A stretch of DNA of 64,000 nucleotides from a virus (IMGVR_UViG_3300046163_000090:1-64000), one strand, 5' to 3'; positions 1 to 64,000 are shown, numbered from the stretch's first letter. A program made the numbers and translations. The notes: a model not told the origin generated them from the sequence alone.

Positions 1-317
1 CATGACTATTGTTACCAATTCCCCATAGCTCTCCGCTTTCTGTTACAAAATATGCAGCACCGTTCCAATGTTGATATTTGAACGACATTTAGTAATGGAT
101 GTCGATCTTTTGTTTCTACCAAGCATAGGCTCTTCATGGCTCCTCATGAGCATGATTGTGACCCAATTGACCCCATTGATTTCCACCAACTCCATAAAGT
201 TTATTGTCGATTGAACTTACAAAATAAAGGTTTTCGTATTCGGTATCACTGTTAAAGTAAGTAGTTGAATCAAAGAGCTTAACGTTATCGTATATTTTTT
301 CTACTGAAGCTGTCGTT
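1..317 (-). pseudogene. Frameshifted continuation of the giant protein (third RCC1-like module); probably sequencing error rather than true decay
   Basis: Aligns to the intact copy at 1592-2150 with four single-base insertions. The ORF 134..376 is one of the shifted frames (NRTTASVEKIYDNVKLFD...GGNQWGQLGHNHAHE). Confidence 0.75.
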
Positions 318-2150
318 CTATTCGAACGAGTAACTCTCATTATTTCTTCGGTATAAAACCCTCTTGCCCATTGCATATAACGAGTTTCCTTTCAGGTAAA
401 ATGCAGAGCTTACGTTTATTCTAATATCATCAGACTCTCCAAGAAAACTGATCATTTGCTGATGGTCGTTGTAATCGATATCTTCTATTCCGAAACGATC
501 CATTCTAGCTAGACCAGCAAAATGTTGCTCTGTATAAATTTTAGTTGAAGATGGAGTAATCTCTGGAGGATGCGGAGTTGATGTTTGTGTCTTTGTTGGT
601 GTTAAGCTTGCTCCATTAGAATGAGTTGTAGTTGCTGATGGAGTTTGAGTAGAAGTGACTTGAGGAGTTTTTGTTGAAGTCGGTGTTTCTGTAATTGTAG
701 GAGTTGAAGTATGAGTAGCGAACTGAGAGAAGGTAGATGTAGTCGAAGGTGTCGCTGTAGGTTCTTGAGTAGCTGGCGGATGACTTGTTCCTCTTTGTAA
801 AACTATTCCATTAAAGAGTCCCTGATACATTTTTGTTATAGCTATGGAATTGTTATCTACCGCAGTACGTCTTGTACTATCCCATTCTACCCGTAAAGCA
901 TACACTGCACTTGTAATAAACCTGTTGTAATAATCAGAGTTATAGGCACGGAGCAACGAGTTGTTCATATTACTGTAATAATCGTCAATTGCTCCTTTCC
1001 ATCCGCACACATAAAATCCTCCATCAACAGTTTCCGTAACCATGTAAGCGGGGTGCCAAAAATTTCCCCATGAACCAGAACTAGCATAATACGTTCCGCC
1101 AAGCCCAGTTTTAGGCATATGTATTTCTTTGTACTGTACACCCGAATATAGTTGTTTCTTAAACGTTGTTTCACCATTGTGATAGTTCAACCAAGTGATG
1201 CTAGAGTTAGTAGAGAAATTCGTAAAATAGCCACACATAAAAGCTGTATTATCATAAGTAACTAAAACTGATTGATAGGCATTACCTGCAACCGACCTAA
1301 CGTTTGCATGACAGAATGTTGGAAACGAAATATACGTCTGATCAGTTGCAACCCCGTTTCCGTTACTATCAGTTTTTAGCGAGGCTTGGGTTTTGCTTAC
1401 AAATAGTTGATTAAGATCATAGCGTCCAGTTCCGTATAAATTTTTATCTCTCGTGATGAAAAACATTCTTTGAAGAAGAGCCTGAACACTCGAAACGTTA
1501 TCTGCAATTTTTTCGGCAAGATATCTGTGAGTATTATCTAATCTTCCTGTGGTTGGGTCTTCGTCGTTTTCGTCTCCCAAGCCCAACTGACCATGACTAT
1601 TGTTACCAATTCCCCATAGCTCTCCGCTTTCTGTTACAAAATATGCAGCACCTTTCCATGTTGATATTTGAACAACATTGAGTAACGGTTTTCGATCTTT
1701 TGTTTCCACAAGCATTGGTTCATCGTGACCCTCATGAGCATGATTGTGACCTAATTGACCCCATTGATTTCCACCAACTCCATAAAGTTTATTGTCGATT
1801 GAACTTACAAAATAAAGGTTTTCGTATTCGATATCACTGTAAAAGTAAGTAGTTGAATCAAAGAGCTTAACGTTATCGTATATTTTTTCTACTGAAGCTG
1901 TCGTTCTATTGAACGAGTAACTCTCATTATTTCTTCGGTATAAAACCCTCTTGCCCATTGCATATAACGAGTTTCCTTTCAGGTAAAATGCAGAGCTTAC
2001 GTTTATTCTAATATCATCAGACTCTCCAAGAAAACTGATCATTTGCTGATGGTCGTTGTAATCGATATCTTCTATTCCGAAACGATCCATTCTAGCTAGA
2101 CCAGCAAAATGTTGCTCTGTATAAATTTGAGTTGAAGATGGAGTAATCTC
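1..2150. repeat. Direct repeat of ~560 bp (1-563 and 1592-2150) encoding an RCC1-like module; a more diverged third copy lies at ~3500-4260
   Basis: Near-identical sequence, e.g. catgactattgttaccaattccccatagctctccgc at 1 and 1592, and gttgaagatggagtaatctc ending at 563 and 2150. The offset changes from 1591 to 1587, matching four insertions. Confidence 0.95.
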
Positions 2151-5100
2151 CATCGAATGGCTCATTGTATTAGATGGTGTAACCGTGGGTGATGCTGTAT
2201 TACTTGGGGTATTAGTTTGTGTAGCCGTTACGCTCGAAGTAATACTTGGCGTTGCGGTTAAGCTTGGGGTGTTAGATGGTGTAGATGTATTACTTGCAGT
2301 GTTAGATGGTGTGGCAGTAAAGCTAGATGTATTTGATGGTGTGGCAGTAAAGCTAGATGTATTTGATGGGGTTGCAGTTGGTGTCGCCGTAAAAGTCGTC
2401 GATGGAGTTTGGGTCATAGGAGTTATAGTTACAGGGGGAGTAACATTAACTCCATTTTCTTCCAATTCAAGAATTATACCATTATTTTGTCCACAAATAA
2501 ATTTTGTCCAATCTGGGAAAGTTGGCAGGCTGTCACCGTCCAAAGTTTTTGAATTTATGTGTTGGACGTGATTAAATCCATTTGTATGTCCATTGTTACC
2601 TAGCTCTCTAACCCCATTCCACCCAAAGTAGCGCATTCCTTCTAGTGAAAAATTACCTTTAGTATTTTGATTAAAAAAGAAAAATCTCTTATCTGTCTCT
2701 GAGTCTTTTGATGCTCGTATTGATTCAACTTGACCAAATATAGGATTATGTATTTGTTGTTCTCCTCTATAAAATTTTATACTTTTAATAGTCAATCCAT
2801 TGTCAGTATTTGCATTAAACCCCCAGTCCCAAGTAGATACAGATTTTACTCTATTTAATACTATTCTAATTTTTTTAATATCAACAGGAGTGTCGCCAAC
2901 ATACATATCAATTTCACGCTTTTCATCTGGAGTAAGATTTAATCCAATTTGACTCGTTTGGTCTGGGTTATGATAAGCATAGAATCCTTCATCAATATTA
3001 AATACAAAATGCCTGTAGTTATAAATTTGCTTCCAATCTCCACCCTCTGACTTATACTGAAAAAATACATCAACATAATCATTATCTGATTGATTAAAAC
3101 GAGTAGAAAAAGATGTTTGATAAAATGTGAAAAAGTGGTCTAAGCTAACTTTCGTTACTCCATATAGGGTTGACCCGAAATCATGAGTAAGTGTAACTTG
3201 ATTTGCAGCTTGACCTTGTCTAAGAAAACTTACATTTCCCTCTCTATATGGTGATGAACCCCCAAATATAATACGATTATCTGTAAACATGTTATGATAC
3301 ACCCCTCTAAATACATGGCTTGTAAGGGTTGTCGATCCAAGCCTTGCCCCTGCATTTCCAAAGTGTGACCACGGGTAATTAATTGTTGATGAGTTATTTT
3401 GTTTATTAAAATCAAATTGATCTATCGTAGAGTTGTAGTATAAAAATCCACAGATGTATACAGCATTAAAATGAGAGACATAAAGACTGGTGTCTTTCAT
3501 TAGCTCGACGCTCCTTACTCCTGAAGCAACTTTAACTGGAACCGATATTGCATCAACTGGATCATTGTCTGAGTTGAATTGATAATATTGTTGCTCAATA
3601 CCAAGTTGATAATATTCATTATCTCCAACCGCCCACAAGCTTTCATCATCTTTAATGAACATAACTCTCTGATGTCCTGCAAAAACCTCAACTACATTAT
3701 CTGCTATTTTTTCAGCTCTATATCTATCATCTGTATCATCCCAAGGTATTGAAGTATTAAGCATAGAGGGGTCCCCCAAGCCCAACTGACCATGACTATT
3801 GTTACCGACCCCCCACAACTCTCCGTTTTCTTTTATAAAATATGCAGCCCCACCATAAGTTGATATTTTTATTACATTTAAAACGTCATCCCCCTCTTTG
3901 TCTTTAACGAGTAGCGGGTCGTTGTGATTAAGTTCGTTATGTCCTAATCCTATTTGCCCATAATGATTACCTCCAAATGCATACAATTTTCCATTTTCAC
4001 TGCTTACAAAATATAAATTTTCATACTCTACATCTTCTCCATCTTCTTGAACTGAATAACTGGTAGAATCAAAAACTTCAACATTGTCAACTATTTTCTC
4101 TACATACGCAAGTTTTTTATTAAAGTCATATTTCTCAAAATGTTCTTGTGTTAGAATTTTTCTTCCAGCCGCATAAAGAGAATTGTTTTTTAAGTAAAAC
4201 GCAGATCTTCTATTAATTGTAATGTGGCTTGACCTTCCTAAGTTCATCAGTATTTCCGTATAATAGTTAATGTCAAATATTTCACTTAACTCTATGCTGA
4301 AAGTTTCAAATTTTTGATCACCAGAACTACGACCATCATACCGCATCCTTACCGCATTAAACGGAGGGTAAGGTCCACTACCAATTATTGTTTGCTTCTG
4401 AGTATTAGCGAGCCCATTCATTATACCCTGCCAAACATTATCTGAAGCTCTCCTTATGTAAAATTTTCTTGAACCTCCAGTATCAAGCCTAATTTGGTAT
4501 GTCCATCTGATCTCATCAATATTACTAACTGCAGAATCAAAATATATGTCCGCTATAGCTGTAAAATAACTTGTTCCATTACTAATGCCTTGTATTCCAA
4601 AAGATCCTGCTTGCGATGAATCAAAAACAGTTGATGCAGACCCAAATAATGATCCTGGTCCAGATTTTGTCGTGCTTAATACAGTAGGAACTGTTAATTG
4701 TTCTGTCGCTTCATTTTCATCTTCATCTTGAGAAAATCCATTAAGAAACCTTTCTCTACTGTATAGTCCAGCAAAATATTTACTATTATAAACTGGAGTG
4801 TGAGACGGAGAAGATTCAATTGGCGATGTTTTAGTTTGAGTAAAACTAATAGTAGGTGTAACAGTTGGGGTATTGGTTTGCGTTACAGTGCTACTAGGAG
4901 TCTCAGTATTACTTGGCGTTGTACTTGGTGTTTCTGTTTGAGTCGGGCTATATGTAGGGCTAGGAGTAGGCTCAATGATAAATACTGGATAAGGGTTTCT
5001 GCCTAAAATTTTAACATGAGTGTTTTGACTTTGTGCTTCATTTAATTCTATCCAAAAGAATTCGTCTCGCTCGCTAGTATGTTCTCCCCCTGGAATTGGT

Positions 5101-8100
5101 AAAGTTTTTATTTCTATTTCTGAATAATCTTGCCCTTGATGAAATGTTAAGGTTCCAGTATTATTTTCTCCGATAATGTAATCATCTAAAGTTGCACTAT
5201 TGTATGACTCGTATGCCTTATAATTAATCGTAAATGCTCCATCATTAGTAAAACTTAAAGAGTCTCTATATACTTTTATCTTTGTGGTTGCCCCTTCCAC
5301 AAGAAATGTATTCTCATACTGAAACCTTATATAAGTTTCGTGAATAGGGGTTTTTGTTTGAGTATTGGTTATTGTATTAGTTGGTGTTTGAGTAAAAGTG
5401 TTTGTTGGGGTAATTGTACTACTTGGCGTTTGTGTTCTAGTAATAGTATTTGTAATCGTATTCGTTGGAGTTATTGTTGGCGTTTGTGTTGGCGTGGGAG
5501 TTTGAGTAATAGGGTCATCATCTGTTATTAAAACCTGATGAGGGTTCTGACCTATAATATTAGCTTCTACTGATATTTTTTCCTTCTCATCAAATACTGG
5601 CACTAAGTCTTCAAGATAAATATTGAAAAATTCTGAATCTTCTCTCAGTAAATCTCCAGTTGTTTGCACTGTTATTATTTTCTGGCTTTCATGACCAGAA
5701 AAGTAAAGCATTCCAGTTTCAGCGACAAAATCCAATCCTGTTTGAGCGCTAAAAGGCTCAGAGTCCATATAATATTTTACATGAAAGTCTCCAGTATAAT
5801 GATATCTTTCATCGTAATTAATCGAGTCATAACTACTTCTTCTAAAAACTGATACGTCAACACTTTGCCCTTCACTAACATAACTTGCCCAGTTCTGAAA
5901 AGACACATTAAGTATTTTATTTGATATTGGACTAATGCTTGGGGTTACTGTAGGTGTTTGTGTCTGTGTTTTGGTCTGTGTTTGTGTTTGGGTTAAAGTT
6001 GGTGTTTGGGTTAAAGTTGATGTTTGTGTTACGGTTTGGGTCTGAGTAGGTGTTTGCGTTTGTGTCTGAGTTTGAGTAATTGTAGAACTTGGAGTCTGAG
6101 TTATTGTCTCAGTAGGGGTCTGAGTAATTGTAGAACTTGGAGTCTGGGTTATTGTCTCACTAGGAGTTTGTGTTTGTGTTATCGTGCTTGTCGGCGTCTG
6201 AGTTTGAGTTATGGTATTACTAGGTGTCTGAGTTTGTGTCTGAGTTTGAGTTCTAGTCTGAGTTTGTGTCTGAGTTTGAGTTCTCGTTTGGGTCTGAGTT
6301 TGTGTGTTAGTCGGTGTTAGGGTTTGTGTTTGGGTAGGGGTTGGAGTTGGCTCAGTAACACATTCTTCAATATTAATTGTATCTAAGTTAAAGTTATTTA
6401 AATAAAGAGCCTGACCTCTTACTATTTTTAAATGACTCAATAATCCATAAAATTTATAATGTTTATTGCCTATAGAATTAATAATTGATCCTATTAATAG
6501 ATTTTCATTTTTGAAATACTGTCCTGTATTTGTTGATATCTTTTTATTTTTAGCTATTCCATTTTCATATATCTCTATGTACTCCCCGTCATTAACGATA
6601 GCAACGCTTTTCCAATCCTCTATATATGTTGTGTTAATAACAGCTTCATATTCTAAAGTTTTTTCCAGTCTCTTATCGTACATGGTGATAAATATAGAAG
6701 ATCTACCATTCAAACTTCTTAAGCCTACTACATAATCCCCAACCGCAAAATCTTTTCCTCCTTCAACATCTTCTGTTATTTTATAAATTAAAATACTTTG
6801 ATTGTGAACATACTCTCTATTCCATTTTGTATGAAACTCAATTGTGAAATCTTGATCGCTAAGTAAATCAAAATTAGCTCTATCAGATTTAATAACTTCA
6901 AGAGAATTAGATTTATTTTCTTTAAATTCCAATGAATTTTCATTAAATATTCCATCTTCATTAACTATTGCTATATCGCCGTCAACTGTAATAATGCTAT
7001 CATTTCCACTTCTATCATAAATAAATGGATCTCTAATAAAAGGTTTAATTAATAATTCTAAATTACTGCAGCTAGCTAACCTTGGCTCAGCCGCACAACT
7101 TCTTTTAAATGATTCAGGTAACTCAAAATTATTTTTATAAACAGCAAAATCTTTTAATATTCTAAATTCCTGCATATAACCTTTTAAGTATTTACCATCA
7201 AATCCTCCTACAATAATATTCTCAGAACTATTTTCAAAAGCTTTTGCCCTAGTAGAGCTGTCGGAATTGACTCCATCTAAATATATTGTTACTTGAGAAT
7301 TAAAACAGCATATCGCAACATGATGCCATGAGTTTATAGCTACCTTATTGCTTGACTTTAATTGAACATCTGAATTTTCAGTATAGTAAATTTTTTCATC
7401 TTGTTTATTAAAATAAATATTCCATACATTCTTAACTTGAGCAATTATTTGATCCTCAATCTCCTCTATATAAATCCAAAAATCAATAGTAAAGTCATTT
7501 CCAATGTCAAATATATCAGAATTATTTATCATTAAATAATCTTGGTGACCTTCAAATCGTAAGCTTGATGCTCCAATTACTCTTTTGAGTGAAGAATGAT
7601 GAACATCGCCAACAACCTTAATTGGATTCCTATATATACTAAAATCCCCAATATCTGTAGATCCATTTGAATGATCTGATTTAATTATTAATTCAGCGCA
7701 AGGCTCATCACATCTTAATGGCAAAAAATTATTTAAGTTAAAATGGCCTAGAGGGTTAACTGATTTACCCATGATATATCTAAAATCTTGAATACTTGCA
7801 TGGGAATAGTTAGAGTCAAACCTGGCTCCTAAGGTAGCATAAAAATTATTAATATATTTATATGAATTGCTGCCTATTTTATTATAATCAACAATCTTTC
7901 TATCTACATAAAGTATAAGTAAAGATGAGTCGTTATAACCTCTTCTAATTAAACCAATATGGTACCATTGATTTTCATTTAAATTTTCAGATTTTATTAT
8001 TAAATTATTTCCATCAACATTGCTTTTAACATGAATACTGCCCTGTTTATCAGAATATATTTCAATAGCATAGCGTTCGGAGGAATGAGTGTTATCGTTT

Positions 8101-11100
8101 TGTATTGATAGTATTGTGTCTACATTATTGTCATTAACATGTGAATGCTTGTTGTACCAAAATTGAAAAGAAAAATCTTTTTCATCTGGATGACTATTAC
8201 TTAAATTCCACTCTTCACTTTTTTCAATAAATAAGAATCCATCTTGACCATTAAAATATACACTTGAGTCTCCAAGTATTGGGTCTACATGATTATCATG
8301 TCGAACCTCTCCATACGGAACAATTATGTGACTTAAAATACCTAAGTCGTCGAAATGATTATTTTTTTCAACTGAGTCGCTTTGTATTTGCAAGTGAGAG
8401 CAATTAGTGACGGGGTTAACGCAATCTATTTCATTCAGCTTAATATCTTCTACAAAAAAAGATCCGCCTAAATTATCTGTATAAATTCCTTCATTTACAA
8501 CAATTCTTAAATCTTGCAAATGACCCTCTAAGTTTACACCTTCTCTAAATCCTCCACCCACATAAAGCTTATGCTCGTTTCCGTTAAAAATATGAAAGTT
8601 TCTTTCTGCATATAAGCCAACCCCGTTGACATATACTACAAAATTGTTCTTGTAATGAGATATTGCTACATGGTAATCTCTATCTGCCTTGATAGAGCAA
8701 GGTATTTCTATGGTTATCTCTTTTCTTTCTACAAAATTTTCTTCGCCGTCAGCTAAATTCCAATTAACACCATCCTTGTCAGGAGTTGTATAACCAAATA
8801 CTCCAGTTGTGTTAATATATAGTTGCCCATTATAAATAGCTCCACCTAGTAAAACTGTAGCCGCCTGCCATACTGGGTATTCAGTTAGATCCTCATCAGA
8901 GCTTGCTAATAATTGAATCTCTTGATCTGAGTATTCTCTATTATATCTTATATATAATTTTCCTTGATATAAATAAACAGTAAAGCTTTCCTGCGAGCCT
9001 TCCGCCTGAGTTTCATCTATAAAATTTAATACCTCAATAGATTGAGTTTCTATTATCTTGTCTATATTAATCCAAAAATCAATACTAAAATCTTTGTTTT
9101 TAAAATTTAACCTTTCACCAATAGTCTCGAGATAACTACTTCCATCAAAATATAAATTATAATTTTCTAAAATGATTTTTTTCTTAGATCTCTCAACTCC
9201 ATGGTTTGTGATATAGTGGTCATCTGAACTATGATCGAACATTCCTCTTATATCTTCGTGACCCCTTAAGTGTAAAATTTTATTTTGACACTGTGGAGTT
9301 TTAACATCAAAAGTACAATTCTTTAATAAAACAGGAGGTCTTACAAAGTCTTTTCTGTATACATTACTTTTTGTAATTTTAATGTCCTGCATATAGCCTT
9401 TAAAGAAATATGCCCCACTAACCCCCATTCTTCTTCCAATAATTAGCGGTTGATTTGAGTTCTTAATAGGGTTATGTAAAATTCCTTGACTAGATATTTG
9501 CCCATCTACAAAACCTCTTATTTTTCTATCTGCCAAAGAAACAGAAAGATGGTACCACTTCTTAGTTTCAAAATCTAAAGGAGTTATATCAATCCAATTA
9601 GTCCAACCATTATCACCTGCTTCGGACCAATAAAATCTAATAGACTCATCTATTGCCAAAATCATCCATGCATAATTTTCAGCATCGCCTACGCTACCAT
9701 GCTCCATCAAGGTAATTCCAGATTCTTCCAGGCCAAGCCTCTCTGTCCTAGTTGGAGTAACAGTTGCTGTGGGTGTTAGTTCGATTGTTACTGATGGGGT
9801 GTTTGTTGAGCTTGTAGTATGGGATGGGGTAGGAGTTGTGGTTGGGGTTGTTTGACCTAAGGTTGTAGTTGGTGTTACAGATTGAGTCGCAGAAGGGGTG
9901 GCTTGTAAATACCTTCTTCCATATTCATTTAATTCAGGAAAATCTTCGTCAAAATTAACCCAAAATTCAATATTAAATATATCATCATTTAAAGAAAAAT
10001 CTTCATTGTCTTCTACAGATAAGAAACTTGACCCATTAAAATAAAAGCTAGAATTGCCTCTAATAACCTCATTATTTACTATCTCAATATTGCCATTATT
10101 TTCTATCTCTCTCTTTTTTGTTGCATCGTATATTTTATTAATATTTATATCGCTTTGAAGATGTAGCTCCGTGAATATACAACTTGCATCAAAAGATTTT
10201 TCTACACAAGGAGTCTCTAGGACCGTCGGCGGATCAAAAGCTTCAACCCCTCCATAATAAGAAAAATTATCAAAGACTCTAAAATCCTGCATATTTCCAC
10301 AAAAATAATCCTGCCCACTCCAACTCTTACCAACATGAAGTATGTCAATACTTGGATCAATTAAAATGCCTGTTTGCTCAACCACTGAAGTTTCTCTAAC
10401 TCCATTAATATACATAGAATTTCTTATATCGTTTTTCGATAAAGCAAAATGATACCATTCGTTTATCTCTCTCTTGGTCGAGCTTTTTAATATTGGGTTA
10501 GTTACGTCTCCATCACTTAATACAAAATAAAAATTCTGATCATCTAACTCTACTTCCTCCCAAACGCCAGCATTTCCACTTGGTGGTTCATTGTTAGATA
10601 TTGCTGTTATTAATTTGTAATAGTGGCCTGTTCCACCTGAGTCCTCCTGATATACATACTCGGAGCTATAGTACTCTCTATTAGGCATCCAAACATTATA
10701 AATTTCACTTATAACTGATAAATTATAAAGGTTTTCGGCTTCAGTAAAATTATTTGTTGACCCATAATCAAAAACAGTTCCTCCATAATAGAAGTAGTCT
10801 TGTTCAGATTCAAGGGTCATGCTATCTCCCTGTCCCTCAGTTCCCTCAGCTGGTTCGTCAACTAGAATCAAGCTACCATCTTCTAATTCAACAAAATCAT
10901 CTTCACTCGGCTCTTCTTCTTCTATGTCTTGTTCAAAATTTTCAGTAATAAAATCTATACCAGTATATAAAGTTACTTTTTTTGAATTTTCATATTTATT
11001 TAATCCTGTAGGTTTTATCCATATATCTATATTAAAATCTTGATCTTTAATACCTAAATCTTCACCAGAAATCATTAAATATTGACCTGATCCGTCAAAA

Positions 11101-14100
11101 GCAAAAGAAGAGTTTCCGTATTGTATATTTTCTGTATCATGAAGCATGCTACCGTAACTATCTACTTCATTGTTTTGAACGGTTGAGTCATAAAAAATAT
11201 CATCACCTTTTTGAGCGTCGCTTTGCAGGTGAACAATTGGGCAATAACTTTCACAATTTGGCTCTATTAACGAAGGCTGAGGAAAATTTCTTTTATCTAA
11301 AGCTTGATTAGACAGCATTCTTATGTCCTGAAAATAAGTTTCTGTATTCAAGAAGCTGGAATTGTGTTTACCTATAAATAAATTTCCATCATAATTATTA
11401 ATTGAAAATGATTTTGATCCAAAAATTTCTCCAGTTTGAATATCTTCCTGTTGAACAGCACAGTGTAGCCCATTAATATACAACTGCCAATCAGAAACTT
11501 TTTTTCTAACTAAAGCTATGTGATACCATGTTTGGTTTGTGAGGGTAAAGGGAGAGAAGAAATTTATTTTTTGAACTGTCTCGTCTAAGCTCTTAACCTC
11601 CCAACTAAACCATCTTGTTTTTCCACTTGGGACTGACTGTTGATGTGGCGCATTCTGCATGCTACCCATGTGTCCCAAAGACCAGTAAGATGTATTGTCT
11701 GAATCTTTTTGTTTTTTGAATATACCGTGATCTTGCTTTGCATCCGTAAAGTTAACCCAACACTCCATCGTGAAGTCTTGAGTTCTATTTACAAAATTAT
11801 GATTTAAATTTTCTCTAGGTACATATCTAGTTATATCTAACCTTCTATGTTGATATCCATATACAGATCTCCAGTAGCTTCTACTGCATGCAATTGTTGA
11901 TTCGCAATTTTGATCTGGATATAAAGCCTTATAATTAGCGTATTTCCATGTTGACCCTTGGTAAAACCAAGCTTGAAGATCAGCTTCTTTATCAGTAAAG
12001 AAATCGCAAGGGCCAATCGCAGGACGCCAATCTGCTTCGTGAGTGGGGAATGAACTTGGATTTACCTCAAAGTCTGTTGACAACTTCAATCTTGATATTC
12101 CGTCCAGTGGCGGCCATATATTAAATGTAAATTTATCAGTAGAACTTAATCCCCTTCCAGCGAAACCAAATCCACTATCGTCGTCAATTAAAACATTTTG
12201 AAAGTCTCCAATGATATTATGATGGTAGGTTTTTCTATGGTCGTAATGATAAGGATATCTAGTTATATGACCTAAATGTTGTGGATTTAAGTTTAATTCA
12301 TATGAAAAATTATATTCATCTTCGTCCCATATTGGATATTCTAAAATTTCTCCATTAGGACCTTCTCCAAAAATAGCAATATAATTTATCTTCTTGTAAC
12401 CCCATTTAAATCCATAATGAGATCTCCAGGCTCCACATGTGTTACCTTGACTATTATATTTTTTATGTATGGATCCTTTTATGTAAACATCGATTTTCGA
12501 TATTTGCATATCTCTAAATTTTTCTTCAAGAGTTTTATCAAACCCATGAACTCCCCTCACATAATCACTTTCTAATACTGTTATAGGATCTGTATTAAAA
12601 AAGTTTGTTGAAAGGTATTCATCTAGCCCAAAGGTTCTAATGGATGAGCTTTCTCCAAAAACATTTCTATTAAAAGAATGAGATGCATTGCCTACTATTT
12701 CCAAATTATAAAAACCCAAATCTGTAAAAAGGCTATCTTCTGTATTAGAAGTGCTTTGAATCAATAACTGCGAGCAAGGATTCTCTCTCTCAAAAGGTAT
12801 TCTACATACGCTAGAAGTTAATTCTTTTGGCGGTATTCTTTTTTCATCTACAGAAGCTCTATAAATAACTAGATCTTGCATATATCCTCTGAATTTATTT
12901 TCGTAATCTCCTCCTGTGTAACCTCCGCCAATTGTAAAATAATACTCTGGATTTATACTAGAGCTTGTGTATTTTCTATATGTTAAATCAGCAATAGAAC
13001 CATTAATAAGCATTCTATATTTATTTTCTCTATATATAATAGTAATATGATTCCACTCTTGAATTGATATAGTTGAATATAAATTATTTGATTTTAATTC
13101 TAGCTTTAATTCTGCATTATCCCAAACCTCAAAACCAAAGTATCCATTTGTGTAATAGAGTTTAATTCCATTTTGATTAATTGTGTTATGCAATATATAA
13201 ACAGGAAAATCAGAAGCATTTATAGTTGAACCACTACTGCCTATTTGATTTCCAGTATCTATCTTATCAATCCAAGCCCATAAAGATATCGTCCAGTTTT
13301 CACTATTTCTATTTAAATATTTAAAATCCTCTTGAGCTTCCATGTAGCTTAATTGATCAAAAGACATAGAAGATCTTCCATAGATAGGCTCTATCTCGGT
13401 TGTATGTAAGGTTTGACCACCTTTAAATAAAACTGGTACATCATTGATGGATAAATCTATAAATGAAGTGATTTGCTCAATATCATCAACCTCTACATCA
13501 CTCTGAAGATGGAATGCAGAGCAAGGAAGAGGTTCAATATAACAATCAGCAAAAAGAAAATCAGAAGGAACCTCAAAAGAATCATTAATCCTATGAGCAT
13601 ACTCAGGGTAAATTGCATCCTGAACAATCCTCATGTCTTGAATATATCCATGGAAATAATTATCTACCTCCTTACCTATTAATAGGTTTAAAAGTGGACT
13701 TTTTGTGGATGTTCTTTCGGCAAGTAAAGTGCCTGAATTGATCATTGTTCCATTTATATACAATGATATGGTATCATAATATTTGACAACAGCTATGTGG
13801 TACCATTTTTTTGTTTCCCAGTTAAAATCTCTATCATCTAAATGAAATGCTCTTCCTGCGGCTGAAGGGCTAAACATATCAAATACTAAAATTCCAGCAC
13901 TTATGAATGCTAATCTGAATCCCGCATGATCATCATCAAATGAATTTACTAATATAGGGTTATTATCTTTTATGCTTGATAAATTAATCCACGTCTCTAT
14001 TGTCCACTTATCTTGAGTGTTATTGTGTATCCAGTTAAATCTTTTTTTAGTATCCTCAAGCTCTAAGTAGTCAAAAGCTCCATCAAATTTTATACTAGAA

Positions 14101-16313
14101 GGTCCGTAAATTGGCTCTATATCTTTAGAGTTAACAACATCACCGAATCTATTTATCGGAAAGCTATTTATGCCCGCATCAAAAAAGTTTTCACTACCAG
14201 CTTCCTCAACAGCCCTAACATGCATTTGCGAGCACACATCGAGTTTTTTCTGATCTATAATAACTTCAACATTAGCACATAAAGATCTTCTCTTAGTCTC
14301 TTGATTTTCTACTACAACTATAGCATTGTACACTCCAAGATTTGGATAGAAATGAGATGTTTTCCCTTCATAAGCTTTATGCCCATTGTCCCACTTCATT
14401 GAACTATTTCTCTCAACTTCTCCGTCTCCAAAATTTACATGATAAATTAGCGAATCGTTATACTTATTGTAGCTTGCTGGATCATACAAAAAATCCCTAA
14501 CATATATAGATAGGTCTGTAAATGATGTGTTGTCACCGACAACAAAAGGGAACTCTTCACAAAACTCTCCAGTAATGGGAGTATCGCTTGGAGTCATTGC
14601 TGGGGTTCTGCTATATGTCGGGGTGTTTGTTTGTGTTGCTGTTACCGTAGGGAATGGTGTATGAGTAGTCGTTGTTGACTGTGTTTGGGTTACAGTATTG
14701 CTATAAGTGGAGGTATGTGTTAATGACGGAGTTTGGGTGACCGAAGGAGTATTACTTGGAGTCTTTGTTAATGACGGAGTATTGCTTGGAGTCGTAGTTG
14801 GACTTTTTGTAGTTGTTGGTGTTTTAGTCTCGGTTGTCGTCTGAGTGGGTGTTTTTGTGCTCGTGTATGTTACCGTAGGGGTAACTGTTGGAGTTTTGCT
14901 AATCTCAATTATGTTAACTTTTAATGGGTTTACCCCTTTAACACTAGGAGTTACTTTATCTTCGTCTGAAGTGACATCAAAAAGCTCTATATAAAAGTGT
15001 TCTATAGGTTCATCATTAAAAACTGGAGCATTTAGTGGTACTCCCGTAACTAAAATTGAATCCTCTCTAATCGACTCATCAAAAAACAATTCTCCAGAAG
15101 TCGGCAGAAAATCAAAAAATTCCCAAGCAGTAGAATCCAGTATTGCACTAGCTTTATATTTAGCTCTTATAGGGGCTACTCCATGGTCTGATCTCTCTAC
15201 AATAATCTCATATACTTCACCTTCAGTAACGAATACATTTGTATTTTTAAATTGAATTTTTTGTTTATAAAAAGGTTTGTTGCTCGGCGTAACAGTAGGG
15301 GTTTGTGTAGTGCTAGCTGTTTCAGAAGGAGTTATTGTATATGTTGGAGTCTGAGTGCTTGAGGCTGTATTTGATAGAGTTGCAGTTAATGTATTAGTAG
15401 ATGTAACTGTATTAGTTGGCGTCGTAGTAATTGTTTGAGTAATCGTCGCTGTATTACTTATTGTATTACTTGGTGTTTGTGTTAAGGTCGGTGTCTGAGA
15501 AGGAGTTTCTGTTGCTGTATTACTTGGGGTTGGGGTTCTACTTAATTCAATTATTTCTATTTTTATAGAATTGTTTTCCCCTATAGCAATTTTATTTGAG
15601 CTTGGGTTTTTTATTTTTAAATAAAAATATTCTATAGGTTCATCATTAAAATTAGCTTCTAAAGGTAAACTTTGAATCTCTATAAAAGCCTCGGATTCGT
15701 TGGCTTCAAATATAAGAGTGCCCTCTGCTGGCTGATAATCAAAAAATTCCCAAGCTGTACCATCTGGATCAGACGTAGTGTAGTAATCCACGGAGCAATC
15801 AAAACTCAAATCTCCACCCCTGATTACTTTTACAAAAATTGATTGAGTTTCGCTCATTCTTACCAAACTTAAATCGAATGACAAGAAATTGGTTATTGGG
15901 GTCTGAGTAGGAGTTTGTGTTTGTGGTGGGGTAGCTGTTGGTGTTGCTTCAATTACTAAAATTTTAGTTGATATATTTTGCCCCAACGAAACAGCTCCAC
16001 TATCTATCGCCTGTGGATTGCTAATATTTAGATAAAAATGCTCTACAGGCTCATTATTGGAATTAGCCTCCAAAGGTAAACTTTGAACCTCTATAAAAGC
16101 TTCGGATTGGCCATCTCCAAATACAACGGTTCCTTCTGCAGGTCGATAATCAAAAAACTCCCAAGCTGTACCATCTGGAATTGAAGAGGTTTCATAATCA
16201 ACGGAGCAAGCAAAATTAATGTCACCCGTCCTAACTAATTTAAGTAAAATAGATTCAGATTCAAAAACCTGAACTTCTTCTAGCTCTAAACTTATTATGG
16301 ACTCAATACTCAT
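318..16313 (-). CDS. Giant multidomain virion adhesion/fibre protein (5 Calx-beta, PKD-like, 9 LamG/ConA-like, mucin-like T/Q/P/S linkers, RCC1/BLIP-II-like propeller modules); probably continues past the left edge
   Basis: 5331-aa ORF. Calx-beta-like units (VDYETS..GTAWEFFDY.PAEGT..F; five copies), PKD-like unit (YHVNFGDG..HFYPNLGVYNAIVVV), nine LamG-like units (WTIETWIN..WYHIAVV..LYING..GYIQDMRI), RCC1-like repeats (LWGVGNNSHGQLGLGD). The stop at 318 results from a 1-nt insertion relative to an upstream repeat copy. Confidence 0.85.
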   Translation of the reverse strand: MSIESIISLELEEVQVFESESILLKLVRTGDINFACSVDYETSSIPDGTAWEFFDYRPAEGTVVFGDGQSEAFIEVQSLPLEANSNNEPVEHFYLNISNPQAIDSGAVSLGQNISTKILVIEATPTATPPQTQTPTQTPITNFLSFDLSLVRMSETQSIFVKVIRGGDLSFDCSVDYYTTSDPDGTAWEFFDYQPAEGTLIFEANESEAFIEIQSLPLEANFNDEPIEYFYLKIKNPSSNKIAIGENNSIKIEIIELSRTPTPSNTATETPSQTPTLTQTPSNTISNTATITQTITTTPTNTVTSTNTLTATLSNTASSTQTPTYTITPSETASTTQTPTVTPSNKPFYKQKIQFKNTNVFVTEGEVYEIIVERSDHGVAPIRAKYKASAILDSTAWEFFDFLPTSGELFFDESIREDSILVTGVPLNAPVFNDEPIEHFYIELFDVTSDEDKVTPSVKGVNPLKVNIIEISKTPTVTPTVTYTSTKTPTQTTTETKTPTTTKSPTTTPSNTPSLTKTPSNTPSVTQTPSLTHTSTYSNTVTQTQSTTTTHTPFPTVTATQTNTPTYSRTPAMTPSDTPITGEFCEEFPFVVGDNTSFTDLSIYVRDFLYDPASYNKYNDSLIYHVNFGDGEVERNSSMKWDNGHKAYEGKTSHFYPNLGVYNAIVVVENQETKRRSLCANVEVIIDQKKLDVCSQMHVRAVEEAGSENFFDAGINSFPINRFGDVVNSKDIEPIYGPSSIKFDGAFDYLELEDTKKRFNWIHNNTQDKWTIETWINLSSIKDNNPILVNSFDDDHAGFRLAFISAGILVFDMFSPSAAGRAFHLDDRDFNWETKKWYHIAVVKYYDTISLYINGTMINSGTLLAERTSTKSPLLNLLIGKEVDNYFHGYIQDMRIVQDAIYPEYAHRINDSFEVPSDFLFADCYIEPLPCSAFHLQSDVEVDDIEQITSFIDLSINDVPVLFKGGQTLHTTEIEPIYGRSSMSFDQLSYMEAQEDFKYLNRNSENWTISLWAWIDKIDTGNQIGSSGSTINASDFPVYILHNTINQNGIKLYYTNGYFGFEVWDNAELKLELKSNNLYSTISIQEWNHITIIYRENKYRMLINGSIADLTYRKYTSSSINPEYYFTIGGGYTGGDYENKFRGYMQDLVIYRASVDEKRIPPKELTSSVCRIPFERENPCSQLLIQSTSNTEDSLFTDLGFYNLEIVGNASHSFNRNVFGESSSIRTFGLDEYLSTNFFNTDPITVLESDYVRGVHGFDKTLEEKFRDMQISKIDVYIKGSIHKKYNSQGNTCGAWRSHYGFKWGYKKINYIAIFGEGPNGEILEYPIWDEDEYNFSYELNLNPQHLGHITRYPYHYDHRKTYHHNIIGDFQNVLIDDDSGFGFAGRGLSSTDKFTFNIWPPLDGISRLKLSTDFEVNPSSFPTHEADWRPAIGPCDFFTDKEADLQAWFYQGSTWKYANYKALYPDQNCESTIACSRSYWRSVYGYQHRRLDITRYVPRENLNHNFVNRTQDFTMECWVNFTDAKQDHGIFKKQKDSDNTSYWSLGHMGSMQNAPHQQSVPSGKTRWFSWEVKSLDETVQKINFFSPFTLTNQTWYHIALVRKKVSDWQLYINGLHCAVQQEDIQTGEIFGSKSFSINNYDGNLFIGKHNSSFLNTETYFQDIRMLSNQALDKRNFPQPSLIEPNCESYCPIVHLQSDAQKGDDIFYDSTVQNNEVDSYGSMLHDTENIQYGNSSFAFDGSGQYLMISGEDLGIKDQDFNIDIWIKPTGLNKYENSKKVTLYTGIDFITENFEQDIEEEEPSEDDFVELEDGSLILVDEPAEGTEGQGDSMTLESEQDYFYYGGTVFDYGSTNNFTEAENLYNLSVISEIYNVWMPNREYYSSEYVYQEDSGGTGHYYKLITAISNNEPPSGNAGVWEEVELDDQNFYFVLSDGDVTNPILKSSTKREINEWYHFALSKNDIRNSMYINGVRETSVVEQTGILIDPSIDILHVGKSWSGQDYFCGNMQDFRVFDNFSYYGGVEAFDPPTVLETPCVEKSFDASCIFTELHLQSDININKIYDATKKREIENNGNIEIVNNEVIRGNSSFYFNGSSFLSVEDNEDFSLNDDIFNIEFWVNFDEDFPELNEYGRRYLQATPSATQSVTPTTTLGQTTPTTTPTPSHTTSSTNTPSVTIELTPTATVTPTRTERLGLEESGITLMEHGSVGDAENYAWMILAIDESIRFYWSEAGDNGWTNWIDITPLDFETKKWYHLSVSLADRKIRGFVDGQISSQGILHNPIKNSNQPLIIGRRMGVSGAYFFKGYMQDIKITKSNVYRKDFVRPPVLLKNCTFDVKTPQCQNKILHLRGHEDIRGMFDHSSDDHYITNHGVERSKKKIILENYNLYFDGSSYLETIGERLNFKNKDFSIDFWINIDKIIETQSIEVLNFIDETQAEGSQESFTVYLYQGKLYIRYNREYSDQEIQLLASSDEDLTEYPVWQAATVLLGGAIYNGQLYINTTGVFGYTTPDKDGVNWNLADGEENFVERKEITIEIPCSIKADRDYHVAISHYKNNFVVYVNGVGLYAERNFHIFNGNEHKLYVGGGFREGVNLEGHLQDLRIVVNEGIYTDNLGGSFFVEDIKLNEIDCVNPVTNCSHLQIQSDSVEKNNHFDDLGILSHIIVPYGEVRHDNHVDPILGDSSVYFNGQDGFLFIEKSEEWNLSNSHPDEKDFSFQFWYNKHSHVNDNNVDTILSIQNDNTHSSERYAIEIYSDKQGSIHVKSNVDGNNLIIKSENLNENQWYHIGLIRRGYNDSSLLILYVDRKIVDYNKIGSNSYKYINNFYATLGARFDSNYSHASIQDFRYIMGKSVNPLGHFNLNNFLPLRCDEPCAELIIKSDHSNGSTDIGDFSIYRNPIKVVGDVHHSSLKRVIGASSLRFEGHQDYLMINNSDIFDIGNDFTIDFWIYIEEIEDQIIAQVKNVWNIYFNKQDEKIYYTENSDVQLKSSNKVAINSWHHVAICCFNSQVTIYLDGVNSDSSTRAKAFENSSENIIVGGFDGKYLKGYMQEFRILKDFAVYKNNFELPESFKRSCAAEPRLASCSNLELLIKPFIRDPFIYDRSGNDSIITVDGDIAIVNEDGIFNENSLEFKENKSNSLEVIKSDRANFDLLSDQDFTIEFHTKWNREYVHNQSILIYKITEDVEGGKDFAVGDYVVGLRSLNGRSSIFITMYDKRLEKTLEYEAVINTTYIEDWKSVAIVNDGEYIEIYENGIAKNKKISTNTGQYFKNENLLIGSIINSIGNKHYKFYGLLSHLKIVRGQALYLNNFNLDTINIEECVTEPTPTPTQTQTLTPTNTQTQTQTRTQTQTQTQTRTQTQTQTQTPSNTITQTQTPTSTITQTQTPSETITQTPSSTITQTPTETITQTPSSTITQTQTQTQTPTQTQTVTQTSTLTQTPTLTQTQTQTKTQTQTPTVTPSISPISNKILNVSFQNWASYVSEGQSVDVSVFRRSSYDSINYDERYHYTGDFHVKYYMDSEPFSAQTGLDFVAETGMLYFSGHESQKIITVQTTGDLLREDSEFFNIYLEDLVPVFDEKEKISVEANIIGQNPHQVLITDDDPITQTPTPTQTPTITPTNTITNTITRTQTPSSTITPTNTFTQTPTNTITNTQTKTPIHETYIRFQYENTFLVEGATTKIKVYRDSLSFTNDGAFTINYKAYESYNSATLDDYIIGENNTGTLTFHQGQDYSEIEIKTLPIPGGEHTSERDEFFWIELNEAQSQNTHVKILGRNPYPVFIIEPTPSPTYSPTQTETPSTTPSNTETPSSTVTQTNTPTVTPTISFTQTKTSPIESSPSHTPVYNSKYFAGLYSRERFLNGFSQDEDENEATEQLTVPTVLSTTKSGPGSLFGSASTVFDSSQAGSFGIQGISNGTSYFTAIADIYFDSAVSNIDEIRWTYQIRLDTGGSRKFYIRRASDNVWQGIMNGLANTQKQTIIGSGPYPPFNAVRMRYDGRSSGDQKFETFSIELSEIFDINYYTEILMNLGRSSHITINRRSAFYLKNNSLYAAGRKILTQEHFEKYDFNKKLAYVEKIVDNVEVFDSTSYSVQEDGEDVEYENLYFVSSENGKLYAFGGNHYGQIGLGHNELNHNDPLLVKDKEGDDVLNVIKISTYGGAAYFIKENGELWGVGNNSHGQLGLGDPSMLNTSIPWDDTDDRYRAEKIADNVVEVFAGHQRVMFIKDDESLWAVGDNEYYQLGIEQQYYQFNSDNDPVDAISVPVKVASGVRSVELMKDTSLYVSHFNAVYICGFLYYNSTIDQFDFNKQNNSSTINYPWSHFGNAGARLGSTTLTSHVFRGVYHNMFTDNRIIFGGSSPYREGNVSFLRQGQAANQVTLTHDFGSTLYGVTKVSLDHFFTFYQTSFSTRFNQSDNDYVDVFFQYKSEGGDWKQIYNYRHFVFNIDEGFYAYHNPDQTSQIGLNLTPDEKREIDMYVGDTPVDIKKIRIVLNRVKSVSTWDWGFNANTDNGLTIKSIKFYRGEQQIHNPIFGQVESIRASKDSETDKRFFFFNQNTKGNFSLEGMRYFGWNGVRELGNNGHTNGFNHVQHINSKTLDGDSLPTFPDWTKFICGQNNGIILELEENGVNVTPPVTITPMTQTPSTTFTATPTATPSNTSSFTATPSNTSSFTATPSNTASNTSTPSNTPSLTATPSITSSVTATQTNTPSNTASPTVTPSNTMSHSMEITPSSTQIYTEQHFAGLARMDRFGIEDIDYNDHQQMISFLGESDDIRINVSSAFYLKGNSLYAMGKRVLYRRNNESYSFNRTTASVEKIYDNVKLFDSTTYFYSDIEYENLYFVSSIDNKLYGVGGNQWGQLGHNHAHEGHDEPMLVETKDRKPLLNVVQISTWKGAAYFVTESGELWGIGNNSHGQLGLGDENDEDPTTGRLDNTHRYLAEKIADNVSSVQALLQRMFFITRDKNLYGTGRYDLNQLFVSKTQASLKTDSNGNGVATDQTYISFPTFCHANVRSVAGNAYQSVLVTYDNTAFMCGYFTNFSTNSSITWLNYHNGETTFKKQLYSGVQYKEIHMPKTGLGGTYYASSGSWGNFWHPAYMVTETVDGGFYVCGWKGAIDDYYSNMNNSLLRAYNSDYYNRFITSAVYALRVEWDSTRRTAVDNNSIAITKMYQGLFNGIVLQRGTSHPPATQEPTATPSTTSTFSQFATHTSTPTITETPTSTKTPQVTSTQTPSATTTHSNGASLTPTKTQTSTPHPPEITPSSTKIYTEQHFAGLARMDRFGIEDIDYNDHQQMISFLGESDDIRINVSSAFYLKGNSLYAMGKRVLYRRNNESYSFE
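5940..6350 (-). repeat. Low-complexity (TQ)n/TPS mucin-like coding tract in the giant protein
   Basis: Translation TQTQTLTPTNTQTQTQTRTQTQ...; degenerate 6-bp periodicity in the DNA. Confidence 0.95.
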
Positions 16314-19300
16314 GGCTCAATAATCATTATTTCTTTCTCTGGGTCTAGAATTACAATATTTGCATCACTACTCCTAGGATTATAAAGTTCAACATAGAAA
16401 ATTTCTGGTTCTTCTAAATTTTGATCACTAGGAATAGGTTTGCTGGTTAAATGTATTTCTGCATTCATTTGCCCTTCAAAAAATCGTAAAGTTCCAGAAG
16501 TAAAAAGATAGTCTATATCTTCTATTGCAGAAGGAACATCAGCTTCTTTAGTCTTAAAGTCAACTTCGAAGTAAGGGTATGTTTGAAAGCTTGTTTCGGA
16601 ATCTCTATATACCTGTAGTACAGCTACACTTCCCTCAGTCATTTGAATTTGTTCTGCTTGAAAGTGAATATATTGATTGTGCTTAGGGCTAGTAGTTACT
16701 GAAGGAGTTGCCGTTGAGCTACAAGTTTGAGATATTGTTGCGGTTGGGCTAACTGTATGGCTTGGAGTTTGCGTTTGAGTTTGAGTGGCGCTTGGGGTTT
16801 GAGTCTGTGTTTGAGTTACACTGGGGGTTTGCGTTACTGTTTGACTAGGTGTTTGTGTTTGTGTTTGCGTCTGAGTCTGTGTTTGGGTTTGTGTTTGAGT
16901 TTGAGTGGCGCTTGGGGTTTGAGTCTGTGTTTGAGTTACGCTGGGAGTTTGCGTTACTGTCTGACTAGGTGTTTGTGTGGTAGATGGAGTGCTTGTAATC
17001 GTATTAGTTGTTGTGGGCGTTTGAGTCAAAGTTTCACTAGGGGTATTGGTTGGAGTAAATGTATTACTTAAAGTTATTGATAATGATGCCGTAGGAGTAT
17101 GTGTTACAGAAGCTGTATTACTGGGCGTAATTGTATTACTTGGGGTACTAGAAGGTGTTTGGGTTGAAGTTATTGTATTCGATGGAGTTTGAGTGGGGGT
17201 ATGTGTATTAGAAGGGGTTTGTGTTGGAGTTGCTGTATTAGATGGAGTCTGCGTTGGAGTAAATGTATTAGACGGTGTTTGAGTTGGTGTATTTGTTATT
17301 GTTTGTGTTGGAGTTGCTGTTTGCGACTGAGTTGGTTGAGGAGCTTTCTGCAGAAATTTAAGCACTTCATATCCACCATACCTACCTTCGTTAATTTGAC
17401 TTTCATTAGTGTAGTTGTCCATGAACTGAGGAAAACCAACAACTAATCTATCACCTTCATCATTTACTGCAACAGCATATCCATACTTATCATAACTAAC
17501 TTGGTTTGCATAAAATTGGGCATTACTTGACGAGCTATATGTAATATAATCCAATGCATTTGATTGATCTAAATATCCCTGAATTGATGTTCCTGCAATT
17601 TCCCACTCAGAACCATTCCATTGATAAACATACAATCCTCCAGCATTTAAGGCTTCTGTATCTATGCTACTCCAAGCCACTTTTAATTTTGGATCATACA
17701 TTGGAGCTCCAACAGCTAAGACGAAACCTGATCTACTTAATGATGTTGCATAGCCAAACTGATCGCTATTAAATGATCCCTCTACATTAGGATTGTTGAT
17801 AGTTTGCCCCATTATTGTCCATTGCTCAAATTGATACTCATACACTATAACTTTCTCTTGATCTTTTAGTCCAACAGCTAGAATATTCCCGTATCTATTT
17901 AAAGATACTGTAGCCCTTCCTATTCCGTAACCAAGGTTTATATCTGTATCCATTATTTGCCACCGATTATTTACTAATCTATAAGCCTCTACATAAGCAT
18001 ATCGATCAAATGGAGATTCCTGCCTGAATCCAGACCTACTTGATGAAAAAGCTACAACATTACCATCTTCACTTATGTCTACGCTATAAGGGAAAGCTCC
18101 TATTGCTGGATTACTAGTAGAAAGTACTCTATTTGAGTTTAGTAATTTACCCTCTAAATCCTGACCTAATTGCACCCATGAATCTTGGTCTTGATCGTAC
18201 TTATATATTTTTATCACTCCTCTTTCTCTATCTTCATTACTACCACCTGCTGGAGTAGCTCTTGGAAAAGATATAGCCACAATATTACCCTCCCCATTTA
18301 ATACTCCATTAGCGGGATTCCAGGTATGATGGCTACTCACTGAAATTTGTTGCCCTAACTGACTCCAGTTATCTTGATTTTGGTCATACTCATATATCAC
18401 ATTGTTAGCGCATATTCTATTTCCATCATTATTCATTGATATTGATTCAAATCCATGCTGATTGAGGAAATTTAAATCTTGCCCTAATTGAATCCATTCT
18501 GAATTTTGCCTTTTGTATACTTTAACATCATCATTATTTTGGTCAGTTCTTGATGCATTAGATATAGCAATAACATCTCCATCTAAATTCATAGCTACAG
18601 CTAAACCAGCGGTTTCATCATCCTCTTCATTAAAGAAGGATTCTTCTGTATTCCAATCAGGAGTTTTAGTTGGCGTTTGAGTTCTTGTAACTGTTGGCGT
18701 TACTGTTGGTGTGCTAGTGTGTGTTGATGTAGGAGTTTGGGTTTCAGTTTGAGTTGTTGTTTGAGTGCAAGTTGCTGTTGGAGTATTTGTATTAGTTGGA
18801 GTGTGAGTTACGCTTGCTGTATTAGTTTGTGTAGCAGTCAAGCTTGGCGTATTACTTGGTGTTGCTGTATTACTTATTGTATTGCTTGGGGTTGCAGTAA
18901 CGCTTGGTGTGTTACTAGGAGTCGTAGTCACACTTGCTGTATTACTTGGTGTTGCAGTGCTTGTAATTGTATTACTTGGTGTTGTAGATGAAGTTTTTGT
19001 TGGGCTCGGTGTTGGTAGCTTATTAGATTCTGATATTAAAATTGGATGCAAATTAGTATCTATGGTTACAAAAGCTCTATCTCCAGTAGGATTACTTAAT
19101 TGCATAAAAAAGAACTCATCGTTTTCAAAATTTAATGTGACTGGAGCTCCTGTTACAAAAATAGGTTTTTTCATTTCGCCTAACTCAAAATACAATGTTC
19201 CAGAAGTGTACTCATAATCATCTGGATAAGTCGCGCTACTACCCAGACTAATAGTTTCATAATCTACTTGAACAGCGACATGATCTTCATTGCTTAATAT

Positions 19301-21271
19301 AGGGTCTCTTACTATATTGATTTCAGCAACCTCTCCTTCTAGCATAAATGTTGCTGGAGATTCAAACGCTAAGTGTTGAATTGCAAAAGGCCCAGGTGTT
19401 GGTGTTTGAGTGGGAGTCACTGTATTACTTATGGTATTACTTGGGGTGACTGTTGGGCTTGCGGTTACTGTCGGTGTTTGTGTTAGCGATGGTGTTTGAG
19501 TTATTGTTTCGCTAGGTGTTTGAGTTATTGTTTCGCTTGGCGTCTGTGTTTGTGTCTGTGTTTGTGTTTGTGTCTGGGTTTGGGTTTGTGTCTGAGTCGG
19601 TGTTTGGGTCTGAGTTTGTGTTTGGGTCTGAGTAGGTGTTTGCGTTTGTGTCTGAGTCTGCGTTTGTGTCTGAGTTTGCGTCTGCGTCTGGGTTTGCGTC
19701 TGTGTTTGAGTTTGGGTCTGAGTTTGGGTCTGAGTCGGTGTTTGGGTCTGAGTTTGCGTTTGGGTCTGAGTCGGTGTTTGAGTCTGAGTCTGAGTTTGTG
19801 TTTGTGTTTGGGTAATCGTATTAGTTGGAGTCTCAGTCTGAGTTATGGTATTAGTTGGCGTCTGTGTGAATGTGGCTGTAGGAGTTACTGTGGGGGTTGA
19901 TGTAGAAGTTTTTGTTATAGTAACAGTTTTGGTTGGAGTTACAGTAGGTACAGCAGTTCTAGTTGTTGTGTTGGTTGGAGTAACTGTTGGTATGGGTGTT
20001 TTAGATAGAGTATTTGTTGGAACTATAATTGGGTACTCCCAATCATCTATATCGTCGGAAGATAGTAAGTCAAATGGCTCTGGGTTATTTGATCCAGTAG
20101 CTAAAATTGGATCAAGGCAACCTCCGCTAACTAAAAATCCGTTACTTCTAGTTAAAGTAAAGTCAAAATCCACTTGGGTTGTTGCATAATCATTTACACT
20201 CAATGATGTATTTTTTCCCTTTAGTACTGCATTATCAATAACATAAGTCATCAAGTATTGTTTTTCAATATCTGTCTCAACACACACTTGATCATCGGGG
20301 CAATGACTTCTACATTGTATTTCTATTTTGTAAGATTTATCTTTTTTTAGTATTTGATTTAAATTCCCCTCTTCTAAATCTCTCTTTATTATATCAAGTG
20401 ATATCGATCCTCTAGCAGGTAGATCTAATTTTCTGTCATAAGGATACATTGACCCAAATCCATATAAATTTCTTCGCTGCAAATTTAAGTTTATATTGAA
20501 AGAGGTTGCATTTGCATTATCTCTAGATACAGCAACCCCCCCAACATTCAGCTCCTCAATATTTACTTTTAAATGGTTTGGCAATAATGCTCCATGATCA
20601 TATTCTGCTCCAAAATTTTGAGGCTCAAAAGAATATTGATATTTATCTTTATATTTACCGTCATAAAGATGTATAGCTGGAATATAATTTTCACCTGAAT
20701 ATAAATCTAATTTGATATTAGAAGCTTGATACCCCACAGAAGCTACTATCGGGGAGCCTATATTCGCAGAAACTGCATAGTTAGTTGCGAAAGCATTACC
20801 TATTCCAAGCACGTAGTGCCCGTGATAATCAATATCGTCTCTTAATTCTAAAGCTTGATTTGGACCATCCTCTCTTAAAACAAGAAAGAAATTTTTATCT
20901 CCATAATGTCTAGATATGAAACTATTTTCCGCAGCCTCACCAGAAGCTACTACATTAAAATTTAATAAATATTCATTTAGTCCACATGTTGGTAGATATG
21001 CAAATTCAAAATTAACTGGTACAGGCTCAATATTTACATCTATATTACTGCCAGGAGCTGGATCTTGAGATATAACATTTATCCTTCTTGTAAGCAAGTC
21101 TTCGTGGCCGAGCTGTTTAATTTCTTCTCTATTGATATCAAATCCATAAGAGACAGATTGAACTTTTGACAGCTGCCTTAAGAATGATCTTTCATCATTT
21201 TTATGACTCCTGAAAGCTGGTGCAGGACCAACAAAAAGTCCCGCACATTCTGAACTAAAAAAACTCCTCAT
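16310..21271 (-). CDS. Tail-tube paralogue (N-terminal ~385 aa) fused to mucin-like TQ tracts, two Calx-beta domains and an FG-GAP-like beta-propeller
   Basis: N-terminus aligns by eye with 21341..23074 (LSKVQSVSYGFDINREEIKQLG vs LKRVQNANYSFTINRQDVNQFG; GNAFATNYAVSANIGS vs GNVYITDYSIEGSVGS). FG-GAP-like repeats (DQFGYATSLSRSGFVLAVGAP; YGYAVAVNDEGDRLVVG; WxQLGQD). Confidence 0.75.
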   Translation of the reverse strand: MRSFFSSECAGLFVGPAPAFRSHKNDERSFLRQLSKVQSVSYGFDINREEIKQLGHEDLLTRRINVISQDPAPGSNIDVNIEPVPVNFEFAYLPTCGLNEYLLNFNVVASGEAAENSFISRHYGDKNFFLVLREDGPNQALELRDDIDYHGHYVLGIGNAFATNYAVSANIGSPIVASVGYQASNIKLDLYSGENYIPAIHLYDGKYKDKYQYSFEPQNFGAEYDHGALLPNHLKVNIEELNVGGVAVSRDNANATSFNINLNLQRRNLYGFGSMYPYDRKLDLPARGSISLDIIKRDLEEGNLNQILKKDKSYKIEIQCRSHCPDDQVCVETDIEKQYLMTYVIDNAVLKGKNTSLSVNDYATTQVDFDFTLTRSNGFLVSGGCLDPILATGSNNPEPFDLLSSDDIDDWEYPIIVPTNTLSKTPIPTVTPTNTTTRTAVPTVTPTKTVTITKTSTSTPTVTPTATFTQTPTNTITQTETPTNTITQTQTQTQTQTQTPTQTQTQTQTQTPTQTQTQTQTQTQTQTQTQTQTQTQTQTQTQTQTPTQTQTQTQTQTPTQTQTQTQTQTQTQTQTQTPSETITQTPSETITQTPSLTQTPTVTASPTVTPSNTISNTVTPTQTPTPGPFAIQHLAFESPATFMLEGEVAEINIVRDPILSNEDHVAVQVDYETISLGSSATYPDDYEYTSGTLYFELGEMKKPIFVTGAPVTLNFENDEFFFMQLSNPTGDRAFVTIDTNLHPILISESNKLPTPSPTKTSSTTPSNTITSTATPSNTASVTTTPSNTPSVTATPSNTISNTATPSNTPSLTATQTNTASVTHTPTNTNTPTATCTQTTTQTETQTPTSTHTSTPTVTPTVTRTQTPTKTPDWNTEESFFNEEDDETAGLAVAMNLDGDVIAISNASRTDQNNDDVKVYKRQNSEWIQLGQDLNFLNQHGFESISMNNDGNRICANNVIYEYDQNQDNWSQLGQQISVSSHHTWNPANGVLNGEGNIVAISFPRATPAGGSNEDRERGVIKIYKYDQDQDSWVQLGQDLEGKLLNSNRVLSTSNPAIGAFPYSVDISEDGNVVAFSSSRSGFRQESPFDRYAYVEAYRLVNNRWQIMDTDINLGYGIGRATVSLNRYGNILAVGLKDQEKVIVYEYQFEQWTIMGQTINNPNVEGSFNSDQFGYATSLSRSGFVLAVGAPMYDPKLKVAWSSIDTEALNAGGLYVYQWNGSEWEIAGTSIQGYLDQSNALDYITYSSSSNAQFYANQVSYDKYGYAVAVNDEGDRLVVGFPQFMDNYTNESQINEGRYGGYEVLKFLQKAPQPTQSQTATPTQTITNTPTQTPSNTFTPTQTPSNTATPTQTPSNTHTPTQTPSNTITSTQTPSSTPSNTITPSNTASVTHTPTASLSITLSNTFTPTNTPSETLTQTPTTTNTITSTPSTTQTPSQTVTQTPSVTQTQTQTPSATQTQTQTQTQTQTQTQTQTPSQTVTQTPSVTQTQTQTPSATQTQTQTPSHTVSPTATISQTCSSTATPSVTTSPKHNQYIHFQAEQIQMTEGSVAVLQVYRDSETSFQTYPYFEVDFKTKEADVPSAIEDIDYLFTSGTLRFFEGQMNAEIHLTSKPIPSDQNLEEPEIFYVELYNPRSSDANIVILDPEKEIMIIEP
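19395..19990 (-). repeat. Long (TQ)n/TP coding tract
   Basis: About 90 aa of nearly pure Thr-Gln dipeptides (core ~19540-19815) with synonymous codon variation, flanked by TP-rich sequence. Confidence 0.95.
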
Positions 21272-21284
21272 ACCTTAATAAACA

Positions 21285-21316
21285 ATTACACCACAACCCG
21301 AAGATTGTGGTGTAAT
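21285..21316 (-). terminator. Hairpin, probable intrinsic terminator after the tail tube gene
   Basis: Perfect 12-bp stem attacaccacaa/ttgtggtgtaat. On the minus strand the loop reads tc-TTCG-gg (cUUCGg tetraloop), followed by tgtttatt. Confidence 0.7.
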
Positions 21317-21340
21317 AATTTAAGTTTTTTTAGCTTAAAC

Positions 21341-23074
21341 TTAAGAGTTTGGTATTGAGTATCCTCTGTAAAGCTCTGGGTTGTCGTATACGTCTGTACC
21401 TTTCCATGCTATGTCTCCAGTAGTCCCTCCGATTCCAGTATAGCCCCATTCCCAGAATTTACCCTCTTTAACTTGAGGTGGGAGTTTGCTTCTGTTGTCT
21501 TCTCCTGCTTTATTTTCTGCTCCACTGATAAATACCCCTACGGTATTATCTTCTGGACCACCGATTTGAGTGGAGAAAGTCAAGTCTACGGTTTTATTGT
21601 CTCCAATTGCAGAACTAAAACTTTCTGAGTCAAGAACTGCTCCCTTGAAATTAATCACCAGAGAAGGCTCGGATGTATTTGGATTACAATCAATGCATTT
21701 TGGATCTTGCATTTTGACCTTTAGGTCATAGCTTTGTCCGCACATTAAGTCAACGAGGTTACCATCCTTAAGGTCTGAAACCAAAGCGTTAACACTCAAA
21801 GTACATGTTACGGGGAAGTCAATTTCCTTAGCAAATGCATAGGTGCTACCTAATCTTTGAAGTGCGGTTCTACCCATTGGAGTAGAAATTGTAAAACTTT
21901 GAATGTGGGCACTACCCTTATCTTCTTCACCATAACCAAGAGTATCTCCTGACATTTGCTTGGAAAGAAGTCCAGCATTCTTAAGGTCAATAGTAATATC
22001 CCCAGGTTTAAGTACGCTTGATCCATCTCCAGATTCTGCTGGAGGTAAGATAAAGCAAGTATCACAAATTTTAGTTCCATCTTGAGAATCTACTGATGGC
22101 AGTGATTTAAACTGAGTTCCTACATCAGACTTAATATTCAAAGCTTCTAAACTTACTGATGCAGTGGGGAACGATCCAACACTACCCTCGATTGAGTAAT
22201 CAGTAATGTAAACATTTCCAGCACTAATTACTGTTTTTTCATCATCAACAGATGCAATATCTCCTTTGATTGCATCACGACCTTCAGGAACTGTCAATAT
22301 AAAGAAATTGTTACCATACTCATTTTGAGTACGAGTCATAATTCCAGACAAGCTTTGGAACTCTCCGTCAGTATTCATTCCAAGTAACCTTTCATTTTCG
22401 GCATCAGTGAGGTAATAAGAGAAGTCCATACTTACAGTAGGAGATTCTAATATTACTGAATCAATTCTTGCTAGTTGACCAAATTGGTTAACGTCTTGTC
22501 TGTTTATGGTGAAACTATAATTTGCATTTTGAACTCTTTTTAGTTGTCTAGCTGTGCTACCCCATGTGCTTTCACTTTTTCCGTCTTTATTCATAGAGGA
22601 GTCATCAAGTGTGCCATCTAAATATTTCAATCCATGCATATCATCAGCATTGATGTTGTTTGAAAAAGTTTCTTGGTTGTGCCATGATGCAAGAAGTCCA
22701 GTAAATCCAGCAGCTTCCAGCACTGGATGAGCTCCATGCATACCTGAGCCTTCTGCCCAATATTTACTTACTCCAGTATTACATGCAAAAGTTTTAAATC
22801 TAAAATCTTCTAAAGTTTTATATCCATTAGGTGCAAGGTTATCAACCTCAACAGTGGTTCCCTCACAAGCATTAAAAATAACTTGCCCATTATTTTCCTG
22901 ACTAGCGCTAAGACCCTGAACAAAACAGTCTCCTGTGTATGCTGCTTGATCTTCCCATCCACCACTGATAGATTCTGGGGGTAGATAATATAGATGGTGT
23001 CCTGTGGTGTCTGGAGAAACAAACAGGGCTTCACTTTGGTAAATAACTCTATTCCTTGCGGGTAAATTGCTCAT
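21341..23074 (-). CDS. Major tail tube protein with an internally duplicated tube domain
   Basis: 577 aa, beta-rich tube-like pattern with two related halves (VQNANYSFTINRQDVNQFGQ..PTVSMDFSY and IQSFTISTPMGRTALQRLGS..PVTCTLSV). Lies downstream of neck-like genes and has its own upstream GTGTA element and downstream hairpin. Confidence 0.7.
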   Translation of the reverse strand: MSNLPARNRVIYQSEALFVSPDTTGHHLYYLPPESISGGWEDQAAYTGDCFVQGLSASQENNGQVIFNACEGTTVEVDNLAPNGYKTLEDFRFKTFACNTGVSKYWAEGSGMHGAHPVLEAAGFTGLLASWHNQETFSNNINADDMHGLKYLDGTLDDSSMNKDGKSESTWGSTARQLKRVQNANYSFTINRQDVNQFGQLARIDSVILESPTVSMDFSYYLTDAENERLLGMNTDGEFQSLSGIMTRTQNEYGNNFFILTVPEGRDAIKGDIASVDDEKTVISAGNVYITDYSIEGSVGSFPTASVSLEALNIKSDVGTQFKSLPSVDSQDGTKICDTCFILPPAESGDGSSVLKPGDITIDLKNAGLLSKQMSGDTLGYGEEDKGSAHIQSFTISTPMGRTALQRLGSTYAFAKEIDFPVTCTLSVNALVSDLKDGNLVDLMCGQSYDLKVKMQDPKCIDCNPNTSEPSLVINFKGAVLDSESFSSAIGDNKTVDLTFSTQIGGPEDNTVGVFISGAENKAGEDNRSKLPPQVKEGKFWEWGYTGIGGTTGDIAWKGTDVYDNPELYRGYSIPNS

Positions 23075-23146
23075 GATATTTTAAAATTAAAAATTATAGT
23101 TTAAATTAAATACACAGATAAAAAATATATGTGAAGATTTTTTTTA

Positions 23147-25933
23147 TTAAAAATGCCACCTTCCGCTAAATGTAACACCAAATGCTTCCTGAGATGCTAT
23201 AACAGTACTACCGACTTCATTAAATACTTTAACTTTAAATATAATTTCTGGGTTATCTGAATTCTTTTCAACTATAGCTACATCCGTGACCGTAGAAGAA
23301 TTTGAATCCCATTGAGCTAATCCGAAATCAAATAAATATTGTGGTGCAGCGCCTCCCTGATTTGCATTACCGCTAAACTGCAAAGGAACTTCTGTCTTTC
23401 CATCGCTACTTGGTTGTATTTCACTATTAGCGGCAACTCCTTCCCATTTAAAAGTTTTAGTAGTCTGGCCGAAAAATGTTACATCCTGCCTAAGAAATGG
23501 TCCAACCGCCACATTACTATTTGCAGTTGGCGTCATTATATCCACTCCAGTAACCAATGAAGTAGACTGGCTATTAGTAGTCCCAACTGTTAAGGAATCA
23601 ATACTGAAACCAGTTGCTCCTTCTGGCCATTGTGGAAAGCTTGAAAGGGTTCTACTCAAAAGGCTACTGCTATTTGATGAATCTTCGCTTAGGAGGTAGA
23701 ATTGATTCGCCGTTCTGTCTGATGCGTCAGCAACGATAGTTATTACCTCTGTTTCGGGGTTTTGAGTTTCTGGCTTAGTTTCACTTGGTGTTACTGTAGC
23801 TGTTGGAGTGAGTGAAGATGTTTGGGTATTAGTAACTGAAGGTGTTGCGGTTGAAGTTACACTGGATGTATTTGTAATGGTTGGAGTTTGAGTAGCCAAA
23901 GGCTCAGTTTTGCTAGGTGTAACTGTTGCACTTGAAGTTACGCTCGATGTATTCGTAATAGTTGGAGTTTGAGTGGTTGAAGGGGTTGCAGTTGAAGTTA
24001 CACTGGATGTATTCGTAATAGTTGGAGTTTGAGTGGTTGAAGGGGTTGCAGTTGAAGTTACACTGGATGTATTCGTAATTGTTGGAGTTGGAGTAGCTAA
24101 AGGTTTAGTTTCAGTAGGTGTAGCTGTTTGAGTTTGAGTTTGAGTTACTGTTGAGCTAAATGAAGGAGTAACACTAGGAGTAGCACTTTTAGAAGGTGTG
24201 ACTGAAGGTGTGCTAGTGTTAGTCTGTGTTATGGAAGGTGTAATTGTTGGTGTTACGCTGTTAGTTTCTGTAACTGATGGAGTAACTGTGTTTGTTTCAG
24301 TCACTGTATTAGTTTGTGTTATAGAAGGAGTATTAGTAGAACTTTGAGTAACAGATGGAGTATTTGTTGTACTTTGAGTCACAGAAGGAGTGGCTGAAGG
24401 AGTACTAGTGTTAGTTTGAGTTACAGATGGAGTGACCGTATTAGTTTGAGTTACAGATGGAGTGACCGTATTAGTTTGAGTTACAGATGGAGTGACCGTA
24501 TTAGTTTGAGTTACAGATGGAGTGACCGTATTAGTTTGGCTTACAGATGGAGTTACTGTTGAGCTTTGAGTTACAGAAGACGTAACCGAAGGTGTATTAG
24601 TATTAGTTGCCGTAACCGAAGGTGTATTACTATTAGTTGCCGTAACCGAAGGTGTATTACTATTAGTTGCCGTAACCGAAGGTGTATTACTATTAGTTGC
24701 CGTAACTGAAGGTGTATTACTATTAGTGGTCGTAACTGATGGTGTTTTAGTCGGCGTTAATGTACTTGATGGGGTATGAGACGGAGTATTTGTTTGAGTT
24801 GTTGTTGTAGACGGAGTAATACTATTAGTTGGCGTATTAGTTGAACTAACTGTCAAAGACGATGTAGGTGTTGAAGTTGGTTTTTGAAAATCTTTTGTAA
24901 TTGTTGCTGTTGGTGTAACTGTTTGACTTGATGTCGGAGTTACTGTTTGACTGTTTGTGTTAGTTATTGTAGCGGTTGGTGTGGCTTGAGCTGGTTCACA
25001 CTGCCCAAATATATTAACAATTCCACTCATATGAGAATGCACAGAGCATTGATAAAATAATGTGCTTGGCGCATCGCAAGGAACATCAAAAATTAATAGC
25101 CCTTGATTTTGTCCATTATTGGTTACTCCATCATTAAATGAGTCTTGGTTTCCAGCAGTATTTGTGGTTTTTATCCAAAATGGGTGACTTGATGCATTTA
25201 TATTTAAATTGTAGGCAACTCCCCTCTCAAAAGCCAAGCACGCACGCTCTTCTTCAATCTTGCCTAGTTGACTAAAGAGGTAATTATTATTTTGAACTGA
25301 AATGTCAATATCTACTTCTTCATTACCAAAGCATTCAGTTAAAAATGCTGGAAGAGTTTTTGTTGGCGTGATGGTCGGTGTTGCAGTTGGTGTTAGTGTT
25401 GCTGAATTTGTTTGAGTAACGCTAAATGTTGGTGTGCTAGATTGAGTTACTATTGGCTGGGAATCTTTAGTATTAGTAGGTGATGGTGTAGCTGGTAAAG
25501 TTTTGGTGGCCGAAGGAGTAGCTTCTGGAGTTGATGTAGCTGAAGGAGTAGATTGCGGAGTTGCGGTAACCGAAGGCGTCGCTTGTGGAGTTGATGTAAT
25601 TGGTGGGGTTTCTGTAACGGATTGCGTCGGGGTATTCGATTGAGTTGGACACGGAAAGCTGATCCCTGAGACGCTAGGATTTATGCATTCCACTTCTCCT
25701 CTAGAATTAAATGCACTAACTTTATAGTTGTATGAAAATTGATCGCATCCATCAACAAAATCTATCCCTGTTATCTCTACTGCATCCCCTACTTCTATTG
25801 CATCAATTGTGTTAATTAATATGAAATTACCCCCAACCCCATTGACTAACTCTTGCCTGTATACTCTATATTCCTCGGCTTGATTTTCAATCCGATTATT
25901 ATGCAAAAAACTGTAATTTACCTGAAAAGCCAT
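23147..25933 (-). CDS. Mucin-like virion accessory protein: FnIII-like N-terminus, cupredoxin-like domain, long T/S/P stalk, C-terminal beta domain
   Basis: EEYRVYR..YNYKVSAFNSRGE (FnIII-like); SHPFWIK...LFYQCSVHSHMSG (His...Cys-x2-His-x2-Met); about 500 aa of T/S/P repeats. Confidence 0.7.
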   Translation of the reverse strand: MAFQVNYSFLHNNRIENQAEEYRVYRQELVNGVGGNFILINTIDAIEVGDAVEITGIDFVDGCDQFSYNYKVSAFNSRGEVECINPSVSGISFPCPTQSNTPTQSVTETPPITSTPQATPSVTATPQSTPSATSTPEATPSATKTLPATPSPTNTKDSQPIVTQSSTPTFSVTQTNSATLTPTATPTITPTKTLPAFLTECFGNEEVDIDISVQNNNYLFSQLGKIEEERACLAFERGVAYNLNINASSHPFWIKTTNTAGNQDSFNDGVTNNGQNQGLLIFDVPCDAPSTLFYQCSVHSHMSGIVNIFGQCEPAQATPTATITNTNSQTVTPTSSQTVTPTATITKDFQKPTSTPTSSLTVSSTNTPTNSITPSTTTTQTNTPSHTPSSTLTPTKTPSVTTTNSNTPSVTATNSNTPSVTATNSNTPSVTATNSNTPSVTATNTNTPSVTSSVTQSSTVTPSVSQTNTVTPSVTQTNTVTPSVTQTNTVTPSVTQTNTVTPSVTQTNTSTPSATPSVTQSTTNTPSVTQSSTNTPSITQTNTVTETNTVTPSVTETNSVTPTITPSITQTNTSTPSVTPSKSATPSVTPSFSSTVTQTQTQTATPTETKPLATPTPTITNTSSVTSTATPSTTQTPTITNTSSVTSTATPSTTQTPTITNTSSVTSSATVTPSKTEPLATQTPTITNTSSVTSTATPSVTNTQTSSLTPTATVTPSETKPETQNPETEVITIVADASDRTANQFYLLSEDSSNSSSLLSRTLSSFPQWPEGATGFSIDSLTVGTTNSQSTSLVTGVDIMTPTANSNVAVGPFLRQDVTFFGQTTKTFKWEGVAANSEIQPSSDGKTEVPLQFSGNANQGGAAPQYLFDFGLAQWDSNSSTVTDVAIVEKNSDNPEIIFKVKVFNEVGSTVIASQEAFGVTFSGRWHF
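23931..24089. repeat. 60-bp coding tandem repeat, ~2.6 copies
   Basis: gttgaagttacactggatgtattcgtaatagttggagtttgagtggttgaaggggttgca-type unit at 23931, 23991 and 24051 (partial). Confidence 0.9.
24411..24553. repeat. 30-bp coding tandem repeat, 4 perfect copies plus a partial (TVTPSVTQTN)
   Basis: ttagtttgagttacagatggagtgaccgta at 24411, 24441, 24471 and 24501. Confidence 0.95.
24581..24730. repeat. 30-bp coding tandem repeat, 5 near-perfect copies (ATNSNTPSVT)
   Basis: cgtaaccgaaggtgtattactattagttgc-type unit at 24581, 24611, 24641, 24671 and 24701. Confidence 0.95.
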
Positions 25934-25988
25934 TAAATATACTATACACCCTTATTTAAAATAAAATTAAATAAAAAAAATTCTACTA

Positions 25989-26978
25989 TTATTTTGTTAA
26001 AGTTAAATTAGTTGGAGGACTGGCTGGTTGTGGGCCTAAGGTCAATTGAGTTGGAGCCAAAGGTATTCCAGCTACTAATGGAGGCCTACTAGCAATAGGC
26101 TCAAATAGTTCTTGTCTTGGAAATCTATGAGTAATCAGTGTAAAGTCCGCGAATCCGATATATAAGCCTGGATGAGTTTGTTTTGCTACTCTATCATTAA
26201 GTTTTGATACAGTGCAATTTTCAACATGAAATATGCTATGACTATTTTTTTTATTGAAATACCTTTCGCTTAAATCTTTATAATCGTAATGCCCTAACTT
26301 TAAGTCTCCAAATTCATTCAATGGATGCTCGTTAAATCCGACATTAGCTATACTCGTAAAATTTAAATCAGCCAATATAGAAAATACCCCATCTAACTGA
26401 AAAGAATTTTCTGCAAATACAACGCATCTAATAAAAGATTTTGTTGCATCTTGACCTCCGAATGAAAATGGAATATTACCCCCGCTTTCGTAAGACACAA
26501 ATACTGCAGGCACTACTTGGTCGTAAGGCTTTATGCCATCAAAAATAGCTTGATCAAATCTACTGTTTTTATCAAATTTACTTTCAATTAATAATTCTTC
26601 TTCGGTTTGATCAGTGATATATATATTAAAATCTTTTACAGCATAGCTTCCTTCTACATCTGACATTGAATTAGCCATAAAGCTTGGAATCAATACCCTG
26701 CCATTATCAAAGTCATATTTAATGCCTTCATCATTTCTATTTATATCTCTGCCATTTAAATTAATTTTACTAATCACATTGGCTCCATTAATTGATGAAT
26801 CATAAACCCATTGTTTGTGCGGTGATGCGAAAGCAACAAAATTACTATCTAGCCTAGGATCATTTTGATGATAAAAAGAAGATTCAATATTTTGATAGGC
26901 TAAACCTCTTGACAGTATAACATAGTCTAACCATAATGAAAAGCTAGTAATTACTTGATGCTGGAATTGTGGTTTCAT
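25989..26978 (-). CDS. Putative tail terminator/neck protein
   Basis: 329-aa ORF between completion-like and tube genes; terminator-like pattern (VPAVFVSYESG..F..GG....FIRCVVFAENSFQLDGVFSIL). Mostly positional inference. Confidence 0.45.
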   Translation of the reverse strand: MKPQFQHQVITSFSLWLDYVILSRGLAYQNIESSFYHQNDPRLDSNFVAFASPHKQWVYDSSINGANVISKINLNGRDINRNDEGIKYDFDNGRVLIPSFMANSMSDVEGSYAVKDFNIYITDQTEEELLIESKFDKNSRFDQAIFDGIKPYDQVVPAVFVSYESGGNIPFSFGGQDATKSFIRCVVFAENSFQLDGVFSILADLNFTSIANVGFNEHPLNEFGDLKLGHYDYKDLSERYFNKKNSHSIFHVENCTVSKLNDRVAKQTHPGLYIGFADFTLITHRFPRQELFEPIASRPPLVAGIPLAPTQLTLGPQPASPPTNLTLTK

Positions 26979-27571
26979 TATATTGTGATGTTGTTTAAAC
27001 TACTTATACACTTTTCGAAATTCGCGATCATTGGAGTGATATAAGGTTTGGGTAAAAATTCAGCACTAGATACAAAATTTTCTGACTGTATACCTCCTCC
27101 TGATCTACTTTTATCACCACCTTTCGCTAAAAATTGTCCAAAGTTAGATATACCTTTCTCGATACCTTCAGCCCAGCTTCTGCCCTGAGCCCATGGTAAT
27201 GGAGTCATTTCAAAAATTTCCTTAACGGATGGATACAATACATAACTTTGCGAAGATCCATCTTTGTTGATCATAATTTTAGTTAAGATTATTCCATGCA
27301 TCGCTTCTCTTATCACCTCTGTAGGCTTTTCGCCAGCTTTAAATCCTATAAAAGAAAAAAGATTACCCTTACCTGATAGAGTTAATGATATATTTGATGA
27401 ATTATTTCCAGCTTCTATCTCTTGGGTAATTCTACTTGAATTAAATTGTTGAATTAAATTTCTTTTACATGAATTAAATTTTTGCGTGACAATCCTATTT
27501 ACATACATTACATAATCTCTAGACTTTCTTAAATCTATTGAATTTTTAATACTTCTATTAGCAGAGCTCAT
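26978..27571 (-). CDS. Putative tail completion/neck protein (HK97 gp10-like position)
   Basis: 197-aa basic ORF with WAEGIEKG and C-terminal PKPYITPMI, resembling the gp10-like A..E.G...P.PF..PA pattern; coupled to the next gene by overlapping stop/start codons. Confidence 0.45.
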   Translation of the reverse strand: MSSANRSIKNSIDLRKSRDYVMYVNRIVTQKFNSCKRNLIQQFNSSRITQEIEAGNNSSNISLTLSGKGNLFSFIGFKAGEKPTEVIREAMHGIILTKIMINKDGSSQSYVLYPSVKEIFEMTPLPWAQGRSWAEGIEKGISNFGQFLAKGGDKSRSGGGIQSENFVSSAEFLPKPYITPMIANFEKCISSLNNITI

Positions 27572-27572
27572 A

Positions 27573-28031
27573 TTAACCCTCGTCTACAGGCTTCAAGTAA
27601 AATGTGTAAAACTTTGGAGTAAATAAACCATGAGGCATTTCATCGCTTATTATTGAAAATTTCCTGCCATCGAATTCGCAACGTTTAGTTTCCTTGAGGT
27701 AGGAATACCCCACCTTATCAACTTTTATTCTGACCTCTCCTACATGCTTCTCCACTTTAATTTGGGCATTTACATCTGCATCAAATATATCTTCGTTTTG
27801 TCGGCCAATATATAATATTCTAGCTTTAAATTTAGCCTCTATAATCTCCCTTTTTACTGAGGTTATATTTCCGCTTACATTTTTATATAAGTAATTATAG
27901 TTAGGATCGGTACTCAATACAACTCTTTGAGCTTCTTTTATAAATTTTATATCACGAGCAAATGTGTCATGAATATCATCAAAAACAGACTGAAAAGCCT
28001 CCTTGTCACTATCGCTAATTAAAGAACCCAT
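27573..28031 (-). CDS. Putative head-closure (stopper) protein
   Basis: Small beta-rich ORF (FKARILY..VRIKVD..CEFDGRKFSIISD..FYLKPV). ATG at 28031 chosen because a GTGTA element lies 9 nt upstream, as for several other genes. Confidence 0.45.
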   Translation of the reverse strand: MGSLISDSDKEAFQSVFDDIHDTFARDIKFIKEAQRVVLSTDPNYNYLYKNVSGNITSVKREIIEAKFKARILYIGRQNEDIFDADVNAQIKVEKHVGEVRIKVDKVGYSYLKETKRCEFDGRKFSIISDEMPHGLFTPKFYTFYLKPVDEG

Positions 28032-28040
28032 ACTTTTTTT

Positions 28041-28065
28041 TACACACAATACAATAATATGTGTA
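28041..28065. promoter_or_regulatory. Divergent pair of GTGTA elements (candidate back-to-back late promoters)
   Basis: TACAC at 28041-28045 (9 nt before the minus-strand ATG at 28031) and GTGTA at 28061-28065 (22 nt before the plus-strand ATG at 28088). Confidence 0.65.
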
Positions 28066-28087
28066 TCTTTAATTAGGTAAAAGGTTT

Positions 28088-28369
28088 ATGCAAGCAGGAA
28101 AATTTCTATCTGATACGGTAAAAGGTAGCACTAAAAGTTTATTCAAAAGCTTCTTGGTGTTAATTGAGGACCTGTACGCTGAAAACGAAATCAGTTTTAA
28201 TAAACTAAAAAAGCATCTTCCTGAGTATTCTGACATTATTGATCAGGCTAATTACTTTGATGAAGATAAGATGCAGTATTTAAGAAAAAAAATTCTCGAT
28301 ATAGGCAATGAATCTATGAGAGAAAATAATTCTAATATAGAAAAGTTTACTGTAAATTTTAAATTTTAA
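28088..28369 (+). CDS. Hypothetical protein (93 aa, helical)
   Basis: ORF with an AAGG RBS-like motif and upstream GTGTA; first gene of the plus-strand block. Confidence 0.75.
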   Translation: MQAGKFLSDTVKGSTKSLFKSFLVLIEDLYAENEISFNKLKKHLPEYSDIIDQANYFDEDKMQYLRKKILDIGNESMRENNSNIEKFTVNFKF

Positions 28370-28404
28370 GAATATAATATATTTTATAACAAAGGAATAA
28401 GGAA

Positions 28405-29286
28405 ATGTATACAAAAACAAATAAAGAAATCTATCGCTTTACAATTAATTTAAATGAAGATGTCGAGAAAGAAGTCGATGTTGAAAAAGAAATTGATGTA
28501 GAAAAAGACGTTGAAGTCGAAAAAGAAGTTGATGTTGAAAAAACTCGCACCAATGAAAATGGCGAACAAGAGACTTATACTGAAAAAGAAAAACAAATTG
28601 TCGTCGAAAAGAAAACAGTCAAAGAGACTCAAGTTGTAAAAGAAAAAAGAAATGAGACAATAGTCAAAGAGCATGTCTTTGTTATAACGCAGCCAACGAG
28701 AAGACAAATGGAAGAGGCTGATATGGAGTATAGTATTGAAATGAGTAAGTGCGTGAAGCAAGGCATTTTAACTAAGGCTATGCTATTGAATAAGTATAGT
28801 GATACTGGTGGAATTATGAGTGAAGCTGAAGCAAAAGATCTTTCCGAGATGTACGGCAAACTGAGTGAACTACAAACTATGTTTACATCCTGGAAACTAA
28901 CTGACAAGCAAAATTTTTCAGATAGTCAAAAGCAAGTAATCGAAGAAATGGCTTCTTTGAGGAGAGCGATAGCTAAAACTGAAACAAATTTTTCAGCACT
29001 ACTTAGCCATACAGCAGATAATAAAGCTCAAGCCAAAGTTATTTCTTGGTATTTGCTACATTTAACGCACCAGGACAATAATGGTTCTATAGAGGAATAT
29101 TTTAAGGGGTCTTCTTTTGAAGATAAAAAAGATTACCTGTACTCTCTTGAAGAAAATGAAGATGATCTTTTTGCTGCCGTTTATGATAAGCTTACTGCTT
29201 TTCTAAGTTTTTGGTATTTTAGTGTTTCCGCAAGCAAAGAAGACTTTGAAAATCTTGAAAAAGATATAGACGAAGGTAATCTATGA
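28405..29286 (+). CDS. Putative tail assembly chaperone 1
   Basis: Acidic helical protein two genes upstream of the TMP; TAAGGA RBS; paralogous by eye to the next gene; contains an (EKEVDV)n insertion. Confidence 0.55.
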   Translation: MYTKTNKEIYRFTINLNEDVEKEVDVEKEIDVEKDVEVEKEVDVEKTRTNENGEQETYTEKEKQIVVEKKTVKETQVVKEKRNETIVKEHVFVITQPTRRQMEEADMEYSIEMSKCVKQGILTKAMLLNKYSDTGGIMSEAEAKDLSEMYGKLSELQTMFTSWKLTDKQNFSDSQKQVIEEMASLRRAIAKTETNFSALLSHTADNKAQAKVISWYLLHLTHQDNNGSIEEYFKGSSFEDKKDYLYSLEENEDDLFAAVYDKLTAFLSFWYFSVSASKEDFENLEKDIDEGNL

Positions 29287-29287
29287 T

Positions 29288-30292
29288 GTGGAACTTGCTG
29301 ACTATAGAAAAATCTTTAAAGAAATAATTCAAGGCTGCACTAAAGCTGCTGTAGGCGACAATATATATTATATTAAACATCTGACAGCTCATGATCAAGT
29401 TGATATTGATGAGATCAATGATAAATACTATCAGCAAGCTATAGATAGAGGAATACCTACAGAAAAAGAAGTATTAAAAGATCTTGAAAAAGACGGTCAG
29501 TGGACTCATTTAGAAGAAAAGCAGATTGAAAAGTTAGAAGTTTTTATCGAGCAGTTACAAAAAAATAAAAGTGCTCTTGTCTTAAAGTCTGAAATAAATA
29601 GGCAAAACCAATCCATAGCCGAAACTCGAGCTAAAATTAATGCCTTGCAGGAAAAAAGAGCCGCCCTTCTTGGTATTAATGCAGAATCATATGCCAGCAA
29701 AAGAGCCAATGATTACTATATTATTAAATCCTTTTTTCATGACGAAGAAATGGCGGACCCCTTATTCTCTAAAGAAGATGATTATAGTAAGTTATACGCA
29801 GATGAAGTGCAGGCTTTTGTATCTGCCTATAATAATACTTTTCTAGCTTTTGAAGAATTAAAAATTCAAGAAATGATATTACAAGATTTTTATTATATTT
29901 ATTTTCCTTTTTGTGATGATACTGTTGGTTTTTTTGGCAAGCCAGTTTCTCAACTAACTTATAATCAATTAAAATTAATCGTATATACAAAAATATTTAA
30001 AAATATATTCGAGACAAATAAACATATTCCAGAAAAAATTAAAAAAGACCCGCAAGCGCTACTTGACTATGGAAGCATCAGTGAAGACGCCAAGTCTAAA
30101 ATGAAAGAGAAGCTAGATAAAGATCAAGATGGAGCAACTTTATTTGGTGCTACTGATGAAGATTATGAATATGCAGGTCTCGATAAACCTTCTGATAGGT
30201 CTGGAATATCAATACAAAAAGCTGCAGAAAAGAAAGGCGGCTCTTTATCAATGGAAGATTTGATGGAATTAAGTGGAATCCCTAAAAAATAA
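29288..30292 (+). CDS. Putative tail assembly chaperone 2 (gpGT-like role)
   Basis: GTG start 1 nt after the previous stop; directly upstream of the TMP; C-terminal FFGKPVSQLTYNQL resembles a gpT-like segment. Confidence 0.55.
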   Translation: MELADYRKIFKEIIQGCTKAAVGDNIYYIKHLTAHDQVDIDEINDKYYQQAIDRGIPTEKEVLKDLEKDGQWTHLEEKQIEKLEVFIEQLQKNKSALVLKSEINRQNQSIAETRAKINALQEKRAALLGINAESYASKRANDYYIIKSFFHDEEMADPLFSKEDDYSKLYADEVQAFVSAYNNTFLAFEELKIQEMILQDFYYIYFPFCDDTVGFFGKPVSQLTYNQLKLIVYTKIFKNIFETNKHIPEKIKKDPQALLDYGSISEDAKSKMKEKLDKDQDGATLFGATDEDYEYAGLDKPSDRSGISIQKAAEKKGGSLSMEDLMELSGIPKK

Positions 30293-30321
30293 GTGTACTT
30301 ATTCCCAATGAGGAATAAGGA

Positions 30322-33300
30322 ATGACAGGTGGTTTGAATAGTTTAGGAGTAAGGACTCATGAGGTTGGCTTGGTGCCTAGCATTCAAGCTGCAGTCAAAA
30401 GAATTAATAGAGCTGGTATAGTTGTAAGGGTTAGAGCTAGTGATTTCACTCAGCCCTTAGGTAAGATGTCGGCGAAAGCTAATGAATTTACAAAATCTTT
30501 AGAAGCATCCAATGCTCGTGTTATTGCTTTTGGGGCTTCAGCTGCAATTATAGGTGGAGTAACTACAGCTTTCTCGCAATTAGTTATACAAGCAGCAAAA
30601 GTTGAAAAAATTCTCGCAGACATTAATGCTGTACTAGACACGTCTAGTGAAAATTTAAGAAAATTTGGAGATGGTTTATTTAATGTTGCCAGAAATACCT
30701 CTCAAGCGCTTGAGGTAGCTGCGGAAGCTGCGTTAGAGTTTTCGAGACAAGGTTTATCGATGGAAGAAACTCTAAAGAGAACAAATGACGCTCTAATACT
30801 AACAAGGCTAACAGGCCTAGCTGCAGCAGATTCAGTAAAAGGTTTAACTGCCGCAGTTAATGGTTTTGCAGATGCGGGCCTTACTACTACAGAAATTATT
30901 AATAAATTGGCTGCAGTAGACGTTAAGTTTGCTGTTAGTGCAGATGACTTAATTAACGCTCTTGCAAGAGCTGGTGCTGTAGCTCAAGATGCTGGTGTCG
31001 ATTTTAATTCATTAGTTGGAGCTGTTACTTCTGCTCAACAAATTACCGCTAGAGGTGGAGCAGTTATAGGTAATAGTTTCAAGACTATCTTTACCAGACT
31101 TCAAAGAAGCTCTACCCTAGACAGATTACAAGAATTAGGGATTGCAGTAAGAGATTTACAAGGAAACACCTTACCAGCCATAAATATTTTAACAGAACTT
31201 TCACGCTCTTATGATACCCTAGGAGCCGCAACTAGAGCGGCTGTCGCAGAACAAGTTGGTGGAGTATTTCAAATTAATGTACTTAAGGCAGCTTTAAAAG
31301 ATTTAGGTAAAGAAAATTCTTTGTATGCCCAAGCTACTCAGACAGCTTCAGATGCGACAAACGAAGCATATCGAAAAAATGAGATGCTCCAAAAAACACT
31401 TTCCTCAATTGCCAATCAAACCCTTACCACCGTCAGAGAATTGACAGCTAACTTGGGCGATTTAACTATCGCTCCAGCTTTAACTAGTTTTCTGGACAGC
31501 ATAAATGGAGCTCTATCTGCCGTATCTGACTTATTTGGAGAGAAAGAAGGAGAGAGTATTGGTTCTGACTTTGCTAAAGGTTTAGCTCGAGCGGTAGGTA
31601 ATGTTTTATCTGGTCCAGGAATGTTTGGGCTAGTACTTATTTTTGGAAAACTTTTTGGGCAAGCTTTCAAGTTTGCAAAAAATTCAGTAAAGGATCTATT
31701 GCAAATCAAAAGCATTAAAGATCAAGAGCTAGCGATACAGGAATCCATTGTAGATGCAATGCTTTCAAATGTTCAGCTTCAAGAAGCACTATTAAGACTT
31801 GACGGAGATCAATTAAAACAAGAACAATTAGTTCTTAATGTCTTAAAGGATCAAACAAAAATGCTCGAAAAACAAAGGTCTATTGCTTCTAGCATAGCTC
31901 CAGGGTTGCGTCAAGCTGGAGTGCAACCAAACTTAATTGTAGATGCGGGTAAAAATAAAGGAGCTACAGCAAGAACAAATAAATCTTCGGGTCACATACC
32001 TACGGCTATAGAAGAAATAAAAGAGAGGGCTGGAGCAAGGCAAGGCGGTTATATAGCTGGCCCAATTGCGACTATGTCAATTCCAACAGTAGGCAGAGTT
32101 GTTTACAATAAAAACGAAACAATAAAGCAATTTGATGGAATGTCTCAACCAGCCATAATGCCCCCTGAAAAAAGTAAAGCTGGGAAAGAGTATAAAAACG
32201 ACTTTTCTACACATCATGGCTTTGACCCTTATTCTCATAATTCATTTAGTGCAGGGGGATTTATTCCGAATTACTCTTTCTCGACAATGAATCAAAATAG
32301 GCTACGCGATAGTAAATCAAGAAATAGGGGCGTCAAAAACCTTAACTTAGAATACTTTTATCCTGCAGCTGGACAAGGTGGTGGCACTATATTTAAAATG
32401 TATAAAGATATAGTTCGCTCTGCAGACTCTGGTCAACCTTATACCAATATACTGGCTGGAGAAATTATTGGGCCGAGGATACCAAAAATGATCGTCGAGG
32501 GTAAAAAGATGTTAGATAAAGCTAGATTATCTGGCAAAAAAATTCCCAAAATGTCAATTCAAGGAACAATCTTTCCGTCTATGTTGACTCGCAAAATTGA
32601 TAAATTTGCTTCTGACAGAAAAGATGGCTATATTCATCCACCTGTTGATTATATCCCTGGAGAAGAATCTGAAGTCAGAAAATACCTTAAGAGCTTAGGT
32701 GCTGACCCAGAATCTCATGATACTGTTAAATTACAGAATGTATATAAAGGTGGTTATGATACTGGCTTCATTCCTAGCTTTGCTTTGAAAGCTGGACTTA
32801 TTCCTGGGACAAACATTCTAAGATTACCTACAGCTAAGATGATTAATGAAACTACAGCTTCTGATTTCAAGGGTAATAAAATTAAAGGCTGGCAAACTTT
32901 AGAGGCTACAGTTGATAATGTGCAAAAGCATGCACAAACATATAGAAATGAATTAAGCGAACTCAAGAAAGTTGGAGTGGATTTGTTGCAAAGAAAAATG
33001 TATTTCTCAAATCAATCTCAACATATACCAGTTAAAGATAGAAAAAAGATAGCTCGCCAACAAAAGAAGATGACGTCCATGAAGGGTTTTGCTGGCCGCA
33101 ACCAACACAAGATTACTGGCAACTCTCAAGAAGACGCTTTATTTAAATCTTCTCTCGAAAATAAAGGTTATTATCCAACTTGGACTGGAGCTTATACGGC
33201 GGAGGGCAGACAAAAAGGTAAAGGCGATGAAAACTTTAAGGTTGACTTCTTTGCTCCTGGTCGTAAGCCAATAGAATCAAAATACGGAAAGTATACTGCC

Positions 33301-36300
33301 CCTAATCTTATAGCTAAAAGCATACGCCTTTATAGTGATAGTTATATTGAGGAATTTTTATCTAGATCAGGCAGATCAGATTTATCCGAAAATATGCGAA
33401 AAGGCAAGTTGAAGGACTCGACTAATATGTTAACTTCCTTAGGCTATAAAGATGTTAATGCGGATATGGTGTTAAGAGCAGGGTTGTTCAACGGTTATTT
33501 ACCTGACAGAAAGAACAACGTTAATCAAAACCTGAGAACCGTTAAAGAGTTAGAAGGTCGCGAAACTGTGTCAGGTTATTCAGCTATGAGTTCAAGCGAG
33601 ATGTTTGATGAATTTTCTTCTAATTCTGACAGAAATTTTCCAGGATTAGAAAAAATGTCTAAAGATGGAATATGGAATAATAAAAACAAAAAATCCAGAA
33701 AAAAAGAGAGCTTTTACCACAGGGGAATCGTACCTAATTTTTCCAAAAACTGGGCACAAGGCAAATCAAAATCTTCAGACAAAAATCAAGGCAGAAAAAG
33801 AAGCCCTCAGGCAGAAATAATAAAAGCTATCAGGGCTACTCTTAGCAAAAGGGGTATAAAAAGAAGTGCCATGGCTGAAGATAAAATTTTATTTGCTGCA
33901 GAAAAATATATATCGGCCACAAAAAGCAGAGACTACCCTGGTGGATATGTTAATGTAAATGGAAATAAAATTAATTTAAACGAAATAACTTTAGCTCTAA
34001 AAAAACATGGCGACTACCACCCATCATTTGATGATACAGTAGAATTTGATGGAAGTAAAAACCATAAGGACAATTTAATGTTTGAAGAGTTGGAGCAAAA
34101 ACGACTTCCAAATTTTGCAAGATACGGCATGTCATCTTTGAGAAGCCCTATTATGTTTAAGAATGGAAACGAAGGTAGTTTTGGTAGATCTTATTTAGCA
34201 ACAACTTCAAAGTCGGGTAAATTATTTTTACTAAAAGACGGCCATAAACCTTTCTCTGATTATATGAAAAAGATGGGTAAACCCGAACCTAAATTAAAAG
34301 AAGGTGCAGTCGGGGGAAGAGAAGGTTATTGGGTGAATTCGGGAGCTGACGATGTTAAAACTTGGGCAGAGCTTCCAAATACTAAATTATTAGCTTCTCA
34401 GGAAAAAAGGAGAGCCGAAGCGCAGGCTATAGAAAACGACAGAAAGGCTAGATTAAATCCTGGAGTATTTGATCCAGTTTTATCTAATGGTAAAATTTTC
34501 TTCAGCGATGGTTCTAGCGGTTCTGTTAACCCCGATTCCCTTTCTAAAAAAATGGGCAAAGAATATAAACATGTCGAAGTTGATAAGAGAGCCCTGCATA
34601 ACTATGCAAAAGAAAACAAGATAACTAAAAAAAGCGGCGGCACAGAAAGTACTCATTTAGGTAATGCTTTTAATAAAATCTTAAACCTACCTAGAAGCGA
34701 GTTTCTTAAAATGAAGCATATTGTTCGCCCGAGAATGCAAACTGATGGAGAGAAAGATTTAGAAAGAAAAATGAATGCTCCTAGCAAACCTATTAAATGG
34801 GATGTTAGAGATAACCAAAAAGGTAAAAAACAATATAATTTAAAAGCGGATGATACAACATTCAGACAGTTCTCTACATTCTTGCTAGACCAAGGAGTCC
34901 CCAAGAGAAGTGTAGATAATATACACAAAGCTCTCGCAAATAAACAAGCTCATTTAGATAAAATAGTTAAAGAAGCTAGAGACAAGAGGAGTATGGGCAG
35001 AGGCAGAGGCGTGTTTTTTGACGCAGCCAAGAAACAAGAAAGCTTTGAAAAAGGTTTTTCTATACCTACTGATGGATTATTTATCAAAAATCTAAATCAA
35101 ATGGTTAGGGATTTTAATAAAACTGTTTATAACTCTGATGGATTTATTCCTAATTTTATGTTTGGAAATGAAGCTCCAGAACAAAGTACCCTGTATCCTA
35201 CGAAAAAAGATTTAAAAATAAAACAATACAATAATGCATTAAAAGACTTCCTGGAGCATCAGGACAATATAAAAAACAAAGCCTGGTCTATGGCAGATTT
35301 TGCAGGCTATATAAATAACGATGAACTATCATACCCTAATCTCGGAGACACTGCCGCTGGACACTCGGTCAATATTCTAAAAGGCAAAAGCCTCATATAT
35401 CATAGTTTAGCGAAATCAAGCAAACCTCTTCTTGAGGAATTTGTTACAGGCTTAGGTAGAAAAACAAACGCTCAATCCATAGGAGCAGCATACGAAAAAT
35501 TAATTGAAGATAATTTTGGGGTTCAGTCACTAGGACACAATGCTCCAATAGATTACAAAAACCTTGGTCAAAAAGTAAACGACTTTAAAGAAGTAAGAGA
35601 TCCTTCTGGAAATGCTATCAATGAGCCTAAATATACTTTACTTAACAGCACAAAACCTAATTCTCCCGTAGAAGCTGCTGGTGGTACGGGACACACAAAA
35701 CAACATATGGGTCGAAAAGGTCCACGTTTTGCAGCTCAAAATCCAACTGGACTAAATGACATAAAAGCGACGATTTTAAGTACTCTTAAAGGTGGACCAA
35801 CCAAAACAAAGGAACCATTAACAATAGGGACTGAACGAATAGTAGAATTAACTCAAAAAGGCCAGAGCGATGAACAGAACTTATCAGGCTATGATCCAAA
35901 GTTTAAGGCCTTTCAAATAATTTCAGAACCTTCAGATACAGCATTCAAGAAAACAAAAAATATTCTTAGATCTATGAAGGGAACAAAGCAAGTGAAAGAT
36001 AAATCTGCAATCAGCAGCAGGGTAAAAGCTCAAAAAGGTAATAATTTTAATATTAACCTTTTTGGTGGGTATGGAAAATCTGCACATCTAGTAGGTTCTC
36101 AAAATATGATAAAGCTAGAACAAGAGATTGAACAAGAAATAAATAAACAATATAAAAATCAAAGTTCAAAAAATAAAGCAAATTTCAGCAAACAAGTAAA
36201 GAATGCTTCTCAAAATACTTTCGAAATAAAATACGATAAAGATATACTGGATCTCGCGACCCATCCAATAACAAAATCACACGGACACATTCCCAACTTT

Positions 36301-39300
36301 TCCGCATGGAACCCTCTGACTAAAAATACTCAAAGCATTGCAAAGCAAGGCGGCTTAGCTACTAATAAGTTTGATCTTGCAAAAATAATTCAAAACTCTC
36401 CGTTCAAAGACTTGCTACGCAGACATTACCATTGGAATAACTTTCCCGAAAAACATAAAAAGCGCCTCAACGAATGGCTTAGGTCTCAAGGCTACACAAA
36501 TAGGACACTGCAAGGATGGGGTGTACTTTCGAGAAATAGTGGATCCATAGCGAAAGGAGCTACAGAAATACTAACGTCTTCTGGGCACATTCCAAATTTT
36601 GCAAACCCACTAGGAGATGCTATATCCAGAGAGAAAGAAGCCCTGAGAGAGCGAGGCTCTGCCGCCGACATTTACATAGATCAAGATAATAGACTCAAGA
36701 ATCCAAAGAATCCAGCAGGTTTATTGGTTGCTAATACTCGAGACGAACCTAAGTCTGGCTCGCAAGGCGTTAATCGAGCAATATCGATGGGTATGGATCC
36801 AAAAACTCATGGTGCGAGCAGTGGGGTTGTTCCGAATTTCGCATCAAGCACAAAGGGTAGTAGCAGTAGTAATAAATCCGCTAACGAAATAAAAGACACA
36901 GGCAAGGCAATGAAAGAAGCTGGTGATGCTAGCGGTGACCTTATGATGAAAATGATGGGCCTAACCACTCTTACTTATGCTTTAGATGGAGCCATGGGTG
37001 AAGCTTCAGAAACAGCTTCTGGCTTTCAAAAAGCAATGGGGGTAGTAAATGCTGCCATAATGGGGGCTAGTCAAGCAGCCATGCTTGCAATGGTAGTGCC
37101 TAAAGGTACATCTGCGAAAGGTAGAAGAAAATTGAACGATGGATTCGAAAAGGCTAAAAACGCCTATGGTTCCAAAAATCAAAGTACGGGATCAAGACTC
37201 AAAGCTGGGCTAGGTGGAGCTGGAATGATGGCAAAAGGAGCTGGAGGAATGTTGATGGGTGCGCTTGGACCTCTAGGCATGGCTGCAGCAGCATTAATTC
37301 CAATCTTTTCAGCTCTAAAAGAACAATTTGGTTTATTTAAAAGCAATATAGAAAACATTGGCGATTCACTAAATGCTGCCAGAAAACAACAAGACTTACT
37401 TAACCAAGCTACATCAAGTTTATCTTCCGAGCAACAAAATGCAAAAAGTATTATAGAATTAGAATCCAAAGGTAGAAATCTAAGTTCTGAACAAATGAAT
37501 GAATTGCATAAATTAAGGATTCAAGAAATTCAAAATCAAGGTAAGTTGCAAGGAAGCTTGGAATCGGTTTCAGCTAATTTTGATTTATCAGAAAAACAAC
37601 TTAAACTTTTAAGTGGCTCATATGCTGATCAACAAAAACTATTAAAACAATTAGAATCAGCTCAAGTCAGATACATTGCATCTTTAGAACTAAGAAAAAC
37701 TCGGGCAGAAAACAGAGAAAAACTAGGTGATACAGACGCTGGGCTTGCTGATTTTTTAAATATTTTTCAGCTGGGTGACTTCCAAAAAACTCTTGCATTG
37801 GGTAAAGAATCTGCCGATAATATAGCTAGGGGTGAAGCTGATACTTTTTACGAGACTTATATGTCTGGAAAAATCAATGAAGGTAATGCTCAAGAAGTTA
37901 ATAAGCAAATAAGTGGAATTGTTTCCCTAAATCTTAGTAAATTAAGAGGTGGTGATGCTTTTGATTACGAAGATTTTGCAAGAGACGATGAATTTCAAAG
38001 TCAATTTTCTAACTTAGCTAAAACCTTAGGTTATGAAAATAATCCAGAAGAAGGTCCAGATTTAAATGAATTTAAACGAAGAATGTCTGAATCAATAGCT
38101 TCCGTAAATGCTCAAAGTTATTACTCTGGAATATTCGGGACTAACTTAAATCCGTTTAACAGTGGACAATTCACACAAGACGAACGAGAAACATCAAAAA
38201 CTTTCAAACAACAACTTCAACGTAGAGTTTCTGGAGCGAAAGAAGATGATGCAGCAAAAATTGCCAAAAAAAGCGAACAAGTAAATTTAATTGACATTGC
38301 CAATGAATCTAATAAAATGGCAAAACAAATATCCTTTGAGCAAGATAGAGCTTTGTCTTTAGCTAAACAACGATTAAAAATTGAGCAGAAAATTTTTGAA
38401 CAAGATCAAGCTAGATTAGGGTTGACTGATGAAATAGAAGATTTTCTTGGAGTGTTAAATGTTGATCAAAAAGTAGATAGGCAGTTTGATCGAAAAGAAA
38501 CAGCTATTGATCAAAAAGCAGAACAAGATATTAAATCCCTAAGAATTGATGCCAGGGCAGAATCTAAAAAATTCCTCGAAGATAAAATAAAAACAGATAG
38601 ACTTAATAATTCAATGTTTGACCCCATGACTGGAATCAATCAAGATAAAGTTGAAAAACTTCTACGAGAGATTGCAGATAATACAGATCCCAATTCAAAA
38701 GCAACATCAAAAGAAGAGATAGACTTTGCTAACAAATTCGAAAGGTCAGCTATAGAAGCAATGAAGGGCAAGGGCATCGATCCTTCGTCGTTTAATAAGG
38801 AGAAAGAATTAACCGAACAATTGAATAAGGCTATTGCGAAACGAAACGAAATAAATGCTAATTATAAAGATGATCAGTATATGAGGAAAAGGATGACTGA
38901 GCAAAACCCCGAAGCAAGTGAGGAAAATATTCAGCAGCTTTTTAATGAAAGGATACAAGCTAGAGCAGACAACCCAATCCTTAACAAAGTAACTCGGGCT
39001 CAAGAAGATTTTACCTCCCGATATACAAAAGGGTTCAATCAGGTTATGGCAGATTTCAGAGAAAGAAAACAAGTTTTGGCAAGGCCAGATGCTATCAGAA
39101 TATATGAACAGTCTAGTGACTACAAGGCTTTAGAGAAAGATATGCAGAACAAAATTCAGTCACTTGTAGAAATGTCAATATCTGGAAGCAATAACCAGAA
39201 TAATGAAGGCAAAGAGCAGACTAAGCGTCTTAGTTTTAGCAACACATTATACAATGAAGCTGAGAGAACGATATCAAGAGCTAATAAATCATTACTCAGT

Positions 39301-42300
39301 AAAACAGAGCTCGAGCTACAAAAAAGCCTAAAGATTCAAGAGAGAATAACTAAAGAAGCTCAAAGTCCAGCTCATTTAAATCAGCTTTACTCAGAAAATC
39401 CTAGAGCAAATCCTAAACATATTTCTAGTTTAGAAGAACAAATAAAAGATCTCTCGAAACCTCCTGCGGATACAACCTTGAGTAATAAGCCTGAAGGATA
39501 TAAAATATCGTCAACATATGATATTAAGGAGATGGACGAATACATACTCAAAACAAAAGAAAGATTAAAAAACTTGAACTTTAGTAATGGCAGCACTTTA
39601 TCTGGATCCACAAATCCTGATGCTGCCACTGATAACATTAATTCAATAAAGAACCAGGAAACAGAGGAAGCTATAGCTAGCATTCCGCCCGTTTCACCTA
39701 GTGAAAAAGCTTTAATGAATAATGCAAGCTCGCCAGAACGAATAGATATTCAAGCCAGAGCTAAAGAACAAGATACTGCTGACCGCATAAAGCTAGTAGG
39801 AGCGAATGCTCAAGCAAAAGGAGTTAAGGATGGCACTAGAATAGCCGAAAGTAAGCTAAAAGATAAAGCTAATTCCTTAACTAATAGAGAGCAAACTATA
39901 CTTCCAGATTTATTTCAACAGCAACAAATACAAGGAATTAAGTATGACTCTAGTCCATCAGTTTCCAATCCTGGAGTATTCGGCCAAACAGGTGACATGC
40001 CTTTAGTAAATCCGAACGATCCTATTTATCCAATTAATCAAGCAAGAATGGGTAAAGATTTAGCTCTGCCAGTTTCTACTCCAGATAAAATTGACGGAAA
40101 ATCTACTGAAGCTCGAGCGAAAAGTGAAGCTGAAATTAATAAGATTATGAGTGAAATTTTTATCCAGCTTAGAGATCACAAAAAGATAGCTGGTGGTGTT
40201 GTTGATAAAACTAAAGCTAGAAGTATGATTATTGATGGTCTACTTCAACTTGATGATGATATTGAAAGAGCAAAAGCTATTGAACTTATTAACACTTCAA
40301 ATGTAACAACTTATACTGATCATGAAATTGATTTAATAAAACAAGGATTGAATCAAAAACAAGCTACATTATCTGATCAAGAGCAAGCCGCTCGACAGGA
40401 AAAGAAAGCGAATAAAGATGATCTAGATCTCCAGAAACTCAGTGAATCATTCCGAAATAGAACAAACGCAGGCCTCCAAGAAACTCTCAGAATAAGAGGC
40501 GATATTAATAATTACGAAGAAAGAGTATCAGATGCCGTTCAACATAATCTTGGAGTTCAAAGCGGATTTGCGAAACTTTCATCCGAAATGCTTAATGTGC
40601 AAATAGGGAAACTCAGAAGCATGGAACGGGATGGCTCTCTAGCAAAACATTCCGAGAGTTTAGCAAATGAAGAGCTTGGCAGAGAAGAGAAGCAGCGAAT
40701 ATTGAGCACTGCTATGCTTAAAGCAAAAAATAATTTACTAGATGGCACGGAAAGAGGTGTCCAGATTGCTGGAGATAATTTTGATGCTCAAGAAGAAGAA
40801 CGCAGATTGACCTTAATCGCCGCTCAAAATAAATTAAAACTTTCAAATTTATCTGAAAAACTATACAAGCAGGCAGAAACTGAAAGCTCCATAAAAGTAG
40901 CTCAATTAGCTATTGAGAATAAACTACTAGCTCAAAAAACAAAATTATATGAGACTACAGAAGCTTTAACAAAAGAAGTTGAGGGCGAGTTAGAGCAGCA
41001 AAGGCGAGCAACTTATAATACAGGATTGCGCAATCAAGAAACTAATAGATTAAACGATCAAATGATTACAAATCCTAATGATCCATATTTTGGGATGACT
41101 GGCTTTCAAGCAAATGCTCAACAAAGAGCCCAAGATTTAAATACTGCCCAGACATCTCAAGTAAAAAATGCCAGAGCAGATTTCCAGCTTTACACAGGAA
41201 GAGGTAATGAATTAAGAGCTTCTGAAACTAGACTCCAGCTTTTGCAATTTCAAAAACAACAAAATATAGAAAACGGAAAAGGGAGAATGTTTTCTGATAC
41301 TATAGCAGTTAGAATCGCTGAAGTTAATGTTGAACTTGATCGATTTAATGAAACCTTAGCTAATACAGCATTTGATAGTGTAAAGCAAGGGTTCAGGGAT
41401 ATGATGGACACTATGGCCTCTGGCACAGCTGAAATGAGCGATGTATTCGGAGCTTTCTTGGGTTCAATCGTTTCAGCTATAAGTGATAAGTTAATAGATA
41501 GAGCCACAGCTCAAATTACCTCAGGTCTTTTTGATATAATTGGCATTGGAGAGCACAATAAAGGTGGGATAGTAGGATATAATCGTGGAGGTTATGCTAT
41601 GGGGGGTAAGTCGTCTCAGACTCCAGCAATGTTAACTGCTGGAGAATATGTTGTAAGAAAGAAAGTTGTAGATAGATTAGGCTCTGGAACTTTAGATAAA
41701 ATGAATAAAACTGGCTCATTAGATTCTTTATACCAAGAGCCTAGCACTAATAATTTTGATATCTCTACATCAAGTGGTGCTCCAGGTATGGCTTTCATGA
41801 ATGAAGGAGGATGGCTTAGTAGGCAATGGGATACAGCTAAGTCAACTTTCTCTCCCTTTACATCTTCCTCAAGTGATTCCAGTTGGGGTAGAGTTGCTAA
41901 AGGTAGCGGTATGCTTTTAGGCTCGTCCTATGGTGCCTATGAAGAGGCTCAGAAAAATGCTGCAGATAATGCTCCAGAAGCTCCACAAGCCCCTTCAACA
42001 GCAGTATTAAATACGACTTCAGATTTAAGTTTAGATCCATCTAGCAGCTCAATGTCTCCTTCGATGCGACAAGGTGGCAATAGTTATGCCCAACAATACG
42101 GAGATTATTTATTGAAAAAGTATGATTATGATGTTCAACAAAATAATCAAGCTGTTGAGGCAAAAGCTGGATTCTGGCAAGGCATGGCAAACCAATTCGG
42201 AGTTGCCCTCGGAGGTGCAGCAGTAGGTAAATTTACATCTTCCCTTGGAGCCGCCTGGGATACTAGGTGGGGAAGCGAAGCAACTGTAGAAAGATGGAAT

Positions 42301-43080
42301 AAACAAGGTATTCACAGTGCCGCAGATTTAGCTGAAAAAAAACCCAATAGTTTCGGTTACTACAAAAATGCGATGAATGACTACAGGGATAGAATGGGTT
42401 TTGATTCAATGTCAACCGATGATATAACCTCGGGCAAACCTGTTACTGGAGCCGACATGCTTAGGGCGAGCAATTCATCTCCATCTTGTTCAGGCGGAGT
42501 ATGCTCGACTTCTGATAATCTTGGTATGACAAAAAATAATGACTATAGGAGCACTTTTCACTCACCAGAGCAAATTGCTTTTTCTGATGCTTTATACGGT
42601 AGGGCAAACCTGGCTCCTGGCTTAGATATGAAAAACAGTAATTTTTTAAATAATGGCTATTTGAAGAAAAATAATGGTGGTATTATCGATTCTCCCATTC
42701 AGGGTTACAGCTCTGGCGGAAAAGTTTATGGTCCAGGAGGCATAGATAAAGTTGGCCCAGTTATGCTTGATAAAGGAGAATATGTGGTAAGAGCATCAAG
42801 CGTTAACAGTATCGAAAAACAATTTCCAGGATTTTTTGATCAACTTAATGCAATGAGGTTTAATCAAGGCGGTTCAGTCGGAGGCACTCAATCTAAGTCA
42901 GAGTCCTCCTCTCAGCAATCAGGTAATGTAACTGTTAATATCAATGTTGCCTCTGATGGTAGTTCTTCGAGCTCCTCAAGCGGTGGTGGTTCAGAACAGC
43001 AAATGGCTTCCAAGATTAAAGATGCTGTTGTTGGTATTATTGCTCAAGAAAAGAGGGTTGGAGGAATGCTGAGTGGCTAA
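30322..43080 (+). CDS. Tape measure protein, 4252 aa, with a central motif-delimited multi-module insertion
   Basis: N-terminal TP901/PhageMin_Tail-like core (AAEAALEFSRQGL..ARGGAVIGNSFKTIFTRLQ..LQELGIAVRD), hydrophobic Gly/Ala segments, long coiled coils, two C-terminal P.ML..GEYVVR motifs typical of TMPs; located between chaperones and tail tip genes. Confidence 0.92.
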   Translation: MTGGLNSLGVRTHEVGLVPSIQAAVKRINRAGIVVRVRASDFTQPLGKMSAKANEFTKSLEASNARVIAFGASAAIIGGVTTAFSQLVIQAAKVEKILADINAVLDTSSENLRKFGDGLFNVARNTSQALEVAAEAALEFSRQGLSMEETLKRTNDALILTRLTGLAAADSVKGLTAAVNGFADAGLTTTEIINKLAAVDVKFAVSADDLINALARAGAVAQDAGVDFNSLVGAVTSAQQITARGGAVIGNSFKTIFTRLQRSSTLDRLQELGIAVRDLQGNTLPAINILTELSRSYDTLGAATRAAVAEQVGGVFQINVLKAALKDLGKENSLYAQATQTASDATNEAYRKNEMLQKTLSSIANQTLTTVRELTANLGDLTIAPALTSFLDSINGALSAVSDLFGEKEGESIGSDFAKGLARAVGNVLSGPGMFGLVLIFGKLFGQAFKFAKNSVKDLLQIKSIKDQELAIQESIVDAMLSNVQLQEALLRLDGDQLKQEQLVLNVLKDQTKMLEKQRSIASSIAPGLRQAGVQPNLIVDAGKNKGATARTNKSSGHIPTAIEEIKERAGARQGGYIAGPIATMSIPTVGRVVYNKNETIKQFDGMSQPAIMPPEKSKAGKEYKNDFSTHHGFDPYSHNSFSAGGFIPNYSFSTMNQNRLRDSKSRNRGVKNLNLEYFYPAAGQGGGTIFKMYKDIVRSADSGQPYTNILAGEIIGPRIPKMIVEGKKMLDKARLSGKKIPKMSIQGTIFPSMLTRKIDKFASDRKDGYIHPPVDYIPGEESEVRKYLKSLGADPESHDTVKLQNVYKGGYDTGFIPSFALKAGLIPGTNILRLPTAKMINETTASDFKGNKIKGWQTLEATVDNVQKHAQTYRNELSELKKVGVDLLQRKMYFSNQSQHIPVKDRKKIARQQKKMTSMKGFAGRNQHKITGNSQEDALFKSSLENKGYYPTWTGAYTAEGRQKGKGDENFKVDFFAPGRKPIESKYGKYTAPNLIAKSIRLYSDSYIEEFLSRSGRSDLSENMRKGKLKDSTNMLTSLGYKDVNADMVLRAGLFNGYLPDRKNNVNQNLRTVKELEGRETVSGYSAMSSSEMFDEFSSNSDRNFPGLEKMSKDGIWNNKNKKSRKKESFYHRGIVPNFSKNWAQGKSKSSDKNQGRKRSPQAEIIKAIRATLSKRGIKRSAMAEDKILFAAEKYISATKSRDYPGGYVNVNGNKINLNEITLALKKHGDYHPSFDDTVEFDGSKNHKDNLMFEELEQKRLPNFARYGMSSLRSPIMFKNGNEGSFGRSYLATTSKSGKLFLLKDGHKPFSDYMKKMGKPEPKLKEGAVGGREGYWVNSGADDVKTWAELPNTKLLASQEKRRAEAQAIENDRKARLNPGVFDPVLSNGKIFFSDGSSGSVNPDSLSKKMGKEYKHVEVDKRALHNYAKENKITKKSGGTESTHLGNAFNKILNLPRSEFLKMKHIVRPRMQTDGEKDLERKMNAPSKPIKWDVRDNQKGKKQYNLKADDTTFRQFSTFLLDQGVPKRSVDNIHKALANKQAHLDKIVKEARDKRSMGRGRGVFFDAAKKQESFEKGFSIPTDGLFIKNLNQMVRDFNKTVYNSDGFIPNFMFGNEAPEQSTLYPTKKDLKIKQYNNALKDFLEHQDNIKNKAWSMADFAGYINNDELSYPNLGDTAAGHSVNILKGKSLIYHSLAKSSKPLLEEFVTGLGRKTNAQSIGAAYEKLIEDNFGVQSLGHNAPIDYKNLGQKVNDFKEVRDPSGNAINEPKYTLLNSTKPNSPVEAAGGTGHTKQHMGRKGPRFAAQNPTGLNDIKATILSTLKGGPTKTKEPLTIGTERIVELTQKGQSDEQNLSGYDPKFKAFQIISEPSDTAFKKTKNILRSMKGTKQVKDKSAISSRVKAQKGNNFNINLFGGYGKSAHLVGSQNMIKLEQEIEQEINKQYKNQSSKNKANFSKQVKNASQNTFEIKYDKDILDLATHPITKSHGHIPNFSAWNPLTKNTQSIAKQGGLATNKFDLAKIIQNSPFKDLLRRHYHWNNFPEKHKKRLNEWLRSQGYTNRTLQGWGVLSRNSGSIAKGATEILTSSGHIPNFANPLGDAISREKEALRERGSAADIYIDQDNRLKNPKNPAGLLVANTRDEPKSGSQGVNRAISMGMDPKTHGASSGVVPNFASSTKGSSSSNKSANEIKDTGKAMKEAGDASGDLMMKMMGLTTLTYALDGAMGEASETASGFQKAMGVVNAAIMGASQAAMLAMVVPKGTSAKGRRKLNDGFEKAKNAYGSKNQSTGSRLKAGLGGAGMMAKGAGGMLMGALGPLGMAAAALIPIFSALKEQFGLFKSNIENIGDSLNAARKQQDLLNQATSSLSSEQQNAKSIIELESKGRNLSSEQMNELHKLRIQEIQNQGKLQGSLESVSANFDLSEKQLKLLSGSYADQQKLLKQLESAQVRYIASLELRKTRAENREKLGDTDAGLADFLNIFQLGDFQKTLALGKESADNIARGEADTFYETYMSGKINEGNAQEVNKQISGIVSLNLSKLRGGDAFDYEDFARDDEFQSQFSNLAKTLGYENNPEEGPDLNEFKRRMSESIASVNAQSYYSGIFGTNLNPFNSGQFTQDERETSKTFKQQLQRRVSGAKEDDAAKIAKKSEQVNLIDIANESNKMAKQISFEQDRALSLAKQRLKIEQKIFEQDQARLGLTDEIEDFLGVLNVDQKVDRQFDRKETAIDQKAEQDIKSLRIDARAESKKFLEDKIKTDRLNNSMFDPMTGINQDKVEKLLREIADNTDPNSKATSKEEIDFANKFERSAIEAMKGKGIDPSSFNKEKELTEQLNKAIAKRNEINANYKDDQYMRKRMTEQNPEASEENIQQLFNERIQARADNPILNKVTRAQEDFTSRYTKGFNQVMADFRERKQVLARPDAIRIYEQSSDYKALEKDMQNKIQSLVEMSISGSNNQNNEGKEQTKRLSFSNTLYNEAERTISRANKSLLSKTELELQKSLKIQERITKEAQSPAHLNQLYSENPRANPKHISSLEEQIKDLSKPPADTTLSNKPEGYKISSTYDIKEMDEYILKTKERLKNLNFSNGSTLSGSTNPDAATDNINSIKNQETEEAIASIPPVSPSEKALMNNASSPERIDIQARAKEQDTADRIKLVGANAQAKGVKDGTRIAESKLKDKANSLTNREQTILPDLFQQQQIQGIKYDSSPSVSNPGVFGQTGDMPLVNPNDPIYPINQARMGKDLALPVSTPDKIDGKSTEARAKSEAEINKIMSEIFIQLRDHKKIAGGVVDKTKARSMIIDGLLQLDDDIERAKAIELINTSNVTTYTDHEIDLIKQGLNQKQATLSDQEQAARQEKKANKDDLDLQKLSESFRNRTNAGLQETLRIRGDINNYEERVSDAVQHNLGVQSGFAKLSSEMLNVQIGKLRSMERDGSLAKHSESLANEELGREEKQRILSTAMLKAKNNLLDGTERGVQIAGDNFDAQEEERRLTLIAAQNKLKLSNLSEKLYKQAETESSIKVAQLAIENKLLAQKTKLYETTEALTKEVEGELEQQRRATYNTGLRNQETNRLNDQMITNPNDPYFGMTGFQANAQQRAQDLNTAQTSQVKNARADFQLYTGRGNELRASETRLQLLQFQKQQNIENGKGRMFSDTIAVRIAEVNVELDRFNETLANTAFDSVKQGFRDMMDTMASGTAEMSDVFGAFLGSIVSAISDKLIDRATAQITSGLFDIIGIGEHNKGGIVGYNRGGYAMGGKSSQTPAMLTAGEYVVRKKVVDRLGSGTLDKMNKTGSLDSLYQEPSTNNFDISTSSGAPGMAFMNEGGWLSRQWDTAKSTFSPFTSSSSDSSWGRVAKGSGMLLGSSYGAYEEAQKNAADNAPEAPQAPSTAVLNTTSDLSLDPSSSSMSPSMRQGGNSYAQQYGDYLLKKYDYDVQQNNQAVEAKAGFWQGMANQFGVALGGAAVGKFTSSLGAAWDTRWGSEATVERWNKQGIHSAADLAEKKPNSFGYYKNAMNDYRDRMGFDSMSTDDITSGKPVTGADMLRASNSSPSCSGGVCSTSDNLGMTKNNDYRSTFHSPEQIAFSDALYGRANLAPGLDMKNSNFLNNGYLKKNNGGIIDSPIQGYSSGGKVYGPGGIDKVGPVMLDKGEYVVRASSVNSIEKQFPGFFDQLNAMRFNQGGSVGGTQSKSESSSQQSGNVTVNINVASDGSSSSSSSGGGSEQQMASKIKDAVVGIIAQEKRVGGMLSG

Positions 43081-43876
43081 CAAAAATTCAGTTTCAAATT
43101 ACGAACAACAATTTTACTTGTCAGGAATTCTGCTGTCTGGAGTCACATCTATTAATGGCAGTTATTCAATTGAAGAATCTCCAATTAATATCATTGGGCA
43201 TGGTTATACCTACCCTGTTGCTCAAGGACCAATGGTTGGAAATTTTTCTTTACAGAAATATTTTATTGGTGAAGATCCAATATTAAACTATACTGGCGAT
43301 AGCCCTATTAGCGGAAGTGTTAATTATGGGGATAAAAGTTTTGGATTTGAAGAAGGTTATTTAACTGAATATTCATTTAGTGCGGGCATAGGCTCGATAC
43401 CTCAATCGAGTGCTAGTATAGTTGTTTATGGCGACATTGGCGAAGGTATTGATGCCTCAGGTTCTAACCCTCATCCAGAAATACAAATAGCTAATCAAGG
43501 CTCAATTTCATTAAATGCAAATGGATATCAAACAAACAGAATCACTAATTTTGAATATAGTTTAAGAATTAACAGAACTCCTTTATATAAAATAGGCTCA
43601 CCATTTCCAGTGCAAGTTGATACATCATTTCCAATCATGGAAGAAGTTAATGTTGTATTTGATGTCTCTGATTATGAAATTAGAAAAATGAACGATAATC
43701 TAATTAGACCGAATCAACAAGATGTAGAAATTTCTGTAAAAAATCCATTAAACAATAATAATATAGAAACATTTGAAATTAAAAAAGCTAGATTATTAAA
43801 TCATAATATAAGTTCTTCAAGCGAGGATATAATGTCTGTTAGCTTGAGGTATATGGGATATAGAAATAAAAGATGA
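43073..43876 (+). CDS. Tail tube-fold minor tail protein
   Basis: Shares motifs with the tube protein (GYLTEYSFSAGIGSIPQSSAS; INRTPLYKIGSPFP....FP); GTG start overlapping the TMP stop. Confidence 0.6.
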   Translation: MANKNSVSNYEQQFYLSGILLSGVTSINGSYSIEESPINIIGHGYTYPVAQGPMVGNFSLQKYFIGEDPILNYTGDSPISGSVNYGDKSFGFEEGYLTEYSFSAGIGSIPQSSASIVVYGDIGEGIDASGSNPHPEIQIANQGSISLNANGYQTNRITNFEYSLRINRTPLYKIGSPFPVQVDTSFPIMEEVNVVFDVSDYEIRKMNDNLIRPNQQDVEISVKNPLNNNNIETFEIKKARLLNHNISSSSEDIMSVSLRYMGYRNKR

Positions 43877-45039
43877 AATTCCTACCATATGAAGACGTAC
43901 CCCTTTATCTTGCCGTCAATGGTCAAGATGGTGAATATATTTTTGCAGAACAAGCTACAATTTCAGTGAATCAAGGTGTTGACGGATGCAGGCAGATTGA
44001 TGATAACTTAATACAAATATGTGAATACGGGTTTGGTTCTTCAATGAATTATTCATCGACGACTTTTCAAACTAACAATCATAAATTTTGTACACTAGGC
44101 CCGCCAAAAGGTCCGCCTAGACCCTTAGCTACATCAATTTTCAAAATACCAAAAGACACTAAAATCACTTTCCCTAACGGCAAAAATTTATACTTTAGTG
44201 ATGATATATATCCTGATGGAAAAGACTATGTAGTTCGATTACATTCTAAAGATGGAAATGTTTCATTGACTGAAGATGAGGCTCAAAACGGTTACTTTGA
44301 GCCTATATATAATTACGCATCACAAGGCCCAGTAGCTGGTAGCATGCAAGTTAATTTCTATACGGATAAAGGTAATTTGCAAAACTTTTTTAATATTACT
44401 GGAGCTTCAAATCCACTACTGTACCCACCCGTTGACGAAGAGAGAATTACGGGTCATCTTGGCGAATTTGCATTTGATCATGCGTACTTAAAGAGTTTTT
44501 CATTTTCTATTGCGCCAAATTCTATTATTCAAGCTTCTGCATCTTTTGATGTCTTTGGAACATTAGAAAAGAATAGTGAGTTAATTAACAACTATCATTC
44601 ATCTAGTGAGTACAGTCAATCTTCGATACCTCACGGAAAGCATAGTGAAATTGTTGGTCACAGTGCCCTAGGAGTTAATCATCCAGTTAGCTTTACTTAC
44701 CAAATATCTGTTGAAAGGCTAGCCAACTATACTGCTCCGACTGGATCTGAAACTAATGTAGGTTTAGTTCCTAATAGAAACTCAAAGAGCTCCACTACTG
44801 TTAGCATGTCACTAGGTGGAGATAACCTAGATCCAGATATCTTATCAGACGGCTTTAATGGCAAAAGGGCGAATCTCAATGTTATTCTAAGCGATTTAGA
44901 TTATGAAAATTTTGAAGATAATTCTGAAGGTGAATTGAATACTTTTAGCTGTAACGGAGTTATAACCTCTCAAAACCTTTCTGTTTCGTCTCAAGGACAT
45001 CTTAATGGATCTATTTCAGTAGTGCAAAATATATCATAA
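43873..45039 (+). CDS. Tail tube-fold minor tail protein 2
   Basis: AYLKSFSFSIAPNSIIQASASFDVFG resembles the tube and previous gene motif; ATGA coupling. Confidence 0.5.
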   Translation: MKFLPYEDVPLYLAVNGQDGEYIFAEQATISVNQGVDGCRQIDDNLIQICEYGFGSSMNYSSTTFQTNNHKFCTLGPPKGPPRPLATSIFKIPKDTKITFPNGKNLYFSDDIYPDGKDYVVRLHSKDGNVSLTEDEAQNGYFEPIYNYASQGPVAGSMQVNFYTDKGNLQNFFNITGASNPLLYPPVDEERITGHLGEFAFDHAYLKSFSFSIAPNSIIQASASFDVFGTLEKNSELINNYHSSSEYSQSSIPHGKHSEIVGHSALGVNHPVSFTYQISVERLANYTAPTGSETNVGLVPNRNSKSSTTVSMSLGGDNLDPDILSDGFNGKRANLNVILSDLDYENFEDNSEGELNTFSCNGVITSQNLSVSSQGHLNGSISVVQNIS

Positions 45040-46175
45040 TGGACATTCAGCATATAGATTTCGACATAAATAGTATCAGGGCTGACTTTGGTGCTTCAGC
45101 TCAATTTCAATCATCAATTGACAAAATGCAATACAACGATAATTATTCTCAAATTGTATCAAGAGGCATTAACTTTCTTAACATGCAGTACTCTTTAACT
45201 TTCAGTAATTTAACTGACGAAGATACAAAAAAAGTAATTTCATTTTTTCAATCTCAATTTTATTACGATGTTCAAGATTATGATATTAAAGGTAATTTTA
45301 CAAATAAAAGATTAGAGCCTTTTGATTATCAACCTAGTTTTCCATATAAAAAATTAAAATTTCATTGCTTAAACTTTAATCATTCAAAAGTTAATTATAA
45401 TATTAATAATGTTAGTGCTACATTGACATGCGTAACTCCAAGCATATTGGATAGTGTTGAATCTTCTCATTCGTATAATCCCGTTATTGATTCAGCTATT
45501 AATATTCATTCAGCAGTAGGCGCATCAACTAATAATCAATCTATTAATTTAATTAACGCTAATAATAATTCACATAGCTTACAAGAAGGTAATTATATAT
45601 TTTCTTCAGGAGATTACAGGAATGCTAAAATTACATCTTCTGGCTCTAGTACTGAAGTAAAGACTAGCACTGGCTTGCCCGCATTAACAACTAAAACTCA
45701 AAATAATGCATTACGAAGTTCAATTTTTATACATGAGCCCAACGAATGCTCTTTCTATCCGCATGAACCTATATACGACGACTCTAGTTTAAACGTTAGG
45801 TTCTTTGATTTTCGGCCAACTCAATCAATTGAAGTTTCTCATTCGCCTAAATTTAAGCAGAGCTCGGCACATGACATTTATAAAAAAACTAATAAGTATG
45901 GCTACAATCCAAATCTAAAAACTTTATCGCTTACTTTTGATAAGAGATCCAATAATGAAGCTAAGAGTATATTGTTATTCCTGGAGAGTCATTTAGGGTA
46001 TAAAAAGTTTGGTTTTCATTTGCAGAAAGATTATAATAATAAAACTCACGAAGAGGCAACTACCCCCATTAATTCAGACTTAAGCTTTTTTTATTGCTCT
46101 GATTGGAGTCATAGTTTTGTTTACCATGACAATCATACGATATCAGCTACTTTTGTGGAATGTCCGAACGTTTAA
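45039..46175 (+). CDS. Distal tail protein with two tandem lambda gpM-like domains
   Basis: Two copies of the gpM pattern: YNDNYSQIVSRGIN..YSLTF..VISFFQSQ and YGYNPNLKTLSLTF..ILLFLESHLGYKKF..CSDWS..ISATFVE. Confidence 0.75.
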   Translation: MDIQHIDFDINSIRADFGASAQFQSSIDKMQYNDNYSQIVSRGINFLNMQYSLTFSNLTDEDTKKVISFFQSQFYYDVQDYDIKGNFTNKRLEPFDYQPSFPYKKLKFHCLNFNHSKVNYNINNVSATLTCVTPSILDSVESSHSYNPVIDSAINIHSAVGASTNNQSINLINANNNSHSLQEGNYIFSSGDYRNAKITSSGSSTEVKTSTGLPALTTKTQNNALRSSIFIHEPNECSFYPHEPIYDDSSLNVRFFDFRPTQSIEVSHSPKFKQSSAHDIYKKTNKYGYNPNLKTLSLTFDKRSNNEAKSILLFLESHLGYKKFGFHLQKDYNNKTHEEATTPINSDLSFFYCSDWSHSFVYHDNHTISATFVECPNV

Positions 46176-46188
46176 TTTAATATAATAT

Positions 46189-47085
46189 ATGAATGAACAT
46201 GTGCATAAAGAGATGTTTGAGATGGAGCCATCCACTCTTATTATTCTTTATGAATTAATTCTTAAAGATTTATCAGATGGACAAACAGAAAAAAGATATC
46301 GATTTCATGGTGGTGAAAATGGATATAATAAATCAATAAAATATGGTTACCCAACACTGGGAAGTCAGGGTAATTTTGAATACTTTTATGTGCCTTGTCG
46401 GGCAGAAGGCTTCGATTACAGTGCTGACGGCTTACCCAGGCCAACCATCACTTTTGATAATACAGACTCATTCTTTAGTTTAAAAACTAGATATTTTAAA
46501 GATTTTATTGGTTATGAATTGATCAGAATCAAAACTTTTGTTAAATTTTTGCACGGAAGTAATTTCCCTAATGACGTCAATCCTTTTGGCTCTCCCACAG
46601 AAGCATCTTTTCCTTACGAAGAATATGTTATCAATACTAAAGTAGTAGAGAATGCAGAAATAATTTCTTTTGAACTTAATTCCAAGCTAGAGAAAGAAGG
46701 AGGTATTGTTCCTGCTAGAAAAATTGTATACAATGTATGCCAGTGGAAATACAGAAGCGAATACGGTTGCGGGTATCAAGGTGGACCAAAGACAGACAAA
46801 GACGGCAATCCATTAACTCACACAAACTCATTCTCGAGTATATCTGAGTGGTCTAGTGAAGCAACTTATTCAAAAGGAACGGCAGTTAAAATCGGTAGTT
46901 CGGCGGCTAAATATCAATATTATGTATGCCAACAAAATGGCACGACAACTCACCCAGAGGATGATAAAGTTAGATGGACTCAAGATATTTGCCCAAAAAA
47001 TATAGCTGGCTGTAGAGCGAGGTTTCAGGAAGGAGATGACAATGGATTACCTTTCGGAGGTTTCCCAGGATCTTGGCCAAAGTAA
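46189..47085 (+). CDS. Minor tail protein L (lambda gpL-like, Fe-S cluster Cys motif)
   Basis: LPRPTITFDN, RIKTFVKFL, CQWKYR..GCGY, DICPKNIAGCRARF, LPFGGFPG: the gpL signature with four conserved Cys. Confidence 0.9.
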   Translation: MNEHVHKEMFEMEPSTLIILYELILKDLSDGQTEKRYRFHGGENGYNKSIKYGYPTLGSQGNFEYFYVPCRAEGFDYSADGLPRPTITFDNTDSFFSLKTRYFKDFIGYELIRIKTFVKFLHGSNFPNDVNPFGSPTEASFPYEEYVINTKVVENAEIISFELNSKLEKEGGIVPARKIVYNVCQWKYRSEYGCGYQGGPKTDKDGNPLTHTNSFSSISEWSSEATYSKGTAVKIGSSAAKYQYYVCQQNGTTTHPEDDKVRWTQDICPKNIAGCRARFQEGDDNGLPFGGFPGSWPK

Positions 47086-47791
47086 GCCTTTAAGTTCTTG
47101 CTTAAGGTATTCTTTATCTTCTCCAAATCAAGAAGTCGGTGGTGTATTCTATTTTAATGAGTCTTTCTCTGATTACCGCTTTCTCAATATTCAAAGTAAA
47201 AATTTAATTGAAAAAAATTTCTTTTCTTGTTCTGACCCAACCTTCTATAAACTTTTTAAAGAAAATAGAGTAATCTCTTTGTTTCATACTCATATTGAAT
47301 CGGGCCCTGAACCAAGTGATTTTGATATAGAAATTGCAAATTCATTTATTCTACCTTCGTGTGTTTTTTCTGTAAAAACTAAAGAATTTAATTTATATTA
47401 TCCTGAAAATTTTAAACCTAGACCTCTTTCAAAAAGAATATTTATACCGATGTTTCAAGATTGCATTACCTTTGTTAAGGACTTTTATTTAAAGCACATG
47501 CAAATAAATTTACATGCAATCACCAATAACTGGGCTAGAGATAGAAAAAATTCAAATGAAATATTGATCAATGTATTAAATGATAATTTTTTTGAAGTGA
47601 ATAAAAAAGATTTAAAGTATGGAGATATTATTGTTATGAGCCCGTTGGACTCTCAGTATTTCCATTTAGTTGTTTATCTTGGCTCAAATGAAGTTTTTCA
47701 TCATCCAATGTTTATGCTTCCAAGAAAGGAATTTATTAAACCAGAAGCCCTTAATAAAGTGTATAAAGTATATAGGTATAAGGAAGGATGA
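47036..47791 (+). CDS. Tail assembly protein K-like (JAB/MPN plus NlpC/P60)
   Basis: E..FHTH..PSDFD JAB motif; QDCITFVKDFY...HLVVYLG..VFHH NlpC/P60 motif; follows gpL. Start codon uncertain (47036 or 47042). Confidence 0.85.
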   Translation: MTMDYLSEVSQDLGQSKPLSSCLRYSLSSPNQEVGGVFYFNESFSDYRFLNIQSKNLIEKNFFSCSDPTFYKLFKENRVISLFHTHIESGPEPSDFDIEIANSFILPSCVFSVKTKEFNLYYPENFKPRPLSKRIFIPMFQDCITFVKDFYLKHMQINLHAITNNWARDRKNSNEILINVLNDNFFEVNKKDLKYGDIIVMSPLDSQYFHLVVYLGSNEVFHHPMFMLPRKEFIKPEALNKVYKVYRYKEG

Positions 47792-50700
47792 AGACGTTTT
47801 TATTTAAAGGGGATATGGCTCAGAAATTTGGCTCAAGTGTCAGCTTGGACGTTCAAACTATGAGAGAGGCTTTAGTTGCATTTTTCTATACTCAAAAAGG
47901 TTTCAAGAAATATTATTTAGATAAAATGTCATCTGGAGTCACCTATGTATTTATTGACTCCAAGGACAATGTACTTGAAAACTTTTGCTCAGATTTAGTT
48001 CTTCAAGATGATGTATACGAGATTGTGCCTAATTTTGAGGCTTCGGGTGGACTTTTAGGTATGGCTGGCAATTTTGGCATGAATGCTTTACTGGGTTATG
48101 GGCTGCAGAAGTTGATAGGAGATTTGACTCCAGTAGAAAGTACTGGCGAGGAGTATGAAATTATAACTACAAATTCTTTCATATATACTTCTAACGAAAA
48201 TAGAGCAGAGCAAGGATTGCCAATTCCAGTTATTTATGGTCAACTTAGAGTAGGTAGTTTAGTTATTAATTCTAACATACAAAACTACGATTTTGATCAT
48301 GAAAGTTTAACTATTTACAGAGGAGCACAGGAAGTTTCCAGTTTGCCTAATATCGGTCAATTTAACTTCAATGAAAAAGCCTACGAGTTTTCTACTTCTA
48401 AAAATTTAAGGGGTACGCCTACTCATGGTAATTTATATCAAAGTGACGATAGTGATTCTTTTCCTAGAGCCAAAGGTCGTTACGATGGAGATCCAACTAA
48501 AAAACCTCCTCATGTATACAATAATAAGGATGGATCAAAACTGCCCAGCGCAGATCACGGAAATCAATCATTTAATAATGACTACGCTCATGAGCCTAAT
48601 CAAGGTGGACACAGAGAAACCTATGGGCCTTCCCTAAAAACTCCTAGATACCTCGAAGATACAAAATCTGCAAGTAAATTTGACGGAGGTACTACTGCCA
48701 AACCTTATCTATTCCCCCCCGAAGGAGCTCCAGAACTCGATGGTACATTTAGACCAAACGATTCTTCAGATGTTTGCATATCTATTAAAGGTAGAACTCC
48801 TTTATCTTCTCAAGAGCAACATTATGTTCTGGGCTATAAAACTAGAACTAAACCTATGACAGTAGGTAAAAGAGGAAATTACCAAAAGTTAGAATCCATA
48901 GGAGTCTTTAGATCTGTAGATGTTTTATCAGAAGGTCCTATAGCAGGTTTTGCTGTACCCGAAACTGGCCGATCATCTTACAATAATTTAGGTTACTTTG
49001 AAAACGATAATGGCTCAATATCTTTAGGGTACCAATCTTCTAGCGAAGCCGTCTTTATTAATAATACCGCTCAAGCTGGCAGTGTTACATTTGACGATGG
49101 TCTGCCAAATAATTTAAGTCATTTCATAGATACAACTAAATTTAGATCAAATGGAACAAGAACTAATGCCTTAACTTTAGAAAACGCAGGCTCTGGTTAT
49201 GCCCCAAATTTAGATGTAAATATTGTCGCCGATGGTACACAGCAAAACGGAATTTCTATTTTAATAGATCGTCCATCTACATCGGAATCGGCTGAATTTG
49301 GTGATTCAGAACTTGCGGATGAACCAATAATTGCTCCTGATGGAGAAACTTATTTTATATCAAGCAACAACCTTTACAACTTAAAATCAAATCTCGCGAG
49401 AGGCAGTCAGGGAGAATTTAATTTAAATTTTCTTGAAGTTAATAATTATCAAAACCCCTTATCTTCTTTTATTATTGAAGAAACCATAGATCATCCTGAC
49501 ACTGGCAATCCTCTTACCGCAAAAGGCTTCAATCTTTCCAGTATGTCTGAGTCAGATTTAGATGGCACTTTCGTAAGTACGGGAGGAGGTTATAGCAACA
49601 GGGAAGATAAAGAGATCATCATTGATCCTCCTAATAGCCCAGTTATTTTTCAGCCAAAGTTAGACAAAAACCTACCTTTTGATCGCAGAGCAAATGCTCT
49701 TGTTTTTGACATGGGCACTCTGTCTAATTTAAATGACATACAAAATAAAATTGATTTTGATGATGAATTTCAAGAATCATATCTAAATGTAGATACATCA
49801 CAAAAAGGACCCTGGAGCCAATTCATAAGACCTTATGCGGATCTCAGAAAATCATTTGGTTTTAGGCCTCAATCCTACACAGTAAATGATGGTATCGTAG
49901 AATACACGGAAACTCCAAAAGAATCTTATGAAAATTGTGTTGCTAGTGATAAACATGAAGAAGTTATAGGTTATTATGGAGTAAAGGCAGGCGAGGTATT
50001 TAAAGCAGGTAAGTTTCCATGGGATGATTTAATCGATAACGGAGATAAAATAGAGTATTATGCAATAACTTTAAGGGTAACTATAGACCAGTATCTTTTC
50101 CTAAAACCTGCAACTATAAAAGTTGTACATGTAGCTACCGCCAATGAAGGTAATAATGGTGGAGTACCTACATGGGGAGCTTCGGCTGTTCAGTCTTGGG
50201 CTCGATCAGGAACATTTTATAAAGATGATGTAAACCCTCTTGAAGAAGAGTCTGGCCAAGACATAGAGCAAGATTTTGACGACGATGGCTCAAAAGATAC
50301 AAAACGATACTATCGCTCAAAATATGACTATTTTATTAGAGCATCTTCAGCTTTACCAGCTGGGAGCTATAATCATAATATACATCTTTGTTCGCATATA
50401 CATGAATTCGCTCTTAAAAATGGCTACTTCACGGGTTCTCAAAGTAATGCAAACGATTGGAATGGAGTGGAAGTAGCAGTTCCATTGGGAATACTCTTAC
50501 AAGTTCCAGACTTAAGTCAGTCAATATTTAATGCATTTCATGCGAAAAAAAGCTCAGCATTTAAACCTATAACTTTACCAACTGGAAAAGATTCCAAAGG
50601 TATATCCAGAACATCTAGGTATTTTAAAATTACTCCTGCCGCAGGATCAACACAACCTAATACAAGTCCAACTTATTTCACATCGATATCCAATCCTAAC

Positions 50701-53700
50701 CTTTATTCACAAACAGTAATCGGAAATAATCTAATAACCCATAACCTTTGCCGAATTTTAGATAAAGGAGTTATTCCAGATCAAACTGGCCCAGAAGCTC
50801 ATAGAAAGGGTTATTATATACCAGATTTAGTTTACAGGATTGAAGTTTTTGTTATTAGGAAATTAAAAGTTGGTAATACTGAAAACTTTTTATACAAGAC
50901 TCTGTTGACTAACATTGATGCCTTTGCCGCAATTAGTTCTTATGGTACGGTAAGAGGGCTTTTTGTTAAAAATGTTCCAGACAATTGCGTATACGATTCA
51001 ATTAGTGAGAACTTTACCCCTTTACTATTCGGAGGAAACACTCAGCAACCAGGATTAAATCCTTTTCCAAGTTTAAGTTTTTCTGATAATGCTTATGTTG
51101 ATTGTGGTTTCTTTTTTAAAATTGATTCCAGCCAAAACTTTAAAAAACTAACAGTCGATATTGTTAATGGTGCTGTTGCTGAATTTAACTCTAAAACTTC
51201 CAGCGCTATAGGCTTTACTGATTGGACTAATTATGTATCTAACTCCCCATTTGCATTTCCTCAAGATACTCCTGGCTTGTCGTGTCATGGTGTAGCTCCG
51301 ACTCATACAACTTCACTCGGCGAGGCTTATAGAATAATAAATATTGACTCTTACGCTGAAACAACCGTAAGTCGAACATTAAGAAATGGCGGAAATTACG
51401 GCAAAATTAAAGTTCATTTAGAGACTATTTCTGGGCAAAATCCATTTAGCGCCAATAAATTCCAACAATCTCGATTCTGTACGGGCAGAGTTAAAAAAAT
51501 AACTCGATATAGTTCGGGTAACGGTTACTTAGGTTTAGATGGAAATACAGCAAGCGGTGAAACTGTATCGATTAATGTATTTAATGATTCTGTAGGGCTG
51601 AGGTTAGTTACAATTATAAATTTATTAAATAAAAATGTGGGCTACAAACCAAATTCGGATATTATTATCTATTTTGGTATATCTTCAAATAATGTTTTAA
51701 AGATTCCCAGCTCAGTCTTACACCCTAGCTTTACTCAGTATGGAGACGCAGATGGACAATTTAATTACTGGAATAGGTTATTCCCTGGAAAACTAAAACT
51801 GCGAACAGATGAAAATGGCAAAGTTTCCTTTGAGGGCACAAAAGTGATTGATCCAGGTTATACTTACACAAGTGATGTGACACCAGGTAATGCAAAAATG
51901 ATTATACCTAGTTTTTTATTTGCCTCCCAAACTCCTGCTGGCACTCAAATAAATTCCGCATTTTTTCTTGAATCAATAGCTTATTTCTCAAGTCAGGGAG
52001 CCGCGTCAACAATTCTGCCTACCAATCTAGATTTGTCAAATTATGCAAGCGATGTCGATGGAACCTCACCTTATCGCAATGATTATCTTCTTTTTAGTTC
52101 TCAACAACAAAACCACAAACAAAATGCTTTAGATCCAGAAGATCATTTTCCTAAAAGTAGCCTAAGATTAATCGTGCCTAAAGAAAATATTGTTGGAGGA
52201 AAGATTCAAAAATTATTTCAAGTATCTCCTGGACAAGGATTTAATAAAGATTTTATCGGAGTTGATCCATTTGAAGACACGTCTCAAATAAATTTCCCGA
52301 CCTTCAATGTAAAAACTGATAGCTTAGGCCGCTTTACTCAAATGTCAGTAGTTCATTCAGAAAATATAGACGGGTATTCACTCGATGACACAGATTTAAC
52401 TCCTTTAATATCTAGCCCTCCATCTTCAGAGATTGATCTCGAAACTCCAATTTCAGATGACCCTCATAACTGGGCTCGCTCTATTTACCTAAACTCAACA
52501 CCGATTAGGGATAAATTCGGTTTCTTTAATTTTTCAAAATTTGAGTTTGACTTTATGGGTGGATATACAAAAAATGGAGCCGACTCAAAGTTTTCAAATG
52601 TTTTTGACAAAAGTCAAATATCAGCAAGTGCCAAGAAAAATATCATGGAAAAAGAGTTTAGGCTGCCTGCTCAAACTCACTTTATAAATTACCCATTATA
52701 CGGCCCCCGCAACGACGGCGAGAAAGATTATTACTATACTCATACAGTAAAAAATCCAGAAGTTTCTGCAATATCTTTAAGCTTTAAAATCAATGAGCTA
52801 CATTATATTTATGAAGGGGACGAATCAATTGTTTATTTAAACCTAAGGCCTTTAGTTGGTGGCATTATTGGTTATATTGCTATGCAACAACTTTTTCGAA
52901 AGATCATTTCAATAGCTATACCAGATCCTCAAATAGCAGCCACTAGTACAGCTGTTCAGGTTATCCCTTGTACTGGTACTGGAGGAGGTAGTGGAGCTAG
53001 TGTTGGAGCAAACCCTCCTTCCTTATCTGGCATTGCAGACGTAGTAGCCATAGAGGCTCTCAAGGAGTTAGCCGCCAGTGCAATAGGTATTCTAGGTGCA
53101 GTTCTTGGTGTTGCACTTGCTAAAGAATTTCCCTGCAGTAAATCTAGTGGCGGCTTTCTCTGTATTAAAATGGGAGAAATAATTAAAAATAGTGGAGAAA
53201 TATGGCCAGCTAAAATGTTCTTCAAGATAGAATATGGCATTGAGGGTGAGAGGTTTTACGATTACGAGCTTGTGATTCAAGGATGTGCTACAAACCCATA
53301 TATAAAAGATATTTATATACCTGGGTTCTCACAATTAGTTCCAGATCAAGATCATGCTAAATTTAAAAAGAATAGAATTATAAAAATATCAAGAATGACA
53401 AGAGCTATGGACCCTGTAGCAAATGGTATATCTGATGCTCGATTTAAAATGCAAGCAGAACTTCAATCTATTACTGAGTACGTTGCTGGGTTTTTTAGCT
53501 ATCCAAATACAGCTATGGTAGCAACAAGAATAAACTCAAAAGATATGCCTCAAGCACCAAGGCGTGAATACTTTGTCAAGGGTAAGATGGTTAAAGTTCC
53601 TAATGGGTATGCCCCAACTAATGGAAGTTTTTCTCAGGCTATTAATTCTCAATCTGAAACATTCTTTGGTGAAGAAGTTAAGTGGACTAGTAATCCAGCA

Positions 53701-54831
53701 TGGGTTATTTTTGACTTATTAACTAATCCTATTTACGGTTTAGGTAAATACGGAATAACTGAAGATCAAGTCGATAAATGGTCTTTTCTTGATTTTGCTA
53801 AAAGGGCAGATGAACCTGTAACTGTTTATATAGATGGGGTAGAGGCTCAAGAAAGAAGATATATGTGTAACCTGTATCTTGATACAGAAAAAGAAGCCTT
53901 TAGGTACATAAAAGAGTTAATGAATATATATGATGCTGATATTAATTTTAGTGGTGGAAAAATATACATTAGCACAGATAAACCCAGCGATCCCGTGATG
54001 CTGTTTAATAATGCTAATGTTAGTGAATCTGGCTTTTCTTACTCAACAATCCCTAAAACAAATAGAATTACTGCAGTCACAGTTGATTATCTTGACGAAA
54101 GAGATAATTATATGCAAAAAACAGAGTACCTCGAAGAAGAGTCAGCTATAAGAGAGCACGGTTATTCCCATGCCAAAATAGCTGGTATAGGCATTACTAG
54201 AAAAGGTGAGGCTAATAGATTAGCTATGAGTAAACTTATGCAAAGTAAAATGGCTACAGAAGTAATTCAATTTACAGTTGGATTGCACGGCGGATATCTC
54301 AGAATAGGTGATGTCGTAGAAGTGATGGATAACAATAAGATCTCGCAGCATTCTGGAGGTAGAATAATCTCAAGGATAAACAATCAGACTATCGAAATCG
54401 ATGTTCCTACTGACGCAATTGCTGGTGCCCAAAAAATACAAATACAACAATACGCAGAATCGACAGAATCAACAACCACAAGCGAAGGAGAAGAGGAAGA
54501 GGCAAGGCCAGCCCAATATCAAGAGTATAATATTTCACAAATGAATGGTTTCGAGATTACTATTCAGGGATCATTACACTCTTCCATTAAAAGTTCATAC
54601 ATATGGGTTGTTAAAGATTATAATGATTCCAATAACGACCCAATTCAGAGCAAGTTTTACAGAATTAAAGAAATTAAAGAATCTGAAGACTCGCAGTACT
54701 CTATAACCGCCTTACTTTATGACCCCCGCAAGTACGATTATGTTGATCAGGCTTCAGGAAGCTTAGATAATGAAGACGAGTATATCGGACATCAAATAGG
54801 AACATCTCACCTCAAGGGAACAGCTCCGTGA
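47788..54831 (+). CDS. Fused gpI-gpJ-like central tail tip/host-specificity protein with large insertions
   Basis: gpI-like N-terminus (KGDMAQKFG..EALVAF; QGLPIPVIYGQLRVGSLVI) followed by gpJ motifs (DVLSEGPIAG; IYLNSTPI; YPNTAMV..KGKMVKVP; WTSNPAWVIFDLLTNPIYGLG; LRIGDVVEVMD). Confidence 0.88.
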   Translation: MKTFLFKGDMAQKFGSSVSLDVQTMREALVAFFYTQKGFKKYYLDKMSSGVTYVFIDSKDNVLENFCSDLVLQDDVYEIVPNFEASGGLLGMAGNFGMNALLGYGLQKLIGDLTPVESTGEEYEIITTNSFIYTSNENRAEQGLPIPVIYGQLRVGSLVINSNIQNYDFDHESLTIYRGAQEVSSLPNIGQFNFNEKAYEFSTSKNLRGTPTHGNLYQSDDSDSFPRAKGRYDGDPTKKPPHVYNNKDGSKLPSADHGNQSFNNDYAHEPNQGGHRETYGPSLKTPRYLEDTKSASKFDGGTTAKPYLFPPEGAPELDGTFRPNDSSDVCISIKGRTPLSSQEQHYVLGYKTRTKPMTVGKRGNYQKLESIGVFRSVDVLSEGPIAGFAVPETGRSSYNNLGYFENDNGSISLGYQSSSEAVFINNTAQAGSVTFDDGLPNNLSHFIDTTKFRSNGTRTNALTLENAGSGYAPNLDVNIVADGTQQNGISILIDRPSTSESAEFGDSELADEPIIAPDGETYFISSNNLYNLKSNLARGSQGEFNLNFLEVNNYQNPLSSFIIEETIDHPDTGNPLTAKGFNLSSMSESDLDGTFVSTGGGYSNREDKEIIIDPPNSPVIFQPKLDKNLPFDRRANALVFDMGTLSNLNDIQNKIDFDDEFQESYLNVDTSQKGPWSQFIRPYADLRKSFGFRPQSYTVNDGIVEYTETPKESYENCVASDKHEEVIGYYGVKAGEVFKAGKFPWDDLIDNGDKIEYYAITLRVTIDQYLFLKPATIKVVHVATANEGNNGGVPTWGASAVQSWARSGTFYKDDVNPLEEESGQDIEQDFDDDGSKDTKRYYRSKYDYFIRASSALPAGSYNHNIHLCSHIHEFALKNGYFTGSQSNANDWNGVEVAVPLGILLQVPDLSQSIFNAFHAKKSSAFKPITLPTGKDSKGISRTSRYFKITPAAGSTQPNTSPTYFTSISNPNLYSQTVIGNNLITHNLCRILDKGVIPDQTGPEAHRKGYYIPDLVYRIEVFVIRKLKVGNTENFLYKTLLTNIDAFAAISSYGTVRGLFVKNVPDNCVYDSISENFTPLLFGGNTQQPGLNPFPSLSFSDNAYVDCGFFFKIDSSQNFKKLTVDIVNGAVAEFNSKTSSAIGFTDWTNYVSNSPFAFPQDTPGLSCHGVAPTHTTSLGEAYRIINIDSYAETTVSRTLRNGGNYGKIKVHLETISGQNPFSANKFQQSRFCTGRVKKITRYSSGNGYLGLDGNTASGETVSINVFNDSVGLRLVTIINLLNKNVGYKPNSDIIIYFGISSNNVLKIPSSVLHPSFTQYGDADGQFNYWNRLFPGKLKLRTDENGKVSFEGTKVIDPGYTYTSDVTPGNAKMIIPSFLFASQTPAGTQINSAFFLESIAYFSSQGAASTILPTNLDLSNYASDVDGTSPYRNDYLLFSSQQQNHKQNALDPEDHFPKSSLRLIVPKENIVGGKIQKLFQVSPGQGFNKDFIGVDPFEDTSQINFPTFNVKTDSLGRFTQMSVVHSENIDGYSLDDTDLTPLISSPPSSEIDLETPISDDPHNWARSIYLNSTPIRDKFGFFNFSKFEFDFMGGYTKNGADSKFSNVFDKSQISASAKKNIMEKEFRLPAQTHFINYPLYGPRNDGEKDYYYTHTVKNPEVSAISLSFKINELHYIYEGDESIVYLNLRPLVGGIIGYIAMQQLFRKIISIAIPDPQIAATSTAVQVIPCTGTGGGSGASVGANPPSLSGIADVVAIEALKELAASAIGILGAVLGVALAKEFPCSKSSGGFLCIKMGEIIKNSGEIWPAKMFFKIEYGIEGERFYDYELVIQGCATNPYIKDIYIPGFSQLVPDQDHAKFKKNRIIKISRMTRAMDPVANGISDARFKMQAELQSITEYVAGFFSYPNTAMVATRINSKDMPQAPRREYFVKGKMVKVPNGYAPTNGSFSQAINSQSETFFGEEVKWTSNPAWVIFDLLTNPIYGLGKYGITEDQVDKWSFLDFAKRADEPVTVYIDGVEAQERRYMCNLYLDTEKEAFRYIKELMNIYDADINFSGGKIYISTDKPSDPVMLFNNANVSESGFSYSTIPKTNRITAVTVDYLDERDNYMQKTEYLEEESAIREHGYSHAKIAGIGITRKGEANRLAMSKLMQSKMATEVIQFTVGLHGGYLRIGDVVEVMDNNKISQHSGGRIISRINNQTIEIDVPTDAIAGAQKIQIQQYAESTESTTTSEGEEEEARPAQYQEYNISQMNGFEITIQGSLHSSIKSSYIWVVKDYNDSNNDPIQSKFYRIKEIKESEDSQYSITALLYDPRKYDYVDQASGSLDNEDEYIGHQIGTSHLKGTAP

Positions 54832-57113
54832 CAGACATTCTTCCAAATACAGGACAAGTGAACCTTACCTGGCCTTCTGCTTCAAACATTGAAGGTTACT
54901 CTGTTGATATAATTAGTAATAATTTTTTGCTAGATACAATTAGGACCACGGGAACCAATTATGTAGCTTCTGGTTTGTTCGAAGGGGATATTGTAATAGG
55001 TGAAATTCACACTGTTCTTGGTGGTAGAGTTTCTAATGTACTATATCACAGAACTTCAGGGCAAACAGTTGACCGCTATAATTTTAACGACGATAATACT
55101 GGTTTGTTTTTTGATTCTCTTCTTTTAAATGAATCTACTTTCCCGATATATAATAGCTCTATTGATTCTGACATAATTTATGCAAATGAATTTAACAGAG
55201 TTCGCTTAAATGTCAAATCTCCAAGAGATAACGAAATTATTAATACTTTTACCGATGAACCTTTTTTCAGTGGACTAACTTATGAATTGTATAATAATTC
55301 AGGAACCTTTGCTTCTGGGTCACTTGATTCTTTTTCTTTTGTTTTTAATGATAGTTTTCATCAACCCTCTTTAACTGGCAAGTTTATAGCCTACGATTTT
55401 CACGGGGGTTCTGCAACTGGATTATCTTCTTTCAAAGTTCAGCCTACAGAAATATCTTCAGTTTCGATCATTTCTAATTCAGGCAATTCAGTTAATGTTC
55501 AACCTGTCTATAAAAGATCTCCGTTTGCAGTTAATTATTATTTGTATAGCGGCCTTAATGATGTTGATGCTTTTTTTAGTGGAAGTAGCAGTAGTCCAAA
55601 TAATTTTTCTTTCTCAGCTCCTTCGGGAACCTCTGGGTACTTAGGTATTGATTTTATTGATTGGAATGAATCTACCCCAGAGTATAGAAGTTCTCAAATT
55701 TTAAATCCAAACTTTATTCAGTCTCCAGATCTAGAGCCTCAAAATTCAATTTTATACTTTGCTGTAAGTAGTACGGATAGTGGTATTTTTAATATAGAAT
55801 CTAGTAGAAGTAATTTAAACTCATCTGGATCTTTTTTTAAATTATCGATTGATAGCGATAGCGGTTCAAGTTTTGACTCTAATTCGTACTATACTGGTCA
55901 GTTTAATGAAGACTTTACTTTAGACTTTGATTATTTTAATAACAGAACTGGCAACCATGAAGACTTTTATTTCAATCTAGAATTATATAAAAGTGGCTCA
56001 TTAATTCAAGAAGACAGCTCTTTATTTATTGAGAGACTGCCTCAGAATCAATTTAATGATATTCAGTTTAAATATAATTATGCTTCTGGTTATGCTTATT
56101 TTGATATTAATTCAACACCAAATTATTCCTTTAGCGGTATAGATATTTTATACTCAGGTAATAATTATACTGGTTATAAATTTTATTCTGGAGAAGAGAT
56201 TCATTGTGAATACCCCAATCCAGAGTTTAATATTAAAATGGTTTCTGCGGCTAGTAGTGCAACTATATATGAAAAATCTTTTACTGGCCTAGCTGCTACA
56301 CCTCAAGTTAAATTCAAAGATGTTCCTTTCCAAGTTCCTGAAGGTACTGTTAATTTTGGTATATCTAATGCAACTGCTACAAATAATATTAATCATATTA
56401 GGGTATACAGAAAGCCTGCCGTAGTTTTACTTGGAGGAGATTTAGGTCCACATGTTTCGTCAGGTCTTAATTTTAATGACTATGAAGAATACCCGTATAC
56501 TGAAGAACCTGTTGACTTCTATTCCTCATTTCCACCTCTAGATATTACTGAGACAGCTAATTATCAGACTACTGGAGTAGGTTACACTGGTACATATGCA
56601 AGTGGTCGATTTTATCTTTATAAAATTGTTCCAGAAAATGGTTTTGGTACAGGTATTGCAGCTGAAGGTTCTTATGACTTTCCATCTAATACTTTAACTT
56701 TACTGGAGCACACAAAGCAGGTGGGATCAGCTATACAACTTGATCAAACAGTAAGTGATGTAGGCACAATAGAATCAAATGTAAACAGCATTGAATATGC
56801 TGTATCTGGATTATTGGAAGACTCTGTTTATATTACAGGCACTCAATTTATATCTGGAGAAAAGCATTTTCAAAGCTCAATATTTATTACTGGCAATGGA
56901 GAGAATATTTATTGCAATGAGCCCACCACTGGACTGCATGCTGTAAATAAAGATTACCTAGAGTCGACCATCTCTGGCCTGCAAAGCGAAATTAATTATT
57001 TGCAATCTGAATTATTACTCCTGAAATCAATAGTTATCCCAACTCCAACCACCACAATAACTCCATCTATTACGGTAACTCCAACTGTCACCATTACACC
57101 TAGCCAACCATGA
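54828..57113 (+). CDS. Putative tail fibre/tip protein (FnIII-like beta domains, C-terminal fibre/coiled-coil segment)
   Basis: VNLTWPS..GYSV FnIII-like start; VYITGTQFISGEKHF and HAVNKDYL fibre-type motifs; coiled coil and TP tail; GTGA coupling to the gpJ-like gene. Confidence 0.6.
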   Translation: MTDILPNTGQVNLTWPSASNIEGYSVDIISNNFLLDTIRTTGTNYVASGLFEGDIVIGEIHTVLGGRVSNVLYHRTSGQTVDRYNFNDDNTGLFFDSLLLNESTFPIYNSSIDSDIIYANEFNRVRLNVKSPRDNEIINTFTDEPFFSGLTYELYNNSGTFASGSLDSFSFVFNDSFHQPSLTGKFIAYDFHGGSATGLSSFKVQPTEISSVSIISNSGNSVNVQPVYKRSPFAVNYYLYSGLNDVDAFFSGSSSSPNNFSFSAPSGTSGYLGIDFIDWNESTPEYRSSQILNPNFIQSPDLEPQNSILYFAVSSTDSGIFNIESSRSNLNSSGSFFKLSIDSDSGSSFDSNSYYTGQFNEDFTLDFDYFNNRTGNHEDFYFNLELYKSGSLIQEDSSLFIERLPQNQFNDIQFKYNYASGYAYFDINSTPNYSFSGIDILYSGNNYTGYKFYSGEEIHCEYPNPEFNIKMVSAASSATIYEKSFTGLAATPQVKFKDVPFQVPEGTVNFGISNATATNNINHIRVYRKPAVVLLGGDLGPHVSSGLNFNDYEEYPYTEEPVDFYSSFPPLDITETANYQTTGVGYTGTYASGRFYLYKIVPENGFGTGIAAEGSYDFPSNTLTLLEHTKQVGSAIQLDQTVSDVGTIESNVNSIEYAVSGLLEDSVYITGTQFISGEKHFQSSIFITGNGENIYCNEPTTGLHAVNKDYLESTISGLQSEINYLQSELLLLKSIVIPTPTTTITPSITVTPTVTITPSQP

Positions 57114-57472
57114 AACAATTAGACACAGAACAAGATCGCCGATTTTTTAAGAGGTTATGCAAAATTTTTACAGAAGTTGATACCGAAGCTCAAAAAAAAG
57201 CTGAAGAATCTAGAGATGAATTTGCGAAAGGAATTAATGGCATGCTTAAAGATGTTGATCTTGGTAACCTACCTAAAATTAGCGAATCTTATGATCACCT
57301 TATAAAAGTTGAAGAGGAGACAGGTTTACATATTCCAGCCGTAACATTTTTAGAAAATTTTTTAGAGGAATCCGCTAATGATGAAGAAAGCATAAAGCTT
57401 AAAAATTTTTATTTTAAGGTTAAAAAGAAATACATTGAGCACGAAGAATCTGAAGATATAAACAATTTCTAG
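57110..57472 (+). CDS. Hypothetical protein (120 aa)
   Basis: ATGA-coupled ORF after the fibre gene; could be a fibre chaperone by position only. Confidence 0.7.
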   Translation: MKQLDTEQDRRFFKRLCKIFTEVDTEAQKKAEESRDEFAKGINGMLKDVDLGNLPKISESYDHLIKVEEETGLHIPAVTFLENFLEESANDEESIKLKNFYFKVKKKYIEHEESEDINNF

Positions 57473-57506
57473 AGCCCTCACCCTAATCATAAGTGTATAC
57501 TTATGT

Positions 57507-58544
57507 ATGGATATATTGCTTACTGCAACACTGAACCGCAGCCTTTTTGTAAATGGGCTAAATCAAAATATAATATTCTTATCTGAAATGCTTAAGGATA
57601 TGGGTCACAATGTTTCTATTTGCGTCAATCATAAAGTTGAGGATTGTATAGATCCTCCTTTAGGTATATTGATTATGGAGGAGCAAGAAATGAAAGAGTA
57701 TGCTTTTGATTTCATACTTCAAGCGGGGTTTCAACTTAAAGGTGAAACGATTACTCATGCTAAATTAAGGAATCGCAAAGTCAAAAATATTCATGTTCAT
57801 TATGGAAATAGATTAATGGCAGATATTGAAAATTGTAATTCAAGTAAAACTGTTTCTCCATCTTCTCATATGGTAGACGAATGTTGGATTTCGCCTCACT
57901 ATGCATTCTCAATACCATATCTTGAAATTTACTACAACACAGACCAAGTAAAGGTTATCCCATATATATGGGAGCCTAAATACATACTTGATGTTAGATC
58001 TTATAGCCCTGAAGATAAAAAAAACATAGGTATTACCGAACCTAATATCAGCTTTACTAAAAACTGCTTGCTCCCTATTTTTTTAACTGAGAGAACTTTT
58101 AGAAAAGATCCCAAATCATTTAATCAATTACAGGTACATTGCTCTCTTCAGTTCACTGATAAGGCAATGTTTATAAGTTTAATGAAAAAACTTTCAATGG
58201 ATCTTGCTGGCAAGATAGTATTCGGTCCACGTCAACCTATAAAAGATGTATTAAATAACTGCAATGTAATTGTGTCTCATCAACTATACAATGGATTAAA
58301 TTACACATATCTCGAAGCTTTTTATTTAGGTATTCCTGTCATTCATAACTCTTCTTATATGAAAGACGTAGGTTATTATTATAATGATTTTGAAATCGAT
58401 GAGGGTTCTGAGCAACTATATAAAGCTCTTTTAACTCACGATGATTATCTGGATGAGTACAAAATCAAATCATCTAAAGCTCTCGAAAGATTTTCTCCTA
58501 ATAATCCCAGTGTTAGAAATAGATACCAAAGCATACTGTCATGA
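57507..58544 (+). CDS. DUF2827-like putative GT-B glycosyltransferase
   Basis: SLFVNGLNQNIIFL, WISPHY, IPYIWEP, TEPNISFTKN, VSHQLYNGLNYTYLEAFYLGIPVIHNS match the DUF2827 pattern as recalled. Confidence 0.75.
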   Translation: MDILLTATLNRSLFVNGLNQNIIFLSEMLKDMGHNVSICVNHKVEDCIDPPLGILIMEEQEMKEYAFDFILQAGFQLKGETITHAKLRNRKVKNIHVHYGNRLMADIENCNSSKTVSPSSHMVDECWISPHYAFSIPYLEIYYNTDQVKVIPYIWEPKYILDVRSYSPEDKKNIGITEPNISFTKNCLLPIFLTERTFRKDPKSFNQLQVHCSLQFTDKAMFISLMKKLSMDLAGKIVFGPRQPIKDVLNNCNVIVSHQLYNGLNYTYLEAFYLGIPVIHNSSYMKDVGYYYNDFEIDEGSEQLYKALLTHDDYLDEYKIKSSKALERFSPNNPSVRNRYQSILS

Positions 58545-59653
58545 AAATCGGAATTACTTTAAATATGTCGCAGAGTTTTTGGTCTAATGGCTTAAATCAA
58601 AATGTTAAAATGCTCGTAGATTTACTGAAAAGGCTTGGTCATACAGTATACTATATCACAAATAGCGAAATAAATAAAAAACAATTTAATTTTAAATTTA
58701 ATTCAATTGATTTAAAAACCCTTCAGCATGGCAAAGGTCCAAACTTGGATATTTTGATTTCTGCTGGCTTTGAGTTTCATGTTAATACTCTAGAGTTACT
58801 AAAAAATAAAAACAACAATCTAAAAATAATTCTTCTTCAATTAGGTAATAAGGTTATGTTTGATATGAGTTATTTACTTTTTGAAAAAAGAGAGCAAAAC
58901 TTTGAACTCAATACCGTTGAATCAATGAGTCGCTTTATTGATGCTGTATGGATCTCGCCGCATCACTCTTTTGGTGCCGAATATGTAAAAATAGCTTACG
59001 GTTGCGAGAATCTAAAGGTTGCTCCTTTTATATGGGATCCTTGTTTTATTCAGAGTAAAATTGCAGATCTAAAAAAGAAAGGTAGAAGTCCATTTTTTGA
59101 CCCCGCTAAAGTGAATACAGTGCAGATATTTGAGTCCAATAGCATTATTAATAAGCACATGCTTATTCCCTTTTCGATTTCTCAGAAGTTTGAGTTAGAT
59201 TTTCCAAACACATTAAGTAAAATTAATATTTTTTGTTGTACAAAAATAAGACACCAAACATACTTTAAAACCTGGATGAGTGCATTTGAAATAGTTCGCA
59301 GGAAAAACTTTGTATTTTTTAATGACAGATGGAACTCTCTTGATGCTTTAGCTAATTTCGGTGGAGTAGTAGTTTCTCATCACTACGACAATGATTTAAA
59401 TTATGCTCATTTAGAAGCTTTATATATGGGCATACCTTTAGTTCATAATTCAGAAACCCTTTGTGATCATGGGTATTTCTATCCAAAATTTGATATTTCC
59501 ATGGGTTCAAATCAACTGTATTCAGCAATTAATAATCATGAACAAGTTCACGATGAATATATGTCTACCGCTAGAGAATTTATTAAAAATACTTTTAGCC
59601 CTTATAATGATCATATAATGAATACATATCAAAAAATGATAGAAGATGTCTAA
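58541..59653 (+). CDS. DUF2827-like putative GT-B glycosyltransferase (paralogue)
   Basis: MKIGIT..FWSNGLNQN, WISPHH, APFIWDP, VSHHYDNDLNYAHLEALYMGIPLVHNS; clear paralogue of the previous gene. Confidence 0.75.
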   Translation: MKIGITLNMSQSFWSNGLNQNVKMLVDLLKRLGHTVYYITNSEINKKQFNFKFNSIDLKTLQHGKGPNLDILISAGFEFHVNTLELLKNKNNNLKIILLQLGNKVMFDMSYLLFEKREQNFELNTVESMSRFIDAVWISPHHSFGAEYVKIAYGCENLKVAPFIWDPCFIQSKIADLKKKGRSPFFDPAKVNTVQIFESNSIINKHMLIPFSISQKFELDFPNTLSKINIFCCTKIRHQTYFKTWMSAFEIVRRKNFVFFNDRWNSLDALANFGGVVVSHHYDNDLNYAHLEALYMGIPLVHNSETLCDHGYFYPKFDISMGSNQLYSAINNHEQVHDEYMSTAREFIKNTFSPYNDHIMNTYQKMIEDV

Positions 59654-60470
59654 AAACTTCAAAGCTAGCTATGTAGATCAAAATTTTAAAAATAAACAGC
59701 AATCGTTTATTCGACTTTCTATTCTTTGGAACCATTTTCTATATAGACCAGAAGATCATACTGAAAAAACTGTTCCTGCGGTTGATTGGTTGAGTTACTG
59801 TGATAAACACATCCATCACCCAAAGCCAGACGAAAGTATATTTACTTGCTATAATGGATGCAAGGATATTGCTATTGTGATGATGTATACTCCAGAAATA
59901 TATGACTTCGCCGTGCATTCAGAAAAGAGCATTCAACAGTATGCTGAATATCAGGGTTATACTCTCTATGTATACAGAGATAACTTAGATAAATCTCAAC
60001 ACCCAAATTGGTCTAAACCTCAAGCTTTATTAAATCATATGAGCCACCATAGCCACATTATATGGATGGATTCAGATACTTTAATATTTAATCCAGAAAA
60101 AAAACTAGAGTCAATTATAGAAAAAGCTCCAAAGAAATTCATACTTGCAACAAAAGATATCGGCGATCATTGCATGCTAAATAGCGGGGTATTAATATTT
60201 AAGTCCCATAATTATACTAAAAACTTAATCACAAAATGGCGCGATTTTAATGGAGACAAATCCTCGCTATACGCAAGCGGCGGAGATCAAGAGATATTTT
60301 GCGAGATTTTAAGAAAAAGCGATAGTTTTGGTTTTAATAGGAAAATATTTGAAATGAACGAATTTAATACCGATCCTAGATTAGTAAATAAAGACACATT
60401 TATATTACACTTTATGGCCTACCCAGATCCTCTTAAAAAAATCTTTATGTCATACTGGCATTCAAAATAA
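59646..60470 (+). CDS. GT-A glycosyltransferase, GT34/GMA12-MNN10-like
   Basis: YAEYQGY, WSKPQAL, IIWMDSD (DxD), LNSGVLIFK, GGDQE, FILHF. Confidence 0.85.
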   Translation: MSKNFKASYVDQNFKNKQQSFIRLSILWNHFLYRPEDHTEKTVPAVDWLSYCDKHIHHPKPDESIFTCYNGCKDIAIVMMYTPEIYDFAVHSEKSIQQYAEYQGYTLYVYRDNLDKSQHPNWSKPQALLNHMSHHSHIIWMDSDTLIFNPEKKLESIIEKAPKKFILATKDIGDHCMLNSGVLIFKSHNYTKNLITKWRDFNGDKSSLYASGGDQEIFCEILRKSDSFGFNRKIFEMNEFNTDPRLVNKDTFILHFMAYPDPLKKIFMSYWHSK

Positions 60471-60516
60471 TTAAAAAAAAATTTCACAAAATTAAATTTT
60501 TGTTGTAACATAAGGT

Positions 60517-61407
60517 ATGGCAAAGATATTCTCTGTTGAGAAATTATCTATTAATGGCGATAATATTCGCCTTAAATCGTCAGGCGCTGACAAGTTTGAA
60601 ATTACAGACTCGAATGACAGCGTCCTTATGAGTAAAGCTTCCATTGAAACCGATGTTGACAGCCTTAACTCTCAAGACTCCACAAACCTCGCCTCAGTTA
60701 ACTCTTCGATTGAAAGTTTGTCTACTCTTGAAGCTGCTGACGTATCCGCATTAGATGCTGACGTTCTTAGCCTTAACGCTCAAGACTCCACAAACCTCGC
60801 CGCAGTTAACTCTTCGATTGAAAGTTTGTCTACTCTTGAAGCTAATGACGTATCCGCATTAGATGCTGACGTTCTTAGCCTTAACGCTCAAGACTCCACA
60901 AACCTCGCCGCAGTTAACTCTTCGATTGAAAGTTTGTCTACTCTTGAAGCTAATGACGTATCCGCATTAGATGCTGACGTTCTTAGCCTTAACGCTCAAG
61001 ACTCCACAAACCTCGCCGCAGTTAACTCTTCGATTGAAAGTTTGTCTACTCTTGAAGCTAATGACGTATCCGCATTAGATGCTGACGTTCTTAGCCTTAA
61101 CACTCAAGACTCCGCAAACCTCGCCACAGTTAACTCTTCGATTGCAAGCATAGCTAGTTTGGTTGGTGATAATGATGTGGTTGCGATATCTACGGATCTT
61201 CTTACATCAGACAACGATTCTAAAACAATTAGTTTTGGTCGTACTTTTGATTCTGCTCCTACAGTTACAGCATCTATGCAAGCTGGAGCAACAGATCCAA
61301 TTATTGGAGTTCAAATCAGTGCTATCAGCACAACTGAATGTACTCTTCAGTTCTCCGATGATATTCCTAACGGAAATTATAAAGTTAAAATCTTAGCTTC
61401 CATATAA
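60517..61407 (+). CDS. Coiled-coil fibre protein with 36-aa tandem repeats and a C-terminal H-type-lectin-like tip
   Basis: 4.5 repeats of SLNAQDSTNLAAVNSSIESLSTLEANDVSALDADVL; C-terminus TISFGRTFDSAPTVTASM..FS..NY; followed by a strong terminator. Confidence 0.7.
   Translation: MAKIFSVEKLSINGDNIRLKSSGADKFEITDSNDSVLMSKASIETDVDSLNSQDSTNLASVNSSIESLSTLEAADVSALDADVLSLNAQDSTNLAAVNSSIESLSTLEANDVSALDADVLSLNAQDSTNLAAVNSSIESLSTLEANDVSALDADVLSLNAQDSTNLAAVNSSIESLSTLEANDVSALDADVLSLNTQDSANLATVNSSIASIASLVGDNDVVAISTDLLTSDNDSKTISFGRTFDSAPTVTASMQAGATDPIIGVQISAISTTECTLQFSDDIPNGNYKVKILASI
60661..61144. repeat. 108-bp coding tandem repeat, ~4.5 copies
   Basis: Unit starts agccttaac at 60661, 60769, 60877, 60985 and 61093; central copies are essentially identical. 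Confidence 0.97.
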
Positions 61408-61432
61408 TTCGAAAGGAATTAATTCTTAACCT

Positions 61433-61461
61433 AGGTAGCCCTTTCGGGGGCTACCTTTTTT
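61433..61461 (+). terminator. Intrinsic terminator
   Basis: aggtagccc-tttcgg-gggctacct GC-rich stem-loop followed by a T tract, ~25 nt after the stop at 61407. Confidence 0.9.
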
Positions 61462-61477
61462 ATGTGTAAAATATATT

Positions 61478-62155
61478 ATGGACGACTGGACCGATCTTTT
61501 TAAAAAAAGACAAAAAGATGAACTCGGGGCTTATATTCCTGAAAATGCTCGATTTAAAGAATCTAGTGAAATTTCAAGTGAAGTAAACGAAGAGGCTCAC
61601 AAAAAAGCTTTAGATAAAAAATTTAAAAAACTTAAACATCAAATATCTTATTTGGATATAGAGTTAGAGGATGTTACTGTAAATTTCAAACACGCACAAA
61701 AGACTTTTATACAAACAATGTTTGAATACTGTTCTCGAAAAAAAATACATTCTCCGTTTGAATCTTGTGAATCTAAAGTAGAAAAAAATAATGATAGCCC
61801 TGAACAAATAAAAGATTTATATAGAGAAATTGCAAAAATTACTCACCCAGATAAAAATCGTGATTTATCTGATGAAGAATCAGAGTATATGGCGAACCTA
61901 TATTACGAAGCTAGCGAGGGCAAAACTTCTGGAGATTTTCACAAAATCTTAAGTGTTGCAATGGATTTAAATATAGAAATCCAAAACATTAATCCAGAGA
62001 TACTAGATACTATGCATTCTGAAATTAAAAAGATGAAGAAAAAAATATCAAAAATGAAAAATGATATTATGTATAAATGGTTTTATGCAGATGAAAATCA
62101 ACAACAAAAGATATTTGAAACTATTACTAAAGACTGTAAACTTATTAATCAATAA
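61478..62155 (+). CDS. J-domain (DnaJ-like) protein
   Basis: EQIKDLYREIAKITHPDKN: helix II plus HPD motif of J-domains, flanked by coiled coils. Confidence 0.8.
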   Translation: MDDWTDLFKKRQKDELGAYIPENARFKESSEISSEVNEEAHKKALDKKFKKLKHQISYLDIELEDVTVNFKHAQKTFIQTMFEYCSRKKIHSPFESCESKVEKNNDSPEQIKDLYREIAKITHPDKNRDLSDEESEYMANLYYEASEGKTSGDFHKILSVAMDLNIEIQNINPEILDTMHSEIKKMKKKISKMKNDIMYKWFYADENQQQKIFETITKDCKLINQ

Positions 62156-63041
62156 TAAATGCCGCAACTTCTAAAGCGTAGTTGTTTGATGGTAATCTAG
62201 ATGAAAATACAAATTTAGCTCCATTTAATCCAACTGCACCTTCAAGCCTATAAGCCACAATCGGATCTTCTTCATTCCTACTTCTAAGAGTAGCTAATAC
62301 GGTTGGAGTAGTTTCTGGATTGTAAGAGTTGGACCAATCTACGAATAGTTCGTCTTGTCCTTGAGGTATAATAATAGTCTCAGCGAATCCGTTTATTTTG
62401 CTTGCCGATATATCTAGCTTTACTGCATCAATTTGTTCTTGAATTGAATCTAATTGAGTTAATACTTCCTTGAGATCTTCAACCTCTTGAGCTAAATCTT
62501 TGCTTTCCTGCATTTGATAGTTTGCATCTTCTACGCCGCCATCTACACCAGCCACTTGTAAAGGTAATGATCCATACATGTTATATGAATGCACCATTTT
62601 TTCAAGTAAAGCCATTGCGTCCCTAGATGAATCTTGGAATATTTTAGCTGAAGTATTTTTAGATGTAGATGTTGCTATAGATCTTCTAATTGAGGTGTCA
62701 CCCTCTCTAAGCTCTACCCAGTCTGTGACCCCATCTGTTGTAGTTGTTGTTGATGAAGTGGTTGTCGCATTTCTGAGAACATTCCTGGCTTGCTTTTGCA
62801 TATAATCCTTAAGATACAGCTGTGTGAAGATCGCTTTTTCTTCATACTGCAATGCGGGTTGAACTTCGTCCTTTATTTTATTTAAATGAAAATCTGTATT
62901 CAATAAAGTATTAATTTGCCCAAGATTAACATCAAGGTAACCTGAGATCAGGAGAGCATTCCTTTCTCTTTCTAGAGATGAAGAATGATCCCCGAACTCA
63001 ATGTCCCATATATGATATGCTAGCTCGCCGAGCTGATTCAT
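62145..63041 (-). CDS. Putative head-tail adaptor with a C-terminal coiled coil and H-type-lectin-like domain
   Basis: Helical N-terminal domain with ELREGDTSI (adaptor-like), two genes downstream of the capsid gene; C-terminus is similar to that of 60517..61407. Confidence 0.5.
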   Translation of the reverse strand: MNQLGELAYHIWDIEFGDHSSSLERERNALLISGYLDVNLGQINTLLNTDFHLNKIKDEVQPALQYEEKAIFTQLYLKDYMQKQARNVLRNATTTSSTTTTTDGVTDWVELREGDTSIRRSIATSTSKNTSAKIFQDSSRDAMALLEKMVHSYNMYGSLPLQVAGVDGGVEDANYQMQESKDLAQEVEDLKEVLTQLDSIQEQIDAVKLDISASKINGFAETIIIPQGQDELFVDWSNSYNPETTPTVLATLRSRNEEDPIVAYRLEGAVGLNGAKFVFSSRLPSNNYALEVAAFIID

Positions 63042-63427
63042 TATTCGTTAATAATTCTTAGTATTTCTTCAGCTTTTTTTGATTTTGGATCAACAATAGG
63101 CTTAGATGATGTGCTTGCGCCGTACCTACCATTAGTCCTATTTTCGTACTCTTTAATTAATTTGTTTTTTAGAGTTGTTTTTGTTCCAGAAGGAAATACT
63201 CCAGCTTGCACTGCAATTTCCTGAAGCTGCGAGAGTCCCATAGTGGAAACTGCATCCTCAAAGCTCTCTCCGCTAGCCAATTGAAATGGATCCCTCTTGC
63301 TAACTGACATTAATTCTTCTACTGTTTTTGCAACATCTTTACGATTATCTGCTTTTTTACCATCTGCATACTGCATTGGCTTCTTTGTAGAAGTTTTTTT
63401 AGTTGTTTTCTTTTTACTTGTTGCCAT
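63041..63427 (-). CDS. Hypothetical basic protein, possible Rho-N/HeH-like helical domain
   Basis: K/T-rich N-terminus; MGLSQLQEIAVQAGV...KTTLKNKLI; directly downstream of the capsid gene. Confidence 0.6.
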   Translation of the reverse strand: MATSKKKTTKKTSTKKPMQYADGKKADNRKDVAKTVEELMSVSKRDPFQLASGESFEDAVSTMGLSQLQEIAVQAGVFPSGTKTTLKNKLIKEYENRTNGRYGASTSSKPIVDPKSKKAEEILRIINE

Positions 63428-63477
63428 AATAAACCTTACATTTTAAAGTTGTATACACATATAATATGCTTAATAAA

Positions 63478-63508
63478 CAAAAAATCCACCGAAAAGGTGG
63501 ATTTTTTG
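63478..63508 (-). terminator. Intrinsic terminator after the capsid gene (potentially bidirectional)
   Basis: caaaaaatccacc-gaaaa-ggtggattttttg, a perfect 13-bp inverted repeat with A/T tracts on both sides. Confidence 0.88.
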
Positions 63509-63532
63509 ATAAAGAATATTGATTGCAATATC

Positions 63533-64000
63533 TTACACTACGATACCGAAAAGAGCTCGGTTGTCAAGAATCATACGACCTTCTTCAACAGATCCATAGT
63601 ATCCGATCTTGGACTGGCGAACACTGTATTGATCGTCAGCAACCAAGGAGAACTCGGAACCTGTTTCAGAATCGGTAGCAACTGCACGAAGCATAGATTC
63701 AACACGTTTGTCAAGACCAATAACGATTTCGTGATCAGCATCAGCAAATCCTACACCAGTCGAAACACGGTTAGCATCGCTGTCAAGAGCTTCGAAAAGC
63801 TTATTGAAGCGTTGACCTTTACCCATTTCTTGAAGCTCCATGATGTTAATACCATAGAATTCAGGAATACCACCGTTAGAGTAAACAGCTTCACGCATGC
63901 TATCAGTAGCAGTGATGTCTGTGTTATTTCCACGAGTGTTAATTGGGTTATAAGCCATTTCACGAAGGCCTTGTACAACTTCAGGAGAAACGATCAAGTC
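63533..64000 (-). CDS. Probable major capsid protein, C-terminal part (HK97-like fold); 5' end lies outside the window
   Basis: Frame is open to the window edge (DLIVSPE..). LIVSPE, FYGINI, IVIGLD and KIGYYG..EEGRMILDNRALFGIVV follow the HK97-fold C-terminal pattern; codon usage looks biased and a strong terminator follows. Confidence 0.7.
   Translation of the reverse strand, partial: DLIVSPEVVQGLREMAYNPINTRGNNTDITATDSMREAVYSNGGIPEFYGINIMELQEMGKGQRFNKLFEALDSDANRVSTGVGFADADHEIVIGLDKRVESMLRAVATDSETGSEFSLVADDQYSVRQSKIGYYGSVEEGRMILDNRALFGIVV

Follow-up and report, generated by a model that had tools for sequence, protein, structure and literature searches.

The Tape Measure Gene and Its Surroundings

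The window analyzed here is a stretch of 64,000 nucleotides of viral DNA (IMGVR_UViG_3300046163_000090:1-64000) from a 117-kb genome. The ORF at 30322-43080 encodes the tape measure protein (TMP) of an uncultured marine lambda-like siphophage. Residues 123-314 match PF10145 (PhageMin_Tail, the TP901-type core) with an E value of 2.6e-22 and 80.1 bits against a Pfam cut-off of 33.2, and PHROG TMP families are matched with E values down to 1.9e-41. The gene lies just upstream of the tail tip genes, and the order is identical in related loci. Conserved gene families (0-6 and 9) surround the TMP in every locus, and neither Pfam nor PHROG provides a name for them. No cultured relative was found; identity to INPHARED entries is at most 27% and confined to the N core, and a tblastn search of INPHARED with residues 541-2193 gave zero matches.

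The N-terminal core is separated from the hydrophobic and ruler part by an array that can expand and whose modules are unrelated and mostly basic. A domain that we call A stands at both ends of this array, and each junction bears the same short motif.

Table 1. Features of the locus on the window; for motif sites, the nucleotide positions are followed by the first residue.
Feature	Position	Strand	Residues	Remarks
Genes of 293 aa and 334 aa	28405-30292			just upstream of TMP; in conserved families 0-6 and 9
TMP gene	30322-43080	+	4252 aa	one open frame; PF10145; PHROG TMP families; tail tip genes downstream
TMP N-terminal core	30322-31983	+	1-554	kept in all relatives; hydrophobic segments aa 65-92, 424-452
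A domain copy 1	31984-32280	+	555-653	A5 profile E 2.6e-26; flanked by decayed GHIPTA (31990-32007; aa 557) and GFIPNY (32257-32274; aa 646)
Module E	32275-32781	+	652-820	family H, 21 members; pI 9.7; closes with GFIPSF (32764-32781; aa 815)
Module G, PD-(D/E)xK-like	32782-33510	+	821-1063	closes with decayed GYLPD (33493-33507; aa 1058)
77-aa segment	33511-33741	+		closes with GIVPNF (33724-33741; aa 1135)
Module R125	33742-34116	+	1141-1265	closes with KRLPNF (34099-34116; aa 1260)
Module O	34117-35157	+	1266-1612	closes with GFIPNF (35140-35157; aa 1607)
Module T	35158-36300	+	1613-1993	closes with GHIPNF (36283-36300; aa 1988)
Module L	36301-36600	+	1994-2093	closes with GHIPNF (36583-36600; aa 2088)
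A domain copy 2	36577-36846	+	2086-2175	A5 profile E 8.1e-30; closes with GVVPNF (36823-36840; aa 2168)
Gly/Ala/Met-rich hydrophobic stretch	36937-37326	+		past array; hydrophobic windows aa 2240-2260, 2307-2333
Acidic long stretch without motif	37522-41811	+	2401-3830	pI 5.5; presumed ruler
Lambda-like tail tip genes	45039-54831	+		gpM-, gpL-, gpK-, gpI+gpJ-like
gpM-like gene	45039-46175	+		
gpL-like gene	46189-47085	+		
gpK-like gene	47036-47791	+		NlpC/P60 with weak JAB
gpI+gpJ fusion gene	47788-54831	+		

The Motif and the Segments That It Borders

A first-pass annotation of the window had quoted ten motif peptides, and all ten are in frame in the TMP, with 77-381 aa between neighbouring sites. 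Seven of them fit the pattern G.[ILV]P[NS][FY], for which 2000 shuffles gave a mean of 0.018 and a maximum of one; the shorter [ILV]PN[FY] also occurs seven times, against a shuffle mean of 0.094. KRLPNF is a variant without the Gly, and GHIPTA and GYLPD are decayed copies at sites that are canonical in relatives. Elsewhere in the 117-kb genome the G form is absent, the genes neighbouring the TMP contain no motif in about 408,000 residues from 81 loci, and the ruler half of the TMP (2000 aa) has zero copies.

The annotation had also noted that the motif is conserved as protein with different codons, and this is confirmed. The 18-nt sites have a mean nucleotide identity of 65%, third positions are identical in 51% of the cases where the residue matches, and exact runs common to motif copies are mostly at most nine bases, with two copies sharing 15. 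In AF2 models all ten sites are in stretches with a pLDDT below 50 that border confident domains; that is, they fall between the predicted domains and not within them.

The nine segments had been described as mutually unrelated, which is correct for most of them, but the first and the last are the two copies of the A domain, about 80 aa long. That they are rich in Lys and Arg was borne out for seven of the nine (pI 9.5-10.6, K+R 14-19%); the two A domains are less basic (pI 8.2-8.4). Judging from the mixed helix and strand of the AF2 models, the segments would not be regular coiled coil. For example, A domain copy 1 is modelled as a helix, four strands and a helix (pLDDT 57-90). No module of the family is better conserved than copy 2, which has many invariant columns. 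Module R125 has up to three copies in one relative (P0004). The C-terminal half of module O has a pLDDT of 55-79, and module O aligns with family S (hhalign 99.1%). Module T has a G..YE ... D ... EA..GH pattern that resembles families W and Ah, a resemblance of pattern only for which hhalign is not significant.

The Motif across the TMP Family

The motif is present in 4-21 copies in all 39 giant TMPs, i.e., the 38 homologues and the TMP in the window. The longest ORF has at least two copies in 78 of the 80 IMG/VR loci; in the other two loci the longest ORF is a different gene, and the TMP ORFs hold five and four copies. In 141 further representatives, each with 2-18 copies, the motif occurs 739 times, versus once after shuffling, and a search with the A-domain profile matched 1271 protein clusters.

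The consensus has nine residues, [AS]-x-G-Φ-[IV]-P-N-[FY]-[AS], and the flanks have no conservation; in a logo of 338 sites conservation is limited to positions -4 to +4. Gly occupies position -2 in 93% of these sites, and -3 varies (S, G, R, D, E). About 70% have an F, Y or H at -1, where some lineages use L, M, K, E or N; 97% have I or V at position 0, and Pro comes next. Eight aligned junction columns with 129 instances have G in 126, P in 124, N in 125 and F or Y in 128, and the residue after F/Y is A in 73 and S in 35. These nine positions are kept across proteins that are otherwise about 20% identical. The spacing is irregular across the family, from 4 to about 1500 aa, and in distant relatives the motif also flanks ruler segments of 800-1500 aa.

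The flavour of the motif is uniform within a single TMP, even across unrelated junctions. For example, all nine sites of one TMP (L029) read PNY, and none of 2000 permutations reached the observed clustering of flavours within TMPs. This uniformity suggests a single reader, and so we infer that one trans-acting, lineage-specific factor would recognize the motif.

Gain, Loss and Exchange of Modules

Internal HSP ends are at most 5 aa from a motif in 54.7% of 32153 cases, compared to 6.9% for random positions. Among the 116 TMPs compared, modules fall into 76 families plus 100 singletons, and both their order and their number vary; relatives at 78-91% identity differ by entire motif-to-motif modules. 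The universal skeleton consists of the N-core, the 80-aa A domain, a PD-(D/E)xK-like module, the second A domain and the hydrophobic and ruler part; the TMP in the window has seven additional basic modules.

Therefore, since the flanks are constant, the modules between motifs vary and homology blocks end at the motif, the cassette array is supported, and it is exactly at the motif that entire modules enter, leave or replace one another. The first-pass annotation had proposed an array of unrelated modules with constant flanks, variable module number and identity, and exchange points at the motif; each of these expectations was borne out by the HSP ends, module families and indels, and extends to a mosaic of module families across a very large TMP family.

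Enzyme-Like Signs in the Modules

Module G is PD-(D/E)xK-like by its catalytic pattern. D975 (33244) and the E and K of E985-x-K987 (33274-33282) do not vary in any of the 16 aligned sequences; E937 completes the pattern, and an upstream Glu is frequent in the alignment. The pattern E..D..(D/E)xK is also present at 90% or more in the universal module families D, F, P and Y. The pLDDT is 74-87 over most of module G and below 50 in the D/ExK stretch (model residues 423-443). There was no PDB profile match at E<=10 and no clear Foldseek or VIA match for a multi-domain model containing the module, and its family of 16 members has no Pfam nuclease family; the nearest named Atlas clusters, Mrr_cat, Tox-REase-7 and PDDEXK_14, are weak matches (score 0.76-0.77). 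Several modules contain D..ExK, and one relative has a module with a Walker A, both signs at the motif level only.

Profile and structure searches recognized no known effector fold in the modules, many of which gave no recognizable fold of any kind, and one module searched singly had almost no free-standing relatives. Above the Pfam cut-off, P0001, P0109, P0114, P0002 and P0006 have PF10145 only, and precomputed Pfam results for the 38 homologues give PF10145 or nothing. Pfam and PHROGs detect no protease domain in the TMP, the 38 homologues or the conserved neighbours. HExxH is present in 16 of 258 TMPs, by estimate about the chance level, and the sole peptidase-like gene nearby is the gpK-like NlpC/P60 gene, which nothing ties to the motif.

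Comparison with Known Systems

Several known systems share some of these properties. The Thermus phage P23-45 has a 5002-aa TMP (gp96) with an N-terminal virion RNA polymerase, and its authors propose that the cargo remains bound to the TMP pore and is not cleaved (PMC10770324). Like the present protein it is a giant TMP of a long-tailed siphophage with a folded enzyme near the N-terminus, delivered at infection; however, it has a single cargo enzyme, the part of the report available describes no repeated junction motif or cassette array, and the INPHARED search with residues 541-2193 found no sequence relation to this TMP family. The TMPs of lambda (gpH to gpH*) and T5 (pb2) are cleaved, with cut site and protease given as unknown in the excerpts available (PMC12617516). 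According to these, they are cut after assembly and expelled before the DNA, and the tail tip genes described here are lambda-like; but each has one cut near the C-terminus, whereas this TMP has up to ten identical signals (2-21 in the family) in its N-proximal third as candidate cut sites.

The polyvalent proteins of phages and conjugative elements (Iyer et al. 2017) consist of unrelated domains, are highly mosaic and are thought to enter with the DNA, and release by peptidases has been proposed (PMC5512222). The TMPs resemble them in having many unrelated domains per polypeptide, with nine segments mostly of different families here, and in their mosaic architectures, but Pfam does not detect the hallmark domains (zincin-like MPTase, ParB, methylases) in the TMPs; the words tape measure are absent from the main text of that paper, which in the portions available describes no common junction peptide. 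TMPs with a lytic domain, such as the mycobacteriophage TM4 motif (PMC1796659) and T5 pb2C (quoted in PMC12617516), are reported in the available text to have a functional domain that acts on the host at entry; theirs is a single peptidoglycan-directed domain, unlike the several basic, partly nuclease-like modules with swappable borders found here. The Sle1-type TMP-related effectors of actinobacterial contractile injection systems (PMC13277306) likewise pair a scaffold derived from a TMP with a functional domain that can be exchanged, packed into a tail-like tube; these systems are contractile and intracellular with one variable domain, and the sections available mention no repeated junction motif.

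The literature search found no paper describing motif-delimited cassettes in a TMP; as far as this search went, the layout of fast-changing, unrelated modules with the same nine-residue signal at each junction has no published description. Polymorphic toxins have VENN (CdiA) or DPxGL (Rhs) at the border where cassettes are exchanged, and in Rhs this is also a self-cleavage site. Those toxins have one junction per bacterial protein, whereas here there are many in a phage structural protein.

What Might Read the Motif

The first-pass annotation had proposed a cleavage or docking signal that would turn the modules into separately injected effectors. Our leading guess, and a minority bet, is that the motif is a processing site, with two docking readings nearly as likely. 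The chain would be cut after the motif Phe and before the small Ala or Ser, either once the tail is built or during expulsion of the TMP, and the portion of the TMP that exits the tail immediately before the DNA would become separate proteins at the entry site, nuclease-like, DNA-binding and so on. We favour processing because the motif is family-wide and behaves as a junction, the flavour points to one reader, the cargo is enzyme-like and cleaved TMPs have precedents. Polyprotein cleavage sites usually have conservation that is heavier on the N-terminal side and a small residue after the cut. The motif is likewise weighted to its N-terminal side, with a single small residue past the Phe, and the identical peptide borders unrelated domains, as in polyproteins with defined cleavage sites.

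Several points argue against processing. As noted above, no protease was found in the TMP, the 38 homologues or the conserved neighbours, and a trans protease could hardly reach sites within a closed tail tube; cutting before assembly would destroy the ruler, because in distant relatives the motif flanks long ruler segments. The P23-45 authors propose tethered cargo, and the place of the array between hydrophobic segments and its strong basic charge also fit a tethered cytoplasmic loop. In addition, Pro-Asn favours a tight turn, which suits a docking knob more than an extended protease substrate.

A bolder form of the processing reading, to which we give rather low odds, is that the tail lumen of this very large marine siphophage group (>1,200 protein clusters) contains a cassette-swappable polyprotein. 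The motif would be its processing site, perhaps by protease-free Asn-Phe self-cleavage inside the sealed tube, and up to twenty proteins would be fired ahead of the DNA. If so, the TMP would be a magazine of separate nuclease-like, NTPase-like and other proteins entering the host just before the DNA, with cassettes newly gained at the signal in an arms race against host defences at the entry site.

A somewhat doubtful alternative is that the motif docks a phage-encoded assembly partner, for example a chaperone of tail assembly, the lumen of the tube or some other conserved protein of the virion. The non-helical cargo would interrupt the helical ruler, and with a handle at each junction the chain would stay soluble, extended and in register during polymerization of the tube around it. 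Consistent with this, the motif is short and linear, recurs many times in disordered linkers and is confined to the TMP; the concerted flavour within each TMP would be expected from co-evolution with one phage-specific partner, and the conserved gene families around every TMP could include one. However, the spacing is irregular and incommensurate with tube rings, the ruler half of the TMP has no motif, and no partner was found; the two genes upstream have no G/T-type frameshift overlap between them.

It is less likely that the motif docks a proline-directed chaperone of the host periplasm, of the SurA/PPIase type, which would be recruited at each border and hold or refold modules expelled unfolded from the tail tip. 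The core [FY]-I-P-N-Φ corresponds to the Y-I-P-N-V of WEYIPNV, a SurA-selected peptide reported, in the text available, to bind the P1 PPIase domain with a Kd of 1-14 uM and to represent an Ar-X-Ar-X-Pro preference (PMC11401910, PMC7195389, PMC11366764). The near-constant Pro (124 of 129 aligned sites) fits, and among virion proteins only the TMP has to travel through the tube and into the envelope. There are also precedents in the periplasmic PPIase FkpA, which according to the available text is required for HK97 DNA entry, in a study whose title links it to the TMP (PMC7229145), and by colicin M once imported (PMC2615193). The likeness to the SurA peptide is possibly chance, because it came up after many known motifs had been tried; the first aromatic of Ar-X-Ar-X-Pro is absent (-3 is variable and -2 is Gly), and -1 is not aromatic in some lineages. 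Furthermore, the basic nuclease-like modules look bound for the cytoplasm, and the genome matches are all metagenome bins.

Finally, it is improbable that the motif has no reader and is a favoured linker or turn, kept since only junctions in such linkers yield viable chimeras, a microhomology that promotes recombination or an Asn-Phe site that cleaves itself without a protease. Motif-to-motif indels, homology breaks at the motif and the two copies with 15 bases in common would fit, as would the nearly invariant Asn, and Asn-based self-cleavage within assembled capsids is known for some viruses; but nine positions held in proteins so diverged go far beyond the needs of a linker, the codons differ and most exact runs in common are short, the lineage-wide concerted flavour argues for a partner, and self-cleavage needs a fixed geometry, which the sites, disordered in the models, do not have.

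A conserved junction motif in the tape measure protein

The tape measure protein (TMP) of the window carries a short motif, [AS]-x-G-Φ-[IV]-P-N-[FY]-[AS], with G-form sites such as GFIPNF. The first-pass annotation had listed ten copies, and all ten peptides lie in frame where it placed them (aa 557, 646, 815, 1058, 1135, 1260, 1607, 1988, 2088 and 2168). The pattern G.[ILV]P[NS][FY] has seven sites in the protein, whereas 2000 shuffles yield 0.018 on average and 1 at most. KRLPNF lacks the Gly, and GHIPTA and GYLPD are decayed versions of sites that are canonical in relatives. As had been claimed, the copies are written in different codons (nucleotide identity 65%; third-position identity 51% where the residues agree).

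A word-based search with aa 540-2200 matched 38 further giant TMPs of 2369-6389 aa, and all 39 proteins contain 4-21 copies of [ILV]PN[FY], nearly all of them preceded by G-x. The logo of 338 unique sites reads [AS]-x-G-[F49 L17 Y14 H7]-[I54 V43]-P-N-[F87 Y13]-[A49 S18], with conservation confined to positions -4 to +4. Since these sites were picked by the pattern itself, aligned junction columns were counted too. Eight such columns, with 129 instances, have G in 126, P in 124, N in 125 (the remainder Ser) and F or Y in 128; the residue that follows is A in 73 and S in 35.

The motif is widespread. An alignment-based scan of IMG/VR matched at least 599 stretches and, among the matches listed, 570 encode relatives. 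Eighty of these loci were examined, and in 78 of them the longest ORF has 2-11 G-form motifs; the remaining two, in which another ORF is longer than that of the TMP, have 5 and 4 in the TMP ORF. With a profile built from the A domain, which brackets the motif array, 1271 representative proteins were found among 1.84 billion at E<=0.001 (967 at <=1e-10), and the best 150 of the 1271 are all 785-5354 aa long. Every one of the 141 new representatives among these 150 has 2-18 motifs, for a total of 739 compared to 1 after shuffling, and the motif count correlates with protein length (r = 0.73). Outside the TMP the G-form motif is found nowhere else in the source genome, and in 81 loci the non-TMP ORFs, approximately 408,000 residues in total, are free of it, their 25 matches all lacking the Gly; 13 further matches fall in truncated TMP ORFs. 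The original observation is confirmed, and the motif is distributed much more broadly than a single sequence could show. Judged from these comparisons, it is a new, strictly conserved junction signal in the TMPs of a very large group of uncultured marine siphophages.

Modules between two A domains

The first and last segments of the array are two copies of one domain of about 80 aa, the A domain (profile E-values in the table; hhalign links of 89-93%), with the motif on either side of each copy. The segments, described earlier as mostly unrelated to each other, fall into different families, the first and last excepted. The A domain had 0 matches at E<=10 in a PDB sequence-profile search and no usable Atlas match, and a retropepsin-like fold was dropped by inspection, D-T/S-G being absent. 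In the smallest members of the family, about 1900-2300 aa long, there are just four motifs, in a minimal layout: an N core of about 545 aa, an A domain of 82 aa, one module of 250-300 aa (family D, F, P or Y), a second A domain of 63-75 aa, and a hydrophobic and long C-terminal part. Larger members have up to about 14 extra modules inserted between the two A domains, and in some of them small domains with flanking motifs also separate the long segments of the C-terminal part.

When 116 TMPs were cut at the motif, the resulting 922 segments fell into 76 families and 100 singletons, which vary in order, number and copy number. Internal BLASTP HSP ends (n=32,153) lie within 5 aa of a motif in 54.7% of cases versus 6.9% for random positions, and within 10 aa in 70.6% versus 13.3%, with the reservation that HSP pairs are non-independent and that the motif itself is able to anchor HSP ends. 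The five closest relatives, whose shared parts are 78-91% identical, differ from the window TMP by whole motif-to-motif modules. For example, a 164-aa module follows site 1607 in four of them (P0002-P0005), P0004 has additional 124-aa modules, and a module of about 198 aa lies near site 646 in P0004 and P0005.

Two AF2 models built from shallow alignments have a mean pLDDT of 54 (aa 545-1270) and 42 (aa 1255-2185). The prediction is confident for a domain at aa 558-644, where pLDDT reaches 90, and for another at about aa 825-1055 (74-87), with moderate AF2 confidence at about aa 1415-1600 and aa 2096-2155. In both models every motif site is in a segment of pLDDT<50 bordering confident domains, that is, at the edges of predicted domains and not inside them; because much of both models is of low confidence, this placement is modest support only. 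Taken together, the module differences, the HSP ends and the varying families support the proposal that the motif marks points of cassette exchange. The hypervariable array of cassettes that the motif delimits has an A domain at either end.

Contigs from four seawater runs were also aligned to 31500-37500; they are short, with depth below 8 and 85% likeness, and only the covered stretches are informative. Two runs have joints (36838 to 36930 and 36839 to 36937) at which the Ser-rich stretch that follows the last motif is bypassed or exchanged. In another run a contig has a loose end at 36595, where a different module ending in ...GYVP is joined to the A domain. These breaks fall at motifs and are to be taken as anecdote.

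Module content

Module families D, F, P and Y are mutually homologous (hhalign 93.7-98.7%) and keep the pattern G..FE ... FD ... (D/E)xK at 90% or more. In module G, which belongs to another family, all 16 of the sequences compared share D975, E985 and K987, and many also have a Glu upstream. A related pattern, G..YE ... D ... (D/E)A..G.GH, is seen in module T and in families W and Ah. Read at the level of motifs, all of these would be PD-(D/E)xK-like sites. For module G, a PDB sequence-profile search gave 0 matches at E<=10, the 16 copies had chance-level matches only in Pfam, and the nearest named Atlas clusters were Mrr_cat, Tox-REase-7 and PDDEXK_14, with scores of only 0.76-0.77. Among proteins of 130-415 aa it had one match, of 229 aa and likely a fragment, so that no pool of free-standing copies was found at the sensitivity of this search.

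A cassette of 164-168 aa that is absent from the window has a conserved Walker A sequence, LLLGPSGxGKTT (P0002 aa 1621-1784; also P0003-P0006, P0009, P0011 and P0015). In P0002-P0005 it runs from motif to motif directly after the equivalent of the site at 35140. Its assignment as a P-loop domain was not retained, as only sub-threshold Pfam matches lie on the Walker A (AAA_7, E 0.12; Mg_chelatase, E 0.038). Zincin modules were also rejected: HExxH occurs in 16 of 258 TMPs, about the estimated chance level, and Pfam found nothing in three carriers. The whole TMP had 0 matches in PADLOC.

What might read the motif

Within one TMP, the motif's variable positions are alike across unrelated junctions. 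For example, three related TMPs have PNY at 9 of 9 sites (L029), Leu at -1 in 13 of 18 (P0050) and Y at 5 of 6 (L081). Among 230 TMPs with at least four motifs, none of 2000 permutations reached the observed clustering of last-position Y, aromatic -1 or Leu -1. Protein kinship does not explain agreement between non-homologous junctions of one TMP; intragenic duplication or conversion could contribute. We read the uniform flavour as co-evolution with a single trans-acting factor, and therefore the ideas that the motif is a mere linker or is self-cleaving, with no reader at all, are weakened and seem very unlikely. Whole-protein flavours, such as all PNY or Leu for the aromatic at -1, are a possible handle for finding the co-evolving reader. 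A role as C-terminal tag of the upstream cassette was rejected, since knowing the upstream family lowers the conditional entropies at the variable positions no further than knowing the downstream family does.

The other half of the first-pass proposal, that the modules are cleaved and injected effectors, is plausible and has rivals of nearly equal standing. That the motif is a processing site is the leading reading, tentative and somewhat improbable taken alone. The same peptide stands at essentially every border between unrelated domains, conservation is mostly on its N-terminal side, and a small residue follows the aromatic, as is typical of polyprotein cleavage sites. The TMPs of lambda and T5 offer a precedent, both being cleaved, at a site and by an enzyme described as unidentified in excerpts of PMC12617516. 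However, no protease was recognised with Pfam or PHROGs in the TMP, its 38 homologues or the conserved neighbours, the tube lumen would presumably be closed to a protease acting in trans, and in distant relatives the motif flanks ruler-sized segments too.

Docking of a phage-encoded partner, which we consider rather doubtful, would be consistent with the concerted flavour and with the conserved unnamed genes that surround the TMP in all loci; the irregular spacing of the motif and its absence from the ruler half of the window TMP argue against it. A host periplasmic chaperone is an unlikely partner, even though the motif core resembles WEYIPNV, a ligand of the SurA P1 domain that binds with a Kd of 1-14 uM and reflects a preference for Ar-X-Ar-X-Pro (portions of PMC11401910, PMC7195389 and PMC11366764). 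It would also fit that DNA entry of HK97 requires the periplasmic PPIase FkpA, in a reportedly TMP-linked way (portions of PMC7229145). However, the motif lacks the first aromatic of Ar-X-Ar-X-Pro, some lineages have a non-aromatic position -1, and the resemblance was noticed after many motifs had been tried.

Several known motifs were dropped by inspection: an N-glycosylation sequon, as Ala is commoner than Ser or Thr after the Phe, and sortase, clamp-binding, SSB-tail and FtsZ C-terminal peptide motifs, which are incompatible with the invariant Gly and Asn.

The modules lying between the two A domains, seven in all, are basic (pI 9.5-10.6; net charge +91); the long stretch free of motifs is acidic, and hydrophobic windows flank the array. 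A tethered basic loop between hydrophobic segments would be compatible with the data too.

Relatives, habitat and significance

The central stretch was found in 20 public runs from 17 studies; by label, 18 of the runs are seawater metagenomes, one is marine and one freshwater. Three of the 20 are flagged as possible sources of the window DNA and are non-independent. Among species-representative genomes the family is confined to 23 loci, all in metagenome bins, whose labels vary and include Flavobacteria, Marinimicrobia, Halobacteriovorax and Cellvibrionales, with one short contig labelled Bacillota. We take these to be mis-binned phage contigs or prophages. In tblastn searches, aa 541-2193 had no match among 50,697 phage records, matches to the first 660 aa were confined to the N core of TMPs (Bacillus, Lactococcus and others), at identities of 27% or less, and at this sensitivity neither the array nor the A domain is present in any cultured phage of INPHARED. 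In IMG/VR, aa 1260-2174 as a single-protein query yielded no relative; the alignment-based scan did. Literature searches, which cover text outside supplementary files, returned nothing for "tape measure protein" with "IPNF" and nothing on phages for six motif strings. The main text of the polyvalent-protein paper (Iyer et al. 2017, PMC5512222) makes no mention of tape measure proteins.

This marine TMP family is abundant in seawater metagenomes and combines dozens of unknown module families with one strictly conserved nine-residue joining signal. TMPs are usually viewed as rulers and channel formers, and in a few of them a lytic domain is the single cargo. The TMP of P23-45 has a fused RNA polymerase that acts at entry, which its authors, in portions of PMC10770324, picture as tethered to the pore. 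That protein holds one enzyme, whereas the present family has an expandable and rapidly reshuffled holder in the N-proximal third of the TMP. If the motif is a cleavage site, it would represent a new phage route for delivering early proteins and would be relevant to the long-standing problem of the mechanism and purpose of TMP cleavage. Were it a docking site, the motif would be a handle for tail assembly or for hijacking a host chaperone during DNA entry. On either reading, the motif would be a ready marker for the borders of phage domains, uncharacterised and numbering in the hundreds, that would act during genome entry, the point where host defences such as SNIPE strike (PMC13190303). Cargo might also be engineered into phage tails at such a natural "plug-in" point.

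Genomic setting

The source record is a single contig of 117,477 bp, of which the window covers the first 64 kb. The tail tip module downstream of the TMP is lambda-type, with genes for gpM-like (PF05939), gpL-like and gpK-like (NlpC/P60, weak JAB) proteins followed by a gpI+gpJ fusion.

Features of the window and its TMP (nucleotide positions, or aa of the TMP where marked)
Feature	Position	Strand	Remarks
TMP gene	30322-43080	+	uninterrupted ORF, 4252 aa; PF10145 at aa 123-314 (Pfam, E 2.6e-22); PHROG TMP families, best 1.9e-41
Hydrophobic window before array	aa 424-452
A domain, first copy	aa 555-653		profile E 2.6e-26
Module G	aa 821-1063
A domain, last copy	aa 2086-2175		profile E 8.1e-30
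Hydrophobic windows after array	aa 2240-2260, aa 2307-2333
Long motif-free part	aa 2401-3830		pI 5.5
P-x-M-L-x-x-G-E-Y-V-V, two copies	41623-41655, 42754-42789		Gly-rich stretch before each
Giant ORF	318-16313	-	5331 aa; may be a fibre or adhesin protein
Giant ORF	16310-21271	-	1653 aa; Calx-beta repeats (E 2.7e-16); may be a fibre or adhesin protein
gpI+gpJ fusion	47788-54831	+	gpI-like tail assembly domain (aa 1-168 of the ORF) and gpJ-like central fibre (aa ~1890-2320), separated by ~1700 unassigned aa
Three glycosyltransferase-like genes	57507-60470	+	two DUF2827 paralogues (E about 1e-64) and one GT34-like

The P-x-M-L-x-x-G-E-Y-V-V motif in the C-terminal part is conserved throughout the TMP family, and similar motifs occur in other TMP C-termini. 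The only further IVPNF string in the genome is EIVPNFEA, at aa 81 of the gpI+gpJ fusion, and it lacks the Gly. The conserved neighbour genes (families 0-6 and 9) received no name from PHROGs or Pfam. In the window, conserved neighbours of the TMP lie at 25989-30292 and 43073-45039, and the gpK-like gene at 47036-47791 is counted with them. Directly upstream of the TMP are genes of 293 and 334 aa, and a G/T-type frameshift between them (28405-29286 and 29288-30292) was dropped, as the second reading frame does not open until 29270. Two blocks of neighbour genes, 6-5-4-0 and 3-1-2, vary in order and orientation relative to the TMP (window 25989-30292; loci L009, L011, L014, L029 and L047); their arrangement is a divergent one in the window and co-directional in loci of the L047 type. 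The glycosyltransferase-like genes lie within the tail block.
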